In this document: positions 1-64,000 of the stretch, one piece after another
Position numbering within the stretch: position 1 is the first letter of the stretch
Layout of the letters: each line of letters opens with the position of its first letter
NCBI GenBank assembly: GCA_942492635.1
Contig: CALOFP010000001.1
Location: forward strand, 799,039-863,038
Direction: 5' to 3'
DNA from: an uncultured bacterium
Lineage (GTDB): Bacteria > UBP6 > UBA1177 > CALOFP01
Length of the DNA: 64,000 bases
The notes under the pieces: generated by a model
The model's input: the letters and a program-made list of their open reading frames with translations, nothing else
What the model was told of the DNA's origin: nothing
Databases searched by the model: none
Translations under genes and position numbers: made by a program

Positions 1-659
1 AAATCATCATTATTCTGGGAGGTTCGCTCTCACCATCGTCTATTTCGCAATCAGACGTTCTGCTTTTCCAGTACATCCACTCGTCATTTACCCACTCCGG
101 ATAACATACGATCCTCAGCAGGGACTCATCGAGAGGTTTGCTCTTTTTATAAAATTTACTCACCTTTTCATCGCATTCCCCGAAGTTGAATACAAAATCA
201 AGTGCATGCTTAGCGTACTCTCTGGGTACGAGAAGATCGATCTTTCCCATGAAATCACTGTTCCTTGAAAAACAGCTCGAAACCTTCACAAGTTCTCGCT
301 GCATAAGCTCACTGGATGTCTCCCTCACCACGCGGAGAATGTCTCCACGCATATCCCTGCAACCTCTGCATTCCGAGGCCGCCTCTTCCGTGGGAAGAAC
401 CCTTCGGGCCCATCCGTTTGCAGCACTCTCCTCTCCCGTAAAACTTACGAGCACCTTCTTGTCGTTAAGACCGAAATCAGCACCTCCCCCGATGGGTATA
501 TCCGTTTCAATTACTGTCGGCTGTTCGGCAGCCATCTCATAGAGCTCATCAACCGACGGAGATATAACATTCATCCCCGCCATGAGGGTTATAGCCATGC
601 TCTCCATTTCCGAAACAGTCCCAGAAAAATTCGATGGATCAATAAAATCTCTGGTACTC
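1..659 (-). CDS. 5' part of a minus-strand CDS that continues beyond the window start; product not recognised
   Basis: Reverse complement of 657-659 is ATG, preceded by a GGGAG RBS. The manual translation (MSTRDFIDPSNFSGTVSEME...) stays open for about 220 codons to the window edge. The listed plus-strand ORF 186..542 is its antisense. Confidence 0.5.
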
Positions 660-852
660 ATAAGTAACTCCCTTTTAATCTTCATAATTTGTTTGCAATG
701 CTCTAAACTTTATAACAAATCCTGCTTTTTTTCAATAAAATTAATGATTTTTTCTTCAATACCATGATTTTGTTTTTTTCAAGACGAAACCTTGATATTT
801 AAATGCTCAACTCTATAATTAATTAAGGTTCAACATTTTCGGAGAGTAGATA

Positions 853-1395
853 ATGAAAAAAAACCTCTTTTTCGTTCTTTTCACTGCACTCTTTCTTGCT
901 ACCAGCACCCTTTTGGGAGCGAAGGCTACAATCAGGACTGCAGACAAAACATTATCAAAAACGGATGTTATCAAAATTGAATCGGCCAGATATGACGGCA
1001 CATCCAAAAAGGAGGGTTCCTACATAAACGTGGCCCAGGGCACAAATGAATTCATGCTTCCCATGAAAAAAATCAAATCCATTGAACTGAAGACGCCAGG
1101 TGAAATTTCATGTTATGAAGATTCCAGCTTTTCTCCGATAAGAACATTCTGCACAAAGAGAAACAGATATGAAGTTACCCTCCGAAAACCCACTAAATCC
1201 AAGGCTCCCGTTGAGGTCGTCGATGATCAGGCCTTTCTTTTCACCGTTTCAGGAGAAAAGGATCCGATCAAGACGTTCTTCTACAAAATCAAGGTGAGCA
1301 ACCAGGGAAACGAGGGAAAAACAAGCCAGAAACAACTGGTTGAACAGATCGAAAAGATTGAGAAAAGGGCGATAATAAAAATAAATTTCTTATAG
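853..1395 (+). CDS. secreted hypothetical protein (N-terminal signal peptide)
   Basis: The ORF has a hydrophobic N-terminus (MKKNLFFVLFTALFLATSTLLGAKA). It lies immediately upstream of trxA and probably in the same operon. Confidence 0.5.
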   Translation: MKKNLFFVLFTALFLATSTLLGAKATIRTADKTLSKTDVIKIESARYDGTSKKEGSYINVAQGTNEFMLPMKKIKSIELKTPGEISCYEDSSFSPIRTFCTKRNRYEVTLRKPTKSKAPVEVVDDQAFLFTVSGEKDPIKTFFYKIKVSNQGNEGKTSQKQLVEQIEKIEKRAIIKINFL

Positions 1396-1404
1396 GAGAA
1401 AATC

Positions 1405-1725
1405 ATGCTTAATCTTAACAAATCAAACTTCACAAACGAAGTAAAAGATTTTGAGGGTGTTGTAATCGTAGACTTCTGGGCACCATGGTGCGGACCTTGC
1501 CGTATGGTGGGACCTATCTTTGAAGAACTCGCAGGAGAGTATGAAGGCGAAACAAATGTAAAATTTGCAAAGGTCAACACTGATGACGAGCAGGATCTTG
1601 CAAGCCAGTTCGGAATTCGCGGAATTCCCACTGTAAAAATCTTCAAAAACGGATCTGAAGTAGAACAGTTTGTCGGCGCCGCTCCAAAAGATGTCTACAA
1701 GGATCTCGTAGAAAAACATCGCTAG
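1405..1725 (+). CDS. trxA: thioredoxin
   Basis: It has the WCGPC active-site motif, is 106 aa long and has the canonical thioredoxin C-terminal region ([14 protein letters not shown]). An AGGAG RBS is present. Confidence 0.92.
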
Positions 1726-1877
1726 AAGATATTATCTACAATAATTTCAGTATTTTTTTACCACCGAAATAGATTTCCTCTTAACAATTCAATTTCTAAT
1801 TGTCAGAATTTTCAGATGTAATTCTTTTTGTAAGCAAAAATGAAGCTGAACTTGTGTGATTTTCGGAACTCTTTACT

Positions 1878-2918
1878 TTATCGAATCAGCATGCAATCGC
1901 CGTAACTGTAGAAGCGATACTTTTCCTTCACGGCCTCTTTGTAGGCGCTCATTACGAAGTCGTATCCGGCAAATGCAGAGATCATCATTATGAGAGTGGA
2001 TTTCGGAAGGTGAAAATTGGTTAGAATGGAGTCCACAAAGCGGTAGTTGTAGCCGGGATAGATGAATATGGATGAATCCGCCTCTCCTGCCGCCAGAGTT
2101 CCATCCTCTCTTGCAGCCGTCTCAAGGGCCCTGACCGTAGTGGTCCCCACGGCGACGATTTTCCTTCCCTCCCGCTTATCCCTGTTGAGCCTTTCTGCGA
2201 CATCCTCGGGAATTGAAAAGCGCTCGGAATGCATTTTATGTTCTTCGAGCTTTTCACTTTTCACCGGAAGAAAAGTGCCGAGTCCCACATGAAGCGACAC
2301 GAACTCTACACGGCCTGAGAGTTTCTCTCGCAACTTGTCCATGGTTTCATCGCTGAAATGAAGTCCCGCTGTCGGCGCGGCTACCGATCCCGTATTCTGA
2401 GCGTAAACTGTCTGATAATCGCGTCGATCCTCTTCCCGACATCGCTTCTCGCCTCTCTTTTTGAGGATATAGGGAGGAAGGGGAACATCTCCATGAGTTT
2501 CAAGAAATGAGTAGAGATCATTTCCCTCTGCGGAAAAACAAATGTTATACAGACCTTCGGAACGGGAGACAACTGTCGCTTCCATTCCGCCGTCGATCGA
2601 TACGCTTTCTCCAGATTTCAGAGGCTTCGATGAACGCCCCATGGCCTCCCACGATCCGTCGGGAAACTCTTTTACAAGCAGAAATTCGACTTTTCCACCG
2701 CTGCTTTTTGTTCCGAAAAGGCGTGCAGGGATAACTTTAGATGCGTTAAAAACAACTGTGCAGTTTTCATCTATAGAATCGACAAAGTCCCGGAATTTTG
2801 AGTGAGTGATTTTTTCACTATCCCGGTCGAGAATCATCATTCTCGAACTTCCTCTGGGAAGAAAAGTGTCTGCAATAAGTTCTTCTGGAAGATGGTAGTC
2901 AAAAGCGTTTACGTCCAT
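1878..2918 (-). CDS. queA: S-adenosylmethionine:tRNA ribosyltransferase-isomerase
   Basis: It carries the QueA hallmarks: N-terminal FDYxLPxELIA, VIPARL, HVGLGTF and VVAVGTTTVRALE. The length is 346 aa. Confidence 0.9.
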   Translation of the reverse strand: MDVNAFDYHLPEELIADTFLPRGSSRMMILDRDSEKITHSKFRDFVDSIDENCTVVFNASKVIPARLFGTKSSGGKVEFLLVKEFPDGSWEAMGRSSKPLKSGESVSIDGGMEATVVSRSEGLYNICFSAEGNDLYSFLETHGDVPLPPYILKKRGEKRCREEDRRDYQTVYAQNTGSVAAPTAGLHFSDETMDKLREKLSGRVEFVSLHVGLGTFLPVKSEKLEEHKMHSERFSIPEDVAERLNRDKREGRKIVAVGTTTVRALETAAREDGTLAAGEADSSIFIYPGYNYRFVDSILTNFHLPKSTLIMMISAFAGYDFVMSAYKEAVKEKYRFYSYGDCMLIR

Positions 2919-2919
2919 A

Positions 2920-4125
2920 TCAGTATATCTTCTTTATCTCAATGTTTTTAAAATAGTAACTAATAATATCCCTGTATTTCATTCCTTTTTTTGCCATTTC
3001 GGCCATTCCCCACTGGCAACATCCTACACCGTGACCGGCCCCACGGCCTCTAAAGATAAAGTTTTTTCCGTCTTTGTCAACCGTAAAGCTGTTCGACCAC
3101 ACAACCGAGTAACCGACATAACGGCGAAAATGGTCCACCTTCATTTTTATGCCGTCTACATCTACATGCGTTACCCGATCTCCTTTTCTTCTAACCGAAA
3201 TTGTTCGGATTCGTGATACCTTGATTCCGTTTTTGCGCAATCTTTTACCCATCTGATCAGAGGAAAGAACTCTCTTCCATCGATACAGAGAACTCTTTCT
3301 GCAGTACGGACAGGAAACGGATTTCAGATAGGGAACATCCTTACCCCAGACATTACTGCTTGATGCGGTTTCTCCTCCGCACGTTGAATGAAAGAAAATC
3401 TGCGCCGGCATGTTTCCGTAACTGATTATCTCTCCGCTTGTGGCCGCTACAGCATCGTTGGCGGACATATCCTCTTTGGAAAGACCTCCGTAAACCTGAT
3501 CCAGAACTGTTGGTGAAAGGTCGTAAATGTCACTTCTTCTGTTATAAATCTTCTGGTAAACCGCATATGTCCTTGCAAGCACGGCCTGGACCTTCTTCGC
3601 CTCCAGAGACCAGGATGAAAGAATCTCCTTGTTTATAACACCTTTCACATAGTCATCAAGCGGAAGTTCGTTAACAACCGTTAATTGGCCGTTTATATTG
3701 TAGATATCAAAATTTCCGCGGAAAATTTTCGATCCGATTGAGAGAAATGAGAATTTCGGATGAACTTTCAGATGCCTGGAAGTATATGTTTCGCTGCCGA
3801 TTCGAACACCGGATGAGCCGACCGGTCTGACGTCGAAACGTCCCTGTATCGATCCCACCTTCTCTTGATTCTCATTTCTTATCTCGGCATCTCCCTCAAG
3901 CAGAATTCTTTCAACTGAGATGACAATCCCTATTCGGATGTGAGAATCAAATCCGCCTTTGGGAGTGTCTCCCCCCAAAATTTTATGTGCAACGGCACAA
4001 AAACACTCTGCTGTTGAAAATAAAATTAAGAAACTAATCCAGAATTTTAACAACAAACCAGTCGCGCTTTCCGAAATGATCTTTGGCGACTTTCTCGGCC
4101 GTTCCTTTATCATCAAATTTGCCAT
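2920..4125 (-). CDS. SpoIID/LytB domain protein (amidase enhancer / lytic transglycosylase family)
   Basis: The SpoIID domain signature is present (VLARTYAVY...HSTCGGET...PYL). The start is uncertain because the ORF overlaps the 3' end of the upstream rlpA-like gene. Confidence 0.8.
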   Translation of the reverse strand: MANLMIKERPRKSPKIISESATGLLLKFWISFLILFSTAECFCAVAHKILGGDTPKGGFDSHIRIGIVISVERILLEGDAEIRNENQEKVGSIQGRFDVRPVGSSGVRIGSETYTSRHLKVHPKFSFLSIGSKIFRGNFDIYNINGQLTVVNELPLDDYVKGVINKEILSSWSLEAKKVQAVLARTYAVYQKIYNRRSDIYDLSPTVLDQVYGGLSKEDMSANDAVAATSGEIISYGNMPAQIFFHSTCGGETASSSNVWGKDVPYLKSVSCPYCRKSSLYRWKRVLSSDQMGKRLRKNGIKVSRIRTISVRRKGDRVTHVDVDGIKMKVDHFRRYVGYSVVWSNSFTVDKDGKNFIFRGRGAGHGVGCCQWGMAEMAKKGMKYRDIISYYFKNIEIKKIY

Positions 4126-4678
4126 ATCTAACCTTGAAAAAAGATTCCTGACCTTCCTGTCGATATATGTAGAGACCTTTCAGGACAAGTGAATCCATTA
4201 ATTTTTTCGCATCATCCAGGGTTTTAAAAACACCAAGCTGCACGGTATAGAAAACTTCAGATTCTGAATCTTCATCCAGAAGTTCGTTGTCTCCTCTCAA
4301 TCCGACCACCCTGATTCTTACCGGAATTCTACCTACACTCTTTCGGGCAATCTTTGAGAATGCAGCCTCTGAAAGATCGATTACATTTCTCCCTGGCCTA
4401 TCGGTTACTCTCACCCTGGTCTTCTTTCCATCATTGAGATTGGTTACCTCGAGTATGGTTCCGAAAGGAAAAGAGTAGATTGCGCAGGTATCTTCATTCT
4501 TGTCAAAAAATTCACCGGATGAGGTTTTTCGCCCGTGAAACTGACCACCGTAATAGGTTGCCTGTATGTAGTAGCTGTCGCCTCTGGAAACCGGTCTATG
4601 GATTTTCGTCTGCATACAGGAGGTCACCATGACAGCAAAAAGAGTTGTCAACAGATTAAGCTTTTTCAGTTTCCTCAT
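4034..4678 (-). CDS. rlpA: RlpA-like lipoprotein: DPBB (lytic transglycosylase-like) domain plus C-terminal SPOR domain
   Basis: The RlpA double-psi beta-barrel region (YYIQATYYGGQFHGRKTSSGE...RVTDRPG) is followed by a SPOR-like C-terminus (YTVQLGVF...YRVRYGKF). The start is placed at the internal Met that gives a lipoprotein signal (MRKLKKLNLLTTLFAVMVTSC). Confidence 0.75.
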   Translation of the reverse strand: MRKLKKLNLLTTLFAVMVTSCMQTKIHRPVSRGDSYYIQATYYGGQFHGRKTSSGEFFDKNEDTCAIYSFPFGTILEVTNLNDGKKTRVRVTDRPGRNVIDLSEAAFSKIARKSVGRIPVRIRVVGLRGDNELLDEDSESEVFYTVQLGVFKTLDDAKKLMDSLVLKGLYIYRQEGQESFFKVRYGKFDDKGTAEKVAKDHFGKRDWFVVKILD

Positions 4679-6821
4679 TTTCACCGTAGTATCGATATTG
4701 GTATTGGTAGTAGTACGATCCATATTTGCTGCCGGTCTTCATTTCAACGTTGTTGACGACTGTTCCGAATATTGAAATTGATGGATTCGAAAGCAGTCTA
4801 AGCCCCCTCTTCAAAATATCCCTGGAGATCTGTTTAATTTTTACTACGAGAATTATTCCATCCACAAGCGGTGAAATTGCCGCAGCGTCGGAAACAGCAA
4901 CAATCGGCGGTGAATCGAAAATCACCATGTCGTACTTATCCTTAAGTTTTGCAACCATGTCCTTGAACTTGTTGGATTCAATCATCTCAGCGGGATTTGG
5001 AGGAATCGGGCCGCAAAAAAGAGCGTCAAGATCGCCGTAAACGTTTTTCTGAATAACTTCATCCAGCCCCTTTTCGTCAAGCATGAAGTTGGAAATTCCC
5101 AATGTGTTGGGCTTTCCGAACAGCTTGTGAACTCTCGGCTTTCTCATATCCGTGTCAACCAGGAGAACCTTTCGGCCTGCCATAGACATACTAACTGCAA
5201 GATTTGACGAGACAGTTGTTTTTCCCTCCTGGGAAGCGGAACTCGTTATCAACAGGGACTTAATATTTCCATCGGGATAGGAAAGCCTGACGTTGGTACG
5301 AATGGTTCGAAGGGACTCTACAGCAGGAGAGTGCATGCTTCCTTCAAAGGCAATCTCCCTGATCTTTGCATCGTCAGGCACTGAAAAGCGAGGAAACACT
5401 CCGAGAACAGGCTTGTTTATAATACCTTCGAGTTCGTCAACATCCCTGATTCTCGTATCGAAGAACTCAACGACAATTACAGCAACGATACTCAAGAGTG
5501 TCGCAATTATAAGCGAGATCAGAACAGTTACCCGTACTCTCGGCTTTATGGGGGCTACGGGAGTGAGAGCCCTGTCTATGACACGAATGTTGTTTGATTT
5601 AAGCAGTGCGGTAAGATCAGCCTGCTTTGTCCTCTCAAGAACTATATCGTAAAGTCTTTTATTGGTTTCAACATCCCTTTTCAACTTGTTGTAATCGATC
5701 TCAAGTCTATTCAATGCAATCGCGTTCGACTGGGCCTCCCTGAGCATTTTCTTTAGATTTTTAATCTCCCTCCCGAGAGTTTTCTTCTCCAGCCGATATC
5801 CGCTGACTATCCCCTTCACCTCGGTCAGGATTACCTTTTCAATTTTTCCAAGCTTCTCCCTCAATAATTTGACTTCCGGATGTTTCTCACCATAAAATTG
5901 GAGCTTTTCCGTCAACTTGGATTGGATATCAAGATACTGCATCTTCAACGAGTGAAGCATCGACGTTGATGAACCGGCATTTTTCTTGAATATTTTCTCA
6001 TCTGAAGAAAAAACGGATTGAAAACTTTCCGTATCAATTCCATCGAGCTCATCAATCTTTGCTGAAAGGGACTTCTCGTAAAGCAATTTTTCAGTCAGCT
6101 TCCCGTACACCCCGAAGATTCTTTCTGAAAGCATCCGCTGCTTTTCTTCAAAGGTAGTGGCAAGAACCTCGTTTTCCTGCTTGAAGTTATAGAGAGAAAA
6201 CTCGGATGTTTCAAGCTGTCCCTTGAGGTTGAGACTTTGTTCGGAAAGCCACTTTGCCGCATCTTTGGTAGCCGTAAACTTCTTCTCCATATTGAAATCG
6301 ATATAGGCGTCAACAACAGCATTTGCGAGAAAAGATGCCGTTTCTGCGCTTCCATCGGAAACACTGATCTTAACAATATTGCTGTTCTTTTTGGGAACTA
6401 CAGAGATCTTTCCCTGAATTATGGAAACGAGATCCATCTCCTTCTTTTCCCCGCCTTTGTCCGATCTCTCTTCATTCCGTTTCGGAACAAGCGAGTTCAG
6501 CACGGCACCCGGACCGAGATTTTCGACAACCTTCGAACTGACGGTACGACTCTTGATTATTTCGTACTGGGTGGTGTAGTACTCTCTGTTGATCCAGTAG
6601 TAACCCGCCGACTCGTTTGCAACGTCTTCAACGTTTCTACCGAGAACGTTTGCGGAATGGGGGGCAATTTCAATTGTAGCGGTAGCCTGATAAACCCTCT
6701 TTGCCTTGACGAGATATGCAGCAGCTACCGTATTTACGAGAATGAATACAGCAATAAAGAGATATATGTGCTTTCTCAGAATTCTGTAGAAAAATTGAAA
6801 ATCAAATTCTTTATCAAACAT
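4656..6821 (-). CDS. polysaccharide biosynthesis tyrosine autokinase / chain-length determinant (Wzc/BY-kinase family)
   Basis: There is an N-terminal TM segment, a long coiled-coil periplasmic region, a second TM segment and a cytoplasmic P-loop (SSASQEGKTTVSSNLA). A Tyr-rich C-terminal tail (YGSYYYQYQYRYYG) completes the BY-kinase pattern. Confidence 0.85.
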   Translation of the reverse strand: MFDKEFDFQFFYRILRKHIYLFIAVFILVNTVAAAYLVKAKRVYQATATIEIAPHSANVLGRNVEDVANESAGYYWINREYYTTQYEIIKSRTVSSKVVENLGPGAVLNSLVPKRNEERSDKGGEKKEMDLVSIIQGKISVVPKKNSNIVKISVSDGSAETASFLANAVVDAYIDFNMEKKFTATKDAAKWLSEQSLNLKGQLETSEFSLYNFKQENEVLATTFEEKQRMLSERIFGVYGKLTEKLLYEKSLSAKIDELDGIDTESFQSVFSSDEKIFKKNAGSSTSMLHSLKMQYLDIQSKLTEKLQFYGEKHPEVKLLREKLGKIEKVILTEVKGIVSGYRLEKKTLGREIKNLKKMLREAQSNAIALNRLEIDYNKLKRDVETNKRLYDIVLERTKQADLTALLKSNNIRVIDRALTPVAPIKPRVRVTVLISLIIATLLSIVAVIVVEFFDTRIRDVDELEGIINKPVLGVFPRFSVPDDAKIREIAFEGSMHSPAVESLRTIRTNVRLSYPDGNIKSLLITSSASQEGKTTVSSNLAVSMSMAGRKVLLVDTDMRKPRVHKLFGKPNTLGISNFMLDEKGLDEVIQKNVYGDLDALFCGPIPPNPAEMIESNKFKDMVAKLKDKYDMVIFDSPPIVAVSDAAAISPLVDGIILVVKIKQISRDILKRGLRLLSNPSISIFGTVVNNVEMKTGSKYGSYYYQYQYRYYGENEETEKA

Positions 6822-7462
6822 TAGAAAAACCTTTCCGGTACATAGATTACATCCCCTGCGATTAACGGAAATCGCTTCCTTTTACCCTTGACGATACTGT
6901 CTATATTGATTGTTATACGCTTTTCCCTGGTTCCATTTAATTTCCTTGTCAATATTACATTTTTCTTATCCGCAATCCGTGTAAATCCACCGGCTAGAGA
7001 GACTGCTTCCACAACTGACAGAGTGTCCTTGATTACATATCGACCAGCATTCTTGACTTCACCCAAAACGTAGACCCCCTTACTCCTGAAATCTTTTACA
7101 AGAACAGTGACCTGAGGATTTTTAATAAAGCCATCCAGAAGAGAGTTCTCAATTTTCTTGGCAAGCTGGAAATTGTTCAGACCGAGAACGGAAATATCGC
7201 CTATTAGAGGCAGCGTTACCATTCCCTCGGGACTTACCTGGTACTCTCCGCTGATCTCCTTTTCACCGTAGACATCAACTTTCAGGATATCTCCTGAACC
7301 GATTATAAAACCGGATGAAATCATCCTGTTCAGTTCGCTTGTAATTTTCACATTTCTTTTCTCTTCATCACTCTTTACTGTCTCTGTCTTTTTCCCAAAT
7401 TGCAGTGTACAGGAAAGAAACCCGAAGATAGAAATAGAAAAGATCAAAAACGCTTTTTTCAT
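6821..7462 (-). CDS. short outer-membrane polysaccharide export (OPX, Wza-like) protein
   Basis: It has the Poly_export motif (PEGMVTLPLIGDISVLG) and one SLBB-like region. A lipoprotein-like start (MKKAFLIFSISIFGFLSC) is used. It is too short to carry the C-terminal OM-spanning helix of classical Wza. Confidence 0.75.
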   Translation of the reverse strand: MKKAFLIFSISIFGFLSCTLQFGKKTETVKSDEEKRNVKITSELNRMISSGFIIGSGDILKVDVYGEKEISGEYQVSPEGMVTLPLIGDISVLGLNNFQLAKKIENSLLDGFIKNPQVTVLVKDFRSKGVYVLGEVKNAGRYVIKDTLSVVEAVSLAGGFTRIADKKNVILTRKLNGTREKRITINIDSIVKGKRKRFPLIAGDVIYVPERFF

Positions 7463-7493
7463 AAAAGTTTTCCTTTGATTTTCATAAGAGAAT

Positions 7494-8777
7494 TTAGTAG
7501 TCGACAACAATTGAGAGCATGGAACTATGAGTTGTGTAATCGTAAAAGACCTCACCGATTTTTTGCTGATCTCCATCCAAGAGCACTGTGGAATGATCGG
7601 TATCTCTCATTTCAAATGAATAGTTAAGAGCTAGACCCAACCAGTTGGTTATGTTGTATGCAATGTTTGGTGAGACTTTATAGAGAATATCATCTCTTGT
7701 CTTGCCACTCTGTTCGTCTGTCACATTTTCACCGAAAGCAAGAAATCTGACATTTCCTTTAAGAGAAAGAAGAAGCTTCTTTCCCAAAAGTTTATACCAC
7801 ACACCGGCATAGATCTTATCCTGACGGTAATACTGATAGTCCGAAGACGGAGTGTAGTTTCTCAAATATCCGAGTTTTGCAATCAGCATTTCCGAATGCT
7901 TGTAAACAACTTCTGCGCCTGCGGTTACATCCTGTTTTTCGGTGAAGGAGAAGGTGTTCACATAACCGGTGCTTAATTTGAGCGAAAACTTTGGGGTTAT
8001 CTGACCTATGATACCTCCGAAGATATTGAGAGGAAGGGAGTTCTGACGGTCTCTTTCATCTCCTGAGTTATAATAATCCTGAAAAACAACAGAAGTGTTC
8101 AGAAAAAGGGCTGTTTTCGGGAAAAACTTCCACTTTGCATACAAATTCCCTCGATATGAAAGATAGTTCTGATCACCGTAAATATCCTGCTCATAGTAGT
8201 TTAGAGAGACTCCTGCACTCAACTTAAGAAGAAGAGTTTCAGCAGGAGTAACCATAAAACCGGAAAGCTCAAATGTCTCCATTAAGTTGGCAGTCAGACC
8301 TGTGATGTTCTGACTTTCTGGAGATGAGTTCCTGGTAAATCTGTTTGAGAATTTGAATCGAAAAAAGGACTCCTTATTAAAAAGTCCGTCAACTTTTGAA
8401 TTTATGTGAAGTGTGGAGAGATTTTCTGTCGTATCCTTCTCCTCAAGCCCAGTATAGAGATTGTAGTCCATCATTACGGAAATTCCCAGCGCCTTATCCC
8501 TGTCATCCATCAGAAACTTCAATCCAGGTGAAATATGAAAAATTATATCGGACACGGATTTCTGCTTGATACCGGACCCATCGGTTTCACTTAGAAAATA
8601 GGTCCTATCGGAACTTCTTGCAACATTCGACATGTATTCGGGTGCGAGAGATAGGTAAACATCCAACCTGGAATTATCGGATAACCTGAAACCTTTCTGT
8701 TCTTCACCGTAAACCGCACCGATTGTAACAAAAATAATCAATATAGAAACTAGACACAATACCACACTCTTCATCAT
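7494..8777 (-). CDS. outer-membrane beta-barrel protein, likely partner of the short OPX
   Basis: It has a signal peptide and alternating amphipathic beta-strand-like segments. The C-terminus ends in an aromatic residue (VVDY). It lies directly upstream of the OPX and BY-kinase genes. Confidence 0.55.
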   Translation of the reverse strand: MMKSVVLCLVSILIIFVTIGAVYGEEQKGFRLSDNSRLDVYLSLAPEYMSNVARSSDRTYFLSETDGSGIKQKSVSDIIFHISPGLKFLMDDRDKALGISVMMDYNLYTGLEEKDTTENLSTLHINSKVDGLFNKESFFRFKFSNRFTRNSSPESQNITGLTANLMETFELSGFMVTPAETLLLKLSAGVSLNYYEQDIYGDQNYLSYRGNLYAKWKFFPKTALFLNTSVVFQDYYNSGDERDRQNSLPLNIFGGIIGQITPKFSLKLSTGYVNTFSFTEKQDVTAGAEVVYKHSEMLIAKLGYLRNYTPSSDYQYYRQDKIYAGVWYKLLGKKLLLSLKGNVRFLAFGENVTDEQSGKTRDDILYKVSPNIAYNITNWLGLALNYSFEMRDTDHSTVLLDGDQQKIGEVFYDYTTHSSMLSIVVDY

Positions 8778-8799
8778 ACAGCCTCAAACCCCATATAAA

Positions 8800-9507
8800 T
8801 CAGGTTTCTCTACTGACCACAACATCTGGAGGAGTTGTGACTTCGGTTTCTTTCTCCTCATTATCCTCAGATATGCCCCCTTCACTCTCCGGAGTGTCGG
8901 TAGGTCCCCCTATCTGATCCGTACCTCCTGCATCGGCAGTATCATCTACAGCAGTACTTTCCTGCCCCTTCTCTGTAAGAAAATCATCGGAAAAGCCCTG
9001 TCCCATAGCTTCATTGACGTTTCCTTCTTCACCAAAGGTTCCGGTTTCTTCTTTATTTTCAGATAGTTCTACCGTAGTGCGCTCACTTGTTCTTGCGACC
9101 TGCTTCTGACAAGCATAGGCTTCCGTCAAATACTTCTCGGCAGAATCCGAAAGCCCCCTGATAAGAATGAATTGACTTCTGGCGGCATCAACCCTATCAA
9201 TATTCAAAAGATCAATCATCCTGTACCTTGCTGAAGTAACACTTGCAACTATACCCTTGAGACTTACAAGAACATCATCAAGACACACTTTCCACTTTAT
9301 GTCCTTATCCCTGACTGCCTCCCTATTCATCTCCTCAACTCTTTTCTCGATTTTCTGGACGCTCTTCAGGAGTTCAAGAGTCTCCGTCTTCATCTGTGTT
9401 GCGGAGATTTTCTCTGTTCCAGACTCCTCCTCTGCGCTAACCTCTGCAAAAGAGAGGAAGAGAATAGATATCAAAAATAATACGACTTTTGATTTCCCGA
9501 CTCTCAT
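8800..9507 (-). CDS. secreted hypothetical protein with acidic C-terminal tail
   Basis: The ORF has a signal peptide (MRVGKSKVVLFLISILFLSFAEVSA) and no recognised domain. Confidence 0.4.
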   Translation of the reverse strand: MRVGKSKVVLFLISILFLSFAEVSAEEESGTEKISATQMKTETLELLKSVQKIEKRVEEMNREAVRDKDIKWKVCLDDVLVSLKGIVASVTSARYRMIDLLNIDRVDAARSQFILIRGLSDSAEKYLTEAYACQKQVARTSERTTVELSENKEETGTFGEEGNVNEAMGQGFSDDFLTEKGQESTAVDDTADAGGTDQIGGPTDTPESEGGISEDNEEKETEVTTPPDVVVSRET

Positions 9508-9545
9508 TTCCACCTCCTCCTTCAAAGTCCGACCATAGCACTATA

Positions 9546-10928
9546 TCAGTTACTGGGAAAAAAGACAAATGGATACTCGATACTTACCGGACCTTCCTCC
9601 GGTCTCGGGAATCTCCATCGCTTAACAACAGATTTAATACAAGTTGCGACTTTCGGATCCCCTACCGTATCAGCTGTAATTTCTACAAGTTGAACTCTTC
9701 CTCTATCGTTAATCATGAACGTCACAGATATTTTTCCCTTGAGGTTGGGGTTTGCCTTCAGCTGCTTTTCGTAACATCTTCTTATGGCCCTTGTATGCAT
9801 TCTCACGACTTTGTTAACACCTTTTCGATCGATTGTACCTTCAACTTGAGGAACACCGATTTTTGTCTTTGCCACAACTGCCTTCTTCTTGATACCTCCC
9901 TCGATACCGACTTTTGAAGATTTTGCAACTTTAAGGTCGCCTACCTTCTTAGTTTTAACTGCACCGGCATCTCCCTTTCGGCTTCTCTGTCCAGCGCTCG
10001 TAGCGATACCGATCTGTTTCACACCGGATAGTGCCGTATCGATATCCTTATCCTTTCCGCCCTCACCAAGAACGTTCGCTATCACCATACCTTCGCTGCC
10101 TTCTCCGGCAGTTCCGATGAGCTTTAGAAGACCAATTCCGGCAACCTTCTTCTTCATCTGCTCGAGTCTCATGGCCTCTTCCTTTGCTCTGGTTGCCGCA
10201 TCACGAGGCTTTCTTTTTCTGGCGACTTCCTTTCCCGACTCAGGCTTCTTTTCAGCCTCTTTCTTTCTTGCAGCGAGTTTCTTAACTTCACCCTTGACTT
10301 TAGGCGGCTTCTTCTCCTTCTCCTCCACCTTTAGCTCTTCGATTTTCGGAACGATCAATTTAGCAAAACGATTGGATATTTTTTCGATGGGAACGGGTTC
10401 CGGAGCCGGAAGACTCGTAAGCCACGAGAAAAAGATATAACCAAGAACAAAGACAACCGACTGGAGACTTATAAAAGTCCAATCAACCATCTGCGTCCAT
10501 GACCCCTTAATCGATCTAGGCAACTTGAGCTTAGGAGGCCTTGGAGGCGGTGTGATGAACTGAAAAAGTACTATTGCACTTCCTACAGCAATTTTTCCAC
10601 GTGCATCGGCGCTCAAGGGCAGGATAAACGTACGACCCCTCTTGTTGAGGACGCCCTTGTCTATGACTTCCTCGACATCTACAACTTTACCCTTGATGAA
10701 AATTTTACCTGTCATACCTTTCAAAAGTACCAATTCGTATCGTCCGGACTTATAACCGAACAGCGGATATTTATCAGGCAAACTTGACGAAGGCACCACA
10801 AAATGACATTTCGGAGAATCCCCTACATAGATTGTCTCTGGTTTTCTGATGATTTGTTCGTCAAGAATACGACCATTGTAAATAACACCTACTCTCAGTA
10901 CCTTTGTCGCTGGATTGGCTCGTGTCAT
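9546..10928 (-). CDS. TonB-like energy transducer with AgmX/PglI-type C-terminal domain
   Basis: A central TM helix and a Lys/Glu/Pro-rich linker precede a C-terminal TonB_C-like domain (VTFMINDRGRVQLVEI...RWRFP). It follows the exbB-exbD-exbD genes. Confidence 0.6.
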   Translation of the reverse strand: MTRANPATKVLRVGVIYNGRILDEQIIRKPETIYVGDSPKCHFVVPSSSLPDKYPLFGYKSGRYELVLLKGMTGKIFIKGKVVDVEEVIDKGVLNKRGRTFILPLSADARGKIAVGSAIVLFQFITPPPRPPKLKLPRSIKGSWTQMVDWTFISLQSVVFVLGYIFFSWLTSLPAPEPVPIEKISNRFAKLIVPKIEELKVEEKEKKPPKVKGEVKKLAARKKEAEKKPESGKEVARKRKPRDAATRAKEEAMRLEQMKKKVAGIGLLKLIGTAGEGSEGMVIANVLGEGGKDKDIDTALSGVKQIGIATSAGQRSRKGDAGAVKTKKVGDLKVAKSSKVGIEGGIKKKAVVAKTKIGVPQVEGTIDRKGVNKVVRMHTRAIRRCYEKQLKANPNLKGKISVTFMINDRGRVQLVEITADTVGDPKVATCIKSVVKRWRFPRPEEGPVSIEYPFVFFPSN

Positions 10929-10979
10929 TTAAAACCTCTGCTGTAAAAAATACAATACCACTTCCCCAAATAAAAAAAT

Positions 10980-11010
10980 ACGGAGCACTTCACAGTGCTC
11001 CGTACGTCAA
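10980..11010 (-). terminator. intrinsic terminator after exbD (hairpin CGGAGCAC-TGTGAA-GTGCTCCG followed by a T-run on the minus strand)
   Basis: A perfect 8-bp stem with a 6-nt loop is followed by TATTTTTTTATTT when read on the minus strand. Confidence 0.7.
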
Positions 11011-11023
11011 CTCAAATAAACAG

Positions 11024-11620
11024 CTACGATGCCTCATCTCCGGCATAGATTACTGCAAACTTAAATTTTGAAAACTCCGCTTGTCCGGCTGTATACATAA
11101 CCTCCGTCAAAAGTCTGTATGGAGTCTCCTCATCCATAACGATCGTGCACAACCCCTTGAACTCGACCTTAGGATTCATACTGGCAAGACGTCTCTTCTT
11201 TTCTGCCGCATCAAGAAGTACCTTGTTAAGCTGAATCAGAAAATAACTGTCTTCGCCACCCCTCTTCTGTGAAGCATCAACCTTACCGTCTTTCAACTCC
11301 AATCCAGGAATAGCCTTATTGTCGACAATTATCGCTGTTTTTGAAACTGTAACAGAGACTGTTGCCTCAGGCTTCAAAAGTGCATTGGAATTCGGTATCT
11401 GAAGATCGCTACTGGGTTCGATTGTCAGAGGATCCGTAGCGTAACTTTTCAAAAGGAAAACAAGAAGGATGGTAAGAATATCCATGAGGGAGTTGATATT
11501 CAAATCACTAACACCCTCTTCCTCTTTCTTATCCATACGTCCCTTCCGCTTTCTCTTGAGCATCTCCTCTTCGTAGTTCGGAGAAAGATGCTCATACGTT
11601 CTTTTGTCTTCTGCCATCAT
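11024..11620 (-). CDS. exbD: biopolymer transport protein ExbD/TolR
   Basis: It has a single N-terminal TM segment (INSLMDILTILLVFLL) and the ExbD-like periplasmic domain. Confidence 0.8.
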   Translation of the reverse strand: MMAEDKRTYEHLSPNYEEEMLKRKRKGRMDKKEEEGVSDLNINSLMDILTILLVFLLKSYATDPLTIEPSSDLQIPNSNALLKPEATVSVTVSKTAIIVDNKAIPGLELKDGKVDASQKRGGEDSYFLIQLNKVLLDAAEKKRRLASMNPKVEFKGLCTIVMDEETPYRLLTEVMYTAGQAEFSKFKFAVIYAGDEAS

Positions 11621-11632
11621 ACGCTCCTTAGT

Positions 11633-12193
11633 TTAAGCCAAGCCGGCACTCAGGACAACCTCCGGGAAGAGCGGCTGCTTCTTATCGCCGTTCTTGGTCT
11701 CCCTGGCAGCATCCATGACCTGAATGATGTACTTGTACTTTGTGGTAGCTTCAGCCTGGATGATAACCTTCGACTCACCTGGATTCGCATTTTTGATATC
11801 CGAAAGAATCTTCTGCAATCCCGAGTAGTCGTAAACCTTTCCAGGAACATTGTTGCCGGTACTACCCTCCTTAACCTCCTCTTCTCCATCAATCTTCGGC
11901 AGAGTGGGGCCCAGAGGATCATCTTTGTTCTCGATAACCTGATCCCGGGCAAAAACTGTGATACCTCTGTCGGTAAGAGCGATAGTAAGTTTCAACGGCT
12001 TTTCCGAATCTTTCGGAGCAGGTGGAATCGAATCGCTCGGCCCTGCAAGCTGGGGAGTTGAAACATTTATCACTGCAATTTTCACTGCCTCCATTGACGT
12101 CAGAAGGAGCGGAATGAGGATAAGAATAAGGTTCATCGCAGGCTTCAAGTTCAAATCTTGCGACGGTTCAAAACCTTTTCTCTTTCTTGCCAT
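11633..12193 (-). CDS. exbD: biopolymer transport protein ExbD/TolR (second copy)
   Basis: It has an N-terminal TM segment (LNLKPAMNLILILIPLLL) and matches the ExbD family. Confidence 0.8.
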   Translation of the reverse strand: MARKRKGFEPSQDLNLKPAMNLILILIPLLLTSMEAVKIAVINVSTPQLAGPSDSIPPAPKDSEKPLKLTIALTDRGITVFARDQVIENKDDPLGPTLPKIDGEEEVKEGSTGNNVPGKVYDYSGLQKILSDIKNANPGESKVIIQAEATTKYKYIIQVMDAARETKNGDKKQPLFPEVVLSAGLA

Positions 12194-12218
12194 TCTCTAC
12201 CCTCCTAAGTAACTGTGT

Positions 12219-12866
12219 TTATTCCGCACCCTTCTCTGCTCTACTAACAAGAAGGTTAACAAGCTTGACTGAATAGAGATCTATCTCATTAATAATCTTA
12301 GCACAGAATCCCTTAACAATCATGTGAATTACCATTGCGGGAATAGCAACAATAAGTCCGAAACCTGTTGTATTCATCGCGATAGCAATACCGCTTGCGA
12401 GCATTGCGGACTTCTGCTCGGGAGCAGCGTTGGCAACAGCTTCGAAAGCCTGAATAAGACCGAAAATCGTTCCGAGAAGTCCAACGAGTGTAGCCATATT
12501 TCCAACAACGAATATGGTTTCAACAAGTTTTGTGATTTTCGGAGTAACCTCAAGAATCGATTCTTCGATAGCATTCTGAATCTCAAGCTCTCCTCTGTTC
12601 GCTCTGGAAAGACCAGATTTAAGAACCTGCGCAAGAGCCGCATCTCCTGCAGCCGTACAAAGCTTGATGGCCTTGTCAATGTTGTTGGCCATAACAAGCT
12701 TCTGAATCTGCTTCATAAGGTTTGCACCGTTTGTGTTGAACTTGGCGATCAGGAAGAAGAACTTCCAGAAAGCAACACCAAGAACGTAGAGAAAACAGAT
12801 CGCGATGAAATCCATGAAAATGCCGCCATCTCTGTAAAACTGTCCGGCCTTTGCAAAAAATTCCAT
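12219..12866 (-). CDS. exbB: MotA/TolQ/ExbB proton-channel protein
   Basis: It shows a three-TM topology with the conserved C-terminal TM pair (GLLGTIFGLIQAF...TTGFGLIVAIPAM). Confidence 0.85.
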   Translation of the reverse strand: MEFFAKAGQFYRDGGIFMDFIAICFLYVLGVAFWKFFFLIAKFNTNGANLMKQIQKLVMANNIDKAIKLCTAAGDAALAQVLKSGLSRANRGELEIQNAIEESILEVTPKITKLVETIFVVGNMATLVGLLGTIFGLIQAFEAVANAAPEQKSAMLASGIAIAMNTTGFGLIVAIPAMVIHMIVKGFCAKIINEIDLYSVKLVNLLVSRAEKGAE

Positions 12867-12905
12867 GAAACACCTCCATAAAAAAATGAATTCTAAACAG
12901 GAGCC

Positions 12906-13151
12906 TTAAAAAACTCCCTTCTTATAGACACCTTCTTTAATCTTTTTTAAAAAACTGATATCCAGCTTTAAAGTCTGATAGGTGAATCTTGCCCTCGATA
13001 GAAAAAAAATCGCCTCAGGCTTTTGTATCTCACCTTTAATCTTTATCGCTTCAAACTTTATAACCTTTCTTCCCTGCGGAGCACCATACAGATGACCAAT
13101 CGTGAGAAAGAAAAGCATAAATAATATTAAATAACCTTTCATGGCAAACAA
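12906..13151 (-). CDS. small secreted hypothetical protein
   Basis: The ORF has a signal-like N-terminus and sits between exbB and the TPR genes. Confidence 0.3.
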   Translation of the reverse strand: MFAMKGYLILFMLFFLTIGHLYGAPQGRKVIKFEAIKIKGEIQKPEAIFFLSRARFTYQTLKLDISFLKKIKEGVYKKGVF

Positions 13152-13230
13152 ACTTCTATTTGTACAACATTAAAAATAACGATTTCATCGTAGTAAATCA
13201 ACTTTTTTACCTATTTTTTTCCAAAGTAAA

Positions 13231-14700
13231 TCAATTATCATCATCGTTTGAAGTGTTGTCTTTTTCTTCTATTCTTTGAGATGAAGTTCCGGGCAAGCTG
13301 GAATCTTCATCCGTTGACTCCGATGGAACATCAGCTTCTGCATCACTGTCGACCATCTTTTCAGCGTCCCTTCTTTTCAGCTCATCAAATGCCTTTGCCT
13401 CTTCTTCAGCGGCACGCCTTTTTGCTTCCATACGAGCCCTCATCTTGTTAATTCTGACGAGCTTCTTCTTTTCAATACCGGCTTCCTTGATGTATCCCCG
13501 AACCTTCTTAATCTCATCTCTATCTCTTTTAGGGACCAATTTCAAGTACTTTTCAAAGTAGGATATCGACAGGTCAAACCTTTCCGGCTTCTGATCCCCA
13601 TCCACATCAGAATCCAGATAAAGTATTGCCGTATTGTAGTAAACCGACTTCAGCAAATCTATGGGAAGATCCTTTGTGCCTTCAATTTCAGACAGCAACT
13701 TCCTCGCCTCCTTGAATTTTGCAAGCCCTTTCATGGCAATAGCGAGGTTAATCTTTGCGGCATGAAAATCGGGAGCAATACCCAGAGAAAATTCCAGCTC
13801 GTTCTTTGCTATCTCAAAAGATTCAATCTCCATGGCGAGAACGGCCAGCATATTACTTACCTCCGGCAGTTCGGGATTCAATCTTTTGGCCTTCTGGAAA
13901 TGATCAGTCGCCGCCGCAGTCTTTCCCTCCCTGTAGGAAAGAAACCCCATCATACGTTGAAGCCTGAAGTTGTTTTCATCAATCTTTTCTGCAGTAGAGA
14001 AAATCATTCCGGCCAGTTCGAACATCTCCTTATGATAGTAGGCTGTTCCCATGTTTACCATTGCATCAACATTCTGCTCATCGTTTTTCAATGCACTTTT
14101 GGCAAAAAGAATTGCTTCATCATAATTTTTTAATTTCAAACTGAGCCATGAAAAGAAATTGGACTTCACGACCTCATCTGGATAGTCCTTCATCAGGGTA
14201 ACATAAAAATCCTTCTTGAATTTCTTTTCTTTCAGATCGATAGCCGCAAAATTGTAGAGGGGTTCAACAAAACTCTTCTCCAGCTCGAAACTTTTCAGAT
14301 ACCACCTCTTACTTTCAGAAATTTTACCTTCACGCTGGTAGCAAAGAGCAACATTGTAGGCGATCCTTGCATTTAGATCATCTTTTTCAAAAGCCTTTTC
14401 CCAGGAGTCAATTGCCTTTCCGCACCCCTCAGAGAAGTAGGATTCCACTCCGACAACAAAACCTCTTCTGGCGGGCCCGACATATTTCAAACCATCATAG
14501 GATTTCCGGACAACCTCTCCAGACTTCTCTTCAACGTCCTTTCCTTTCTCGGCAGAAACTGGCTGATCGACATCACTTTCCTCTTGAACCACCTCATCAA
14601 ACCCACCTTCTTCAACTCGCGTTTTTCTAAGGGAACTCTTCGCAGGTCCGCAAGAAAGAGCAAAAAATATCACCATAAAGAGACTAAATAAACGCATCAT
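13231..14700 (-). CDS. TPR-repeat protein
   Basis: It has a signal peptide and multiple TPR-like helical repeats. It overlaps the upstream gene by 4 nt, which suggests translational coupling. Confidence 0.7.
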   Translation of the reverse strand: MMRLFSLFMVIFFALSCGPAKSSLRKTRVEEGGFDEVVQEESDVDQPVSAEKGKDVEEKSGEVVRKSYDGLKYVGPARRGFVVGVESYFSEGCGKAIDSWEKAFEKDDLNARIAYNVALCYQREGKISESKRWYLKSFELEKSFVEPLYNFAAIDLKEKKFKKDFYVTLMKDYPDEVVKSNFFSWLSLKLKNYDEAILFAKSALKNDEQNVDAMVNMGTAYYHKEMFELAGMIFSTAEKIDENNFRLQRMMGFLSYREGKTAAATDHFQKAKRLNPELPEVSNMLAVLAMEIESFEIAKNELEFSLGIAPDFHAAKINLAIAMKGLAKFKEARKLLSEIEGTKDLPIDLLKSVYYNTAILYLDSDVDGDQKPERFDLSISYFEKYLKLVPKRDRDEIKKVRGYIKEAGIEKKKLVRINKMRARMEAKRRAAEEEAKAFDELKRRDAEKMVDSDAEADVPSESTDEDSSLPGTSSQRIEEKDNTSNDDDN

Positions 14701-17700
14701 TTATCATTCTCGCTTTTTTCTTCAAGCGGCGCCTTCTGCTCCTGTGGCTCAGGCTCCTGTTTCTTCTTATTCTCTTCAATTTTCTTAATTCCCGATTTTG
14801 TATATGCCTTTTTCTCACTCTTATCGAGGGATAACAGCACAGGATAACCGGTTTCCCTTGCTACATCCAAAGCAAACAGCGATTTTTTACCGACTTTATA
14901 TTCGTCAGGTCTGAGTGTAGACAACTTTTCAATTATCAGCTGTGTCCATTTGTTAAAAATCTTCTGCTCCCTGGCGTTTTCAAGAGTCCTGACATACATG
15001 TTTACAGCCTTCTCCTCAAGAGGAGCAACCTGCTCCTGAATCATCTGCTCATAAATCACAGCCTCTTCTTCGCTCAACTCGGGAGGAATCGGAGCGTTGT
15101 AGAGTTTATCAGCGAACAACTGAACCAGACTAGCCCGTCGATAGAGAGAAGCAAAGGACCATTCAGCCACCTTGAACTGGAGAACCTCCTTGTACTTTTC
15201 ATCAAGACTCTTCATCGCCTCACTGATCGATTTCAAGGATTCTCCAAGCTTTTTCACATCTTTTCCAGCGATCTTCATCTTCTCGTAATCAGTATAGTCA
15301 TCCTCCAGCAGTTTGAACTTTGCCTCGGCAGCATAGAGCAGGCCTTCACCTTCAGCAATTTTCTTTTCAGTAAAATAGTCTATAGTTGCCCTGTAGTTTT
15401 TCATTGCCACGTTCCATCTGTTCAACTCCTTCTCATTCAACTGCGCAATTCTGTTGTAAGAACGCATCACGAGGTGGAACGTATCGGGATCGTTCCTGAA
15501 GGCTTTTATAAAGCGGAGATATCTCTTAATGGCTCCCTGCCAGTCCTTCGCCTTTTCGTACATGAGAGCGGAACGATAAAGAGCTTCCTTACCGTCAGAC
15601 TCCTCACTCTTCTCCTTGTAGTACATGTAGTAGTTGACAGATGCGGGCCGGTAACGCTTCAAGTTCTCCTTTATGAATCCGGCATTGTAAATAGCTGCAG
15701 CCCGGTTTTTGTCTGCAGGGTACTTTTTGTAAAGTCTTTCGTAGGCATCAACGGCTTTATCGAAATCATAGCTGTTTTCGGCATTGTAGGCTACAAGGTA
15801 GAGAGACTGGGGTGCAAGGTCAGAGTAGGGATACTCTTTGAAGACCCTTTCGTGCAGCTTAAGCGCCGAGTCGAAGAGAAGTCCCTTCTGATATGCAACA
15901 GCTGCATTGTAGAGAGCAATATCCGCCTTCTCCGTGTAGGGATTCTCTTCAACAACCCGGAGAAACTCCTCGGCAGCCTCCTTATACTTGTTTTCCGACT
16001 GGAGCTGCTCCGCATAGTTGAAAAGGGCGCCCATACGATAGGTCTTGAATTCGGAAACAGCCTTCGCAGACTCCTCCTTCTTCAGCGACAACCTGTCGGT
16101 CAACAATTTCGACCACTTAGCAACATTTACCCAATCCTTCTTCTCGTTGTATGCGGCAATGATGTCCCTTGCGGAATTAAATGCCAGTTCGGATGTCGGA
16201 AACTCGTTTATTATCTGGAGATAACGTCTCTCCGCCTCTTCAAACTTTCCGTGATTGTAGAATATTCTTGCAACCTGGTAGGAGAAGGCTGCACGCTCGG
16301 GATCGTCCTTTGATATCTTGAGAAAGACATCCGTTGATTCGATCAACTTTTCTTCAAGCTTGGAAAAAGGTTTTCCCGACAACTCCTGAGCAGACATGGT
16401 ACTTTCGGATGAACGGGTCCAGAGGGTGTAGTAGGACCTGAAAGTTGCATCCGCAGCATCCTTTCTGAATTTGTCCTGATTCTTATCATCCCTGATCCTC
16501 TCGAAAACAACAACGGCCTTTTCAATATCTCCTGATTCGTATAGTGAATCGGCAAGATACCAACTTATATCGTAACTTTCTGAAGTGTACGGATATTTAT
16601 CCAGATACTCCATGTAGGAAAGAGCGGCGAGGCGATATTCGTCCTTGGCCTTTTCGAGCTCGCTCTTCTCCTTCTCTCTCTCCGCTCTCCTGTGGTGGAA
16701 GCTTGCAGCTGCAAGAAGGGCGTCTTTCGTCTGCTCCGATGCGAATTTGAGGGCCGATACATTATTTCTGTTCGCCTGAGCCCATTCGCTTTCAGATGAG
16801 TACTTTCTCGAAAAAACTTCCATCTCCATAAATGCCTTATCAAGTTCACGAGCCTTGTTAAGGGACTGTATTAAACTAAAATGAATTTTCGGTGAATTCT
16901 CATAGAGAGGATGCCTGTCCAGAATAAAGCGGTATGCCTTTTCAGCCTGTGCGTAGCTGCTGTTCTCCTGGTAGAACTTTCCAAGCTTCTCAAAAACATC
17001 GATTTCAAAGGTTGCGCCCTCTATGGAGTTGAAGTAGTCTATGGCCTTTTCAACGCTTCCCCACTCCTCGTCGGAAAATGAGATGGCGATATACTGAACA
17101 GCTTCCTTTCTAAGATCCTGTCCTCTCTCCTCTCCCTTTGCCTTCATCCTGTCGGCGAACTGAATGAGGTCGGTAAAAATTGACACGGCATCTTCAAACT
17201 TGTTCTGTCTGTAGTAGGTCCAGGCAAGCTTGTACATCACCTTATCGTAAAAGTTACTCTCCCTGTACTTGATACCCTTGTTGAAGTATGCGAGAGCCCT
17301 GTCCAGGTTGTTGGCATTGAAGTAGTACTCTCCTATCCTGTAGTAAACCTCTATAAGGAATTTTTCATCTATACTGTTCAGGATATCCTCATTTTCCACA
17401 ATCGTTGTCCAGATACCGACGGCCCTGTCCTGCTGATTGGATGCATCAAGACAAAATCCCAGCATGTAGTAGGCTCCGCCCACATATCTGAAGGAGGGAA
17501 AACGATCGACAATTCCCTGATAGAGCGCTATGGAGTCAGCGTAGTTTACGGCGGGAATTTCGGGCTCCTTCTTTATCTGTCCACTTTCAAACAGTTCAAT
17601 GCGTTTTTCGTACTCCGCCATTCTGCTCTCATGCCTCAGAATAGAGCGCTCGTAATAAAGCTCAGCAAGCCTATACATCGCGCTGGGAGTAAATGTCTCG

Positions 17701-18038
17701 GAATTAGGATACTTTTTTATAAATCCTTCGAAGAGGACAATGGCATCGTTGCGATTTGAACTCTCGTTTTCAAGTTCTGTCCTGATTACATTTGCATATT
17801 TCAACTCAATTAAGCGCTTTTTCTCCTCAACGTTACGCTTCATGAGAGCCTGTATCTCTTCCCGGTACTTTTTTACAAGCATCTCATAGCGAAGTGTCTG
17901 TCGTTCCAAATAGCCTTTGTCAAACTCTTCGGAATCAACCAAAACCGAATCCTCACCTATCGGCTCTGTATCGGCTTCAGCAGACAGCATCATTGGAATA
18001 AAGCAGATAATAGACATTAGGGACCAGAAACATTTCAT
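14697..18038 (-). CDS. large TPR-repeat protein (1113 aa)
   Basis: It has an N-terminal signal or TM segment and dozens of TPR-like repeats (W/Y-rich AxxY patterns). It ends in a Lys/Glu-rich tail. Confidence 0.7.
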   Translation of the reverse strand: MKCFWSLMSIICFIPMMLSAEADTEPIGEDSVLVDSEEFDKGYLERQTLRYEMLVKKYREEIQALMKRNVEEKKRLIELKYANVIRTELENESSNRNDAIVLFEGFIKKYPNSETFTPSAMYRLAELYYERSILRHESRMAEYEKRIELFESGQIKKEPEIPAVNYADSIALYQGIVDRFPSFRYVGGAYYMLGFCLDASNQQDRAVGIWTTIVENEDILNSIDEKFLIEVYYRIGEYYFNANNLDRALAYFNKGIKYRESNFYDKVMYKLAWTYYRQNKFEDAVSIFTDLIQFADRMKAKGEERGQDLRKEAVQYIAISFSDEEWGSVEKAIDYFNSIEGATFEIDVFEKLGKFYQENSSYAQAEKAYRFILDRHPLYENSPKIHFSLIQSLNKARELDKAFMEMEVFSRKYSSESEWAQANRNNVSALKFASEQTKDALLAAASFHHRRAEREKEKSELEKAKDEYRLAALSYMEYLDKYPYTSESYDISWYLADSLYESGDIEKAVVVFERIRDDKNQDKFRKDAADATFRSYYTLWTRSSESTMSAQELSGKPFSKLEEKLIESTDVFLKISKDDPERAAFSYQVARIFYNHGKFEEAERRYLQIINEFPTSELAFNSARDIIAAYNEKKDWVNVAKWSKLLTDRLSLKKEESAKAVSEFKTYRMGALFNYAEQLQSENKYKEAAEEFLRVVEENPYTEKADIALYNAAVAYQKGLLFDSALKLHERVFKEYPYSDLAPQSLYLVAYNAENSYDFDKAVDAYERLYKKYPADKNRAAAIYNAGFIKENLKRYRPASVNYYMYYKEKSEESDGKEALYRSALMYEKAKDWQGAIKRYLRFIKAFRNDPDTFHLVMRSYNRIAQLNEKELNRWNVAMKNYRATIDYFTEKKIAEGEGLLYAAEAKFKLLEDDYTDYEKMKIAGKDVKKLGESLKSISEAMKSLDEKYKEVLQFKVAEWSFASLYRRASLVQLFADKLYNAPIPPELSEEEAVIYEQMIQEQVAPLEEKAVNMYVRTLENAREQKIFNKWTQLIIEKLSTLRPDEYKVGKKSLFALDVARETGYPVLLSLDKSEKKAYTKSGIKKIEENKKKQEPEPQEQKAPLEEKSENDK

Positions 18039-20326
18039 TCGATACTCTCCAGGTTCCGGTAAAGGGATTGAATCTCTTTCGCCATTTCACTGCGATACTT
18101 CCTGAGTTTTTTGGAAGCGGCCTCCTTTTTCTCCCAAGCCACATCTATGATCCCGAGATCAGCCTGGAGCACAACATCGGTAAACCGTTTTTTCACAGCT
18201 GCAACGTTGGACACCATGGCAAGGGAAGTAAGTTCATTAACCTCCCTTTTCAACACAAGTATCTGACTCTTATACTCATTAATCCGGATAACTTCCTGTT
18301 CGTAGGAGATCCTGACATCTCTCACAAGCTCCTTAACGATATCGTTCAACTTAAACTGAAAACGGGATATCCGACCATCCAACTCTTCTATTTTTCCAGT
18401 AGTTCTTTCAATATCGAAGATCAACTCAACATTTCTCTCCCCAGATCCACCAAGGATGGAGGAGAGCTGTTCGATGACGCTCTTGTAGCGATTGCGCACC
18501 AGTATCATTCGAGTAACCATCTCTCCGCCGAGAAGCAGCCTGTTCTTCTCGTTTTCGATTTCAGATTTGTACTGCCTCATCGTGTTGAGCATGGCTTCCA
18601 GAGATTTTTTTTCCGTCTCGATCTCAGCTATAAGCGACCTGTTGGATTCGCCCTCCCTTTTCTTTTCCTTAACGTAGTAAGCATTTATAGCCTGAATTTG
18701 AGCAGATGCATTGGAAATTTCAAGAGAAAGCCTATGAAGCTCCCCTTCGATTTTCACTATTCTTTCCGCATACCTGGCTGTCTGCTCCTTAAATTCGCCC
18801 CCCGTCAACGGCATGGTATCAATCTCCTTCTCAAGCTTGCTCTTTTCCCTCTCAAGATTGAGATACCGTTGCTTCTCTTTTTCACTCAAGCCTGACCAAC
18901 CCAGATCTTTTCTCATTTTCAACAGACGATTTCTGTGGTTTGCAAGCCTGTTCTGAAGAGCCACAGAAAGTTCTGTTCCCTCCTTCAGAGGAGGAAAAAC
19001 CGCGGCGGCATTCCTGCTTAAGATAACCGATGAAAGCTTGCTCTCGATCTGGCGAATTGTACCGAGCTCCTTTTCCATCTTTCCCACCTCCTTCTGAAGA
19101 AGCAGGGCGTGATCAAAATTACGATTCTTTTTAAGAAGTGATTTCACGACGGGTGAAAAAAGAGAAAAGGATTTATCATCAACCATTGTTTTGAGGAAAC
19201 TGCCTGACTTTCTTCTATCGGAGAGATTTGATATCTGCTCCATGACTTCACCGTACTTTTTTACCGTACCGTCAAAGGCAACCATGGCCTCACCGTACCG
19301 TTTCATTTTGATCAGAAGATTTCCCTCCAGAAGATCTACTCTCGGGGCAAAGGTGGAGTCGGGTGCAATAAGCTTCAAAAGCCTTAAAGTATCAAGAGCC
19401 TTCCCATCCTCGCCCCTCTTTATGTAGGTCCAGCACAATTCGAAGTAACCCTCCAGAAAATAGTCCGATTTTCTACTGAGACGCAGGTAGTAGTCTGTTG
19501 CCTGAATAAAGTCATTTCTCTCAAAGTAGATTCTGGCCAACGCAAGCCTTGAAAGGTCCCGTATCTTACTGAACTGAAAATAGTCCGGTTTTTCCGGGGT
19601 TGAAATTATCTTTTTCAGGAGATTCTCAGCACCGTCAAAATCTCCCCCCTCAATCCTGATAACACTCATGAAGTAGAGACTCTGAAGATAGTAACGGCTC
19701 TTTTCGCCAAGGGTTTGAAAAATGTCGTAGGCCTCATCCATTTGCCTGTCGAAAAAAAGCGCCTTCCCGAGATAGTAGATCAGCTCTTTGTCATTGGAAA
19801 TATCGTATCCTATGCCTATAAATTCAGCGTAGTAATTCTTCGCTCTGGAATACTCTCCCAGATGGTAGGCCGATGCGATAAGTCTCTTGAGAGAGTCGAC
19901 CTGGAATCGTGTGTTCGGACGTGCGGCCAGGAGCATCTCATAGTATCTCGAAGCCGAAATGTAGTTGCGCCCCTGATAGAGAGACTCGGCAAGCATGAAG
20001 AGTGCCTCTTCCCATACAAAATCCCTCTCTGAACGATTTGCGAATATGGAGTAGTAGATGCCACCGGCAACAGAATAGTCCCTCTTGTCAAAAAAGTATC
20101 GACCCTTCTTCAATCTCTGGGAATAGGACTCTCTGTCTCTCTTCTTCTTGACTACAAGAGGAGATAGAAATCTTTTCTCGGCAGAAATAAATATCGCCTC
20201 CACCTCTTCGACATCCCTTTCGACCGATTTCACGGAAGCGAACTCCCCATTCCCGGATTGAGCACAAACCCCGGATGCGATCAGAATGGAGAAAGAAAGC
20301 AGGAGCCACTTAGTTGTTGGAGACAT
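18035..20326 (-). CDS. TPR plus coiled-coil protein (763 aa)
   Basis: It has a signal peptide, N-terminal TPR repeats and a C-terminal half with extended coiled-coil heptads. There is a 4-nt overlap with the downstream gene. Confidence 0.65.
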   Translation of the reverse strand: MSPTTKWLLLSFSILIASGVCAQSGNGEFASVKSVERDVEEVEAIFISAEKRFLSPLVVKKKRDRESYSQRLKKGRYFFDKRDYSVAGGIYYSIFANRSERDFVWEEALFMLAESLYQGRNYISASRYYEMLLAARPNTRFQVDSLKRLIASAYHLGEYSRAKNYYAEFIGIGYDISNDKELIYYLGKALFFDRQMDEAYDIFQTLGEKSRYYLQSLYFMSVIRIEGGDFDGAENLLKKIISTPEKPDYFQFSKIRDLSRLALARIYFERNDFIQATDYYLRLSRKSDYFLEGYFELCWTYIKRGEDGKALDTLRLLKLIAPDSTFAPRVDLLEGNLLIKMKRYGEAMVAFDGTVKKYGEVMEQISNLSDRRKSGSFLKTMVDDKSFSLFSPVVKSLLKKNRNFDHALLLQKEVGKMEKELGTIRQIESKLSSVILSRNAAAVFPPLKEGTELSVALQNRLANHRNRLLKMRKDLGWSGLSEKEKQRYLNLEREKSKLEKEIDTMPLTGGEFKEQTARYAERIVKIEGELHRLSLEISNASAQIQAINAYYVKEKKREGESNRSLIAEIETEKKSLEAMLNTMRQYKSEIENEKNRLLLGGEMVTRMILVRNRYKSVIEQLSSILGGSGERNVELIFDIERTTGKIEELDGRISRFQFKLNDIVKELVRDVRISYEQEVIRINEYKSQILVLKREVNELTSLAMVSNVAAVKKRFTDVVLQADLGIIDVAWEKKEAASKKLRKYRSEMAKEIQSLYRNLESIE

Positions 20327-21059
20327 CTTCCTCCCCGCGGTTCTTGTTTACACCAGCTTCGCCCTGCCCTTCGTAGGCTTTTTCCTTGAGATCAAATTCA
20401 ACATGAAGTCGATTTTCAAGTTTCTCCGCGCCTCCCTTGTCCTTGGAAACAGAAGAGAGCTCGACGATCCTGCCCTCCTCTACATTGAAGGAGTAGCCCG
20501 TCTTAACTTTGAAGGTATATCCTTCCATATAGGAGAATATTCCGAAACCTTTTCCTCGATATATGAGATAGGCTGATACATGGTGTGGCCCTGGAACAAT
20601 CGAGCCGTCGAATACCACAATATCCTTTTTGCTGAGATCACGTGGACTGTCGATTTTCTTGAATATCGGAGCTTCATCAAGGTAGTATATGGCTGATACA
20701 AGTTCGAATGCTCCACCGACCCTGTTCTTGTGCACAACGGTAGCCCTTGCTCCCGTAATCGCACCCTGAAGAACCGTCTCCTGAAGAATCGAAAGTCTCT
20801 GTTTGGCCCTAAATATCTTATCTTTGAGAGAATTTATCTTCTCCTCAAGAGTTCGCAACTTAATATCGTACTCCCCACTCTGTTCGGAAGATTTTTCCTC
20901 TTTTTCAACCGATTGAGTGCTCTTTTCAACCTGCGTCTCTTTCTTTTTCTCCTGCTCAGGTCTTCCCTCGGAAGAACTTTCTTGTGCGTGGATTGTAAAA
21001 ACAATAGAGAAGATTAAAAAGAGTGAAAGGAAATTTCGCAAAAACATAATGCGCTCCAT
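20310..21059 (-). CDS. secreted coiled-coil hypothetical protein
   Basis: It has a signal peptide and a Glu/Lys-rich coiled-coil region. It is the first gene of the TPR operon. Confidence 0.5.
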   Translation of the reverse strand: MERIMFLRNFLSLFLIFSIVFTIHAQESSSEGRPEQEKKKETQVEKSTQSVEKEEKSSEQSGEYDIKLRTLEEKINSLKDKIFRAKQRLSILQETVLQGAITGARATVVHKNRVGGAFELVSAIYYLDEAPIFKKIDSPRDLSKKDIVVFDGSIVPGPHHVSAYLIYRGKGFGIFSYMEGYTFKVKTGYSFNVEEGRIVELSSVSKDKGGAEKLENRLHVEFDLKEKAYEGQGEAGVNKNRGEEDVSNN

Positions 21060-21109
21060 TTATTTAAACACCACACTATAATACATCATCGTATTGCAAA
21101 ATCAATTTT

Positions 21110-21925
21110 TCAAATCCGCTCTATAGTGAGCATCTCCTGTTTTAATATTAGTTCCCCGACACTTTTGAATGTGTCAACGGCATCGGTAACGTAGAATGTC
21201 TCTTTTCCCGGCTCCGCGGAAGGCCCTTTCCACAACTCTCTATCGATAAGGAGCCTCTTCAATTCACGGGCTGTGAAGTATCCGGAATCCATGATGTTCA
21301 CATTTTCCCCCATGAAGTATCCTATGGGACGTCTAAGCAACGGGTAGTGGGTACATCCCAGTATGAGAGTATCTATCCCGGCCTCTTTCATCGGCTTCAG
21401 ATAGTGTTCGATCACCATCATAGTCATTGGGGTATCCAGCCAGCCCTCTTCCACAAGCGGAACAAAAAGAGGGCACGCCCTGGCGAAAACATCGACATTC
21501 AGACGATTTCTGATTCGCTCCTGATAGACGTTGCTTTTTATGGTGGCCCTGGTACCGATTACTCCAACTCTCTTCACATGATCACATGAAATGAGACCAT
21601 TCACCACAGGCTCTATGACCCCCACTATAGGAATATGGGGAAATTGATCCTGAAGTGACTTCAATGCAACGGAAGAAGCTGTGTTACAGGCGACCACTAC
21701 GGCCTTCACACCTTTCTCCTCAAGAAAATGAACGTTATCCTCGGAATAGCGCTTTATGACACCTTCCGATTTCCCACCATAAGGGACCCTTGCCGTATCT
21801 CCCAGGTAAACAATATCTTCGTTCGGCAGCACCTTGCGAAGCTCCCTGAAAACCGTAAGGCCTCCCAATCCGGAGTCAAAGACACCTATCGGGGAATCAA
21901 TGCCTTTCATCATCACCTTCACCAT
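21110..21925 (-). CDS. murI: glutamate racemase
   Basis: It has the MurI catalytic motifs (VFDSGLGGLTV and LGCTHYPLL). Confidence 0.9.
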   Translation of the reverse strand: MVKVMMKGIDSPIGVFDSGLGGLTVFRELRKVLPNEDIVYLGDTARVPYGGKSEGVIKRYSEDNVHFLEEKGVKAVVVACNTASSVALKSLQDQFPHIPIVGVIEPVVNGLISCDHVKRVGVIGTRATIKSNVYQERIRNRLNVDVFARACPLFVPLVEEGWLDTPMTMMVIEHYLKPMKEAGIDTLILGCTHYPLLRRPIGYFMGENVNIMDSGYFTARELKRLLIDRELWKGPSAEPGKETFYVTDAVDTFKSVGELILKQEMLTIERI

Positions 21926-23717
21926 CCATCTTTAAAATCTCTGTCTTTCCCACGTAGTATTCGGAATCCTCAGCTCGCAATTTTGCAACTTTTTTAGTCA
22001 GCGACACAGCCTTATCCAGTTCGACGCCGAGTCTCTCTATGTACTCGCTTAGATCCGAATCCGCAACAACTTTCTCTTTCAGTATATCCAGATACATCTG
22101 CATAACAGAGAAATTCTGATTAAAGTTGTGAGATATGGTACCCGCCAGCTTTTGGAAAAGCTGTGATCCACCCTCTCCCACCGCCCTGTTCTCAGAACCG
22201 GACTCAATACAATTTTCGCATTCAGGTACAAATTTCAGAAAGTAGAGCTCTGCTTCCCTTGAATATGAAAACAGCGCCCGATACCCTTTCGGCTTTTCCC
22301 CATATGCATCAACGACTCCGACATCAATCGGAATTCTTACTGTTCCAGAATGCCCCTTGTCCCGTTTCAGAAACGAAAAAAGTTGCTTCATGGCATCATC
22401 TTTTTCAGTGAAAGAGAGGATAGAGAGTTCATCTTCTGAGGAGGAGACAACCTTAAGAAGTGCTCTTGCCTCTCGGTTCATGAACCTTATCGCACCCATG
22501 ATATCGAAGGCCAGAAAGGGCGGTACCGTATCAAGAGCCACCCTTAGCCTTTTCAAATCTCTTTCATACCGTCCCGCAGAGCTCTTTTTCTTTTCCTCAA
22601 CCACAAAACCCCATTTTTCTTCCGCAATTTGGAACCTTTTCCACACCAAATCCTTTCTGGAGAGCGTATAAAAATGGTAGTAGGGACGCTCCTGATGCAC
22701 CTTACCCAACTCTATTTCGAATATACTTTGGAGATTTTTATGAAGAATTGCCTTACGCTCTATCTTCAAGATATCCTCCAAGGCCCCGTTGAGAAAAAGT
22801 ATCTTTCCGGATCGATCAGATATCACAATTCCTCCGGGAAGCTGTTCCAAAACAGCCCAGCAACCCTCTTCTGGATGCAGATTTGTGAGGAAGGGGCATC
22901 CGCCCACATTGGCACTACCCTTTTCAAAGAGAAAAAACTTTGAAAACAATACTGAAAAAATTGTCTGGGCCAACTTGCCTCCCTCCGAGAGAGGAGGCTC
23001 TCCGTCAGATCTCACAAGCAGAGCCGCCACAACGTCTCCATACCTGTTCTGCAGAGGAATGGCGGAACGAAAGGAGCTTCCGCTCTCCTCGGAAAGCGTC
23101 GCCCCCCTCGATTTCAGCTCATCAGAGGTGAAACAGAGAGATTTCCTGAAGTTTATCGCCTCTCTCAATTCGGGATAGGAATCTATATGGAGCACATAGT
23201 TCCTGAAGTAGGAGTTGTCAGAAGAAGCTAATATCACGCCGAATTTACCGACAGGAAAAAGAACGACAAGAGTGGTTTTGGATGCATCCAAGGCTCTGTT
23301 CATCAAGACAAGGAATTCAAGAAAAGAGTCATAACTGCACCTTGAAAAAATTGGCAGGGTAATCAGATTCCTGATATCCGCTTCTGCCGAAAACAGCAGG
23401 TTCCCCACCGCCTTCTCCGAAAGGAGCGAGATCTGATAATCGATGTCCACACCAGCCCAGATCAGGCCGTATCCCGATTCGGCAACAATCTCAGGATCAA
23501 TATCTCGATCGGCAAAAATGTAACATGTATTCTCACTTGGAAGGGCAGGAACAAATTCCGTTGCCTCTCTGACTGCATTGCCAAGAAAAAAAATCGTGGC
23601 TCCACTCTCAGGAACAATGCGTTGCGCATCGAAAAGCTTGTTATTTCCGGACTCTACCCAAACAGAAAGCTCCCGCAGAAGTATACCGTCATTGCCTATA
23701 TAATAGTAATTCATCAA
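21897..23717 (-). CDS. cytoplasmic sensory/signalling protein, possibly PAS/GAF-like with a HisKA-like H-box but no ATPase domain
   Basis: It is a 606-aa ORF. Near the C-terminus there is an H-box-like stretch (LAGTISHNFNQNFSVMQMYLD), but no HATPase N/G1/G2 boxes follow it. It lies next to the REC-HD-GYP gene. Confidence 0.45.
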   Translation of the reverse strand: MMNYYYIGNDGILLRELSVWVESGNNKLFDAQRIVPESGATIFFLGNAVREATEFVPALPSENTCYIFADRDIDPEIVAESGYGLIWAGVDIDYQISLLSEKAVGNLLFSAEADIRNLITLPIFSRCSYDSFLEFLVLMNRALDASKTTLVVLFPVGKFGVILASSDNSYFRNYVLHIDSYPELREAINFRKSLCFTSDELKSRGATLSEESGSSFRSAIPLQNRYGDVVAALLVRSDGEPPLSEGGKLAQTIFSVLFSKFFLFEKGSANVGGCPFLTNLHPEEGCWAVLEQLPGGIVISDRSGKILFLNGALEDILKIERKAILHKNLQSIFEIELGKVHQERPYYHFYTLSRKDLVWKRFQIAEEKWGFVVEEKKKSSAGRYERDLKRLRVALDTVPPFLAFDIMGAIRFMNREARALLKVVSSSEDELSILSFTEKDDAMKQLFSFLKRDKGHSGTVRIPIDVGVVDAYGEKPKGYRALFSYSREAELYFLKFVPECENCIESGSENRAVGEGGSQLFQKLAGTISHNFNQNFSVMQMYLDILKEKVVADSDLSEYIERLGVELDKAVSLTKKVAKLRAEDSEYYVGKTEILKMDGEGDDERH

Positions 23718-23971
23718 ATACCGTAAAAAAAATTACAATACTACGATAGTAAACCTACCATATAAGTTGTGATATTTGAAAATTTTTTTGCTGCTTTTAA
23801 AGCCCGATTCGCTTGAAATCATGATTCAATCTAAAAAAGGGCTGTACTTACAGGATCATGCATAAATCCCCCACCCTAACCCGATGAGAGAAAATCATCT
23901 ACAACAAATCTAAATCACAGATCTTTTCCTGCATCCCTGTTCAGAATCGAACTCATCACGCACAAGAATAT

Positions 23972-25459
23972 TTATAGAGGATAGTCGAGCCCCAAATGAG
24001 CACACTTCCGTCTGTAGGCCTCTATGGCTTCAACAAAGTAGTGAACTATGTCTGGATCGAATTGGGAACCCGAACATCGCCTGATTTCATCAATCGCCGT
24101 CTCATGAGAGAGAGCCTTCCGATAGGGACGGTCCGAAGTCATGGCATCGTACGTATCGGCAATAGCCATCATCCTTGCTCCGAGAGGAATTTCCTCTCCC
24201 TTGAGACCTTCTGGATAGCCCCTTCCGTCAAAACGTTCATGGTGATGGTAAACTATCGGAACCACATTGGAAAGGAAGCGGATCGGCTCGAGTATCTTTT
24301 TACCTATGACGGGATGCTTCTTGAACATCTCAAACTCCTCATCGGTCAGTTTACCGGGTTTATTCAGCTTTTCATACTGAAGACCTATCTTTCCGATATC
24401 GTGAAGCCTTCCGGCACGGTATACGATGTCGATCTCCTCATCCGGCAGATCAAACTCCCTCGCCAGGGCGACGGCATACATAGTCACCCTCTCCGAATGA
24501 CCCTGTGTATACTGGTCCTTAGCCTCGAGAGCATGCGCAAAACCCTGCATGGTCTGATTGAAGGTCTCCATCAGATCACCGTAGAGTCTGCTGTTTTCAA
24601 GGGATGCGGAAAAGTAACTTGCGAACACCTTCATGAAACGCTTCTGCCCGGTTCGGAACACCTTTTTTCTGCTGAAGGAGTAGAAAAGGAAAAAACCCAA
24701 AATTCTTCTGCCTCTTCTAAGAGGGACAACCATAAAAGAACACAAAGGCTTACCCGGAGGACTCTTGAAGAAAATCAAGTTGGAATTCCCGAAAGTAAGA
24801 ATATCATCATTCTCCTCGAGAACGTCAAGGAGCCTCTCCTGATCGACAACTCCGGCATCATAGTACTCACCGGCAAAAAAGTTTTTCCTGTTACGAAACT
24901 CATCCTTCTCTCTATCGAAAAGATAGATCGAAACAAGGTCTGCAGAACTCTCCTTGAGGAGAGAGTCCCCGAGCCGGGAGATAAATGCGTCCGTCTCAAC
25001 GTTCTCCTCTACGGCCTGGGCAACATCGAACAGACTCACCGTCGCCTTCAGGTAAACGTTCTCCAGTTTGAGTGAACGCTGCTCAACGGCATTCTGTATT
25101 GTGTTGAATATCATTTCGGAGTTAAACGGCTTCAACAGGTAGTCGTAGGCTCCAAGTCTGAAAGCCTCCGTAGCGGTCTCAACGGTACCGAAAGCGGTCA
25201 TCATGATTACAATGGAATCCACCTCTCGATCACGAATCTCCCTCAAAACCTGAATACCGTCCATGACCGGCATTTTTATATCCAGGAGGATAATATCGAA
25301 TATTTCCTCTTCCAGCATGGGTAGTGCCTCCATGCCGTTTGCCGCAGTGCGGACATGGAAGCCCTTGAGGGAGAGAAACTCCTCAAGGACCTCCCTTATT
25401 GAATCCTCGTCGTCAACTACTAGAATTGAAACGGCGGAATCACCTTCAAAAAGTCCCAT
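23972..25459 (-). CDS. response regulator with HD-GYP phosphodiesterase domain
   Basis: The N-terminal REC domain (ILVVDDEDSIREVL...DIILLDIKMPVMDG) is followed by an HD-GYP domain (HSERVTMYAVALA...LHDIGKIG...HHERFDGRGYPEGL). Confidence 0.85.
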   Translation of the reverse strand: MGLFEGDSAVSILVVDDEDSIREVLEEFLSLKGFHVRTAANGMEALPMLEEEIFDIILLDIKMPVMDGIQVLREIRDREVDSIVIMMTAFGTVETATEAFRLGAYDYLLKPFNSEMIFNTIQNAVEQRSLKLENVYLKATVSLFDVAQAVEENVETDAFISRLGDSLLKESSADLVSIYLFDREKDEFRNRKNFFAGEYYDAGVVDQERLLDVLEENDDILTFGNSNLIFFKSPPGKPLCSFMVVPLRRGRRILGFFLFYSFSRKKVFRTGQKRFMKVFASYFSASLENSRLYGDLMETFNQTMQGFAHALEAKDQYTQGHSERVTMYAVALAREFDLPDEEIDIVYRAGRLHDIGKIGLQYEKLNKPGKLTDEEFEMFKKHPVIGKKILEPIRFLSNVVPIVYHHHERFDGRGYPEGLKGEEIPLGARMMAIADTYDAMTSDRPYRKALSHETAIDEIRRCSGSQFDPDIVHYFVEAIEAYRRKCAHLGLDYPL

Positions 25460-25480
25460 AAAAAGATAACTCCGGTATTG

Positions 25481-25699
25481 CTATTTCTCTTCGAGCAGGT
25501 TGGCAAGATAGGCAATCATGTCCTTCTTGTGAAGTTTAAGTTTTCTGAGCCTTTTGAGCTCGACCTCATCTTCAGGAGTAAGAATCTTGCTGCTTGCAAG
25601 TTCATCGACCTTGTCGTTGAGCTCCTTGTGCTCGTTTTTGAGAGCCGTAAGTTTCTCCTTGATTTCCTCACCAGACAAGTTTTTCAAAGCATCCATCAT
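25481..25699 (-). CDS. DUF465 (YdcH-like) small coiled-coil protein
   Basis: It is a 70-aa helical protein whose composition is typical of the YdcH family. It overlaps the tsaB stop by 4 nt. Confidence 0.5.
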   Translation of the reverse strand: MMDALKNLSGEEIKEKLTALKNEHKELNDKVDELASSKILTPEDEVELKRLRKLKLHKKDMIAYLANLLEEK

Positions 25700-26424
25700 T
25701 GCTGCCCCCTTTCGTCTAACGTGATATAAAAGTCCCTGCCGTCTCCCCGGATACCCGCAGGAGCCGCAAGGTAGTTGAATATAAGAGGATCTCGACTGAA
25801 ATCCAGCGATTCCAGCACGGGAACATCACCGAGATATGAGTGAAAAAACTCACCCGATGTGTCAACCCTCTCAAAACTGCTAATGCTTGATTTTAAAATG
25901 ACCTCAAAATTTTCCGACAGACCAGAAGGTGCCACAACCTTCAGCTCTTCGGCCCCTAACTTCGCCAGAAGCTTTTCGAAAAGCCTCTCCGACACCAGCC
26001 TGTCTCGCTCTACGTAGTCCCGCTTTCCACCCACATTGCGAAACAGTGAGACAAAAATTTCGTTCCTGCTGAATGGAACGGCTACGAGGACGGGCTCCTC
26101 CCCTTGCGGGGAGACAAAAAGCGAGAAAAGGTCGAGTGATGAAACCATTTTCACATTCTTCACACCTCTTGCATAGAGATATGAGAGAACAAACGAAGCG
26201 CCGGTTTTTATCGCAGTAAAAGAACCGGGACCGGCTCCGAGAATAAGCGAAACATCGCCTTCGAAAGTCAGCGACTCTTCGATCCCCTGAAAAAGCTTGG
26301 GAAACTCAGATCCCAGAGAACCTCTGGGGTACTCCCTGCACACTTGAATCGACTCAACCCCCGAGTAAAAACCGAAGAGAACCCGGGATGTTGAACTATC
26401 CCAGAGGAAAACATTAGTATCCAT
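25696..26424 (-). CDS. tsaB: tRNA threonylcarbamoyladenosine biosynthesis protein TsaB (inactive Kae1/YgjD paralog)
   Basis: It has an N-terminal LxDSST-like start and a GPGSFTAIKTG motif. Its size (242 aa) fits TsaB. Confidence 0.65.
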   Translation of the reverse strand: MDTNVFLWDSSTSRVLFGFYSGVESIQVCREYPRGSLGSEFPKLFQGIEESLTFEGDVSLILGAGPGSFTAIKTGASFVLSYLYARGVKNVKMVSSLDLFSLFVSPQGEEPVLVAVPFSRNEIFVSLFRNVGGKRDYVERDRLVSERLFEKLLAKLGAEELKVVAPSGLSENFEVILKSSISSFERVDTSGEFFHSYLGDVPVLESLDFSRDPLIFNYLAAPAGIRGDGRDFYITLDERGQQ

Positions 26425-28031
26425 TAGCCTCCTAAAAGAATAGAGAAGTACCTGTTCACATCGTTGAACAGTGCAAATCCCATCAACACGATTAACAAAA
26501 TCAGTCCGGCAGTCATCGAAATCTCTTTTATCCTTCTATCAATCGCCCTTCCGGTTAAACCTTCAATAGTATACATTAACATATGACCCCCGTCAAGGAT
26601 AGGTATGGGAAGAAGATTTATTAAACCAAGATTAATGCTTATCATGGCCATTACCGCAAGAAAGACCTTCATACCCTGCTCTGCAGCACGCTTGGAAATA
26701 TCAAACACCATTATGGGACCACCTATGGTTTTAGCCGACAGACGACCGGAGGCAAGATAGTAAAACCCCTTGGCCGTGAGCTCCGTCATATTCCACGTTT
26801 CACTAAACATGTATTCAAATGAAAACAACATAAGGCTACTTCTCTTTGCAGTCTCGGGATTTCCGTACACAAATGCGAACCTTGACCCCCATCGGACAGT
26901 TCGGTCCTTCTCTCCGGTCAGTTCGTTCTCTCTGTTCTCCTTGAGGAGATCAAAGTTCTTGGTCAAGTTTCTGCCATCTCTTACCATTCCGAGCTCAACA
27001 TTCGCACCCTCCTTCATCCCCTTGAGAAGAGTAATGAAGTCGTAGGGAGAGGTGACGGACTTTCCATTTACCGTATGAATAAAATCCCCTTCGGCCATTC
27101 CTATTTCGTGAGAAAGGGTACCTTTTTCCACTTTTGAGACAATCATTCCGCCGTGTCTGATATTATTCAAGAGATTCTGAAGCTGCCCCTCTTTCAGATG
27201 AAGCTCCTTTTTCTCTTCGCCACGCAGTACCGTCAACTTGGAAGCCCCGGCTGAAAGAGCGTGGATCAGCTTGTAAAACCTATCCACACCTTTTCCATCG
27301 ACAGAGAGTACCCTGTCCCCGTTCATCAGAGGGGCGCCAGTTCCAACCAGCGCTACATGGGTATCCCTTACAAGTGGAGCGATTCCGGCCATACATCTGG
27401 ACTGCTTCTCCCCAAGAATAGTAGAAAGCTCTTTTCTTTTAGGGGTAATTTTTACAATCCTAGGACTGTCGCTTCCGTAGGATACAACGGAAAGAGTCAC
27501 CTCCGGGCATCCGTTTTCATTTGGTTTCGGCATAGCAGCCTGAAGATCATCCCACACATAGATTTTCTTTCCGTCTATTTCTACAACACGATCACCTTCC
27601 AGAAGGCCAGCCGCCAATGCAGGGCTTTCAGGCGCAACATACTCCACGATCGCAGCAGTATCGGTGTGATGATAAAAACTGACAAGAAAATAGAGAAACA
27701 TGGCAAAAAGAATGTTGAAAACGGGACCGGCTGTCACTATGACAACCTTCTGCCACCAGACTTTTCCTGAAAAGGAGCGGTGGATCTCATTCTCAGGCAC
27801 ATCGTCGTTCATTCCCTCCCCAAGCATTTTCACATAACCGCCCAGAGGGATAAGGGAAATCCTGTATTCGGTCTCTCCCTTCTTGTATTTAAAGAGTGAC
27901 TTACCGAAACCGAGAGAGAAGGTAAACACCTTCACGTTGAATATTCTGGCTGCTATGAAATGTCCCAGTTCATGAATAAAGATAACAAGACCAAGGAGAA
28001 CAATAGCGTAGAGAAACATGTCAATCCTCAC
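26424..28031 (-). CDS. rseP: RIP zinc metalloprotease RseP (site-2 protease) with PDZ domains
   Basis: The HELGHF zinc motif sits in the first TM segment. Two PDZ-like regions follow, and the C-terminal TM region is conserved (LLPIPILDGGH). Confidence 0.85.
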   Translation of the reverse strand: MRIDMFLYAIVLLGLVIFIHELGHFIAARIFNVKVFTFSLGFGKSLFKYKKGETEYRISLIPLGGYVKMLGEGMNDDVPENEIHRSFSGKVWWQKVVIVTAGPVFNILFAMFLYFLVSFYHHTDTAAIVEYVAPESPALAAGLLEGDRVVEIDGKKIYVWDDLQAAMPKPNENGCPEVTLSVVSYGSDSPRIVKITPKRKELSTILGEKQSRCMAGIAPLVRDTHVALVGTGAPLMNGDRVLSVDGKGVDRFYKLIHALSAGASKLTVLRGEEKKELHLKEGQLQNLLNNIRHGGMIVSKVEKGTLSHEIGMAEGDFIHTVNGKSVTSPYDFITLLKGMKEGANVELGMVRDGRNLTKNFDLLKENRENELTGEKDRTVRWGSRFAFVYGNPETAKRSSLMLFSFEYMFSETWNMTELTAKGFYYLASGRLSAKTIGGPIMVFDISKRAAEQGMKVFLAVMAMISINLGLINLLPIPILDGGHMLMYTIEGLTGRAIDRRIKEISMTAGLILLIVLMGFALFNDVNRYFSILLGG

Positions 28032-28151
28032 AATAAGTAAACATAACCCTAATTATAGACAGATTATCACATATTGAAAGAATAGGTTACAAAAAAGACG
28101 TTTCCCATTCCAAAAATGTTGCCATCGAGATTAAGAGCTGTTAAATAGTTA

Positions 28152-31040
28152 GTGGCTGGAAAACCGAACTCGAATTACAGTAAAAGGAATACAAACACAC
28201 CTCCGGCAACCCCGTTTTTTATCCCTTTTTCAGATGAGGAGCAGTTGATAAACGTTTCATTTTTCAGATCATTTATAGAGGTCGCTGTTAAAAGAACTCC
28301 CTACTTGCTTCTGCCGATAATGTCTATCATCGTCCCTGGATTGATGAAAGGACTCGACACTTCAATAAAGATGCACCAGTACGTGAGAAACGTATGGACG
28401 ATTGAAGAGGGACTACCTCAGAACAGCATCAACTCAATAATTCAGACCAGAAACGGTTACATATGGCTGGGAACACAGAATGGACTTGCTAGATTCGACG
28501 GCAGTCGATTCCATCACTACAACACCGACAACACCGAAGCCATAAGAGACAACTGGATCTGGAAAATCCTGGAGGATCGATACGGAAGACTCTGGATCGC
28601 AACGAACCGAGGAGGGCTGGTACTAAAAAACGGCAGAAGATTCCATGCTCCCTCTGAGTTTCCAGATCTCAAATCTAAAGACATCAGGGAATTGTATGAG
28701 GATCACGATGGAAACATATGGATAGGCACAACCGAGGAACTGTTCACTCTCAGAACATCTCAAGGAACAGCCCTGCCTCAATCAAAAAAAATAGATTTCC
28801 CCGCCCTGAATATACGTTCTATTTTCCAGGACAGAAAAGGTCGAATATGGGTAGGAACTAGAAAAGGTCTCTACTATCGAAATGAAAAAGGGGATTTTGT
28901 TGCAGCAGAAGCCCCCCTTCTGACCGAATCAAAGATCACCGCCCTCTCCGAGGCGGACGACGACTCCCTGCTTATCGGTACCGTAAAGCACGGACTAATC
29001 GTCATGAGAGGAGAATCCTTTTCCCGTTTCGATAAGAAAAACGGACTTCCGAACAACCACATAGCCGACATTCTTTCAGACTCGGACGGCAACATCTGGG
29101 TCTCAACCTACGGAGGAGGCGTGGCTATGTTCAAAGAGGACAAATTTTTCCCATACTGGGCAAAAGACGGAATCAGCAGCAAGATGACAACCGTTCTTCT
29201 GGAAGATAGAGAAAAAAGCCTCTGGATAGGAACAAACGGCTCAGGACTCAACAGGTTCAGAAAGGGAAAGTTCGTAACATTCAGTCGAATGGACGGTCTG
29301 AAATCGGATGTCGTATCGTCCGTCAGTGAACTTCGTGACGGTTCTATTCTTGCTGGCACATGGCGTGGTGGAGCTGCAACCATATCAGGCAACACAGTTA
29401 CTCCATTTGCTATAAGAAATTTTGAAAACCGGACAATTCTCTCATCAAAACAGACAGCTGACGGCACAATATATCTCGGAACCTTGAGATCAGGGCTTTT
29501 CAGGATAGAAAACGGAGCAGCAATAAATATTGAAGGCACGGAGAGTTTTCCCGGCCCCCATATCACATCTTTCGTAGAGGATCCCAACGGAGATCTCTGG
29601 ATCGGAGGCACTACCGGACTTATAAGGCTTGTCGGGGGAAACATCGAGGAAGTTCTGCGAGGGCCGAATGTCATCTCACTTAAGAGGGGCTCCGACGGCA
29701 CTCTCTGGGCATCAACAGACGGAAACGGGCTCTATGGAATCAGAAACGGTACGAAAATCCGAATTGATATGGCCAGGGGGCTTCCCACCAACCGCGTATG
29801 GAATGTTTCGGAGGATAACGACGGTTCTCTATGGATAGGTCTTTTCGGAGGAGGTCTTTCACTATTCAGGAAAGGTAAGATTTTCAATTTCAAAGACTCT
29901 CTTAGATTTCACGACACCGGAATATACTCCCTTCTGGATGATGGTCACGGCAACCTCTGGACCAGCAGCAACAGTGGTGTTTCAAGAATAAGGAAGGGAG
30001 ACCTTCACGCCATTGTTTCAGGCATAACAAAAAGTGCAACTCCGGTTCTCTACGACAAATCGGAGGGAATGGAAAGCACCGAATGCAACGGCGGAAGCCA
30101 GTTTTCCGCAATAAAAGATTCAAAAGGCAGGCTGATATTCACCACAATCAAAGGTGTTTCTATTCTGGATCCGGCGAAACTGGAAAAGAACCCCGTTCCT
30201 CCACTGATTGAAGCCGAAAAGATCGTCGCCGACGGAATGCCTCTCAAAATCTCAAAAACCGTGGATATAGAGGCCGGAACCAGAAGGATAGAAATCCTCT
30301 TCACCGGACTCAGTTTTACAGCACCCCACCGTAACATTTTCAGCTACAGACTTGATGGATACGAAGAGGATTGGAGCCCCCCATCGTCCGAGACAAAGGC
30401 GGCCTACACAAATCTCGATCCCGGCAGCTACACATTCCGGGTCCGAGCAGCCAACAGCGACAGGATATGGAATATGGAGGGACTTTCCATTCCGATAGTA
30501 ATCCATCCTTTCTTCTATCAGACTTTCTGGTTCAAGATTCTCATGGCGCTTCTCCTTCCGGGGTTGACAATAGTCGTCTCTGTTTTTTTCTACAAAAAAA
30601 GAGTCGGAAAACTGCAGAGGAAAAACAGGGAACTGGAGGTGAGGGCAATGGAAGCCGAGAAGAAGTATAGAAAAGTAAAAGTGGCACGGGATCTTGCCGA
30701 AAAGTACCTCGACCAGCTTCTGAAATATATGGAAGAGGAAAAACCCTACAGGGACAGCCTCCTCACAATCCAGAAAGTATCAGAAGACCTGGACATTCCC
30801 CATCAATATATGTCCCAGATAATAAACACCCACCTTCACCAGACATTCAACACCTTTATCAACAGCTACAGGCTGAAGGAGGTGCAGGAGATGCTTCGGG
30901 ACGACAAATACCGGGATGAGCAGATAATGGTACTCGCATACCAGTCAGGTTTCAATTCGAAAACAACTTTCAACACCGCATTCAAGAAGGAGACGGGGGT
31001 AACTCCAACCCAATACAGGGACAAGCACCGAACCTCCTGA
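28152..31040 (+). CDS. one-component regulator: two-component-regulator propeller repeats + Y_Y_Y domain + TM + AraC-type HTH
   Basis: Repeated WIGT/LWIGT propeller motifs are followed by a Y_Y_Y-like region (FSYRLDGYEEDWS), a TM helix (ILMALLLPGLTIVVSVFF) and a C-terminal AraC HTH. The start may be an internal Met near 28320. Confidence 0.8.
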   Translation: MAGKPNSNYSKRNTNTPPATPFFIPFSDEEQLINVSFFRSFIEVAVKRTPYLLLPIMSIIVPGLMKGLDTSIKMHQYVRNVWTIEEGLPQNSINSIIQTRNGYIWLGTQNGLARFDGSRFHHYNTDNTEAIRDNWIWKILEDRYGRLWIATNRGGLVLKNGRRFHAPSEFPDLKSKDIRELYEDHDGNIWIGTTEELFTLRTSQGTALPQSKKIDFPALNIRSIFQDRKGRIWVGTRKGLYYRNEKGDFVAAEAPLLTESKITALSEADDDSLLIGTVKHGLIVMRGESFSRFDKKNGLPNNHIADILSDSDGNIWVSTYGGGVAMFKEDKFFPYWAKDGISSKMTTVLLEDREKSLWIGTNGSGLNRFRKGKFVTFSRMDGLKSDVVSSVSELRDGSILAGTWRGGAATISGNTVTPFAIRNFENRTILSSKQTADGTIYLGTLRSGLFRIENGAAINIEGTESFPGPHITSFVEDPNGDLWIGGTTGLIRLVGGNIEEVLRGPNVISLKRGSDGTLWASTDGNGLYGIRNGTKIRIDMARGLPTNRVWNVSEDNDGSLWIGLFGGGLSLFRKGKIFNFKDSLRFHDTGIYSLLDDGHGNLWTSSNSGVSRIRKGDLHAIVSGITKSATPVLYDKSEGMESTECNGGSQFSAIKDSKGRLIFTTIKGVSILDPAKLEKNPVPPLIEAEKIVADGMPLKISKTVDIEAGTRRIEILFTGLSFTAPHRNIFSYRLDGYEEDWSPPSSETKAAYTNLDPGSYTFRVRAANSDRIWNMEGLSIPIVIHPFFYQTFWFKILMALLLPGLTIVVSVFFYKKRVGKLQRKNRELEVRAMEAEKKYRKVKVARDLAEKYLDQLLKYMEEEKPYRDSLLTIQKVSEDLDIPHQYMSQIINTHLHQTFNTFINSYRLKEVQEMLRDDKYRDEQIMVLAYQSGFNSKTTFNTAFKKETGVTPTQYRDKHRTS

Positions 31041-31203
31041 CTCCGGCAACATACCGTTTTAATTCAAAATAAAAGTTCAAGCTAAATTATACGAACGCCA
31101 CAACAAAACAAATCCGAACACATTCCTTAGGCCGAACGTGGGAGAAAAATATTTTGCTATACTTTTTCTGCTATCGCAATTTAAACATTCCAAGGGAGGT
31201 ATC

Positions 31204-35857
<4,654 letters not shown>

Positions 35858-36075
35858 ATCATCCACTGATATCTTTTTTCCACCGATACATAAAAATTTT
35901 TTTCCACAGATTGACACAGATGCACACAGATATTTTTCCCACAGAATATCAATTCCTCAAATATTCACATGAAAATCTTTTCAAGAACATTGTTAACAAT
36001 CCAAAATCAATCTCCTTATTTCATCTGTGTGCATAGGTTGAAAATTATTCTTTCTTTGATCTGTGGAGTAAAAAA

Positions 36076-36106
36076 AACCCTCCCGAAAGGGAGGGCTAAA
36101 TAGAGA
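36076..36106. terminator. bidirectional intrinsic terminator (AAAAAAAACCCTCCCGAAAGGGAGGGCTAAAT)
   Basis: A 7-bp GC-rich stem with a GAAA loop is flanked by an A-run on the plus strand, which is a T-run on the minus strand. It lies between the two converging genes. Confidence 0.75.
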
Positions 36107-36119
36107 AAATTTAAATTTT

Positions 36120-36692
36120 CTACTTCTTTGTTGCCTCATCAAGCTCGCTGAAAGCTTTATCGGCTCTCTCTACAACTGCCTGCCTTACGGCCTCATCAAG
36201 TTGCGACATGTTGCTTACGGCACTCTTGAACTTTTCGGTGTTAAGGCAGACAAGACCGGCAACGGTCTTTCCTGTCTTACTCATCCAAATCGCTCTTTCC
36301 TCAGTACCGCTCAGATTTATATCGGTAATCTGTTTGGAAACATCTACAATGTGCTGCTCATCGTTTGCAGCTTCACCGAACTTCTCTCCGCCGGTTGTTG
36401 TCGACTGATAGTCTTTAAGCATTGATTTAACCTTCACCTGAAGCATACGTGCAATAGCTGTACGGGCTCTTCCGTACGCTGCTGTGCGTGCAAGAGAAAG
36501 GTTTCTTGTTCCCTGTACTGTCCCCACTCCACAAATCTCTTTTCCGCTGGCTACGCCGCCGCCGAGAACCCATGCAGGAGCATCCGCAAACTCGTTTGGT
36601 GCCTCCTTTCCACTGTTTGATGCGGCGTTTCCGCCACAGGAAAGCATAAGGAAGGAAGCTGCCATCAAGGCAATGAAAAGCGTTTTTTTCAT
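36120..36692 (-). CDS. lipoprotein, LPP20-like
   Basis: It has a lipobox (MKKTLFIALMAASFLMLSCGG) and is about 190 aa long. The LPP20 family assignment is tentative. Confidence 0.5.
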   Translation of the reverse strand: MKKTLFIALMAASFLMLSCGGNAASNSGKEAPNEFADAPAWVLGGGVASGKEICGVGTVQGTRNLSLARTAAYGRARTAIARMLQVKVKSMLKDYQSTTTGGEKFGEAANDEQHIVDVSKQITDINLSGTEERAIWMSKTGKTVAGLVCLNTEKFKSAVSNMSQLDEAVRQAVVERADKAFSELDEATKK

Positions 36693-36821
36693 TCCGTACT
36701 CCATTGATAACAGTTTAAAAAATATAAACAGACTTAGCCCGATAGTTATATTTTATTTTTAAGATACAGTCAATTTTTTAATATCCCACAACTTTTCAAT
36801 AGACTGACGCGTCAGTCTATT

Positions 36822-36850
36822 TTTCTTGACGCAATACCTAATTTGATATA
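36822..36850 (+). promoter_or_regulatory. sigma70-like promoter (TTGACG, 17-nt spacer, TATAGT) preceded by a perfect 20-bp palindrome TAGACTGACG|CGTCAGTCTA at 36793-36812
   Basis: The match is visible in the sequence. It sits about 25 nt upstream of the small ORF at 36876, which has a GGAGG RBS. Confidence 0.5.
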
Positions 36851-36875
36851 TAGTGCTCCATGTTAGAAACCCTTT

Positions 36876-37067
36876 ATGGAGGAAAACATGAGTATTTTCG
36901 TTTCCGGAGAGAATCTTTCGATCAGCAACATTTCACAACTTTCCCTGCTTCCGGCAGAATCACAAGTGCATAAAACAGCTGAAAACAATAGAAGACAGAT
37001 TTTTTCAGATGCCCATGAAGAAAGAATAGATTTCACCGAATTATTTTCCCTTTTCGAAGAAGCATAA
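36876..37067 (+). CDS. small hypothetical protein (63 aa)
   Basis: It has a strong GGAGG RBS 5 nt upstream of the ATG and follows a good promoter. No similarity was recognised. Confidence 0.45.
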   Translation: MEENMSIFVSGENLSISNISQLSLLPAESQVHKTAENNRRQIFSDAHEERIDFTELFSLFEEA

Positions 37068-37153
37068 TCTCCCCCCCTAAAAAAACCATTATCTTCACAA
37101 AATCTACAACATATGATACTATTTCCCGTTAAATATTTTTTTGGGACAGATAA

Positions 37154-38971
37154 ATGAAAAACATTGTTGTTACAATCCTTGCTCTTTTATCCCCTATAAC
37201 GATTTTTGCCTCGTCAAAGTTAATTGAAAAATCGGGAAACACACCCGCATGGAGGGGAATGAGCTCCTCCCGCTATTTCTGCGAGGGAGGAGAGTGTTTT
37301 CTGGGGCGTTCGAAAGATGAAACGGATCCGAAAGAGGCCTTTGCAAGGGCTCTGTCCAACGCCTTTTCCGCAGTCAGCAAACATCTCAACGTTGAAATTA
37401 AATCGGTCGACAAAATTCACGAGGAGATCGCCGGAGGCGTTACATCCCAATACATATCATCAACGGCCAGACTCATCGGAGCCACAGTTATGCTCAATCA
37501 ATATAAGGAAGAGCGATATCTTGAAAAATGGGATAGAGAAGGGTCCGTAGTGTACGATGCATATATTAGAATCATTGTTCCATCGAACGAAATGAGGAAT
37601 CTCAGACTTAGAAGAGACGCGGTAACATCCTGGGGAACATTGCCGAACAACAGCTGTAATATCAGAAATGAACTCAACTTTTTTATTTCCGAAACAGGAA
37701 TCCGCAAAGGCCTTAAAATGACATCAGACCCGGTCACCGGAAAAATCGAGGATCTGAGTAAGAATCCTAAAACAGCCCTTCACTTTCTCCTCACTCCCGT
37801 CTGTTCGGAAAGAAGGGAGGACACAAAATGGAGATCAAGAGTATCCCTCACCCTGTCACTCTACGATCTCACAACAGACCAGCTGCTCAACACCTACGGG
37901 GCAAAAGCGGAGGTCGTAGCCGATTCAAAAGAAGATTCCCGATCTCTCGCAATCGATAAAGCGAAGACCAAGATAAAATCGACCCTGTTTTCATTCGCCT
38001 CCCCCATGAATTCGCCTCAGATGCCGGATCTTGAGAAAAGAAGCGTTGTTGGTAAGGAAAATGCGGAACTTCTCCAGCTTTACGACAAGGCGTACAGGGG
38101 AGATCTCGAAGGCTGGCTATTCCCTGAAAAAGCCATTGATTTGTGGAAAGGAGTAATCTCATTCCAGGGTGAAAACCCGTATAAGGAAACAGCGGAATCT
38201 AGAATTGAAAAATGGGAAATCTTTATCAAAAATTCAAGGCAAAATCACTCATCAATGGAGAACGACAAAGAAAACCTCTCAAAAATAATGCCGCTTATGG
38301 TAATCAAGCAGCATGAAAAGATAAAACTGCTGAAAGATTTCATCTACCGATACTCCTCAATATTCGGAATAAAGCATCTCTATGAAATCGTTGACAAACT
38401 TGACAAGAAAGATGATCGAATCGCCATCTACCGAGCCCTCTTTTCAAAACGGCGTCAGGCGGAATGGGAAAAGAGCTGCGAAAGAAACGACGGCGCCGCC
38501 TGCTATATTCTCGGCTCCTTTCTCCAATCCGTTCAAACCTCCCGATCGGACAGCGATCTTGAAACGAAAAGAAATGACGAACTTTTCAGGAACTACTACA
38601 GAATGGCGTGTAACGCACAAATCGGAGCTGCATGCAAGGCTCTCGGCGAGACTCACATGAAGGAAAAAAACGGCGGAATCGCCCTCGATTATCTAAAAAA
38701 ATCCTGTCTTCTGGGGCATAGAAACGATTGCTTCCGATCGGGCCACATTCTCTATTCCGGAAGATACAACCTTAAAAAAGATATAAAAAACGCCTTTTAC
38801 TTTCTTAACCTTGCCTGCAGGGCACAACACAAAGGGGGATGCTACTACATCGGCTTCATCTACGAGCACGGTGAAAAACCCTTTAAAAAATCGAGGATTA
38901 AGGCAAATCAATTCTATAAAAAGAGCTGCGATTTCGGATACGAAAAGGCCTGTTCCCTCATACGGGAATAA
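37154..38971 (+). CDS. secreted protein with C-terminal Sel1-like / cysteine-rich repeats
   Basis: It has a signal peptide (MKNIVVTILALLSPITIFASS). The C-terminal region repeats Sel1/HcpA-type units (xxACYxLGxxY..G... with paired Cys). Confidence 0.6.
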   Translation: MKNIVVTILALLSPITIFASSKLIEKSGNTPAWRGMSSSRYFCEGGECFLGRSKDETDPKEAFARALSNAFSAVSKHLNVEIKSVDKIHEEIAGGVTSQYISSTARLIGATVMLNQYKEERYLEKWDREGSVVYDAYIRIIVPSNEMRNLRLRRDAVTSWGTLPNNSCNIRNELNFFISETGIRKGLKMTSDPVTGKIEDLSKNPKTALHFLLTPVCSERREDTKWRSRVSLTLSLYDLTTDQLLNTYGAKAEVVADSKEDSRSLAIDKAKTKIKSTLFSFASPMNSPQMPDLEKRSVVGKENAELLQLYDKAYRGDLEGWLFPEKAIDLWKGVISFQGENPYKETAESRIEKWEIFIKNSRQNHSSMENDKENLSKIMPLMVIKQHEKIKLLKDFIYRYSSIFGIKHLYEIVDKLDKKDDRIAIYRALFSKRRQAEWEKSCERNDGAACYILGSFLQSVQTSRSDSDLETKRNDELFRNYYRMACNAQIGAACKALGETHMKEKNGGIALDYLKKSCLLGHRNDCFRSGHILYSGRYNLKKDIKNAFYFLNLACRAQHKGGCYYIGFIYEHGEKPFKKSRIKANQFYKKSCDFGYEKACSLIRE

Positions 38972-39056
38972 AATCCCCCTCCCGGGTGTTGATTTTCATG
39001 ATATTGGTCTTATATTAATTAAGGTAAACAGTTTTTTAACTAACTGGAGATAATTA

Positions 39057-39770
39057 ATGAATTATTACAACAATTTCAATCAGCAGGAACCTCAGGTTGC
39101 AGTATCCGGCGACATCAATGCACTCATTAGACCCACAATGCTCAAAGTTTACAACTGGATGGCAATGGGACTTATGGTTTCCGCAATCGTATCCCTTCTC
39201 GTGCTCAAAACTCCCGCGCTTTTCATGTTTGCAGCAAAATCCTACCTGTTTTTTCTCTTTGCTGAATTCGCAATGGTGATCGGCTTCGGAGCAATGATGA
39301 AAAGGGCAAAATCCTCCACACTCATCGGAATGTTTTTCGCCTTCGCCGCAATGAACGGATTGACGCTCGGCGTTATCCTCGCGCTCTACACGGCAAGTTC
39401 CGTTGCATCTGTTTTCTTTGTAACCGCCGGAATGTTCGGGGCTTTGAGTGCCTACGGCTACATAACCAAAAGGGATCTCTCCATGGTCGGGAAGATAGCC
39501 TTCATGGCGCTGGTGGGAATAATAATCGCATCGATAATCAACATCTTCGTTGCATCGGGATCCCTTAACTGGGCAATAACAATCTTCGGAATCGGAATAT
39601 TCGCAGCGCTTACCGCCTACGACACACAGAAAATCAAGGCCCTTGCGTTCACCGCATTTAACGACGAAGAGATGATGAAAAAAGTAGCGGTCGCAGGAGC
39701 ACTCACACTCTACCTCGACTTCATCAACCTCTTCATCTTCCTTCTCAGGCTCTTCGGAAAGAGAGACTGA
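39057..39770 (+). CDS. Bax inhibitor-1/YccA family membrane protein
   Basis: It has seven TM segments, the BI-1 family pattern (YxWMAxGL...) and a charged C-terminus (FGKRD). Confidence 0.85.
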   Translation: MNYYNNFNQQEPQVAVSGDINALIRPTMLKVYNWMAMGLMVSAIVSLLVLKTPALFMFAAKSYLFFLFAEFAMVIGFGAMMKRAKSSTLIGMFFAFAAMNGLTLGVILALYTASSVASVFFVTAGMFGALSAYGYITKRDLSMVGKIAFMALVGIIIASIINIFVASGSLNWAITIFGIGIFAALTAYDTQKIKALAFTAFNDEEMMKKVAVAGALTLYLDFINLFIFLLRLFGKRD

Positions 39771-39901
39771 CAACAAAACTGGGGTCAAGGCACAAAATTC
39801 CTATAATCTTGCTCCATGACAATCAAAATAAATTTATTAAAAATTGGTTTTCCTAAGAAACAAAGTATTGATATATTCTGCGAATCCCTTTTGTTTATCT
39901 A

Positions 39902-40096
39902 TTAATCCAAGATCTCTTTCACTCTGCCCACTTCGCCGCTTTCAAGGCGGACTTTTATTCCGTGAGGGTGGTTTGGAGACTTTGTGAGAATATTTTTCAC
40001 GATCCCTTCAGTCAGTTTTCCAGTACGCTGATCTTGTTTCAGAACAATCTTTACTCTAATTCCAGGTTTGATATTCGATCTATTTCTTCCATCCAT
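39902..40096 (-). CDS. YwbE-like small protein (DUF2196)
   Basis: It is 64 aa with a KxG-rich pattern resembling the YwbE family. Confidence 0.5.
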   Translation of the reverse strand: MDGRNRSNIKPGIRVKIVLKQDQRTGKLTEGIVKNILTKSPNHPHGIKVRLESGEVGRVKEILD

Positions 40097-40111
40097 TTCT
40101 TTTCTCCTTTT

Positions 40112-40558
40112 TCACAGCTTCAAATACATTTCAATGTGGGGGATTCCATCCTCAAGATACTCTTCGGAACACACAGTGAACCCGAAACTCTCATAGAACT
40201 TTTCCAAATACTTCTGAGCACTTATTCTCACATCACTCTTCTGCAGATCATTTCTGATGCAATCGATAGCCTCCTCCAGAAGTCTCCTTGCCAGTCCCTT
40301 TCCCCGAAACTCCCTGTCTACCGCAACTCTGCCGATGGAAGCTTCCTCGTAGGAAAAGCCCGCATCGACCACCCTTTCACAGGCGATTACCCTACCCTCT
40401 TCAAGAAAAAATATGTGCGTGGAATTAAGATCATTTCCATCGATGTCATTGTAAACACATTCCTGCTCCACAACAAAAACTTCCGCTCGGAGTTTATAAA
40501 TGTCATGCAATTCCAGGCAAGTTAATTCGGAAAAGCTTTTTATCCTTACCTCCATCAC
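40112..40558 (-). CDS. GNAT family N-acetyltransferase
   Basis: It has an acetyl-CoA binding motif (RVAVDREFRGKGLARRLL) and is 148 aa long. Confidence 0.8.
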   Translation of the reverse strand: MMEVRIKSFSELTCLELHDIYKLRAEVFVVEQECVYNDIDGNDLNSTHIFFLEEGRVIACERVVDAGFSYEEASIGRVAVDREFRGKGLARRLLEEAIDCIRNDLQKSDVRISAQKYLEKFYESFGFTVCSEEYLEDGIPHIEMYLKL

Positions 40559-41042
40559 TCATCTCCCTTCAGTGTTTGCATTACACTTTAATATCATTAG
40601 GAATACGATCCCTTCACTGCATCAAGTCTGCGACCCTGCCACCCATGGAAGATACTAAAAATTTTTAATGAAGAACAGTTTTTACTTATGATTTCGTTAA
40701 AGTTTTTCGCATATCTCGAAAAAGCGGGAGAAACGGATGAAAAAGAGGAATTTGGCCATGAATCCCAGTGATTTCAGGAGAATAATTGTGAAAGACAGGT
40801 ATTGACAAGGTGTCAAAGGGAAAAATATAGGGGGTCGATGGTCTACTCATCGTAGGAGGTTGACGTTTAAGGGAATAACTGTCCCAAGTGCTTCTTATTG
40901 CATAATACTAGATAAAAAGTTCGTATCAAGCCACACTTATCACATTAAAACTTCAAAAATATCTTAAAATTATTTTTCAAATAATTTACTTTATCTTTTT
41001 GCTGTGTATATTTCTTTTCAAGAAATAATAAAATTTAACAAA

Positions 41043-41606
41043 ATGGTCAAACATAAAATCAAAGAACTCATGCAAAAAGCCAAAAATGGAGATATCCAGG
41101 CTTTTGAAGAGATAATAACGATACATCTCACTGACCTCAGAAATTTTGCTCTCTCGATGACCGGCGGTGATAGAGTTCTTTCTGATGATATTCTTCAAGA
41201 GGCGCTAATCAAAATTTTCATGAATCTTGATAAGTTCAGAGGAGAGGCGTCCTTCACCTCATGGCTTTGGCGCATCGTAAGAAATGAGTTTTTAAACTAC
41301 AAACGCAGCAAAAAGTTCAAACAGTTTGATCCCATTGATGAAGCAAAAATAGAGAGTAGAGAAGCAAAAAACATTGATGAGAATATGGTTGAGAAAGAAA
41401 AACACAGCTTGCTGTTAAAACTTGTGGAGATGCTTCCAGAACACCTTTGTGAAGCTATTACACTTATAGATCTACAGGAGTTAACCTACGATGCGGCCGC
41501 TGAAATTGTGGGAATAAGCTTGGGTGCAATGAAATCTCGAGTATATACAGCCCGGCGAAAACTTACGGAGCTTGCTCTTGAGCATGAAAATTTTTTTAGA
41601 AATTAA
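41043..41606 (+). CDS. RNA polymerase ECF-type sigma-70 factor
   Basis: Region 2 (DIxQEALIKIF...FxxWLxRIVRNE) and region 4 (LTYDAAAEIVGISLGAMKSRVYTARRKL) are both present. The start is taken at the internal Met, since the track start 41004 adds a non-conserved N-terminus. Confidence 0.8.
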   Translation: MVKHKIKELMQKAKNGDIQAFEEIITIHLTDLRNFALSMTGGDRVLSDDILQEALIKIFMNLDKFRGEASFTSWLWRIVRNEFLNYKRSKKFKQFDPIDEAKIESREAKNIDENMVEKEKHSLLLKLVEMLPEHLCEAITLIDLQELTYDAAAEIVGISLGAMKSRVYTARRKLTELALEHENFFRN

Positions 41607-41663
41607 AAACTTTTATGAACAATCAACCGTCTTATAGATGAATGAAATTGTTTTGGTGGTGAA

Positions 41664-42404
41664 ATGGATCGATGTGAAGATATCAAAAGTAAAATAGATA
41701 TTGCATTTGGAGAGCAGCACAATTTTCCCGATGAGATCCAAAATCATCTAAATGAGTGCCCGGAGTGCAGTGCCTATTTTGAAAAATCCAAGCAGTTATC
41801 CGTTTTATTCAAAACCGGCAAAAAGCTAAATGCTGATTATTCAGACCACACAGAGTTTAAAAACTCCTTAAAACCAAAACTTGAGAAAGCTTTAAATAAC
41901 AGAGAACGTAAACTTACCGTACACTCAAATCCATACAACAAAATCAAACATGTTTTTGCCGTAGCTGCGGCAGTTTTACTACTACTTGGAACAGTAATAT
42001 TTTTTGAAAACAGTAGTAAAATCGATTTTCCGAATAATGGAACCTTAATCTCAAAAACTGAAGCAAACAAAGGAGAACCGGTTAAAATCACCCTGGAATA
42101 TGAAGCATCTGAAGCCATGAAAAATGTCAATATCGAGTTTAATCTTGATAAAGGCATCAGTTTTGACAGCAGTTCTGAAAAGATTCGTTCGCTGAAAAAC
42201 TTTATCTGGAAAGGGGATCTGAAAAAAGGTAAAAATGAGATTCCTTTTGTTGTTACGGTTGATAAAAAAGGTGTTTGGAATATCGATACAAATGCCATTT
42301 TCAGCCGCTATTCCCACCGTCACAAGATTATCATAGATGCCCGGTATGAGAAGATAGTAATTGCACAGTACGAGTTGCCAAGAGAACCTGCCGATACCAT
42401 ATGA
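41664..42404 (+). CDS. anti-sigma factor (zinc-finger, single TM)
   Basis: An N-terminal HxxxCxxC zinc motif (HLNECPECSAYF) is followed by a TM helix (VFAVAAAVLLLLGTVIFF). It lies immediately downstream of the ECF sigma gene. Confidence 0.6.
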   Translation: MDRCEDIKSKIDIAFGEQHNFPDEIQNHLNECPECSAYFEKSKQLSVLFKTGKKLNADYSDHTEFKNSLKPKLEKALNNRERKLTVHSNPYNKIKHVFAVAAAVLLLLGTVIFFENSSKIDFPNNGTLISKTEANKGEPVKITLEYEASEAMKNVNIEFNLDKGISFDSSSEKIRSLKNFIWKGDLKKGKNEIPFVVTVDKKGVWNIDTNAIFSRYSHRHKIIIDARYEKIVIAQYELPREPADTI

Positions 42405-52290: not shown

Positions 52291-52460
52291 ATCGCTGCTC
52301 TAAAAAAGGGGTCTTCTCCAGAATCTGTGGGTCTAAGTTAAGAAATTCAGCTTAAAGCTAGCAAGATTTTGAAGATAATTTTGAAAATTTACGCATCCTC
52401 AATATCTTTTTAATCACGACAAAAAAAAGGAGTGAGGATGCGCCTTAAAACAATACTAAA

Positions 52461-52673
52461 TCAAAGCTTACAATTCAATAAATTCATAATAGATGAAGCA
52501 AAATTTTCTTGATTGTAATTGACGACTTCATCTGTTTCGCTGTTTGTTCTGCTCTTGAGGTTGCCGCTGAGGGTGTATTCGTAGGAATTCCCATATTTGG
52601 TCAACCTGTCATGACTGTCGTAAGTTATTTCACTTGCAGGGATACTCTTTGCGGAATCGGATGATTCATACAA
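52461..52673 (-). pseudogene. orphan rhs fragment (about 180-bp, roughly 95%-identical duplicate of an internal segment of the RHS gene at 54478-54660)
   Basis: The nucleotide identity to 54478-54660 is directly visible, with a 6-nt and a 3-nt indel. The encoded peptide (SSDSAKSIPASEITYDSHDRLTKYG...TLSGNLKSRTNSETDEVVNY) then diverges and terminates. Confidence 0.7.
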
Positions 52674-52749
52674 AATGGATTATCCATTATCCCAAAGCAT
52701 GTGTCATATTTATAGATCTTCAACTTAATAACATCAAACCCATACAACT

Positions 52750-53448
52750 TTAAACAAAAGTAATTAAAGCTGTAAAAACCAATATTAAAAGGAAAGAAAA
52801 TCCAAAAAGGTAGCTCCAAGTCTTTTTTTTGCGACTAATTTTCATAAGATTCAGTAAAGTAAAAAGAGAACTGTAAAAATAAATTAAAGGTAATACCACT
52901 ATTACAGTCGTAAAGAACAGCTGGGAAAAAATAATGACATTGTAGTCATCTAAAGTAAGAAACGAATTCTTCAACACATATAGGGCGAGCCCTGAAAGCA
53001 AGAAAAAAATTGCAGCCTTAAAGTTCTTTTTAAACAAACAAATCCATTTTAAAACATCATCACTACTATTTCCCATTGAATTAATAAAATAGCTTTTACC
53101 TGCGTAAAGAAAAATGGGAACGACAATAATCATGGAATTGCTAACTATCGTCTGAAACAGACTAAAAAAAACGGTTAAATAGTACTTGTTTATATAGCAA
53201 AAAGAAAGAAGGAGACAAATGAAAGATATTGGCCAATTTTTTCTTGCTTTCGAATTTAATTGAGAATCAACATTCAAAATACCGGCAAATGCAAAACCAG
53301 CCACATAAACTATAAAAATCAAAAGATTTTTTATCAACGCATTACTAACAAAAAACAATAGTACACGACCTGTTCTCAGCTCAGAAAAAAATGTTATCAT
53401 CAATGCAAAAACAATTAAATGGCAAGCAAAATATTTTACAATATTCAT
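52750..53448 (-). CDS. polytopic membrane protein, candidate immunity protein for the RHS toxin
   Basis: It has about 6 predicted TM helices and lies immediately downstream of the RHS toxin gene, overlapping it. AT-rich codon usage is typical of rhs toxin/immunity tips. Confidence 0.5.
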   Translation of the reverse strand: MNIVKYFACHLIVFALMITFFSELRTGRVLLFFVSNALIKNLLIFIVYVAGFAFAGILNVDSQLNSKARKNWPISFICLLLSFCYINKYYLTVFFSLFQTIVSNSMIIVVPIFLYAGKSYFINSMGNSSDDVLKWICLFKKNFKAAIFFLLSGLALYVLKNSFLTLDDYNVIIFSQLFFTTVIVVLPLIYFYSSLFTLLNLMKISRKKKTWSYLFGFSFLLILVFTALITFV

Positions 53449-53458
53449 AGTTTTCCTA

Positions 53459-56400
53459 TTACTCAACTATCAATGTACCCAGTTTCTTAATATCCGTATT
53501 ATCTGTCTTGCGAAAGAACATTTTCCTCCACCAAGGCTGAAAATTGTCGGAAACTGTATCTGTTTTAGTGTTGTTCAACATATCTCTTAAACCAATCCAT
53601 TCATCATTTTTCGTTGCGGCTATGCACCCTGTAGTACGACCGGGTTTGTGCAATCTAAAATGATCCCTTCCTGTTGGACCATGAATGTCGTCTCTAGGAC
53701 TGTTATCAATGAAATCCAATCTAAAAAAGTCTGGATTAGGATGGTAAAGAATCTCATATTCTCCTTTAGGTATTGGATCACCGTAGGGCTTACCACCAGA
53801 TTCAACACTGATTTCAAAATGTTCTCCGGTATCTGTATCGGTAGCGGATAAAACACCGGCTTCAGAGTTATAAAGAATTTCCACAACTAATCCTCTCGTA
53901 TCCACAAAATTCACCGGATCATTGCCGCAATACTCATAAAGATTCAACGTCCCACCTTTGAACCTTATCGGATCTTTTGCTGTCCATCTTCCGGTTTCTG
54001 GGTCGTAATCTCTTGCTCCGAAACGAACGAGGCCGGTATCCTTATCGTGCAGGCCTCCGGCGAAGCCGAATTCGATGTCGAATGTGCCTGTTTCGCTCGC
54101 AATTTTTCCGAATGTGTCGTAGTCAATTCTCTTTTTAACATCACCTGTGGATGATTCCACTACCATTCGGACACTTCCGATATGGTCTGAGATAACCAGG
54201 TACTTTTTCCATCCGCTTGAGGTGTTTTTCATGATGTAATCCGGAACATTCTTTTTGGATGCATAGACATAGTATTCAACCAGATTGTTCGACGCATCGA
54301 GTTTTGCAACAGGGTTGAGGCTGTCTTTATAAAGGAATTTGTATTCCCAGATATAACTAGGCTCTCCAATTCTTTTGACAAGTTTTCCTATTCTCCTGTT
54401 TCTTCCGTCAACAATATACTCGATTTTTTTAGTTTCGGAAACACCGTCACCAATATTTACTTCAAGTAGATTACCGAATTGATCGTAGTGGTAGTTGACG
54501 ACTTCATCTGTTTCGCTGTTTGTCCTGCTCTTGAGGTTGCCGCTGAGGGTGTATTCGTAGGAATATTTCCCATATTTGGTCAACCTGTCATGGCTGTCGT
54601 AAGTTATTTCACTTGCAGGGACACTCTTTGCGGAATCGGATGATGTAAAGGATGTTCTGTTGCCCTGTTTGTCATAAGTGTATGTTTCAATTACTGAGTT
54701 GTTTTTACTGACCTCTATAATTCTTCCTGCATCATCGTATTCGTAGCTCTTTGTTACTGCCGGTGCATCCTTTATTTTTTCTTCAAGAGTGGTGATTCTT
54801 CCGAGATAATCCCTGTGGTAGAATTCTTCACCAATTTGGCCATTGTATTTTACATTGAAGTAATCAACGGCACCGTATTTGGAAGTGACCTCTTTTATTT
54901 CGCCATATTTATTGTAGGTGTAAACTTTTTTAGATTTCACTGTGTTTCCTGTGACATTTTTTACCACACTGATGAGTGAAGTGTTCGGTTCATACTCAAA
55001 TTTGATATCCTCAACTCCAGAAACAATTCCATAATCATCAATCGCAATATCAACACCTTTGAAGGACAGTTTAGTAGGCTCCATAAAATCGTTATACGTC
55101 ATGGATACCGCACCCCAGGTGCTGCTGTTTACTTTCAAGCTTTCACTACTTAAAAGTGATCCGTCGTAAGTGTAGTTCAGCGTGGCCACATCGCTTTCAT
55201 CGCCTCTTTCTATGGTTCTTTTCATACTTTCGAGTTTTCCTAAAGCGGAACTCGAGCTATGATAACCATATTCCACTTTTCCATTGCTGCCGATCCTCAC
55301 TTCTCTCAACTTACCGTCTCCGTTGGTAGCGGTTCCGGAATCACAGGAGTTATCCCAGCAGTATTCAATTTTCTCAACGCCACTATCAGACGGGATTTCA
55401 ACAGAAGTTACCCGAAGATCCTTATTGAGACCGTAGGTTGTTTTAAGGTTTCCCGCTAAAACACCTCCAACTGAAGGCGGCTGGTAGTACTGTTCCGTAT
55501 CATAAGGATCGTAATTGAATTCGTGACGCTCATTTTTCGGAGTTGTTATGGACACCATGTTTCCGTCGGCATCGTAATCGAACAGAACGTCTCTGTCACC
55601 GGGAAGAGTAGCTGCCAGAGGTCTTCCGATGTTGTCCCAATCTGTGAAAGATGTTGTTACAGACTTTGCTGAATTAACTTGCACCTTAACTGCCTGTAGA
55701 TAGCCTCTTCCATTGTAGGAATACTCTGTCAGTCTTGATCCCTGAGTTATTTTGTGAATCTTTCCCGAAGCCGCACCGTTTCCAGCTCCATTGTATTCAT
55801 ATTTAACGGGATTGAATGTGGTTCCTGCACCGAAACCGGCTTCTATCACCCGACCTACGCCGTTAAGTACTTGGTAGTTTTTAATATTTCCGTGTGCGGC
55901 ACTTTTCTCAACGGATATCTTTCTGTCTGATCTTGTGTAGGTATTTATGATTTTTCTGACAGAGTCCAAAGACTGAAGATCAGCAACAGGTGCCGCCCCA
56001 CCGACAAAATATGTTGTGGTTGTCAATGAATCAAAGTCCATCATCGCTTCAGAATCTTTGAAAAGGATCGGAACGCCACCTTCCCTTTCTTCTTTCACTA
56101 TTTTTTGGTAGGTGTGTGAGCCGGTTTGGTACAAAGTTTTGTCAATACTTGGCTTCGCCGGTCCAAAAACTGAACTCGGAATGGAGTGCTGTTCTAATTT
56201 AGTGCCATCGCTTTTTACCACCTTTGAGTACATTCCATTCATCGATTCAGCAAACTCATTTGTCCCGTCTGGCTTTATCACAACTGCTTTTTTACTTATC
56301 CCTCCTTCAGAAAAGTATTTTGTATTCACTCTTCCCTGAGGTGAAGTCTCCTGAATTTTCATTGCAACCCTGACAGATTCCTGGAGAAAATTTGAAGGAG

Positions 56401-59400
56401 CTGATTTAAATACAGAGACTCCGTCCTCATCTTCCACCGTTTCGGAATTTATATTAAAAGTTCCGCCATTCGGGTATTTAATTTCATTTAAACCTCCTCG
56501 TGAATTGTACTCGAAATCATAAGAATGTTTTGGAGTTGACTTAGATGCTATCAGTCCTTTCGGAAGATCACTTTCTTCATGGTATTGGAACGCGTATCGC
56601 TCTTCTCCGTTTGATATACTTTTTGCATAACCTTCTTGATCTAAAAGAATTGTTACAGAATGACCACCAGGAGTAGAAAATACTACTGAATTTCCAGATC
56701 TATTTATATTCGTAACACGTCCACCGAAACAACTTTGATCGTTTCCTGAACACTCTTTTATCTGTGATAGAAACCCATTGTCATCATACTGGAAGAGATA
56801 AACGGGATGTCCGGTCAAAGCGTTAACTGTTTTCATGTGCTTTCCATCTTTACTGAATGTATAGATGTGATCTCCCTGTGCAGATGGTACTTTAGTTTTA
56901 AAAAGATTTGACTGCACCTTGAGAATCCTTGCTGTACCCCACCAGTTACCACTATTGTCTGAAATTGCATTTTCAGCGACATATAAAGAGCCATCTGCTC
57001 CAAAATCTATTCCCGAAGGCATTGTTATGTCAAAATCTCTGGGATGACGCATATCATTTGCTTTTACTTCCGAATATAAATGATTGAAAGCATCATCTCC
57101 CAATCGATATTTCTCAGTACCTGTTCCCAGAACTATCTCTATTATGCTATCCTTATTACCACCAGGAATTTTACGAACAACGTTACTAACTTCATTTACC
57201 ACACCCTGCTCTTTTTTCAACCAACTTACACTATCTGACATGTAGAGATTATCATCTTCATCAAACACAAGTTTATCAGGAGCAATTAACAGCGCTTCTC
57301 GTGCAGGTACTCCATCACCCTGATAAACTGTTTTTGCCATTAATCCAGGTTTGCCGGCGACTATTTCAGAAATATAAAGACCATCGGAAAAAGGATGCTT
57401 CACCAATTTTTTTACACAGTAATCGGTTGTTGAGCTGTAGTAGAGCTCCCCTTTGCTGTTGAAGGTAATTCCGAGCATCCTGTCGGACGTTTCGAAAATT
57501 TGATCACAAATGCCTTTTCCTTCACTGTTAAAAGCCAGGCGACATATTCTGTTTTTCTGTACAGATGCTTCTGTAAAATAAACGCTATTATCCAATTTGT
57601 TATATGTAATGGCATCTATAGGATTGAATCCGTACATTGGGGTACTGTAAACCAGTTCCGCATTGCCCGATTCTGATGAAATATCGTATCTGTATATCCT
57701 GGCAGAACTATTTCTAGTTTCATTTCCCACTCTATCCGCCATACTCCTTAAAATATAAATATTATTATCTTTGGTAATAGCGATACTTCCTATTGTATCA
57801 GCTGTAAAGTTCGGTCTATTTGAAGGAAGTCCTGACATATTTTCCAACTCCCACAGAGTCTTTACTTCCTTCGTCTCAGCATCCATTACTTTAAGATAAC
57901 CGGCCTGCACCGTAAGTGCTGTAAAAAACAGATCTCCATTCTGATGAAAATCAATATCAGGTGGGTTACCATGACCATGTGCAATAGTGAGAACCATATC
58001 TCGATTCAAATTCGACTTCCCGCATCCCTCTGTAATTACTCCTGTACGTTTGTCATATACTTTTTGCACATTAAGAGCAAATCCCCCCAATCCAAAGGCA
58101 TCTTTGTGTCTGATTTTTCCGGCATTTGAACTCCAACTTCTGGATGCTCTATATTCATGTTTTTCATTACTGTTATCTGGATTTTTAATATAGTAAATGT
58201 ATTCTACCCGGACATTTACAGGCTGGGCTCCCTGTAATTCTCGATTATACTGATCTTTAGGACTCAAGGTTATGTTGTACTTCATACCCGGAGACAAAGT
58301 ATGCTCAATGTCTTTAGATAGGGCTCCCGAAACAACGCTAATTGTCTCTATACAGTCACAATCGCTTCTGTCTTTACAGGTTTCTTCACATGAATTCCCA
58401 ATCCAGCAAAATTCACTTCCCGAATTACAAAAAGCTCTGCTACTTGATCTTTCTGCATAAGTCGTAGTTACGATCACACCTACGAGCTCATCAGAGATCG
58501 CACCTTCATTCAGTATAGGAACACTCAACACTTCTTCGTTTCTTCCTATAGCTCCTCTATTTGAATAAGAAAGAGAAAACGGAGTTCCTGGGATATCAAC
58601 AACATCACACAATTCTTCTTCTGAAGTTATGTAGGGTTGCGGAGGTGACGGGATATCCGGGAGTACCAAAGGAGTCGGATTGTTTCTTGCAAAAGACCTC
58701 GAGCGATTTTCCGAGAAAAATTTTCCGCTATTTCTTACTCCGAAAGCCCCAAATTTATCGATCGGAATTCTTATAAGATTTAAAGACTCGTCAGGAGCTT
58801 CCGAATAGTATATTTGATGTAAGTTGTCTTTCTCTTCTTCCGAGAGTGTGAAATCACTTGATCTAACATCTACTTCAATACCTGATCCATTTCTTCTGAT
58901 TTCAATCGCTACACCTTCTTCAGACTGCTCCCACCTGTTTTCTTTCTCATTATAAAATTCAACACTGAGTGCATGTCCTACAGGTATATTCTTGTAGTTT
59001 TCCATGTAAACAGCGACAGGAGTACCATCGATCCGCAACTCTTTTTCAGACGTATTTTCTTCACTTACATTTATTATGTAACTGAAATTTTTCCCCTCTG
59101 CTGACCCCGGAGAATATGAAGTTATATTTTCATTTGTGCCCGCCGAATATTCTGTTGCACTAACAACAATAGAGTTCTCATAGTCAATATTCTCAACACT
59201 GGTATTCCTGTCATAAAAATAAGGTAATGAATCGGAAGCAAAAAGAAGAAGTGGAGCTCTCTCCGCTGTACCTTCTCCCAAAGATGTGGATTTGTGATAC
59301 TGCCATTTTCCAGGAACGATACCGAAATCCTTGATCTCTGTAGTTTTCGCATCCTTTTTCACAAGAATCAACTCTCCAATTTTGTTGTCTTTCTGCCAAC

Positions 59401-59995
59401 CTACATTAACTGTTCTCTGTGATGTAAGGTAACCGTTTTTCCTGAATTCTAACGTATATGTGCCACCATTTATTACCATCTCATATTTTCCATTACTTTT
59501 TTGTGTTGAAGTGAGACCGTATTCAGGATGGTTGTATATAGAAATTGCAGGTGTTACTGAAGGAATTATTTCGTCTCCATTGGTTTCATAAACATTTCCA
59601 AACAAGAGAGCAATCCTTTCGTCTTTGAGCAGATCAGGATTCACACCACTTTGAACTGGATTGTCCCCGGTAAAAAGATGAGAAACCAGCATTTTCATTG
59701 TTGTTGGAATAGTCTGGTCAAATTGAGCAACATCTCCTCCAGCGGGAACAGTTAATGAAAGAGTGGAAAAATTGGTAGTCAAATCGTTTTCAGTCGCCTG
59801 TTTAATATCAAAAGCTCTTACTGCAAGATCGTAACTATGATCCGGCAATAGCGATTTTATGCTGTAATAGCATAATCCAGCAGAACAGACATCTTCGTCA
59901 TATACTGTTTTTAGAAGATCCCCATCCACATATATTTCATATTTCCATATAAAAGAATCATCTAGTGCCTGATTCCAGTCAACGACCACCCCCAA
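53459..59995 (-). CDS. RHS/YD-repeat polymorphic toxin (2178 aa) with transthyretin-like and NHL-like N-terminal regions, and an L,D-transpeptidase-like (Tlde1-like) C-terminal toxin domain
   Basis: It contains many YD repeats (YDADGNMVSI, YTYDKQGNRTSF, YEYDDAGRIIEV and others) and the RHS core end motif (GNDPVNFVDTRGL). The 145-aa C-terminal tip that follows contains IHGPTGRDHFRLHKPGRTTGCIAA. The annotated start is a TTG abutting the IS200 end, so the ORF is open up to the IS and the N-terminus is probably truncated. Confidence 0.85.
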   Translation of the reverse strand: MGVVVDWNQALDDSFIWKYEIYVDGDLLKTVYDEDVCSAGLCYYSIKSLLPDHSYDLAVRAFDIKQATENDLTTNFSTLSLTVPAGGDVAQFDQTIPTTMKMLVSHLFTGDNPVQSGVNPDLLKDERIALLFGNVYETNGDEIIPSVTPAISIYNHPEYGLTSTQKSNGKYEMVINGGTYTLEFRKNGYLTSQRTVNVGWQKDNKIGELILVKKDAKTTEIKDFGIVPGKWQYHKSTSLGEGTAERAPLLLFASDSLPYFYDRNTSVENIDYENSIVVSATEYSAGTNENITSYSPGSAEGKNFSYIINVSEENTSEKELRIDGTPVAVYMENYKNIPVGHALSVEFYNEKENRWEQSEEGVAIEIRRNGSGIEVDVRSSDFTLSEEEKDNLHQIYYSEAPDESLNLIRIPIDKFGAFGVRNSGKFFSENRSRSFARNNPTPLVLPDIPSPPQPYITSEEELCDVVDIPGTPFSLSYSNRGAIGRNEEVLSVPILNEGAISDELVGVIVTTTYAERSSSRAFCNSGSEFCWIGNSCEETCKDRSDCDCIETISVVSGALSKDIEHTLSPGMKYNITLSPKDQYNRELQGAQPVNVRVEYIYYIKNPDNSNEKHEYRASRSWSSNAGKIRHKDAFGLGGFALNVQKVYDKRTGVITEGCGKSNLNRDMVLTIAHGHGNPPDIDFHQNGDLFFTALTVQAGYLKVMDAETKEVKTLWELENMSGLPSNRPNFTADTIGSIAITKDNNIYILRSMADRVGNETRNSSARIYRYDISSESGNAELVYSTPMYGFNPIDAITYNKLDNSVYFTEASVQKNRICRLAFNSEGKGICDQIFETSDRMLGITFNSKGELYYSSTTDYCVKKLVKHPFSDGLYISEIVAGKPGLMAKTVYQGDGVPAREALLIAPDKLVFDEDDNLYMSDSVSWLKKEQGVVNEVSNVVRKIPGGNKDSIIEIVLGTGTEKYRLGDDAFNHLYSEVKANDMRHPRDFDITMPSGIDFGADGSLYVAENAISDNSGNWWGTARILKVQSNLFKTKVPSAQGDHIYTFSKDGKHMKTVNALTGHPVYLFQYDDNGFLSQIKECSGNDQSCFGGRVTNINRSGNSVVFSTPGGHSVTILLDQEGYAKSISNGEERYAFQYHEESDLPKGLIASKSTPKHSYDFEYNSRGGLNEIKYPNGGTFNINSETVEDEDGVSVFKSAPSNFLQESVRVAMKIQETSPQGRVNTKYFSEGGISKKAVVIKPDGTNEFAESMNGMYSKVVKSDGTKLEQHSIPSSVFGPAKPSIDKTLYQTGSHTYQKIVKEEREGGVPILFKDSEAMMDFDSLTTTTYFVGGAAPVADLQSLDSVRKIINTYTRSDRKISVEKSAAHGNIKNYQVLNGVGRVIEAGFGAGTTFNPVKYEYNGAGNGAASGKIHKITQGSRLTEYSYNGRGYLQAVKVQVNSAKSVTTSFTDWDNIGRPLAATLPGDRDVLFDYDADGNMVSITTPKNERHEFNYDPYDTEQYYQPPSVGGVLAGNLKTTYGLNKDLRVTSVEIPSDSGVEKIEYCWDNSCDSGTATNGDGKLREVRIGSNGKVEYGYHSSSSALGKLESMKRTIERGDESDVATLNYTYDGSLLSSESLKVNSSTWGAVSMTYNDFMEPTKLSFKGVDIAIDDYGIVSGVEDIKFEYEPNTSLISVVKNVTGNTVKSKKVYTYNKYGEIKEVTSKYGAVDYFNVKYNGQIGEEFYHRDYLGRITTLEEKIKDAPAVTKSYEYDDAGRIIEVSKNNSVIETYTYDKQGNRTSFTSSDSAKSVPASEITYDSHDRLTKYGKYSYEYTLSGNLKSRTNSETDEVVNYHYDQFGNLLEVNIGDGVSETKKIEYIVDGRNRRIGKLVKRIGEPSYIWEYKFLYKDSLNPVAKLDASNNLVEYYVYASKKNVPDYIMKNTSSGWKKYLVISDHIGSVRMVVESSTGDVKKRIDYDTFGKIASETGTFDIEFGFAGGLHDKDTGLVRFGARDYDPETGRWTAKDPIRFKGGTLNLYEYCGNDPVNFVDTRGLVVEILYNSEAGVLSATDTDTGEHFEISVESGGKPYGDPIPKGEYEILYHPNPDFFRLDFIDNSPRDDIHGPTGRDHFRLHKPGRTTGCIAATKNDEWIGLRDMLNNTKTDTVSDNFQPWWRKMFFRKTDNTDIKKLGTLIVE

Positions 59996-59997
59996 AG

Positions 59998-60605
59998 GAG
60001 GTGGCTTGGGATTTGCCCCTAAAAGGTGGCATGTTCTAATAAGTTTTCAATATAACCGCAGGATCTACCAATTATTTAGATTCTTTTTCCTGCTTTTCCT
60101 GATACTTTACATACTTGCGAATATTTTCCTCATCCAATCCAACTGTAGTTAAGCAATAACCTTTTGCCCAAAAATGCCTGCCCCAAAATCTTTTCCCAAG
60201 CCTTTCGAACTTGTTGAACAAACGGACTGCCAACTTGCCTTTCAGATATCCCATGAAATCTGAAATACAATATTTTGGTGGAATAGAAATTAGAAGGTGA
60301 ACATGATCTTCCTGAACGTTGAGTTCAATAATTTCTACCATATCTTTATAACTACAAAGTTTATATATCTCGGCCCTCACAAAAGCCTCAACATCTCCCC
60401 GAAGTATTTTGAAACGATACTTTGGAGTAAAAACTATATGATATTTGCATTCATAAACACTGTGTGATAACTTGCTTAACCTTGTCATTATGTACCTCCT
60501 CAAAAAGTGCCACCTTTTAGGGAGGTACATCATAATCATTTTTTTTCACAACCCCTAAAAACGCTATAAGCTTTTTAGCGGACTACTGCCATAGGCAGTA
60601 GATTA
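59998..60605 (-). mobile_element. IS200/IS605-family insertion sequence (tnpA only) with subterminal hairpins
   Basis: The tnpA gene is flanked by inverted CCCTAAAAGGTGGCA(C/T) sequences at about 60016-60032 and 60507-60522. Further hairpins lie at CCACCCCCAAAGGAGGTGG (59986-60004) and CTACTGCCATAGGCAGTAG (60582-60600). The boundaries are approximate. Confidence 0.75.
60072..60488 (-). CDS. tnpA: IS200/IS605 family transposase TnpA (HUH Y1)
   Basis: It has the HUH motif (HVHLL) and a catalytic Tyr region (GYCLTTVG). It is about 138 aa from the Met preceded by a GAGGAGG RBS. The track start at 60539 runs into the terminal hairpin. Confidence 0.85.
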   Translation of the reverse strand: MTRLSKLSHSVYECKYHIVFTPKYRFKILRGDVEAFVRAEIYKLCSYKDMVEIIELNVQEDHVHLLISIPPKYCISDFMGYLKGKLAVRLFNKFERLGKRFWGRHFWAKGYCLTTVGLDEENIRKYVKYQEKQEKESK

Positions 60606-60612
60606 AGTGAAT

Positions 60613-63600
60613 CTATTCAATCATAGCTCCGAAACTTTTGGGATCAGCGTGAATAGTAGCATCTGCCGGCCATGTTGGTGCGGAAGTGTCAGGAATAATT
60701 TTAAATTCAAAAAGTTCACTTGTTGTCGCAACTCTGTGTGGGTTATCTTCAGAAACAATTTTCCAAAAATATTTCTTGTTAGGTAAAAGGCCCTCTATTT
60801 CAAACTTTTTGTTCGCCCCTTCTTTCGCGCATAGTTTTATGTAAGAACCTGCCTGACCTGGATGCTCTAAAAGTTCTTCAGTACAAACTTCAACAAGTTT
60901 CATATTGTCGGGAGCATCTCCGAAATAAACTGAATAAACAATATTGTTTTCATCTGGATCGCCACCAGTCCACACCAAGCTGATCTTATCAGTCGTACCT
61001 GAAACAAAAGCTGCTCCATCACGGGGAAATATTGCCTCAGCTTTATGTGGAGCTTTGTTCGGCACACACATTCTAAGTGAAAGATCGATGTTATAACCCC
61101 TGATACAACTGCCTTTATCAGTCATACCATGATTCTCATTTATTTTCACACATCCATCTGTAGGATTGACTATCTCTTCCCCTGGTTTGCAATGACAACT
61201 GATCTGTTGCAATTCTGTTGAATAGAAACATACTGTGCCGGGATAGTATGAAGGACATGGATCATTCGGATAACAACTTGTTGGAACACAATTTCCTTTA
61301 CTGTCTAAAACAAATCCCTCTCGACATTCACATGCAGCATTTCCATAAATATCGAGTTTACAAAAAGAATGTGTTGGACAATCTTTCTGTTTGCAGGAGT
61401 TCTCAATACAAACAAATCCATCTGCTACGGCCCCCTTTTCACAACTACAGAAAGGATCCCCTGTAGTTTCATCGACTAAACATTTACCTGAGTTTCCACA
61501 TGAGATATTTGAGCAACTCTTTTTAGTGCAATTCCCATATGATCCCCATTTACCGTCGACACATTTTCTTTTCTTCATGTAACCAGGCTGGCAATATCTT
61601 GTTTCTATTTCAAAATTGCCATTTCTGCACTCATCACGGTCTATACAGTTACTCCATTGTTCCCATTTGCCTTTATTACAGCTCCTTGTTTTCTCTCCAT
61701 TCAAATTATGCCCACAAGCTATCTGCTCTATAGAACCTGTATTACACACACCCTCAACACATTTATCTGCTTCTCTTACAAAACCATTTTTACAAGTCCA
61801 ATCACAAAGCCCTGGTTTCTCCCATTCTGTCCCATTCCATTTTACTGTAACTTTTTTAACTATCGGAAGAGCATTAAGTGGGAAGTTATTTAAATCATCG
61901 TTACAATAGACACTCTTTGTTTCTGATCCAACACAAGCACCTTCGATTTTTTCAAATCCTTCATAACATTCCCAATCGCAAGTAGCAGCTTCATTCCATG
62001 CACCAGTACTTTCATTCCAAGTCACCTCGACATCAACCAATATCGAAGTGGCGTGTTCAGGCGCCTCGTTTTTACAGACCTCAGTTTTCGTTATTGAATT
62101 ATCGACACAACTACCATTTTCCTTGTGAAAACCATCTTCGCATTCCCACTTGCATTCTTCAGGCGTGCTCCACTTTATTCCATTCCATGTGGTAGTTACC
62201 TTACTTTTTATTAATGTTGCATGCTCAGGAAGATCTGGTTCTTTACAATCTTCCTGTCTTGTATTAGAAATACATTTTTTATAATCCTCTGTGTGATATC
62301 CGGATTTGCATCTCCAACTGCAGTTTCTTGGGGAACTCCATTTCGTACCATCCCAATAAACTTCTACATCTTTACTGTCGAGAGTTGCATTTGCAGGCGG
62401 ATTATTCGGACAAGAAACCTTTTTAGTATTCGAAACACATTTTGATGTGTTGGGATCTTTATGAAAACCATCATTACACTCGCAAACAGGCTGTCTTAAC
62501 AGATTAACTTTACATCTTGAATTTGAAGAACATGAATTGTTTCTACACACAACATCTTCACATTTACCTTTTATACAAGATCCTTGATAATAACATTCGC
62601 CTGGTTCACATCTCTTATGACAAGTTTCCAGAGTACCTTCATAGTTATCGTCACAGGAACAATTCGGTTCGCCTTCTTCACTTTTTATACAAAATCCATT
62701 AACAGAACAGTTTATAGTGTTGCATACATCAACACACTGCATATATCCTGAGTTAACATATCCTTTATTACATTTACAAACAGGTAGTTGACCGAATATT
62801 GATTTTTCAGGAACACATTTGCCGTTCCAGGAGCAAGAAAATCCTTCGCATTCGCCTCCACAGATATCATCTGGCTGTTCCCAACTATCTGCAGTAGAAT
62901 TTTCATTCATTGTGGTAACCCTGACCTCACAAGGAAAGTCACCACACTCACTGTTGTTTTCACATGGATTGACACATTCGAGATTATTTGCATCCAGAAA
63001 GTATCCGTCATTACATTTACAAGTTGCCTGTCCATTTTCAGATATACATTGTCCGTGACCGGAGCAGCTAACATTTATACATGGATCAGCGACACACTCC
63101 TCCCTTGACCAGACTTTGCCTGCAGGGCATTTGCTAACGCAATTAGGTCTATTTCCACTGTCGTACCTCAAAACAAATCCAGGGTCACAATCATATGAAA
63201 CAGAGGAAGAGCTTCCGTCATTAATACATTGACCATTTTCAATTTGAGCTGCATTTTTACATCTATCAACAACACAGTTTCCATTTATCTCAATATAACC
63301 GTCACTACAGCCACAGAATGATATCCCATTTTCGCTTTTACACTCATAGGCATTATTGTTGCTTCTACACTGATATGAACTACAACTCATGTGTTGTGGT
63401 TTGAAATCTCTGATCATCAATGGAGTATTCTGCAGTGTCAAACCTGTAGAGTATGAATATTTTTCAACTGTTTCTCCGATCGCAAAGTTTTCCAATGACT
63501 TGCTGAACAATAAAAACTGTCCAGGATTTGTGTATCCGGATGTTGTCTGATCTTGTGTGCCAAATTTAATCAGGTGTTGTGGACCAAATTTAAATATTGA

Positions 63601-64000: not shown

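Follow-up and report, generated by a model that had tools for sequence, protein, structure and literature searches.

Polysaccharide export by a short OPX protein together with a separate outer-membrane beta-barrel is an already known type of composite translocon, first reported in 2022 and analysed in detail in 2026 (PMC9601211, PMC9603273, PMC12819527). The BPS machinery of Myxococcus xanthus consists of WzcB (MXAN_1025), WzaB (MXAN_1915, PDB 9N9A) and WzpB (MXAN_1916) (PMC12819527, PMC9603273, PMC7310880), and residues F203-F204 of WzaB are required for WzpB binding and BPS secretion (PMC12819527). A different machine, the Agl-Glt core complex, is formed by aglRQS with gltC, D, E and G and has the paralogues Nfs (G3), G4 and G5 (Luciano 2011, PMC3169522; Wartel 2013, PMC3858216); Agl-Nfs handles the Exo polymer, which leaves the cell through a Wza-type system (PMC3169522, PMC3858216). 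The G4 genes, MXAN_1919-1923, lie three locus tags from wzpB/wzaB (MXAN_1916/1915), and our literature search found no paper naming the G4 locus tags along with MXAN_1915/1916.

In the window, the whole 64-kb stretch of DNA analysed here, we interpret 8777..4656, with a probability of roughly 80%, as encoding the export machinery that spans the envelope in a Wzx/Wzy-type pathway with a class-3 OPX, distal to an Agl/Glt-type core complex in the same array. Sequence, structure prediction and synteny form the basis for the export part of this model. All features are collected in Table 1.

Table 1. Features of the export module and of the array upstream of it, in order of position in the window
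Feature	Position	Strand	Description
QueA, tRNA-modification enzyme	1878..2918	(-)	NCBIfam QueA 5e-130; last gene of the co-directional run
SpoIID/LytB-domain peptidoglycan hydrolase	2920..4125	(-)	401 aa; NCBIfam SpoIID_LytB 1.4e-63 (above cut-off)
RlpA-family lytic transglycosylase (DPBB) with C-terminal SPOR	4034..4723	(-)	DPBB_1 9.9e-14, SPOR 6.7e-11, NCBIfam rlpA 6.2e-24 (above cut-off)
Wzc-type PCP-2a with fused BY-kinase	4656..6821	(-)	721 aa; two TM segments, ~390-aa periplasmic region, Walker motifs, C-terminal Tyr cluster ...YGSYYYQYQYRYYG...
Class-3 (D1D2) OPX lipoprotein	6821..7462	(-)	213 aa; lipobox-like FLSC, PES, one SLBB, C-terminal ...VPERFF
Wzp/EpsX-type outer-membrane porin	7494..8777	(-)	427 aa; SPI signal peptide, 18-stranded beta-barrel, C-terminal ...IVVDY
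p241, secreted, no known family	8800..9525	(-)	Signal peptide, ~110-aa alpha-helical region (read by eye) with two Cys, acidic low-complexity tail
GltG-like TonB/TolA-type protein	9546..10928	(-)	460 aa; one TM, Lys/Pro-rich linker, C-terminal AgmX/PglI (TonB_C-like) domain
Terminator-like hairpin	10978..11005	(-)	12-bp stem, 6 GC pairs, then TTTTTTATTT; lies within the 95 nt that separate the GltG-like gene from the second ExbD gene
Proton-channel motor genes	11024..12866	(-)	ExbB/TolQ/AglR-like 12866..12219; ExbD/TolR/AglQ-S-like 12193..11633 and 11620..11024
Periplasmic Glt-like block	12906..20326	(-)	Assigned from TPR families, NCBIfam, protein sizes and synteny
GltF-like small protein	13151..12906	(-)	81 aa
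GltE-like TPR lipoprotein	14700..13231	(-)	489 aa; NCBIfam gliding_GltE 1.8e-22, below equivalog cut-off
GltD-like TPR protein	18038..14697	(-)	1113 aa
GltC-like TPR protein	20326..18035	(-)	763 aa; NCBIfam gliding_GltC 1.8e-15, below equivalog cut-off
p249, first array gene	20310..21059	(-)	Secreted, no family; charged region, coiled-coil-like by eye; L025 and L068 have homologues ahead of the GltC-like gene

The OPX open reading frame opens at 7576, and the fitting start, as read from the sequence, is the ATG at 7462 with AAAGGA 8 nt upstream, which yields the signal peptide MKKAFLIFSISIFGFLSC. The length of the product agrees with the approximately 214 aa of the initial annotation, and its PES and single SLBB region were confirmed by Pfam (Poly_export 2.8e-21, one SLBB_2 1.3e-11), with nothing beyond the SLBB. 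The best NCBIfam matches, pepcterm_export (7e-34) and EpsY (6e-27), both stayed under their own cut-offs. WzaB is the closest solved relative (9N9A, E 3.4e-35), and the alignment runs from end to end including the final FF, which corresponds to F203-F204. Among relatives the cysteine and its lipobox context are conserved; in 69 of the 70 complete homologues the C-terminal dipeptide is hydrophobic or aromatic, and all but one of the 70 close with ...PE[SR]-x-x, equally far from the barrel gene in each case. As had been claimed initially, the protein cannot hold the OM-spanning Wza_C helix, because its stop overlaps the ATG of the BY-kinase by 1 nt, the alignment reaches the last residue of WzaB and the homologues end alike, 565-812 nt past the barrel gene in 70/70.

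The barrel-type protein with its VVDY end, located upstream of the OPX gene as the initial annotation had it, was predicted to form 18 strands. Structure comparison gave AlgE as the best match, and PgaA, BcsC and PelB were also matched. The window protein itself reached no threshold in Pfam or NCBIfam; homologues of it were assigned to PF10082, EpsL and TIGR03016. Only 31 nt separate the barrel gene from the OPX start, and a check of co-occurrence across lineages found a short OPX as the next gene 3' of the barrel in 71 of the 77 related genomic loci with room for one, so the pairing is not due to chance. Loci without an OPX gene after the barrel have WbpD/E/B-like sugar-nucleotide enzymes and a GT4 glycosyltransferase in its place, and the link to polysaccharide thus persists there. 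Given the alignment with WzaB, the FF motif, the missing room for Wza_C and the barrel-OPX synteny, the reading as a composite, EpsY/EpsX-like OPX/beta-barrel export route holds.

Pfam recognized Wzz, GNVR and AAA_31 (the P-loop kinase domain) in the kinase, NCBIfam placed it over the cut-off of eps_fam (1.1e-53), and its best PDB matches were 727-aa full-length Wzc chains (9i2q, 1.3e-49; 7nhr, 1.8e-48). The end of the kinase gene is overlapped by the RlpA-SPOR gene by 23-68 nt, varying with the start chosen; the product is probably a lipoprotein starting at Met16 (...VTSC). The SpoIID/LytB and RlpA genes overlap by about 80-92 nt, and QueA, probably a mere transcriptional passenger, starts 1 nt after the SpoIID stop. 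RlpA adjoins the kinase in 20/20 relatives carrying the kinase, with SpoIID next in 9, and QueA keeps its position in 7 (L003-L008, L015). Between the kinase, RlpA and SpoIID reading frames no terminator-like site was found; a weak one lies at 1712..1694, downstream of QueA. From these overlaps and the order kept in relatives, the proposed co-transcription of RlpA and SpoIID with the export genes appears plausible. The BY-kinase was also correctly described as lacking a Wzx/Wzy or ABC pair in the window: when nearly every main-strand ORF of at least 150 aa in the 64 kb, excepting one of 2178 aa, was compared with Pfam, no glycosyltransferase, Wzx, Wzy or ABC-transporter family was detected. 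Several ORFs had no Pfam match at all, so a divergent Wzy is possible. As neither the window nor the relatives' flanks contain a PGT, glycosyltransferase, Wzx or Wzy gene, we can only infer the pathway type and the polymer.

The module belongs to a co-directional array of about 19 kb that leads from GltC/D/E/F-like genes through ExbB-ExbD-ExbD, GltG and p241 to barrel, OPX, Wzc, RlpA, SpoIID and QueA. The initial annotation had missed the Agl/Glt-like context upstream of the barrel. The motor proteins matched MotA_ExbB (1.7e-23) and ExbD (2.6e-10 and 1.1e-09) in Pfam and tolQ (6.9e-16) in NCBIfam. The GltG-like protein scored 3.7e-50 with gliding_GltG, under the equivalog cut-off, and 1.2e-31 with the myxo_SS_tail domain, over its cut-off; Pfam found no FHA domain in it. 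Neither p241 nor two Myxococcota homologues matched Pfam or NCBIfam. With an iterated HMM, p241 was found immediately upstream of the barrel in 72/80 genomic loci and directly after GltG in 62/62 metagenomic loci; its gene always lies between those for the GltG-like protein and the barrel. GltG lies upstream of the barrel in 67 of 72 genomic loci, and the full array is syntenic in 19 close loci. Myxococcota loci have additional genes between GltG and p241, for a cNMP-binding protein and sometimes also for an FG-GAP protein; in a Myxococcaceae MAG (L057), GltC/D/E/F/G are followed by three genes, the barrel and an OPX that shares 68% identity with WzaB, in this order.

Synteny thus shows the export module as the distal part of a conserved, putative Agl/Glt-like array and not as a free-standing unit, and the Agl/Glt-like cluster is the most conserved context of the barrel family. 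From the same gene order we infer that the motor is functionally coupled to the exporter. The hairpin at 11005..10978 may split the array into two transcripts; a GC-rich hairpin of differing sequence occupies the same position in close relatives and two Myxococcota loci, followed by a T-run in most of these loci but not in L003 and L006. Gliding and twitching stayed wild-type in M. xanthus after a polar insertion into MXAN_1922, the gltD homologue of G4 (PMC3169522), whereas mutants of the BPS pathway have a swarm-spreading defect (PMC7310880), which argues against an obligate dependence of motor and exporter in that organism. The locus is important mainly because the exporter ends a conserved cluster encoding an Agl/Glt-like, proton-driven core complex that has had no assigned function since 2011. 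A capsule-assembly ancestry for Glt/Nfs was reportedly proposed in an Opinion by Agrebi et al. in 2015, which may partly cover the motor-exporter link.

The barrel might alternatively be primarily the OM component of the Glt-like (G4-type) machine and pair with GltC and GltG in place of GltA/B/H, with OPX and Wzc as secondary, lineage-specific neighbours. Loci collected from the GltG side point this way, as GltG-p241-barrel is contiguous in 43/43 metagenomic ones and OPX comes next in only 19/36; moreover, the conserved hairpin groups GltG with p241 and barrel, not with the motor genes, the array encodes no OM barrel besides the 18-stranded one, and the Glt model has GltC docking on OM barrels (PMC11761067). 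We nevertheless consider it unlikely, though worth keeping in view, since M. xanthus depends on WzpB to secrete BPS and WzpB binds WzaB in vitro (PMC12819527), the window barrel has the AlgE fold, OPX-less loci carry sugar-nucleotide and glycosyltransferase genes right after the barrel, and barrel, OPX and Wzc are so tightly packed. Under this alternative the barrel could serve force transmission or another cargo, instead of or besides polysaccharide; it is compatible with the export reading.

The structural matches to AlgE, PgaA, BcsC and PelB and the three TPR proteins of 489-1113 aa would also suit a synthase-dependent style of exporter, in which the TPR proteins act as periplasmic scaffolds (AlgK- or PgaA/BcsC/PelB-TPR-like) for an AlgE-like barrel and OPX and Wzc belong to a different pathway. 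This is very improbable: neither a synthase nor a c-di-GMP receptor or polymer-modifying enzyme is encoded in the window, GltC and GltE are the best-scoring matches of the TPR proteins, which adjoin ExbB/ExbD and a TonB-like protein, and the OPX directly following the barrel has the porin-docking FF. An ordinary OprD/ChiP-type uptake porin beside a capsule-export operon is strongly disfavoured by the p241-barrel-OPX order, kept in Myxococcota, Bdellovibrionota-labelled and Spirochaetales-labelled MAGs, and by the matches of homologues to EpsL and PEP-CTERM-associated OMP families. A classical Wza with a wrong start or a frameshift, deprived of its OM-spanning helix by an annotation or sequencing error, would account for the short OPX and has nothing else in its favour. 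That candidate was already refuted, leaving it practically no chance, by the stop/ATG overlap with Wzc, the homologue tails, an independent assembly (Logan ERR9669565) with an identical barrel protein and a matching OPX start, and the functional WzaB with its identical ending.

In the preferred composite-translocon reading, the AlgE-like barrel supplies the OM pore that an OPX of D1 (PES) and D2 (SLBB) alone lacks, and the inner-membrane Wzc is the third part. By analogy with WzcB/WzaB/WzpB, the lipid-anchored OPX would oligomerise beneath the outer membrane and dock via its C-terminal Phe-Phe on the periplasmic rim of the barrel, the Wzc cage would hand the polymer to the OPX, and cycling of Tyr phosphorylation would power export. 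Synteny suggests that the exporter, or what it exports, may be the target of the proton-driven Glt-like apparatus. The barrel might be contacted by GltG and the TPR proteins, or these proteins might take up the polymer as it emerges, in the way Agl-Nfs deals with the spore-coat polymer Exo; RlpA and SpoIID may open peptidoglycan locally for trans-envelope assembly. Glycosyltransferases, Wzx and Wzy would be encoded elsewhere in the genome, as for M. xanthus BPS.

Compared with known systems, E. coli group 1 Wza-Wzc (2J58, 7NHR) shares the PES and SLBB domains and a Wzc equal in length and architecture, but Wza has D3 and a D4 amphipathic helix forming the OM pore, whereas the window OPX ends after D2 and needs a separate barrel. 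The alginate porin AlgE of synthase-dependent secretion is only 8% identical to the window barrel and has AlgK and a synthase as partners, not OPX and PCP. EpsY/EpsX (WzaX/WzpX) and ExoA/ExoB (WzaS/WzpS) likewise combine a D1D2 OPX with an adjacent 18-stranded AlgE/PgaA-like barrel in Wzx/Wzy-type pathways (PMC9601211, PMC9603273); unlike the window pair they sit within biosynthesis clusters, and our literature search found no report of them beside Glt-like genes. With 94 bits against an EpsY cut-off of 320 in NCBIfam, the window OPX is not an EpsY equivalog.

Like Agl-Glt, the array has one TolQ/ExbB-like and two TolR/ExbD-like proteins, a TonB_C-type GltG, three TPR proteins and a small GltF-like protein. 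It matches G4, with almost identical protein sizes (MXAN_1923/1922/1921/1920, 809/1111/490/91 aa, versus 763/1113/489/81 aa for GltC/D/E/F-like), although none of its Glt-like proteins reaches an NCBIfam Glt equivalog cut-off. The array lacks GltA, B, H, K, I, J and CglB and is therefore not a gliding machine, and in contrast to Agl-Glt its core complex genes are physically fused with Wzp, Wza and Wzc. The M. xanthus BPS machinery shares the class-3 OPX, a lipoprotein of about 200 aa that consists of D1 and D2 alone and ends in Phe-Phe, the adjacent 18-stranded barrel, the PCP-2a Wzc with fused kinase, the separation of export from synthesis genes and the position of the barrel/OPX pair downstream of a Glt-paralogue cluster. 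The identity of the window OPX to WzaB is about 41%, estimated via the OPX of the closest relative (L002), and Lys-Asn, the second position of which varies across homologues, replaces the WzcB-contacting Arg106-Arg107. The Wzc gene lies directly 3' of OPX in the window and 1 Mb away in M. xanthus, RlpA-SPOR and SpoIID/LytB are appended in the window, and the ExbB/ExbD motor genes are inside the window cluster, whereas the paralogous M2 motor of M. xanthus is encoded elsewhere.

The short Wza-like export protein (OPX) starts at an ATG preceded by AAAGGA and has the N-terminus MKKAFLIFSISIFGFLSC. Pfam recognized a PF02563 Poly_export (PES) domain (2.8e-21) and a single SLBB domain at residues 167-246 of the 251-aa ORF; the protein ends five residues past the SLBB match. 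Because the ORF terminates at the start of the Wzc-type gene, an OM-spanning helix is impossible, and neither a Wza_C amphipathic helix nor a GfcC module is present, as is the case in class-3 OPX proteins. The best match among all PDB sequences was 9N9A (E 3.4e-35), with E. coli Wza behind at about 1e-19, and the alignment to 9N9A reached the final residue of both proteins (...VPERFF versus ...VPESFF). This entry is soluble Myxococcus xanthus WzaB (MXAN_1915), in which Phe203-Phe204 mediate binding to the WzpB porin and are indispensable for secretion of the polysaccharide BPS, and whose octamerization requires N-terminal lipidation (PMC12819527). The di-aromatic porin-docking tail is kept as FF in the window, and the homologues ended in FF (22), IW (16), FI (12), FL (9) and others. 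About half of the class-3 OPX proteins are lipoproteins. In the signal of the window protein the Phe at -3 is non-canonical for a lipobox; the Cys with its x-V/T/S-S-C context is conserved in relatives, and this lipobox-like residue aligns with their lipobox Cys. The twin-Arg contact to the PCP (WzaB R106-R107) was not kept, FIKNPQV being aligned to YVRRPQV of WzaB. At this site the homologues carry RN, KN, RR, KR or KS, the first residue usually basic and the second variable; the twin Arg is a feature specific to WzaB and does not define class-3 OPX proteins. Scores stayed under the NCBIfam cut-offs for pepcterm_export (116.9 bits versus 180) and EpsY (94.2 versus 320), and the protein is related to both subfamilies and an equivalog of neither. 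We attribute it to the class-3 (D1D2) OPX proteins of the WzaB type. The initial annotation had called a short OPX of about 214 aa lacking the C-terminal helix, in agreement with the 213 aa found here.

The 427-aa protein encoded directly upstream had no Pfam or NCBIfam match of its own. An AF2 model from the single sequence was useless (pLDDT 34), and a model from a 60-sequence alignment reached a pLDDT of 93.4 and a pTM of 0.85, with 18 long strands and short loop hairpins. Since a word-indexed protein search returned only the barrel itself, an exhaustive HMMER scan was needed, which gave 474 cluster representatives at E <=1e-3, mostly of 400-450 aa. Among the top 60 of these homologues, 29 match PF10082 (BBP2_2), 16 EpsL and 9 TIGR03016, a PEP-CTERM-associated OMP family. 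The closest solved folds are those of the AlgE/PgaA polysaccharide porins; Foldseek did not discriminate among PDB folds, MtrB, Cir and OmpF being ranked beside AlgE, and a search of the PDB sequences with the barrel-family profile found nothing. For EpsX the closest fold is likewise AlgE (PMC9601211). The model identifies the protein as a predicted 18-stranded barrel of the polysaccharide-porin type. An assignment as GltH was rejected, GltH being a small barrel of 209 aa. Both the beta-barrel OMP proposed earlier at this position and the composite, EpsY/EpsX-like export route built on it fit the class-3 OPX and the adjacent, modelled barrel.

In the third protein, a periplasmic part matching Wzz and GNVR is flanked by two TM segments; the protein also has a BY-kinase domain with Walker A, A' and B motifs (Pfam, NCBIfam) and a C-terminal Tyr cluster visible in the sequence, YGSYYYQYQYRYYG. 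With 181.8 bits against TIGR01007 (cut-off 108) it is a PCP-2a/BY-kinase (Wzc). The kinase had been recognized in the initial annotation, as had the RlpA-SPOR and SpoIID/LytB genes directly downstream, whose ORFs overlap, and the lack of a Wzx/Wzy pair in the window: genes for glycosyltransferases, Wzx or Wzy were found neither in the window, where Pfam scans covered nearly all main-strand ORFs of at least 150 aa, nor in the downstream flanks of relatives. A weak terminator-like site lies downstream of QueA.

Coordinates and properties of the genes and elements in the window (array genes numbered in the direction of transcription)
Feature	Position	Strand	Properties
Regulators upstream of the array	21897-25459	-	PAS-domain protein; response regulator with GAF and HD-GYP-type (HD_5) domains
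Array gene 1, p249			secreted, no family
Array gene 2			763-aa TPR protein; best NCBIfam match gliding_GltC 1.8e-15
Array gene 3			1113-aa TPR protein; GltD-like by size, TPR content and synteny only
Array gene 4			489-aa TPR lipoprotein; best match GltE 1.8e-22
Array gene 5			81-aa protein
Array gene 6			ExbB/TolQ
Array gene 7			two ExbD/TolR genes
Hairpin	11005..10978	-	12 bp, GC-rich, followed by T-run
Array gene 8			460-aa protein; best match GltG 3.7e-50; AgmX/PglI TonB_C-like tail above cut-off
Array gene 9, p241	8800-9525	-	241 aa, secreted, acidic tail, helical-looking
Barrel	8777..7494	-	427 aa, signal peptide, C-terminal ...IVVDY
OPX	7462..6821	-	213 aa; ATG at 7462, 31 nt downstream of barrel gene; ORF itself opens at 7576
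Wzc-type protein	6821..4656	-	721 aa; ATG overlaps OPX stop codon
RlpA-like ORF	4723..4034	-	DPBB and SPOR; overlaps end of Wzc
SpoIID/LytB ORF	4125..2920	-	SpoIID/LytB domain; overlaps RlpA ORF
QueA	2918..1878	-	begins one base past SpoIID stop
Regulator, 1011-aa and collagen-repeat genes	28152-35857	+	AT skew 0.17-0.25
Group II intron D1-D4 RNA match	46116-46346	-	Rfam RF02005, 50.6 bits
IS21-type istA/istB pair	46847-49155	+	
Large ORF	53459-59995	-	2178 aa
IS200-type Y1 transposase	60072-60539	-	
Large ORF	60613-63951	-	1112 aa; no NCBIfam match

Upstream of the barrel, an array with intergenic gaps of -17 to 95 nt combines one TolQ/ExbB-like and two TolR/ExbD-like genes with homologues of gltC, D, E and G. 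The Agl-Glt "core complex" comprises gltC, D, E and G together with aglR, Q and S and occurs beyond the myxobacteria (PMC3169522); its function has been stated as unknown (PMC3169522; PMC3858216). The array corresponds to this core complex of Luciano et al. 2011 (Group B). The NCBIfam Glt equivalog cut-offs were missed for GltC (56.7 bits versus 450), GltE (79.9 versus 225) and GltG (171.2 versus 650), and the window proteins are paralogue-level relatives, not Glt orthologues. Counterparts of the gliding-machine parts GltA/B/H (barrels), GltK, GltI/J and the adhesin CglB were found neither in the array nor in the window.

The array matches G4, the M. xanthus cluster of Glt paralogues, which consists of MXAN_1919 (447 aa), 1920 (91), 1921 (490, TPR), 1922 (1111, TPR) and 1923 (809) (PMC3169522 supplement). 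The corresponding window proteins of 460, 81, 489, 1113 and 763 aa are almost identical in size, and the gene order also matches. WzpB and WzaB of M. xanthus are MXAN_1916 and MXAN_1915, three locus tags away from G4. In a Myxococcaceae MAG (locus L057), three small genes lie between GltC/D/E/F/G-like genes and the barrel, after which comes an OPX with 68% identity to WzaB. From the locus tags and this synteny we infer that G4 adjoins wzpB/wzaB in M. xanthus. In the Myxococcota clusters GltG and p241 are separated by a cyclic-nucleotide-binding protein of 147 aa (L026:4747-5193; L057:8656-9099), in some also by a 1291-aa FG-GAP/beta-propeller protein (L026:5306-9181); the lineage of the window differs in having neither insert.

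On the coding strand a single strong terminator-like element was seen, the hairpin that separates the second ExbD gene from the GltG-like gene. Close relatives and two Myxococcota loci have a hairpin of different sequence at this position; a T-run follows it in most of them, though not in loci L003 and L006. The array may therefore form two transcription units or an attenuated operon; the second unit may comprise GltG, p241, barrel, OPX, Wzc, RlpA, SpoIID and QueA, and by attenuation the hairpin may set how strongly the motor is expressed relative to transducer and exporter. Immediately upstream, the array is flanked by the gene for a MurI-like racemase and, beyond it, genes for a PAS-domain protein and a GAF/HD-GYP response regulator, possibly c-di-GMP-linked regulators of the cluster.

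Elsewhere in the window, tRNA and rRNA genes were absent. Remnants of mobile elements (a group II intron, an istA/istB pair and a Y1 transposase) all lie in the lower-GC half, at 33-40% GC versus about 45% around the cluster, and the low-GC region also holds two very large ORFs. A plus-strand stretch of unusually high AT skew encodes a hybrid two-component-like regulator (Reg_prop repeats, Y_Y_Y, AraC HTH), a 1011-aa protein without family and a 557-aa protein with collagen triple-helix repeats.

Conservation of the gene order was followed from the barrel and from GltG. On the barrel side, a pattern and tblastn scan of one genome per GTDB species gave the best 80 loci, whose six-frame ORFs were searched with the window proteins; the pattern WKFLPKT[AMS], taken from a 10-sequence alignment, favours the subfamily, and the window itself, with WKFFPKTA, does not fit it. 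Among these best 80 loci a short OPX lay directly downstream of the barrel in 71 of the 77 with room for it, always ending 565-812 nt past the barrel, and the OPX tail ...PE[SR]xx with two terminal hydrophobic or aromatic residues was present in 69/70 complete cases. The full gene order of the window was common to the 19 closest loci, all MAGs from rumen and other metagenomes and five of them labelled "uncultured Spirochaetales". RlpA followed the kinase in every locus with a kinase (20/20), and SpoIID came next in 9. The co-occurrence of barrel and OPX across genomes, which the initial annotation had suggested as a check, was thereby recovered, and these counts therefore argue against a barrel from a porin family unrelated to OPX genes. 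On the GltG side, metagenome contigs were scanned with the GltG C-terminal domain, and the best 80 further loci were annotated with family HMMs. Here p241 followed GltG in 62/62 loci with room and the barrel in 43/43, and an OPX followed the barrel in only 19 of 36. The search patterns and the restriction to the best 80 loci bias both samples to the window's nearest subfamily. From the GltG-side counts, GltG, p241 and barrel therefore emerge as the invariant unit, and polysaccharide genes were found downstream of it in every locus examined. Two loci without an OPX (L141:12475-17684, L147:13058-15143) have, directly after the barrel, genes for a hexapeptide acetyltransferase, a DegT aminotransferase and a GFO/IDH/MocA oxidoreductase, and L141 also has one for a GT4 glycosyltransferase. 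The first three enzymes, which we take to be a WbpD/WbpE/WbpB-like set, suggest a sugar of the 2,3-diacetamido-uronic-acid type, reminiscent of BPS with its high ManNAcA content. Downstream of the OPX in L026 are genes for a DegT and a SIS-domain enzyme.

The p241 family consists of secreted, helical-looking proteins of about 200-240 aa with an acidic tail (also at L026:9230-9895 and L057:9116-9790) and had no match among Pfam and NCBIfam families. By iterated HMM search, a member stood beside the barrel in 72 of the best 80 genomic loci. A role as counterpart of GltH, whose gene position p241 shares, is unlikely for a helical-looking protein with an acidic tail. The M. xanthus member is predicted to be MXAN_1917; neither MXAN_1917 nor MXAN_1918 is mentioned in the literature searched. 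The family is a new candidate component of the Glt/polysaccharide cluster.

The analysis here gives the components, the fold and the conservation of gene order; experiments on the M. xanthus homologues (PMC12819527) add a possible course of assembly. By analogy, the lipidated OPX would octamerize under the outer membrane, dock on the barrel via its FF tail and contact the Wzc cage; a polymer made by the Wzx/Wzy route would thus pass through the envelope in a conduit of barrel, OPX and Wzc. The synthesis genes, seen neither in the window nor in the relatives' flanks, would lie elsewhere in the genome, and export and synthesis genes of BPS are likewise separated in M. xanthus (PMC7310880). The RlpA-SPOR and SpoIID/LytB proteins may remodel peptidoglycan locally for the assembly. 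As for the Glt-like apparatus, it may act on the exporter or on its product. Two analogies point this way: the Agl motor with Nfs, the spore-coat paralogue, moves the Exo polymer, which is secreted by a Wza-type system (PMC3858216), and a TonB_C-type GltG and the TPR connector GltC have been modelled to engage OM barrels (PMC5349195; PMC11761067).

We tentatively propose, with a probability of about 0.35, that the Agl/Glt core complex and G4-type paralogues assist polysaccharide secretion of the class-3 OPX type as an accessory driven by the proton motive force, with GltG, p241 and GltC/D/E engaging the Wzp barrel. They would gate or energize the barrel, or pick up the polymer as it emerges and distribute it over the cell surface. 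This putative coupling of motor and exporter is read from synteny. Against it, the two halves of the array may be expressed independently because of the hairpin, and both motility systems stayed wild-type after a polar insertion in MXAN_1922 (PMC3169522); mutants of the BPS pathway, by contrast, are impaired in swarm spreading (PMC7310880; PMC12819527). If the accessory role holds, the window would contain a complete, ancestral-style machine in one array, with motor, transducer, porin, OPX, Wzc and dedicated peptidoglycan hydrolases, and this in a lineage outside Myxococcota whose nearest relatives are MAGs labelled Spirochaetales.

In summary, a lineage outside the myxobacteria carries a class-3 OPX/Wzp/Wzc translocon joined to an Agl/Glt core complex, to peptidoglycan hydrolases and to the p241 family, which is new. 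Translocons composed of an OPX and a barrel were reported in 2022 (PMC9601211, PMC9603273), a dissection followed in 2026 (PMC12819527), and the translocon as first noted is therefore of a kind already known; taken alone, the OPX/barrel/Wzc trio is a further example of the commonest, recently clarified OPX class. The Glt-like neighbours are mentioned in neither OPX paper, and MXAN_1922 was not mentioned together with MXAN_1915 or 1916 in the literature searched. What the comparison adds is that the Phe-Phe docking tail of WzaB is conserved far beyond the myxobacteria, and that members of the barrel family to which the BPS porin of M. xanthus belongs nearly always follow GltG and p241 directly, within an Agl/Glt-type cluster. 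This context leads to a concrete hypothesis, genetically testable in M. xanthus, that the Glt core complex and G4 handle secreted polysaccharide. An Opinion article by Agrebi et al. in 2015 reportedly traced Glt and Nfs to a system for capsule assembly, and part of this linkage may already be stated there; our hypothesis, if correct, would support the descent of the gliding and spore-coat machines from a polysaccharide-assembly system.

Follow-up and report, generated by a model that had tools for sequence, protein, structure and literature searches.

A Glt/Nfs-type core gene cluster adjoining polysaccharide export genes in an uncultured UBP6-like bacterium

The locus studied here raises the question of which trans-envelope machine is encoded where the genes of an energy module lie beside those of giant secreted TPR proteins, and on what such a machine might act. 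Within the window, by which we mean the whole 64-kb stretch of DNA that was analysed, positions 9546–21059 (minus strand) hold genes for one ExbB/TolQ-like protein, two ExbD/TolR-like proteins, a TonB/TolA-like protein with an AgmX/PglI C-terminal domain, three TPR proteins and a helix/beta-sandwich protein, all four of them secreted. The initial annotation set the cluster limits at these positions and preferred an Agl-Glt-like or Tol-like machine driven by proton motive force (PMF) to TonB-dependent uptake. Matches to the GltG, GltE and GltC profiles support that preference, and the genes are indeed there; however, conservation extends past the GltG-like gene to about position 4656, taking in a further secreted protein of ~235 aa, a candidate outer-membrane barrel, a class-3 OPX and a Wzc kinase. 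The features, in the direction of transcription, are:

20310–21059, minus strand: conserved secreted protein, 245–249 aa, first gene of the cluster, by position equivalent to MXAN_1924
18035–20326, minus strand: GltC-like secreted protein, 763 aa (NF033756 GltC, E 1.8e-15, 56.7 bits, cut-off 450)
14697–18038, minus strand: GltD-like periplasmic TPR scaffold, 1113 aa (33% identity over 1028 aa to the GltD-like protein of L046, a Myxococcus-like locus, E 8e-179)
13231–14700, minus strand: GltE-like TPR protein, 489 aa (NF033758 GltE, E 1.8e-22, model positions 76–407 of 411, 79.9 bits, cut-off 225)
12906–13142, minus strand: small secreted protein at the GltF position, 78 aa from ATG, between the 489-aa gene and exbB
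12219–12866, minus strand: ExbB/TolQ/AglR-like stator subunit, 215 aa (Pfam MotA_ExbB, E 1.7e-23)
11633–12193, minus strand: ExbD/TolR-like paralog 1, 186 aa (Pfam ExbD, E 2.6e-10)
11024–11620, minus strand: ExbD/TolR-like paralog 2, 198 aa (Pfam ExbD, E 1.1e-9)
10968–11005, minus strand: intrinsic-terminator-like hairpin and T tract, separating the second exbD from the gltG-like gene
9546–10928, minus strand: GltG-like transducer, 460 aa (NF033760, E 3.7e-50, model positions 206–648 of 650)
8800–9507, minus strand: conserved secreted protein of ~235 aa whose tail is acidic, encoded next after the GltG-like gene, by position equivalent to MXAN_1917
7494–8774, minus strand: candidate outer-membrane beta-barrel of 426 aa, a homologue of the porin at the WzpB position in Myxococcota
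6821–7465, minus strand: class-3 OPX lipoprotein, WzaB-like, 214 aa (Poly_export and SLBB only, no Wza_C)
4656–6821, minus strand: Wzc-type PCP-2A of 721 aa, carrying a fused BY-kinase and ending in a Tyr-rich tail (domains Wzz, GNVR and AAA_31)
2920–4678, minus strand: RlpA-like (DPBB and SPOR) and SpoIID-like genes (Pfam matches)

Composition of the motor and scaffold genes

The energy module had been described as one ExbB, two ExbD and a TonB-like protein with an AgmX/PglI domain, which the Pfam MotA_ExbB and ExbD matches bear out, together with a match of the 460-aa protein to NF033768 well over its cut-off (108.7 bits against 40). When the 215-aa protein is aligned with TolQ and ExbB of E. 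coli, its Thr133 and Thr167 fall on the conserved Thr residues of TM2 and TM3, and an Ile stands where the GIAEAL motif has Glu. Sought in both ExbD paralogs, the transmembrane Asp was found in only one of them, the 198-aa protein, whose Asp47 (D47) occupies the column of the conserved Asp of the E. coli proteins TolR and ExbD (D23 and D25) and does not vary among the relatives. In the 186-aa paralog the same column is occupied by Asn21, which is kept in all UBP6-like copies and in three of the four in-cluster copies from Myxococcota.

The GltG-like protein consists of a cytoplasmic beta-domain, one transmembrane helix (~150–172), a Lys/Glu-rich linker and a TonB-CTD-like domain of the AgmX/PglI type, whose two Cys residues, C385 and C430, are invariant. 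Since the NF033760 match begins at model position 206, the FHA domain with which GltG starts is missing from this protein.

Secreted TPR proteins of 489, 1113 and 763 aa are encoded on the minus strand as initially annotated, and they, like the 249-aa protein, each begin with a hydrophobic signal-like segment. The profiles match the 489-aa protein to GltE over its full length and the 763-aa protein to GltC, while a BatC match is negligible (E 0.0097). The GltC-like protein has an N-terminal TPR region followed by a C-terminal coiled coil of ~380 aa, and aligns with its L046 counterpart at 23% identity over 698 aa (E 1e-55); the GltE-like protein is a probable lipoprotein, judging from its N-terminus (...FFALSC). 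The 249-aa protein, previously called a coiled-coil protein, is secreted as proposed; its structure, however, is a signal peptide and an acidic disordered stretch, then a long helix (58–94) and an 8-strand beta-sandwich. Likewise, the ATGA overlaps said to join all four of these genes hold at two junctions, GltC/GltD (18035–18038) and GltD/GltE (14697–14700), whereas the 249-aa and 763-aa genes overlap by 17 nt. The 78-aa ORF, absent from the initial annotation, was recovered in this place with an HMM built from relatives in 16 UBP6-like loci and in over 50 from Myxococcota (E down to 1e-14); the equivalent protein of L046 is a weak match to CglF (NF033764, E 8.8e-6).

Linkage to polysaccharide export genes

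The 426-aa protein is a candidate barrel on the grounds of homology and position. Profile–profile comparison (hhalign) with the Myxococcota family gave 100% probability and an E of 5e-47 over the full length, and every orthologue starts with a signal peptide and ends in Tyr or Trp. The protein has no sequence-level match to solved structures, and its single-sequence AF2 model has a pLDDT of 34. WzpB itself has been assigned as an 18-strand porin (PMC9603273). The adjacent 214-aa OPX finds M. xanthus sWzaB (9N9A) as its top PDB match (E 3.4e-35), and its C-terminus (...VPERFF) resembles the Phe203-Phe204 porin-binding motif of WzaB. The Wzc-type protein scores 181.8 bits on TIGR01007 (cut-off 108). 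These genes thus resemble the class-3 OPX/Wzp porin/PCP translocon (Saidi 2022; Schwabe 2022; Mellouk 2026) in the short, D1-D2-only lipoprotein OPX ending in FF, in the adjoining barrel gene and, as in WzcB, in a PCP-2A with a fused kinase. They differ in that the Arg106-Arg107 (RR) PCP-binding pair of WzaB is Lys-Asn (KN) here, and the published models, in which wzaB is called "orphan-like," contain neither a motor nor a TonB-like component.

This arrangement recurs in related genomes. Among UBP6-like loci, the barrel and OPX genes follow GltG in 17 of 17, and Wzc (14/14) and all eight upstream genes (14/14) are likewise constant. Of 54 Myxococcota loci, 49 have the barrel and 42 both barrel and OPX, one or the other being undetectable within 10 kb in the remaining 12; Wzc (9/44) and the stator (4/44) are less often in the cluster. 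A weakly matching equivalent of the ~235-aa secreted protein, which has no Pfam or NCBIfam match, lies always directly upstream of the barrel gene in ~45 Myxococcota loci (UBP6-like profile, E 1e-7 to 1e-3). The same gene order is found on a metagenome contig with independent gene calls, and full-block synteny across 80 loci excludes a chance cluster.

The intrinsic terminator noted between exbD and the TonB-like gene also holds up. Its strong hairpin (11005–10978, minus strand) has a 12-bp stem with six G-C pairs and a loop of 4, followed by TTTTTTTATTT, and about 15 relatives keep a hairpin here, with stem sequences unrelated to one another. From the GltG-like gene to that of Wzc, spacings are at most 38 nt or the genes overlap. 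With a conserved terminator upstream and such gaps downstream, the transducer groups with the exporter, and the GltG-like gene is probably co-transcribed with the translocon genes. The RlpA-like and SpoIID-like neighbours further downstream are conserved only in the UBP6-like lineage (L003–L007 and other UBP6-like loci) and were not found beside the Myxococcota clusters; they may or may not belong to the unit. Among the scanned ORFs of the window, several of which have no Pfam match, none was identified as a glycosyltransferase, Wzx or Wzy gene.

Relation to known systems

The closest likeness is to the G4 paralog cluster of Myxococcus xanthus, MXAN_1919–1923, which has no assigned function and in which MXAN_1922 (1111 aa) has been treated as a gltD homologue (Luciano et al., 2011, PMC3169522). 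Protein sizes of 763, 1113, 489, 78 and 460 aa here compare with 809, 1111, 490, 91 and 447 aa for MXAN_1923 to MXAN_1919, in a mapping made from gene order and size rather than from M. xanthus sequence. The order itself is that of G4 with wzpB/wzaB: beta-sandwich protein, GltC-, GltD- and GltE-like proteins, small ORF, GltG-like protein, small secreted protein, barrel and class-3 OPX, the last two corresponding to the "orphan" wzpB (MXAN_1916) and wzaB (MXAN_1915) that adjoin G4. The G4-type locus L046 gives nearly the same Glt HMM scores (GltG, GltE and GltC, 154, 86.4 and 63 bits there against 171, 79.9 and 56.7 here), and pairwise alignments with it are full-length and collinear. By contrast with G4, the stator and the Wzc PCP-2A are in the cluster here but elsewhere in Myxococcaceae (M2, MXAN_3003–3005; wzcB, MXAN_1025), no cNMP-binding gene separates GltG from the next gene, and the host belongs to an uncultured, non-Myxococcota lineage.

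Clusters of the Glt "core complex" kind have already been described (Luciano 2011, PMC3169522), and the complex was proposed to be a basal PMF-driven transport machine. In Gamma- and Betaproteobacteria, Geobacter and Fibrobacter (Luciano 2011; Wartel 2013), as here, aglR/Q/S-like and gltC/D/E/G-like genes share a single locus with additional genes; the "additional gene" there reportedly has no homologues in Myxococcales, whereas the extra genes here do. The set of one ExbB and two ExbD paralogs also matches the AglR5-AglQ-AglS model.

The same protein families in the C-D-E-F-G gene order are found in the Agl-Nfs spore-coat machine of M. xanthus, which depends on PMF through AglQ D28 and is functionally linked to a polysaccharide that a Wza/Wzp/Wzc-type system (Exo) exports. 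Agl-Nfs transports and assembles this polymer, AglR binding both GltG and NfsG, and the motor is not required for export itself. Nfs differs in having the outer-membrane proteins NfsA, NfsB and NfsH and in borrowing the AglRQS stator; moreover, nfs is not encoded beside exo, and Nfs acts after export.

Candidate roles of the machine

Homology shows the composition of the block, namely a predicted stator, a GltG-like transducer and a GltC/D/E-like scaffold, and synteny shows this motor set in one block with the WzpB-like barrel, the class-3 OPX and the Wzc PCP-2A kinase. Taken together, we hypothesize, with a probability of roughly 0.6, that this region specifies a core trans-envelope machine of Glt/Nfs type, akin to the G4 paralog, in which a PMF-driven transducer works with a polysaccharide translocon; that the two work together is what we infer from this arrangement.

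Alternatively, the block could encode a stand-alone, Tol-Pal-like machine for envelope integrity or division that acts on the outer membrane and peptidoglycan, with the export genes as mere neighbours. The stator with its conserved transmembrane Thr residues and one conserved Asp, and the single-pass transducer with a long linker, do resemble E. coli Tol-Pal and TonB-ExbBD. The 215-aa protein scores highest on TolQ, and five TPR stretches of the 1113-aa protein resemble YbgF/CpoB (TIGR02795, summed score 124.5 bits), with BamD-like matches besides. In every UBP6-like locus the cluster is followed by RlpA-SPOR and SpoIID genes, and in the window MurI stands before it. However, the YbgF score adds up repeated TPR units and is no equivalog match, the transducer domain is AgmX/PglI rather than TolA domain III, and the block has no TolB or Pal/OmpA-like gene. 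Unlike the E. coli systems, it has two distinct ExbD paralogs, and its partners are large TPR scaffolds and a polysaccharide translocon instead of TolB, Pal or a TonB-dependent transporter. The orthologous Myxococcota clusters have the barrel and OPX yet no RlpA/SpoIID neighbours. We regard a Tol-Pal-like role as unlikely.

Less probable still is a gliding engine that moves cells on surfaces, as do Agl-Glt of M. xanthus or the Bdellovibrio systems, despite the homology to GltC, GltD, GltE, GltG and AglRQS and the polysaccharide ("slime") that accompanies Glt-driven gliding. The gliding-specific Group A parts (GltA/B/H/K, GltI and GltJ) are absent from the cluster, the FHA domain that the GltG-like protein lacks is the predicted GltI binder, every score lies under the gliding equivalog cut-offs, and the core genes alone are insufficient for motility (Luciano 2011, PMC3169522). 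Further, the G4 mutant of M. xanthus glides normally (Luciano 2011, PMC3169522).

A TonB-ExbB-ExbD system powering import is very improbable. In its favour are the ExbB and ExbD domains, the weak TonB_C similarity and the adjacent barrel, conceivably an importer. Yet the scanned ORFs of the window yielded no Plug or TonB_dep_Rec domain, and no TonB-dependent receptor is linked in the 80 related loci (none had been noted nearby initially either), a consistent absence that speaks strongly against import. TonB_C scores 18.6 bits, under its cut-off of 24.6, and the barrel is homologous to export porins at the WzpB position, paired with OPX and PCP.

Under the preferred reading of a Glt/Nfs-type machine working with the translocon, the inner-membrane stator would be formed by the ExbB/AglR-like protein and a heteromeric, AglQ/AglS-like ExbD pair, with the proton-binding Asp only in the 198-aa paralog. 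Proton flow through the stator would drive conformational work in GltG, which the GltD/C/E scaffold, situated beneath the outer membrane, would relay to the Wzp/Wza translocon or its polymer. There, this work might act on the exported polymer, handling or anchoring it in the way that Agl-Nfs treats the Exo spore-coat glycan, or it might serve to open or gate the porin. Several observations weigh against this coupling. A polar insertion in MXAN_1922 of G4 left gliding and soft-agar spreading like wild type (Luciano 2011, PMC3169522), and BPS-minus (wzaB) mutants are altered in swarm behaviour, so that G4 may be dispensable for BPS export, or wzpB/wzaB may be driven by their own promoter. The export that is independent of the motor in Agl-Nfs, the Lys-Asn pair of the OPX, the lack of glycosyltransferase, Wzx and Wzy genes among the scanned ORFs and the 12 Myxococcota loci with no detectable barrel or OPX count in the same direction.

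On this reading, the cluster encodes neither a nutrient-uptake Ton system nor, alone, a gliding motor. The link of a Glt-like machine to an exporter appears to be new, as no report of it was found in the searchable literature, and the recurrent exporter neighbour suggests what this long-unexplained Glt-type machine acts on.

Gene order and stator of the cluster

Gene coordinates and Pfam searches confirmed that genes for an ExbB-like, two ExbD-like and a TonB-like protein cluster with genes for TPR proteins, all on the minus strand, as proposed in the initial annotation, from which the 78-aa secreted ORF listed below was missing.

Genes and hairpin of the cluster (window coordinates)
20310-21059, minus strand: secreted protein, 249 aa
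18035-20326, minus strand: TPR and coiled-coil protein, 763 aa (GltC-like)
14697-18038, minus strand: TPR protein, 1113 aa (GltD-like)
13231-14700, minus strand: TPR protein, 489 aa (GltE-like), probable lipoprotein
12906-13142, minus strand: secreted ORF, 78 aa, at the GltF position
12219-12866, minus strand: ExbB-like protein (Pfam MotA_ExbB, E = 1.7e-23)
11633-12193, minus strand: ExbD-like protein, 186 aa (Pfam ExbD, E = 2.6e-10)
11024-11620, minus strand: ExbD-like protein, 198 aa (Pfam ExbD, E = 1.1e-9)
10978-11005 (10968-11005 at its widest), minus strand: terminator-like hairpin with T-run, 12-bp stem including 6 G-C pairs
9546-10928, minus strand: TonB-like, here GltG-like, protein, 460 aa

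The 4-nt ATGA overlaps described earlier hold at two junctions, but the first junction, between the genes for the 249-aa and 763-aa proteins, is a 17-nt overlap. The terminator annotated between exbD and the TonB-like gene was recovered as the hairpin and T-run listed. In about 15 related loci a hairpin occupies the equivalent position, in most cases with a T-run after it, and the stem sequences differ completely; because the position is kept despite the unrelated stems, the hairpin looks like a selected structural element. It divides the stator and scaffold genes from the GltG-like and exporter genes, and as a conserved terminator upstream of GltG it groups GltG on the exporter side. Its position hints that it sets expression ratios or separates two transcription units. 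No tRNA genes were found, and Rfam gave no match inside the cluster.

In an alignment with E. coli TolR and ExbD, Asp47 of the 198-aa ExbD-like protein lines up with the conserved transmembrane Asp (D23 in TolR, D25 in ExbD), whereas the 186-aa protein has Asn21 at this place; the expected Asp is thus present in one paralog and missing from the other. Both residues are invariant across close relatives, and the Asn state also occurs in three of the four in-cluster ExbD copies from Myxococcota. With Asp in one paralog and Asn in the other, the stator plug would carry a single protonatable Asp. The ExbB-like protein, aligned with E. coli TolQ and ExbB, retains both conserved transmembrane Thr residues, and the Glu of the GIAEAL motif is replaced by Ile. 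The same arrangement, one TolQ/ExbB-like gene with two distinct TolR/ExbD-like genes, is found in AglR/AglQ/AglS, which has been modelled in the literature as an AglR5-AglQ-AglS heteromer.

Directly upstream, a PAS protein and a GAF/HD-GYP response regulator are encoded (21897-25459, minus strand), and in the window a MurI gene (21110-21925, minus strand) precedes the cluster. MurI here, and the RlpA-like and SpoIID-like genes of the close relatives (UBP6-like loci), are peptidoglycan-remodelling neighbours that are absent from the Myxococcota versions. At a Myxococcus-like locus (L046), a gene for a cNMP-binding protein (11408-11845) separates the GltG-like gene from its next neighbour; like the PAS protein and the response regulator, it is a possible second-messenger control.

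Elsewhere in the window, the segment 28152-35857 (plus strand), with strongly positive AT skew throughout, encodes a regulator with Reg_prop, Y_Y_Y and AraC-type domains (962 aa), after which come an ORF of 1011 aa that Pfam does not recognize and a collagen-triple-helix-repeat protein of 557 aa. An ECF sigma factor gene and the four ORFs after it, none of which matches Pfam (41004-45739, plus strand; GC about 38%), could be an island. An Rfam match to group II intron D1-D4 (46116-46346, minus strand; 50.6 bits) adjoins an IS21-like pair, namely a transposase (46847-48400; rve and Mu C-terminal domains) and IstB (48397-49155). The lower-GC segment 52750-63951 (minus strand) looks like a polymorphic-toxin locus: its RHS/YD-shell (teneurin-like) protein of 2178 aa (53459-59995) is preceded by an ORF of 1112 aa that lacks a Pfam match and closely followed by one of 238 aa.

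Relationship to Glt proteins and to the M. xanthus G4 cluster

Comparison of the TPR and TonB-like proteins with NCBIfam profiles, in which the GltC, GltE and GltG models are curated equivalogs with cut-offs of 450, 225 and 650 bits, identified the 489-aa protein as GltE-like and the 763-aa protein as GltC-like.

NCBIfam matches of cluster proteins
460 aa: GltG (NF033760), E = 3.7e-50, 171.2 bits (cut-off 650), model positions 206-648 of 650
460 aa: AgmX/PglI domain (NF033768), E = 1.2e-31, 108.7 bits (cut-off 40), full domain
489 aa: GltE (NF033758), E = 1.8e-22, 79.9 bits (cut-off 225), model positions 76-407 of 411
763 aa: GltC (NF033756), E = 1.8e-15, 56.7 bits (cut-off 450), partial

Since the three Glt scores lie far under the equivalog cut-offs, these proteins are, judged by profile score, paralog-level relatives of the gliding proteins and not the gliding proteins themselves, as are the Myxococcus-like proteins of G4, a paralog cluster in M. 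xanthus. The Bat family gave a BatC match on the 489-aa protein (E = 0.0097) and no others, and a Bat-type reading was rejected. The GltG-like protein keeps the pre-transmembrane domain and the transmembrane helix, and a long charged linker joins these to its TonB-CTD-like domain, in which two Cys are invariant. The Myxococcus-like counterpart of the 78-aa ORF weakly matches CglF (E = 8.8e-6). The model of the 249-aa protein (pLDDT 77.8, built on a 37-sequence alignment) predicts a signal peptide, a disordered acidic stretch, a single long helix and an 8-strand beta-sandwich.

The genes aglR/Q/S, gltC/D/E/G and one extra gene have been defined as an ancestral "core complex" of unexplained function, reported to occupy one locus each in several lineages outside the myxobacteria, and the M. 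xanthus paralog clusters G4 and G5 were likewise left unexplained (Luciano et al., 2011). The window cluster shares with this Glt/Nfs-type complex the stator trio, a single-pass GltG-like protein with an AgmX/PglI C-domain, and the secreted TPR set of GltC-, GltD- and GltE-like proteins in the order C-D-E-(F)-G. Its genes also follow the order of G4, to which the window version adds an in-cluster stator that Myxococcota mostly lack.

G4 proteins (supplementary table of Luciano et al., 2011) and their window counterparts
MXAN_1919, 447 aa: 460 aa
MXAN_1920, 91 aa: 78 aa
MXAN_1921, 490 aa, TPR: 489 aa
MXAN_1922, 1111 aa, TPR, gltD homologue: 1113 aa
MXAN_1923, 809 aa: 763 aa

Relatives of the GltG-like protein at 51-65% identity come from uncultured genomes, being titled "uncultured Spirochaetales bacterium" or "bacterium UBP6_UBA1177/UBA1209" or derived from rumen MAGs, and those at 32-39% identity belong to Myxococcota (Myxococcia, Polyangia and Bradymonadia). 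When 21 window proteins were mapped onto 80 species-representative loci, the block proved to be conserved. It is present as a whole in every UBP6-like locus with sufficient flank (eight upstream genes, 14/14; barrel and OPX genes, 17/17; Wzc gene, 14/14), and the Myxococcota loci have the same non-motor genes in identical order, with ExbB-ExbD-ExbD inside the cluster in only 4 of 44. Proteins of the Myxococcus-like locus align at full length with the GltD-like (33% identity over 1028 aa, E = 8e-179), GltC-like (23% over 698 aa, E = 1e-55) and 249-aa (40%, E = 7e-44) window proteins, and their Glt-profile scores almost exactly equal those of the window. On these alignments and scores, the window cluster is of the Glt-like G4 type, carried by a lineage distant from Myxococcota, and is more complete, having its own stator.

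Two distant clusters on metagenome contigs have neighbours that fit a polysaccharide context. In L084 (1180-9859), a UDP-sugar dehydrogenase gene lies divergently beside the beta-sandwich, GltC-like and GltD-like genes; in L082 (742-7961), a TMEM260_N/TPR protein directly follows the OPX.

The adjoining OPX translocon

Five closely packed genes, overlapping or separated by gaps of ≤38 nt, follow the GltG-like gene.

Genes downstream of the GltG-like gene (window coordinates)
8800-9507, minus strand: secreted protein, 235 aa, no family
7494-8774, minus strand: barrel candidate, 426 aa, with signal peptide and C-terminal Tyr
6821-7465, minus strand: class-3 OPX (outer-membrane polysaccharide export) lipoprotein, 214 aa, with Poly_export and SLBB only and no Wza_C
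4656-6821, minus strand: Wzc with fused tyrosine kinase, 721 aa
1878-4678, minus strand: RlpA-like (DPBB and SPOR), SpoIID-like and QueA genes, which follow Wzc in all UBP6-like loci

Among solved structures, the OPX is closest to WzaB, a class-3 OPX of M. xanthus (9N9A; E = 3.4e-35). Like composite class-3 OPX/beta-barrel translocons, the window genes combine this domain make-up and a lipobox Cys (N-terminus ...GFLSC) with an adjacent gene of the WzpB family. The conserved C-terminus (...VPERFF) resembles the Phe203-Phe204 motif through which WzaB binds the WzpB porin, whereas Lys-Asn replaces the PCP-binding Arg-Arg of WzaB in the alignment to 9N9A.

All orthologues of the 426-aa candidate have a signal peptide and a terminal aromatic residue, and hhalign matched the family at full length to the Myxococcota family at the same, WzpB position (100% probability, E = 5e-47); this homology is our sole basis for predicting an 18-stranded barrel. 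A word-indexed homologue search returned nothing beyond the candidate itself, a 29-orthologue profile matched no PDB sequence, and single-sequence AF2 gave an unusable model (pLDDT 34). An hhalign comparison with the E. coli PgaA barrel, entered as a single sequence, was negative, which is uninformative and not contrary. The HMM of the 235-aa protein gave weak matches at a constant position in about 45 Myxococcota loci.

Gene counting at the Myxococcus-like locus, starting with the OPX and ending with the GltD-like gene, yields MXAN_1915 (WzaB), MXAN_1916 (WzpB), MXAN_1917, MXAN_1918 and MXAN_1919-1922, in agreement with the published tags and sizes. In M. xanthus, mxan_1915 was described as "orphan-like", lying 1 Mbp away from the BPS synthesis genes (Islam et al., 2020). 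The Glt-like neighbours of wzaB and wzpB go unmentioned in the OPX papers; in the open-access literature, a search for MXAN_1917-1922 led to Luciano et al. (2011) alone, no paper names MXAN_1917-1921, and none was found linking OPX with Ton, Tol or Glt. The linkage therefore looks unreported within that literature. The family itself is known, its function being unexplained; the new point is the conserved coupling of the Glt-like cluster to a class-3 OPX translocon.

Proposed function and alternatives

Taken together, we tentatively propose, at a probability of roughly 0.4, that G4-type Glt-like motors are dedicated PMF-driven partners of class-3 OPX/Wzp translocons, that polysaccharide handling was the ancestral job of the core complex from which the gliding and spore-coat machines arose, and that the "orphan" wzaB/wzpB of M. 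xanthus belong to the G4 machine. In this view, GltG and its TPR scaffold would either open the porin or pull the polymer and lay it down. AglR is known to bind GltG and NfsG, Agl machines need AglQ D28 and the PMF, and structure models place GltD and GltC as connectors beneath the outer membrane. GltG would hand the PMF-driven work of the stator to the TPR scaffold, which might pass it on to the Wzp/Wza translocon or to the exported polymer. We favour handling or anchoring of the polymer after export, by analogy with Agl-Nfs, which moves and anchors a glycan exported by a Wza-type system and is not needed for export itself. Alternatively, the motor may energize opening of the Wzp porin, whose surface loops barely move in simulations without external stimulus.

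Several points count against the coupling. On hard as on soft agar, a polar mutant of MXAN_1922 could not be told from wild type, the scanned window ORFs yielded no genes for polymer synthesis, and the barrel or OPX went undetected at 12 of 54 Myxococcota loci. The replacement of the WzaB Arg-Arg and the lack of a confident barrel model weigh in the same direction.

A Tol-Pal-like envelope-integrity machine would account for the YbgF-like TPR repeats inside the 1113-aa protein and for the peptidoglycan-remodelling neighbours, but those neighbours are missing from Myxococcota, and a search of the block and its flanks revealed neither a TolB beta-propeller nor a Pal lipoprotein. A gliding engine is suggested by homology to Glt and Agl proteins; however, the cluster proteins gave no matches to the Group A parts, which are GltI, GltJ and the outer-membrane platform GltA/B/H/K, the core is reported to be insufficient for motility, and the N-terminal FHA domain, predicted in gliding GltG to bind the gliding-specific GltI, is absent, since the GltG model match begins at position 206. 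TonB-dependent uptake has the ExbB/ExbD domains in its favour, but TonB_C scores 18.6 bits against a threshold of 24.6, and no receptor was found either among the scanned window ORFs (Plug and TonB_dep_Rec), as already annotated, or in the related loci, where a linked one was also looked for. The Glt profiles, the synteny and the absent receptor thus support the initial view of an Agl-Glt- or Tol-like motor rather than an uptake system.

Of the versions compared, that of the window is the most complete, with stator, transducer, scaffolds, porin, OPX and PCP in a single block, and it is therefore well suited as a template for predicting how the entire assembly is built. The function of the core complex and of M. 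xanthus G4 has been open since 2011, and current models of class-3 OPX secretion do not provide for energy coupling at the outer membrane. The linkage of the two systems across two very distant bacterial lineages joins these questions, and can be tested genetically in M. xanthus.

Follow-up and report, generated by a model that had tools for sequence, protein, structure and literature searches.

The 64-kb stretch of DNA analyzed here (the window) probably contains the 3' end of a polymorphic-toxin locus, made up of an Rhs carrier gene ending in a Tlde1-like toxin domain, a gene for a candidate transmembrane (TM) immunity protein, a recombination scar, and an insertion sequence (IS) that splits the carrier. 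In this explanation, which we regard as the best one, the C-terminal tip of the carrier falls into a divergent clade within the Tlde1/DUF2778 (Tox-LD-peptidase) superfamily. The toxin tip, immunity candidate, Rhs duplicate, carrier, and IS are all found on the minus strand, and their coordinates are provided in Table 1. The length of 2178 amino acids (aa) given for the Rhs open reading frame (ORF) was counted from the first TTG.

Table 1. Features of the toxin locus and their positions in the window.
Feature	Position	Strand	Remarks
Immunity candidate, 232-aa polytopic membrane protein	52750..53448	(-)	ATG start; translationally linked to toxin
Relic copy of internal rhs sequence, 151 nt (= aa 1785-1835)	52515..52665	(-)	In 70-codon ORF 52461..52673
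Carrier, 3' part, 2178 codons	53459..59995	(-)	Partial FN3, TTR, beta-propeller-like region, YD shell, core, tip
C-terminal toxin tip, 143 aa (aa 2036-2178)	53462..53890	(-)	Divergent Tlde1-like/YkuD-fold L,D-peptidase domain
Catalytic motif R-L-H2116-K-P-G-R-T-T-G-C2124-I	53621..53656	(-)	Tip residues H81, C89
Rhs-associated core and cleavage-site motif PVNFVDTRG/L	53888..54121	(-)	TIGR03696, E 1.6e-22, aa 1959-2036
Parent copy of duplicated segment, 154 nt	54491..54644	(-)	Within intact rhs frame
IS200/IS605-type element splitting carrier gene	59990..60615 (ends approximate)	(-)	tnpA 60072..60539
Carrier, 5' part, at least 1128 codons	60613..64000	(-)	Cys-rich EGF-like repeats, FN3-like domains; runs off window

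The extent, family, and fold of the tip were derived from several types of data. (i) The tip begins right after the Rhs core end GNDPVNFVDTRG/L (the slash marks the cleavage site), and the TIGR03696 core match stops exactly where the tip starts. (ii) The Pfam model Tlde1_dom (PF10908) matched the tip with an E value of 1.3e-4 and 22.8 bits (gathering score, 30.1 bits). Among the relatives, 8 of the 9 close ones and 37 of the 40 diverse ones matched the same model (best E value, 3e-11), and precomputed PF10908 matches are present on three database relatives; the YkuD Pfam model was matched by only 2 of the 40. (iii) The AlphaFold2 (AF2) model of the tip (pLDDT 81.8, pTM 0.79) is a YkuD beta-sandwich, since 36 of its top 39 Foldseek matches in the Protein Data Bank (PDB) were YkuD-fold proteins, namely, L,D-transpeptidases/carboxypeptidases and their relatives, including Tlde1a (7uo3 and 7uma). 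The preliminary description of this DNA had proposed a YkuD/Tlde1-like tip and had named the fold comparison beforehand as the refuting test; with the YkuD fold present in the model, the proposal stands. (iv) A profile built from the 40 relatives returned, among 177,635 PDB sequences, Tlde1a alone, with a weak E value of 0.5. A profile of 9 tip sequences gave no match in the PDB, and a single-sequence phmmer search of the PDB gave chance matches only (O-glycopeptidase, E 0.028). (v) The domain was found in at least 453 clusters at 50% identity by an exhaustive profile search and at 34 genomic loci by a genome scan, most of which have an Rhs core-end (DPxGL-type) motif directly 5' of the tip. 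A word-indexed search, which retrieved 8 proteins, had suggested a rare family; the exhaustive search ruled this out.

Two strings quoted in the preliminary description were both located in the Rhs ORF: IHGPTGRDHFRLHKPGRTTGCIAA at aa 2104-2127 (53615-53686) and the core-end motif GNDPVNFVDTRGL at aa 2024-2036 (53888-53926). The former covers the catalytic motif, in which H81, G88, and C89 do not vary among the 40 diverse relatives and are retained by essentially all ~148 domain matches (repeat protein P0031 excluded). All family-invariant residues are intact in the copy of this window. The conserved H81, T/S86, and C89 correspond to the H, S, and C of the Tox-LD-peptidase domain. Profile alignment to Tlde1a paired H81 with H121, T86 with S128, T87 with H129, G88 with G130, C89 with C131, R57 with R99, and R75 with R115; R99, R115, H121, S128, G130, and C131 have been named as active-site residues of Tlde1a (PMC9638812). 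The His-to-Cys spacing is short, as in DUF2778 proteins, with 8 residues in the tip versus 10 in Tlde1a. The invariant His of RLH, 8 residues before the Cys, is the catalytic one; the IHG and DH histidines lack conservation, and the H-x14-17 spacing invoked earlier is inapplicable. In about 150 domain matches, position 87, the counterpart of H129, is occupied by I, V, T, or L but in no case by H; the window tip has Thr here and thus lacks the second His of (S/T)HGC. This replacement had been likened to Tlde1, but Tlde1a retains S128-H129-G130-C131 (PMC9638812), and the loss of the His is particular to the clade of the window tip. The two conserved disulfides of Tlde1a, C37-C111 and C66-C86 (PMC9638812), are also absent, the sole Cys of the tip being the predicted catalytic one. 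In Tlde1a, H129 positions the D-Ala4 carboxylate, and the H129A mutation lowers both carboxypeptidase and cross-linking activity (PMC9638812). Since the second His is missing and H129A weakens Tlde1a, the chemistry of the tip may differ; with both the second His and the disulfides absent, substrate positioning in this clade probably differs as well.

The carrier appears to be an Rhs/teneurin-like surface protein of more than 3300 aa that would comprise Cys-rich EGF-like repeats, FN3 domains, TTR, a propeller, and a YD shell. Its 3' part was matched by the Pfam families TTR_TEN1-4 (9.4e-10), TEN_YD-shell (6e-30), and RHS_repeat (9.9e-16) and by the NCBIfam family YD_repeat_2x (7.3e-18), so that a YD/RHS shell is present. 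The core-end motif PVNFVDTRGL is a variant of PxxxxDPxGL in which DT replaces DP, and autoproteolysis at this site in the core would release the 143-aa toxin. Across about 2100 aa, the 3' part is colinear with a protein from a Bacteroidetes metagenome-assembled genome (locus L010, 28% identity), and this homologue extends at least 233 aa further upstream. The 5' part gave weak matches to EGF, PhoD_N, and Pur_ac_phosph_N, and its frame is open up to the window edge. [quoted passage not shown]

The two carrier parts are separated by an IS200-like element, a feature absent from the preliminary description. The element was matched by Pfam Y1_Tnp (E 4.9e-37) and has the subterminal hairpins CTACTGCC-TAT-GGCAGTAG and CCACCTCC-TTT-GGGGGTGG. 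The C-terminal carrier part begins at position 16 of 84 in the fn3 profile. As no uninterrupted allele was found across the IS junction, where only FN3-like repeat proteins that stop short of it were retrieved, we infer rather than observe that a single gene was split. The insertion seems to be recent, because both carrier halves are still open reading frames. The element separates the 2178 toxin-bearing codons from the N-terminal part, with the result that no single polypeptide joins an intact N-terminal trafficking region to the toxin, and the weapon is probably no longer exported. The locus is decaying, as seen from IS200, IS21, and gene fragments.

A further feature is a duplicated rhs segment. 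The preliminary description had reported a 180-bp duplicate at an offset of 2000 nt; the duplicate exists, although it is shorter, is located as given in Table 1, and has an offset of 1976-1979 nt. The relic and parent copies are 97% identical, with 4 mismatches and one in-frame 3-nt indel (a deletion in the relic), and diverge sharply at both ends. There are just two copies in the window; no match was expected by chance, and a chance duplication was therefore ruled out. The parent segment sits about 190 aa upstream of the Rhs core end, and the relic ORF ends 17 codons past the end of homology. A Thiamine_BP pseudogene fragment comes next after the relic. The earlier reading of the relic as a classic orphan footprint did not hold. 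A classic orphan rhs-CT/immunity module runs from a core start through DPxGL to an alternative tip and an immunity gene, and the true orphan modules in the related loci L004, L008, L010, and L032 do start in the conserved core and bear tips. The 151-nt fragment contains internal Rhs sequence with no core end, alternative tip, or second immunity gene and is for this reason considered a recombination scar. The fragment and its parent are direct repeats around a cassette of 3'-rhs, tip, and candidate immunity gene, probably left by homologous recombination during cassette exchange or integration, with whatever came after the fragment since deleted. A more specific origin, to which we assign somewhat less than even chances, is a Campbell-type single-crossover integration of a circular 3'-rhs, tip, and immunity segment, or a local tandem duplication followed by deletion, instead of a remnant of a displaced tip. 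The direct repeats bracket exactly this segment, and both the content of the fragment and the structure of the true orphan modules agree with such an origin, but integration and displacement followed by deletion are inseparable by sequence alone, both being scars of homologous recombination.

The multi-TM ORF in AT-rich DNA noted in the preliminary description downstream of the tip is real. It begins 10 nt past the TAA stop of the toxin, with an AGGA Shine-Dalgarno-like sequence in the spacer, has about 7-8 predicted hydrophobic helices, and has a GC content of 28.9% (rhs gene, 39-40%; whole window, 42.4%). A chance ORF was rejected, since 232 open codons at 29% GC are too long (estimated p roughly 1e-8). 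Judged from the sequence, its position directly 3' of the tip, its strand, and the 10-nt spacing are as expected of an immunity gene. Among 5.8 billion proteins, no homologue but the protein itself was found; there was no match to a Pfam or NCBIfam family, and comparison with the membrane proteins of related loci gave BLASTP E values of >= 0.67 and hhalign probabilities of <1%. The single-sequence AF2 model (pLDDT 54.7) was too poor for a fold search. With no detectable homology to any other protein, the candidate is assigned its putative role by position and by analogy. Here, the related loci are informative: a protein with at least 2 TM segments directly follows the tip in 26 of 32 loci, and a lipoprotein-like protein does so in 2 further ones. 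The multi-TM proteins form at least 8 groups unrelated by BLAST, and their genes span many phyla; ten membrane or lipoprotein candidates encoded downstream at other loci had no match in Pfam. This recurrence of a multi-TM gene at the same place supports an immunity role and makes the ORF a credible candidate, as had been suggested from its position.

In the mechanism that we propose, the tip would act in the periplasm of the target cell, where Cys2124 as nucleophile and His2116 as general base would attack the tetrapeptide stems of peptidoglycan at the mDAP3-D-Ala4 bond. The outcome would be LD-carboxypeptidase and/or D-amino-acid exchange activity, which would remove cross-link donors and weaken the wall. 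In the producer, the polytopic inner-membrane protein most likely neutralizes the toxin on the periplasmic side of the membrane.

The same fold may, however, serve another target, in that the His-less clade would be a distinct toxin family directed at a membrane-proximal or noncanonical substrate instead of mature stems, with the membrane protein protecting at the membrane. Possible substrates may be the lipid II stem peptide, the Lpp-mDAP link (as for a DpaA-like amidase), or tethers between outer membrane proteins (OMPs) and peptidoglycan. The absence of His at position 87 throughout the domain matches, the placement of the D-Ala4 carboxylate by H129 in Tlde1a (PMC9638812), and the polytopic nature of the candidates at 26 of 32 loci, in contrast to the soluble, Sec-exported Tldi1/DUF2195 (10.1101/2020.02.18.954545), are in line with this idea. 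Across the clade, the domain is nearly always borne by Rhs carriers and nearly always followed by small polytopic membrane proteins that are unrelated to one another. We nevertheless consider it unlikely, since the remaining substrate-binding residues of Tlde1a, R99 and R115, are conserved in the tip clade, and a toxin that simply works in the periplasm would likewise be expected to have TM or secreted immunity proteins (PMC3482391). If it were true, the immunity proteins would work inside the membrane, a target and mode of immunity not yet shown for LD-peptidase effectors.

Still less probable is that the membrane ORF is not an immunity gene but an unrelated AT-rich acquisition or a helper in toxin export or release, with the true immunity gene absent or elsewhere. 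Its lack of homologues, its dissimilarity to the membrane proteins encoded after the tip at related loci, its poor AF2 model, and the decay of the locus would fit; the 10-nt spacer with its Shine-Dalgarno-like sequence, the shared strand, and the multi-TM proteins that hold the same place in most related loci across many phyla argue for the immunity reading. Moreover, within Rhs/CDI cassettes it is typically the immunity gene that diverges fastest and is richest in AT. A reading of the tip as nontoxic, either an inactive relic or a module resembling housekeeping L,D-transpeptidases, is very improbable: the carrier is disrupted by the IS and the motif departs from canonical SHGC, but each family-invariant residue is intact, the place after the Rhs core cleavage site together with a linked small gene is the signature of polymorphic toxins, and housekeeping enzymes of this type are equipped with signal peptides and PG-binding domains instead of Rhs shells (PMC3482391).

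A number of conclusions follow for the annotation and understanding of such loci. (i) Rhs-LD-peptidase toxins with TM immunity have already been described (Zhang 2012; Sibinelli-Sousa 2020); the window locus adds a well-supported, divergent member and does not overturn current understanding. (ii) The analysis defines a sizeable uncharacterized clade that lacks the second motif His and the disulfides and has polytopic membrane immunity candidates without a Pfam family, which makes it a possible test case for altered peptidoglycan chemistry. (iii) The tip can be annotated as a Tlde1-like/LD-peptidase toxin domain, ORF 52750-53448 as a putative immunity gene, and the rhs gene as a recently IS-disrupted, probably nondeliverable locus.

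Comparison with known systems places the locus as follows. The L,D-carboxypeptidases Csd6 and Pgp2 (PDB 4XZZ and 6XJ7) are unlike the tip: these enzymes have a housekeeping function in cell shape, possess additional NTF2-like domains, signal peptides, and the canonical motif, are not toxins, and lack an immunity partner. Bacterial teneurin-like YD proteins and the Sec-dependent Rhs toxins of the Bacillus subtilis WapA type share with the carrier a large extracellular YD shell, TTR, and propeller, as well as a C-terminal toxin followed by a downstream immunity gene, which is putative in the window; the window carrier differs in its interruption by the IS200-like element, and its N terminus and export signal lie beyond the window. 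With Tlde1a (STM14_0336; PF10908; PDB 7UMA) of Salmonella Typhimurium, the tip has in common the short His-to-Cys spacing, the aligned active-site residues, and an antibacterial effector context with an adjoining immunity gene, a candidate one in the case of the window. In contrast to Tlde1a, it scores below the Pfam gathering threshold, has Thr instead of H129 (Ile, Val, or Leu in relatives) and an invariant Arg instead of Y119, and contains no disulfides. Furthermore, Tlde1a is a stand-alone T6SS cargo, whereas the tip is fused to an Rhs/teneurin-like carrier with no T6SS genes nearby, and the partner Tldi1 is Sec-exported (DUF2195), whereas the window candidate is a polytopic membrane protein and not of the DUF2195 type. 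The Rhs-DUF2778 fusions (Tae7/Tlde1c family; Sibinelli-Sousa et al. 2020, bioRxiv 10.1101/2020.02.18.954545) show the same arrangement of the domain on RHS with linked (in the window, putative) immunity, but the described examples are proteobacterial and PAAR/T6SS linked, whereas the window carrier is teneurin-like with EGF-like repeats. The immunity families Imm16/DUF2750 and Imm57 of the described Tox-LD and Rhs-DUF2778 systems were not found at the window locus. The Tox-LD-peptidase toxins (Zhang, Aravind et al. [quoted passage not shown]

All relevant features of the toxin locus are carried on the minus strand, and their coordinates are compiled in the table below. The Rhs core terminates with GNDPVNFVDTRG followed by L (aa 2024-2036; 53888-53926), and the segment past this motif is the toxin tip. 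When searched as a single sequence, the tip had Tlde1_dom (PF10908) as its sole Pfam match, with an E value of 1.3e-4 and a score of 22.8 bits, which is under the gathering score of 30.1 bits. A word-indexed search retrieved 8 relatives with 45-57% identity, 3 of which were already tagged PF10908, and an exhaustive profile search retrieved 453 clusters at 50% identity with E values of ≤1e-3, including 280 with E values of ≤1e-10. Tlde1_dom was matched by 37 of 40 diverse members (best E value, 3e-11), and YkuD by only 2. The Tlde1-like character proposed for the tip in the preliminary description is supported. A genome scan identified 34 loci with the tip domain in Myxococcota, Desulfobacterota, Bacteroidota, Beta- and Gammaproteobacteria, Chloroflexota, and other groups, and the Rhs core-end motif precedes the tip in nearly all of them. 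Two decayed toxin copies were also observed: in L035, a truncated tip is followed by a 346-aa, apparently transposase-like ORF, with a 3-TM gene displaced 1.3 kb downstream, and in L036, the tip contains an in-frame stop.

Features of the toxin locus and its surroundings (window positions unless given as aa of the Rhs ORF)
Feature	Position	Strand	Evidence or remark
IS21-type element, complete-looking	46847-49155	plus	IstA-like integrase and IstB ATPase; 3.5 kb from toxin locus
Relic ORF containing the 151-nt rhs copy	52461..52673	minus	Stop 17 codons past homology end
Immunity candidate ORF	52750-53448	minus	232 aa; 28.9% GC; ~7-8 hydrophobic helices
Rhs carrier ORF	53459..59995	minus	2178 aa counted from first TTG
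Toxin tip	53462-53890	minus	143 aa remaining after core end; sequence past core motif
Teneurin-type TTR domain	aa 125-202	minus	Pfam/NCBIfam search, 9.4e-10
RHS/YD repeats	within Rhs ORF	minus	Pfam/NCBIfam search, 9.9e-16; 7.3e-18
Teneurin YD-shell model	within Rhs ORF	minus	Pfam/NCBIfam search, 6e-30
Rhs-associated core TIGR03696	aa 1959-2036	minus	1.6e-22
IS200/IS605-type element	59990-60615	minus	Flanking subterminal hairpins
tnpA of IS200/IS605-type element	60072..60539	minus	Y1_Tnp 4.9e-37; immediately upstream of 2178-codon ORF

In an alignment of 40 sequences, residues L58, D62, D68, R79, H81, G88, and C89 (tip numbering) were invariant, and H81, G88, and C89 were also invariant across 169 domain hits, with the exception of one odd repeat protein, P0031. 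The 40-sequence profile, compared with all PDB sequences, returned solely the Salmonella Typhimurium effector Tlde1a, with a weak E value of 0.5. This alignment pairs R57, R75, H81, T86, T87, G88, and C89 with R99, R115, H121, S128, H129, G130, and C131 of Tlde1a, which are named as active-site residues in the structure paper (PMC9638812). The catalytic histidine, previously assigned elsewhere, is that of the R-L-H motif, 8 residues before the cysteine; the IHG and DH histidines vary. The earlier statement that Thr replaces the second His as in Tlde1 was wrong, since Tlde1a keeps S-H-G-C. In the domain hits of the clade (the tip and its relatives lacking the second His), I, V, T, or L is present at position 87 and His never occurs there; the loss of this His is a property of the clade and not of Tlde1a. 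Furthermore, Tlde1a contains two disulfides, whereas the clade lacks both, and the position of Tlde1a Y119 is occupied by an invariant Arg in the clade. The H129A variant of Tlde1a kept D-amino-acid exchange and lost much of its carboxypeptidase and cross-linking activity (PMC9638812); since the clade lacks this His, its chemistry may differ from that of Tlde1a. P0031 itself (2240 aa, encoded outside the window) contains 22 tandem matches to tip profile positions 35-90, has Y-V-I and T-C-T in place of the toxin R-L-H and G-C-I, and seems to consist of degenerate half-domains of the tip fold arranged in an array.

The TAA stop of the toxin is followed by TAGGAAAACT and then by the ATG of ORF 52750-53448. 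Among 5.8 billion proteins, its product had no homologue but itself, and it matched no Pfam or NCBIfam family; we therefore inspected the first gene past the tip in the related loci. Of 32 loci, 26 have a protein with at least 2 TM segments in this position, 2 have a lipoprotein-like protein, and 4 have nothing clear. The membrane proteins fall into two size classes, one of ~97-137 aa, for which mostly 2-4 TM segments are predicted, and one of 180-238 aa with 3-8. By BLAST, the post-tip proteins split into no fewer than 8 mutually unrelated groups, and none shows a detectable relationship to the window protein; ten of these candidates, membrane or lipoprotein-like, gave no Pfam match. Given this recurrence of multi-TM genes, gene order and topology link the toxin clade strongly to small polytopic membrane proteins. 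The membrane immunity gene proposed earlier is retained as a candidate, a multi-TM ORF directly 3' of the tip whose product is the putative cognate immunity protein. Secreted or TM proteins had previously been recorded for a subset of the immunity partners of Rhs L,D-peptidase toxins (Zhang et al. 2012, PMC3482391). One conserved 3-TM family of ~110-120 aa with the motif ER..A....(W/Y)KF occurs directly after the tip in L008, L012, L015, L021, L023, L026-L029, L032, and L034, and further unrelated small multi-TM families, none with a Pfam family, occupy the same position; these look like undescribed immunity families for the toxin clade.

The IS200/IS605-type insertion was overlooked in the preliminary description, and the 2178-codon ORF represents only part of a gene. 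It starts inside the right hairpin of the element, at approximately position 16 of an FN3 profile (weak match). An ORF on the far side of the element, at least 1128 codons long, contains many EGF-like Cys repeats and FN3-like modules; it ends 6 codons into the element and, at its other end, runs off the window. The best colinear homologue of the carrier, from a Bacteroidetes MAG (L010; 28% identity over ~2100 aa), extends upstream in one frame by at least 233 aa more, made up of Ig-like repeats, and is likewise followed by an 8-TM protein. No uninterrupted allele spanning the IS junction was found by search. We infer a single gene of >3300 codons with teneurin-like architecture, split by an IS insertion that looks recent, because both halves are still open. 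If so, the toxin is now detached from the part of the protein that exports and anchors it. The domain order over 53459-64000 (minus strand) is teneurin-like: Cys-rich EGF-like repeats, FN3-like modules, TTR, a propeller-like region, YD shell, and toxin. The residues first visible in the window show a resemblance to an endonuclease/exonuclease/phosphatase-like domain, and the true N terminus lies outside the window.

As to delivery, the 64-kb window contains no T6SS, PAAR, or VgrG genes, and PAAR was not found on the Rhs carriers of the relatives, so that a T6SS route is unsupported here; an equally possible route is Sec-dependent display at the surface (WapA/teneurin-like). Apart from the toxin locus, the window consists of ordinary chromosomal DNA with, among others, genes for queuosine synthesis, an RseP-like protease, TPR proteins, a Wzz-like protein, and regulators. 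It also encodes two paralogous small secreted proteins (116-127 aa; 49334-51098, minus) that share an N-terminal ...FAGNLMADCS and have no Pfam match. Directly upstream of this pair, a trypsin-like serine protease (Trypsin_2, 2.7e-18), also secreted, is encoded; together they may form either a protease/inhibitor set or a further set of toxins. A 557-aa protein with collagen triple-helix repeats (Pfam Collagen, 1.3e-12; 34184-35857, plus) adjoins a 1011-aa protein without a Pfam match.

The rhs duplicate reported downstream is real, with coordinates corrected to 52515-52665 and 54491-54644. These are the two copies in the window, whereas none would be expected by chance. They are distinguished by 4 mismatches and an in-frame deletion of 3 nt, and similarity drops abruptly on either side. 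The segment corresponds to Rhs aa 1785-1835, ~190 residues ahead of the core end. The downstream fragment contains no core end, alternative tip, or second immunity gene, and the proposed footprint of an orphan cassette is therefore not upheld, unlike in the related loci L004, L008, L010, and L032, where true orphan modules lie downstream. The copies are direct repeats bracketing a "3'-rhs + tip + immunity" cassette, which, at the sequence level, is the mark of homologous recombination. Displacement followed by deletion and single-crossover integration would each generate this fragment, and the sequence alone fits either. Past the relic ORF lie AT-rich non-coding DNA and a truncated Thiamine_BP pseudogene fragment (PF01910, MTH1187/YkoF-like; 52006-52224, minus), which fits a region of gene decay. 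Directly after the relic stop, a 10-bp inverted repeat with an internal T-run, GCATCCTCA...TGAGGATGC (52390-52440), may act as a terminator or represent a hairpin associated with recombination; it was not called in a simple scan for terminators.

Taken together, the preliminary description holds in its observation, once coordinates are corrected, and in the core of its interpretation, and several details do not. The name Tox-LD-peptidase was introduced in 2012 for L,D-peptidase toxin domains carried by RHS proteins and linked to immunity genes (PMC3482391), and the Tlde1 discovery paper recorded Rhs-DUF2778 fusions, chiefly in the Tae7/Tlde1c family and in 11% of the genomes of this family (10.1101/2020.02.18.954545). 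Since such toxins are already known, the window locus is a new, divergent example of them, marked by the lack of the second His and of the disulfides, an orphan polytopic immunity candidate, a teneurin-like carrier, and disruption by the IS element.
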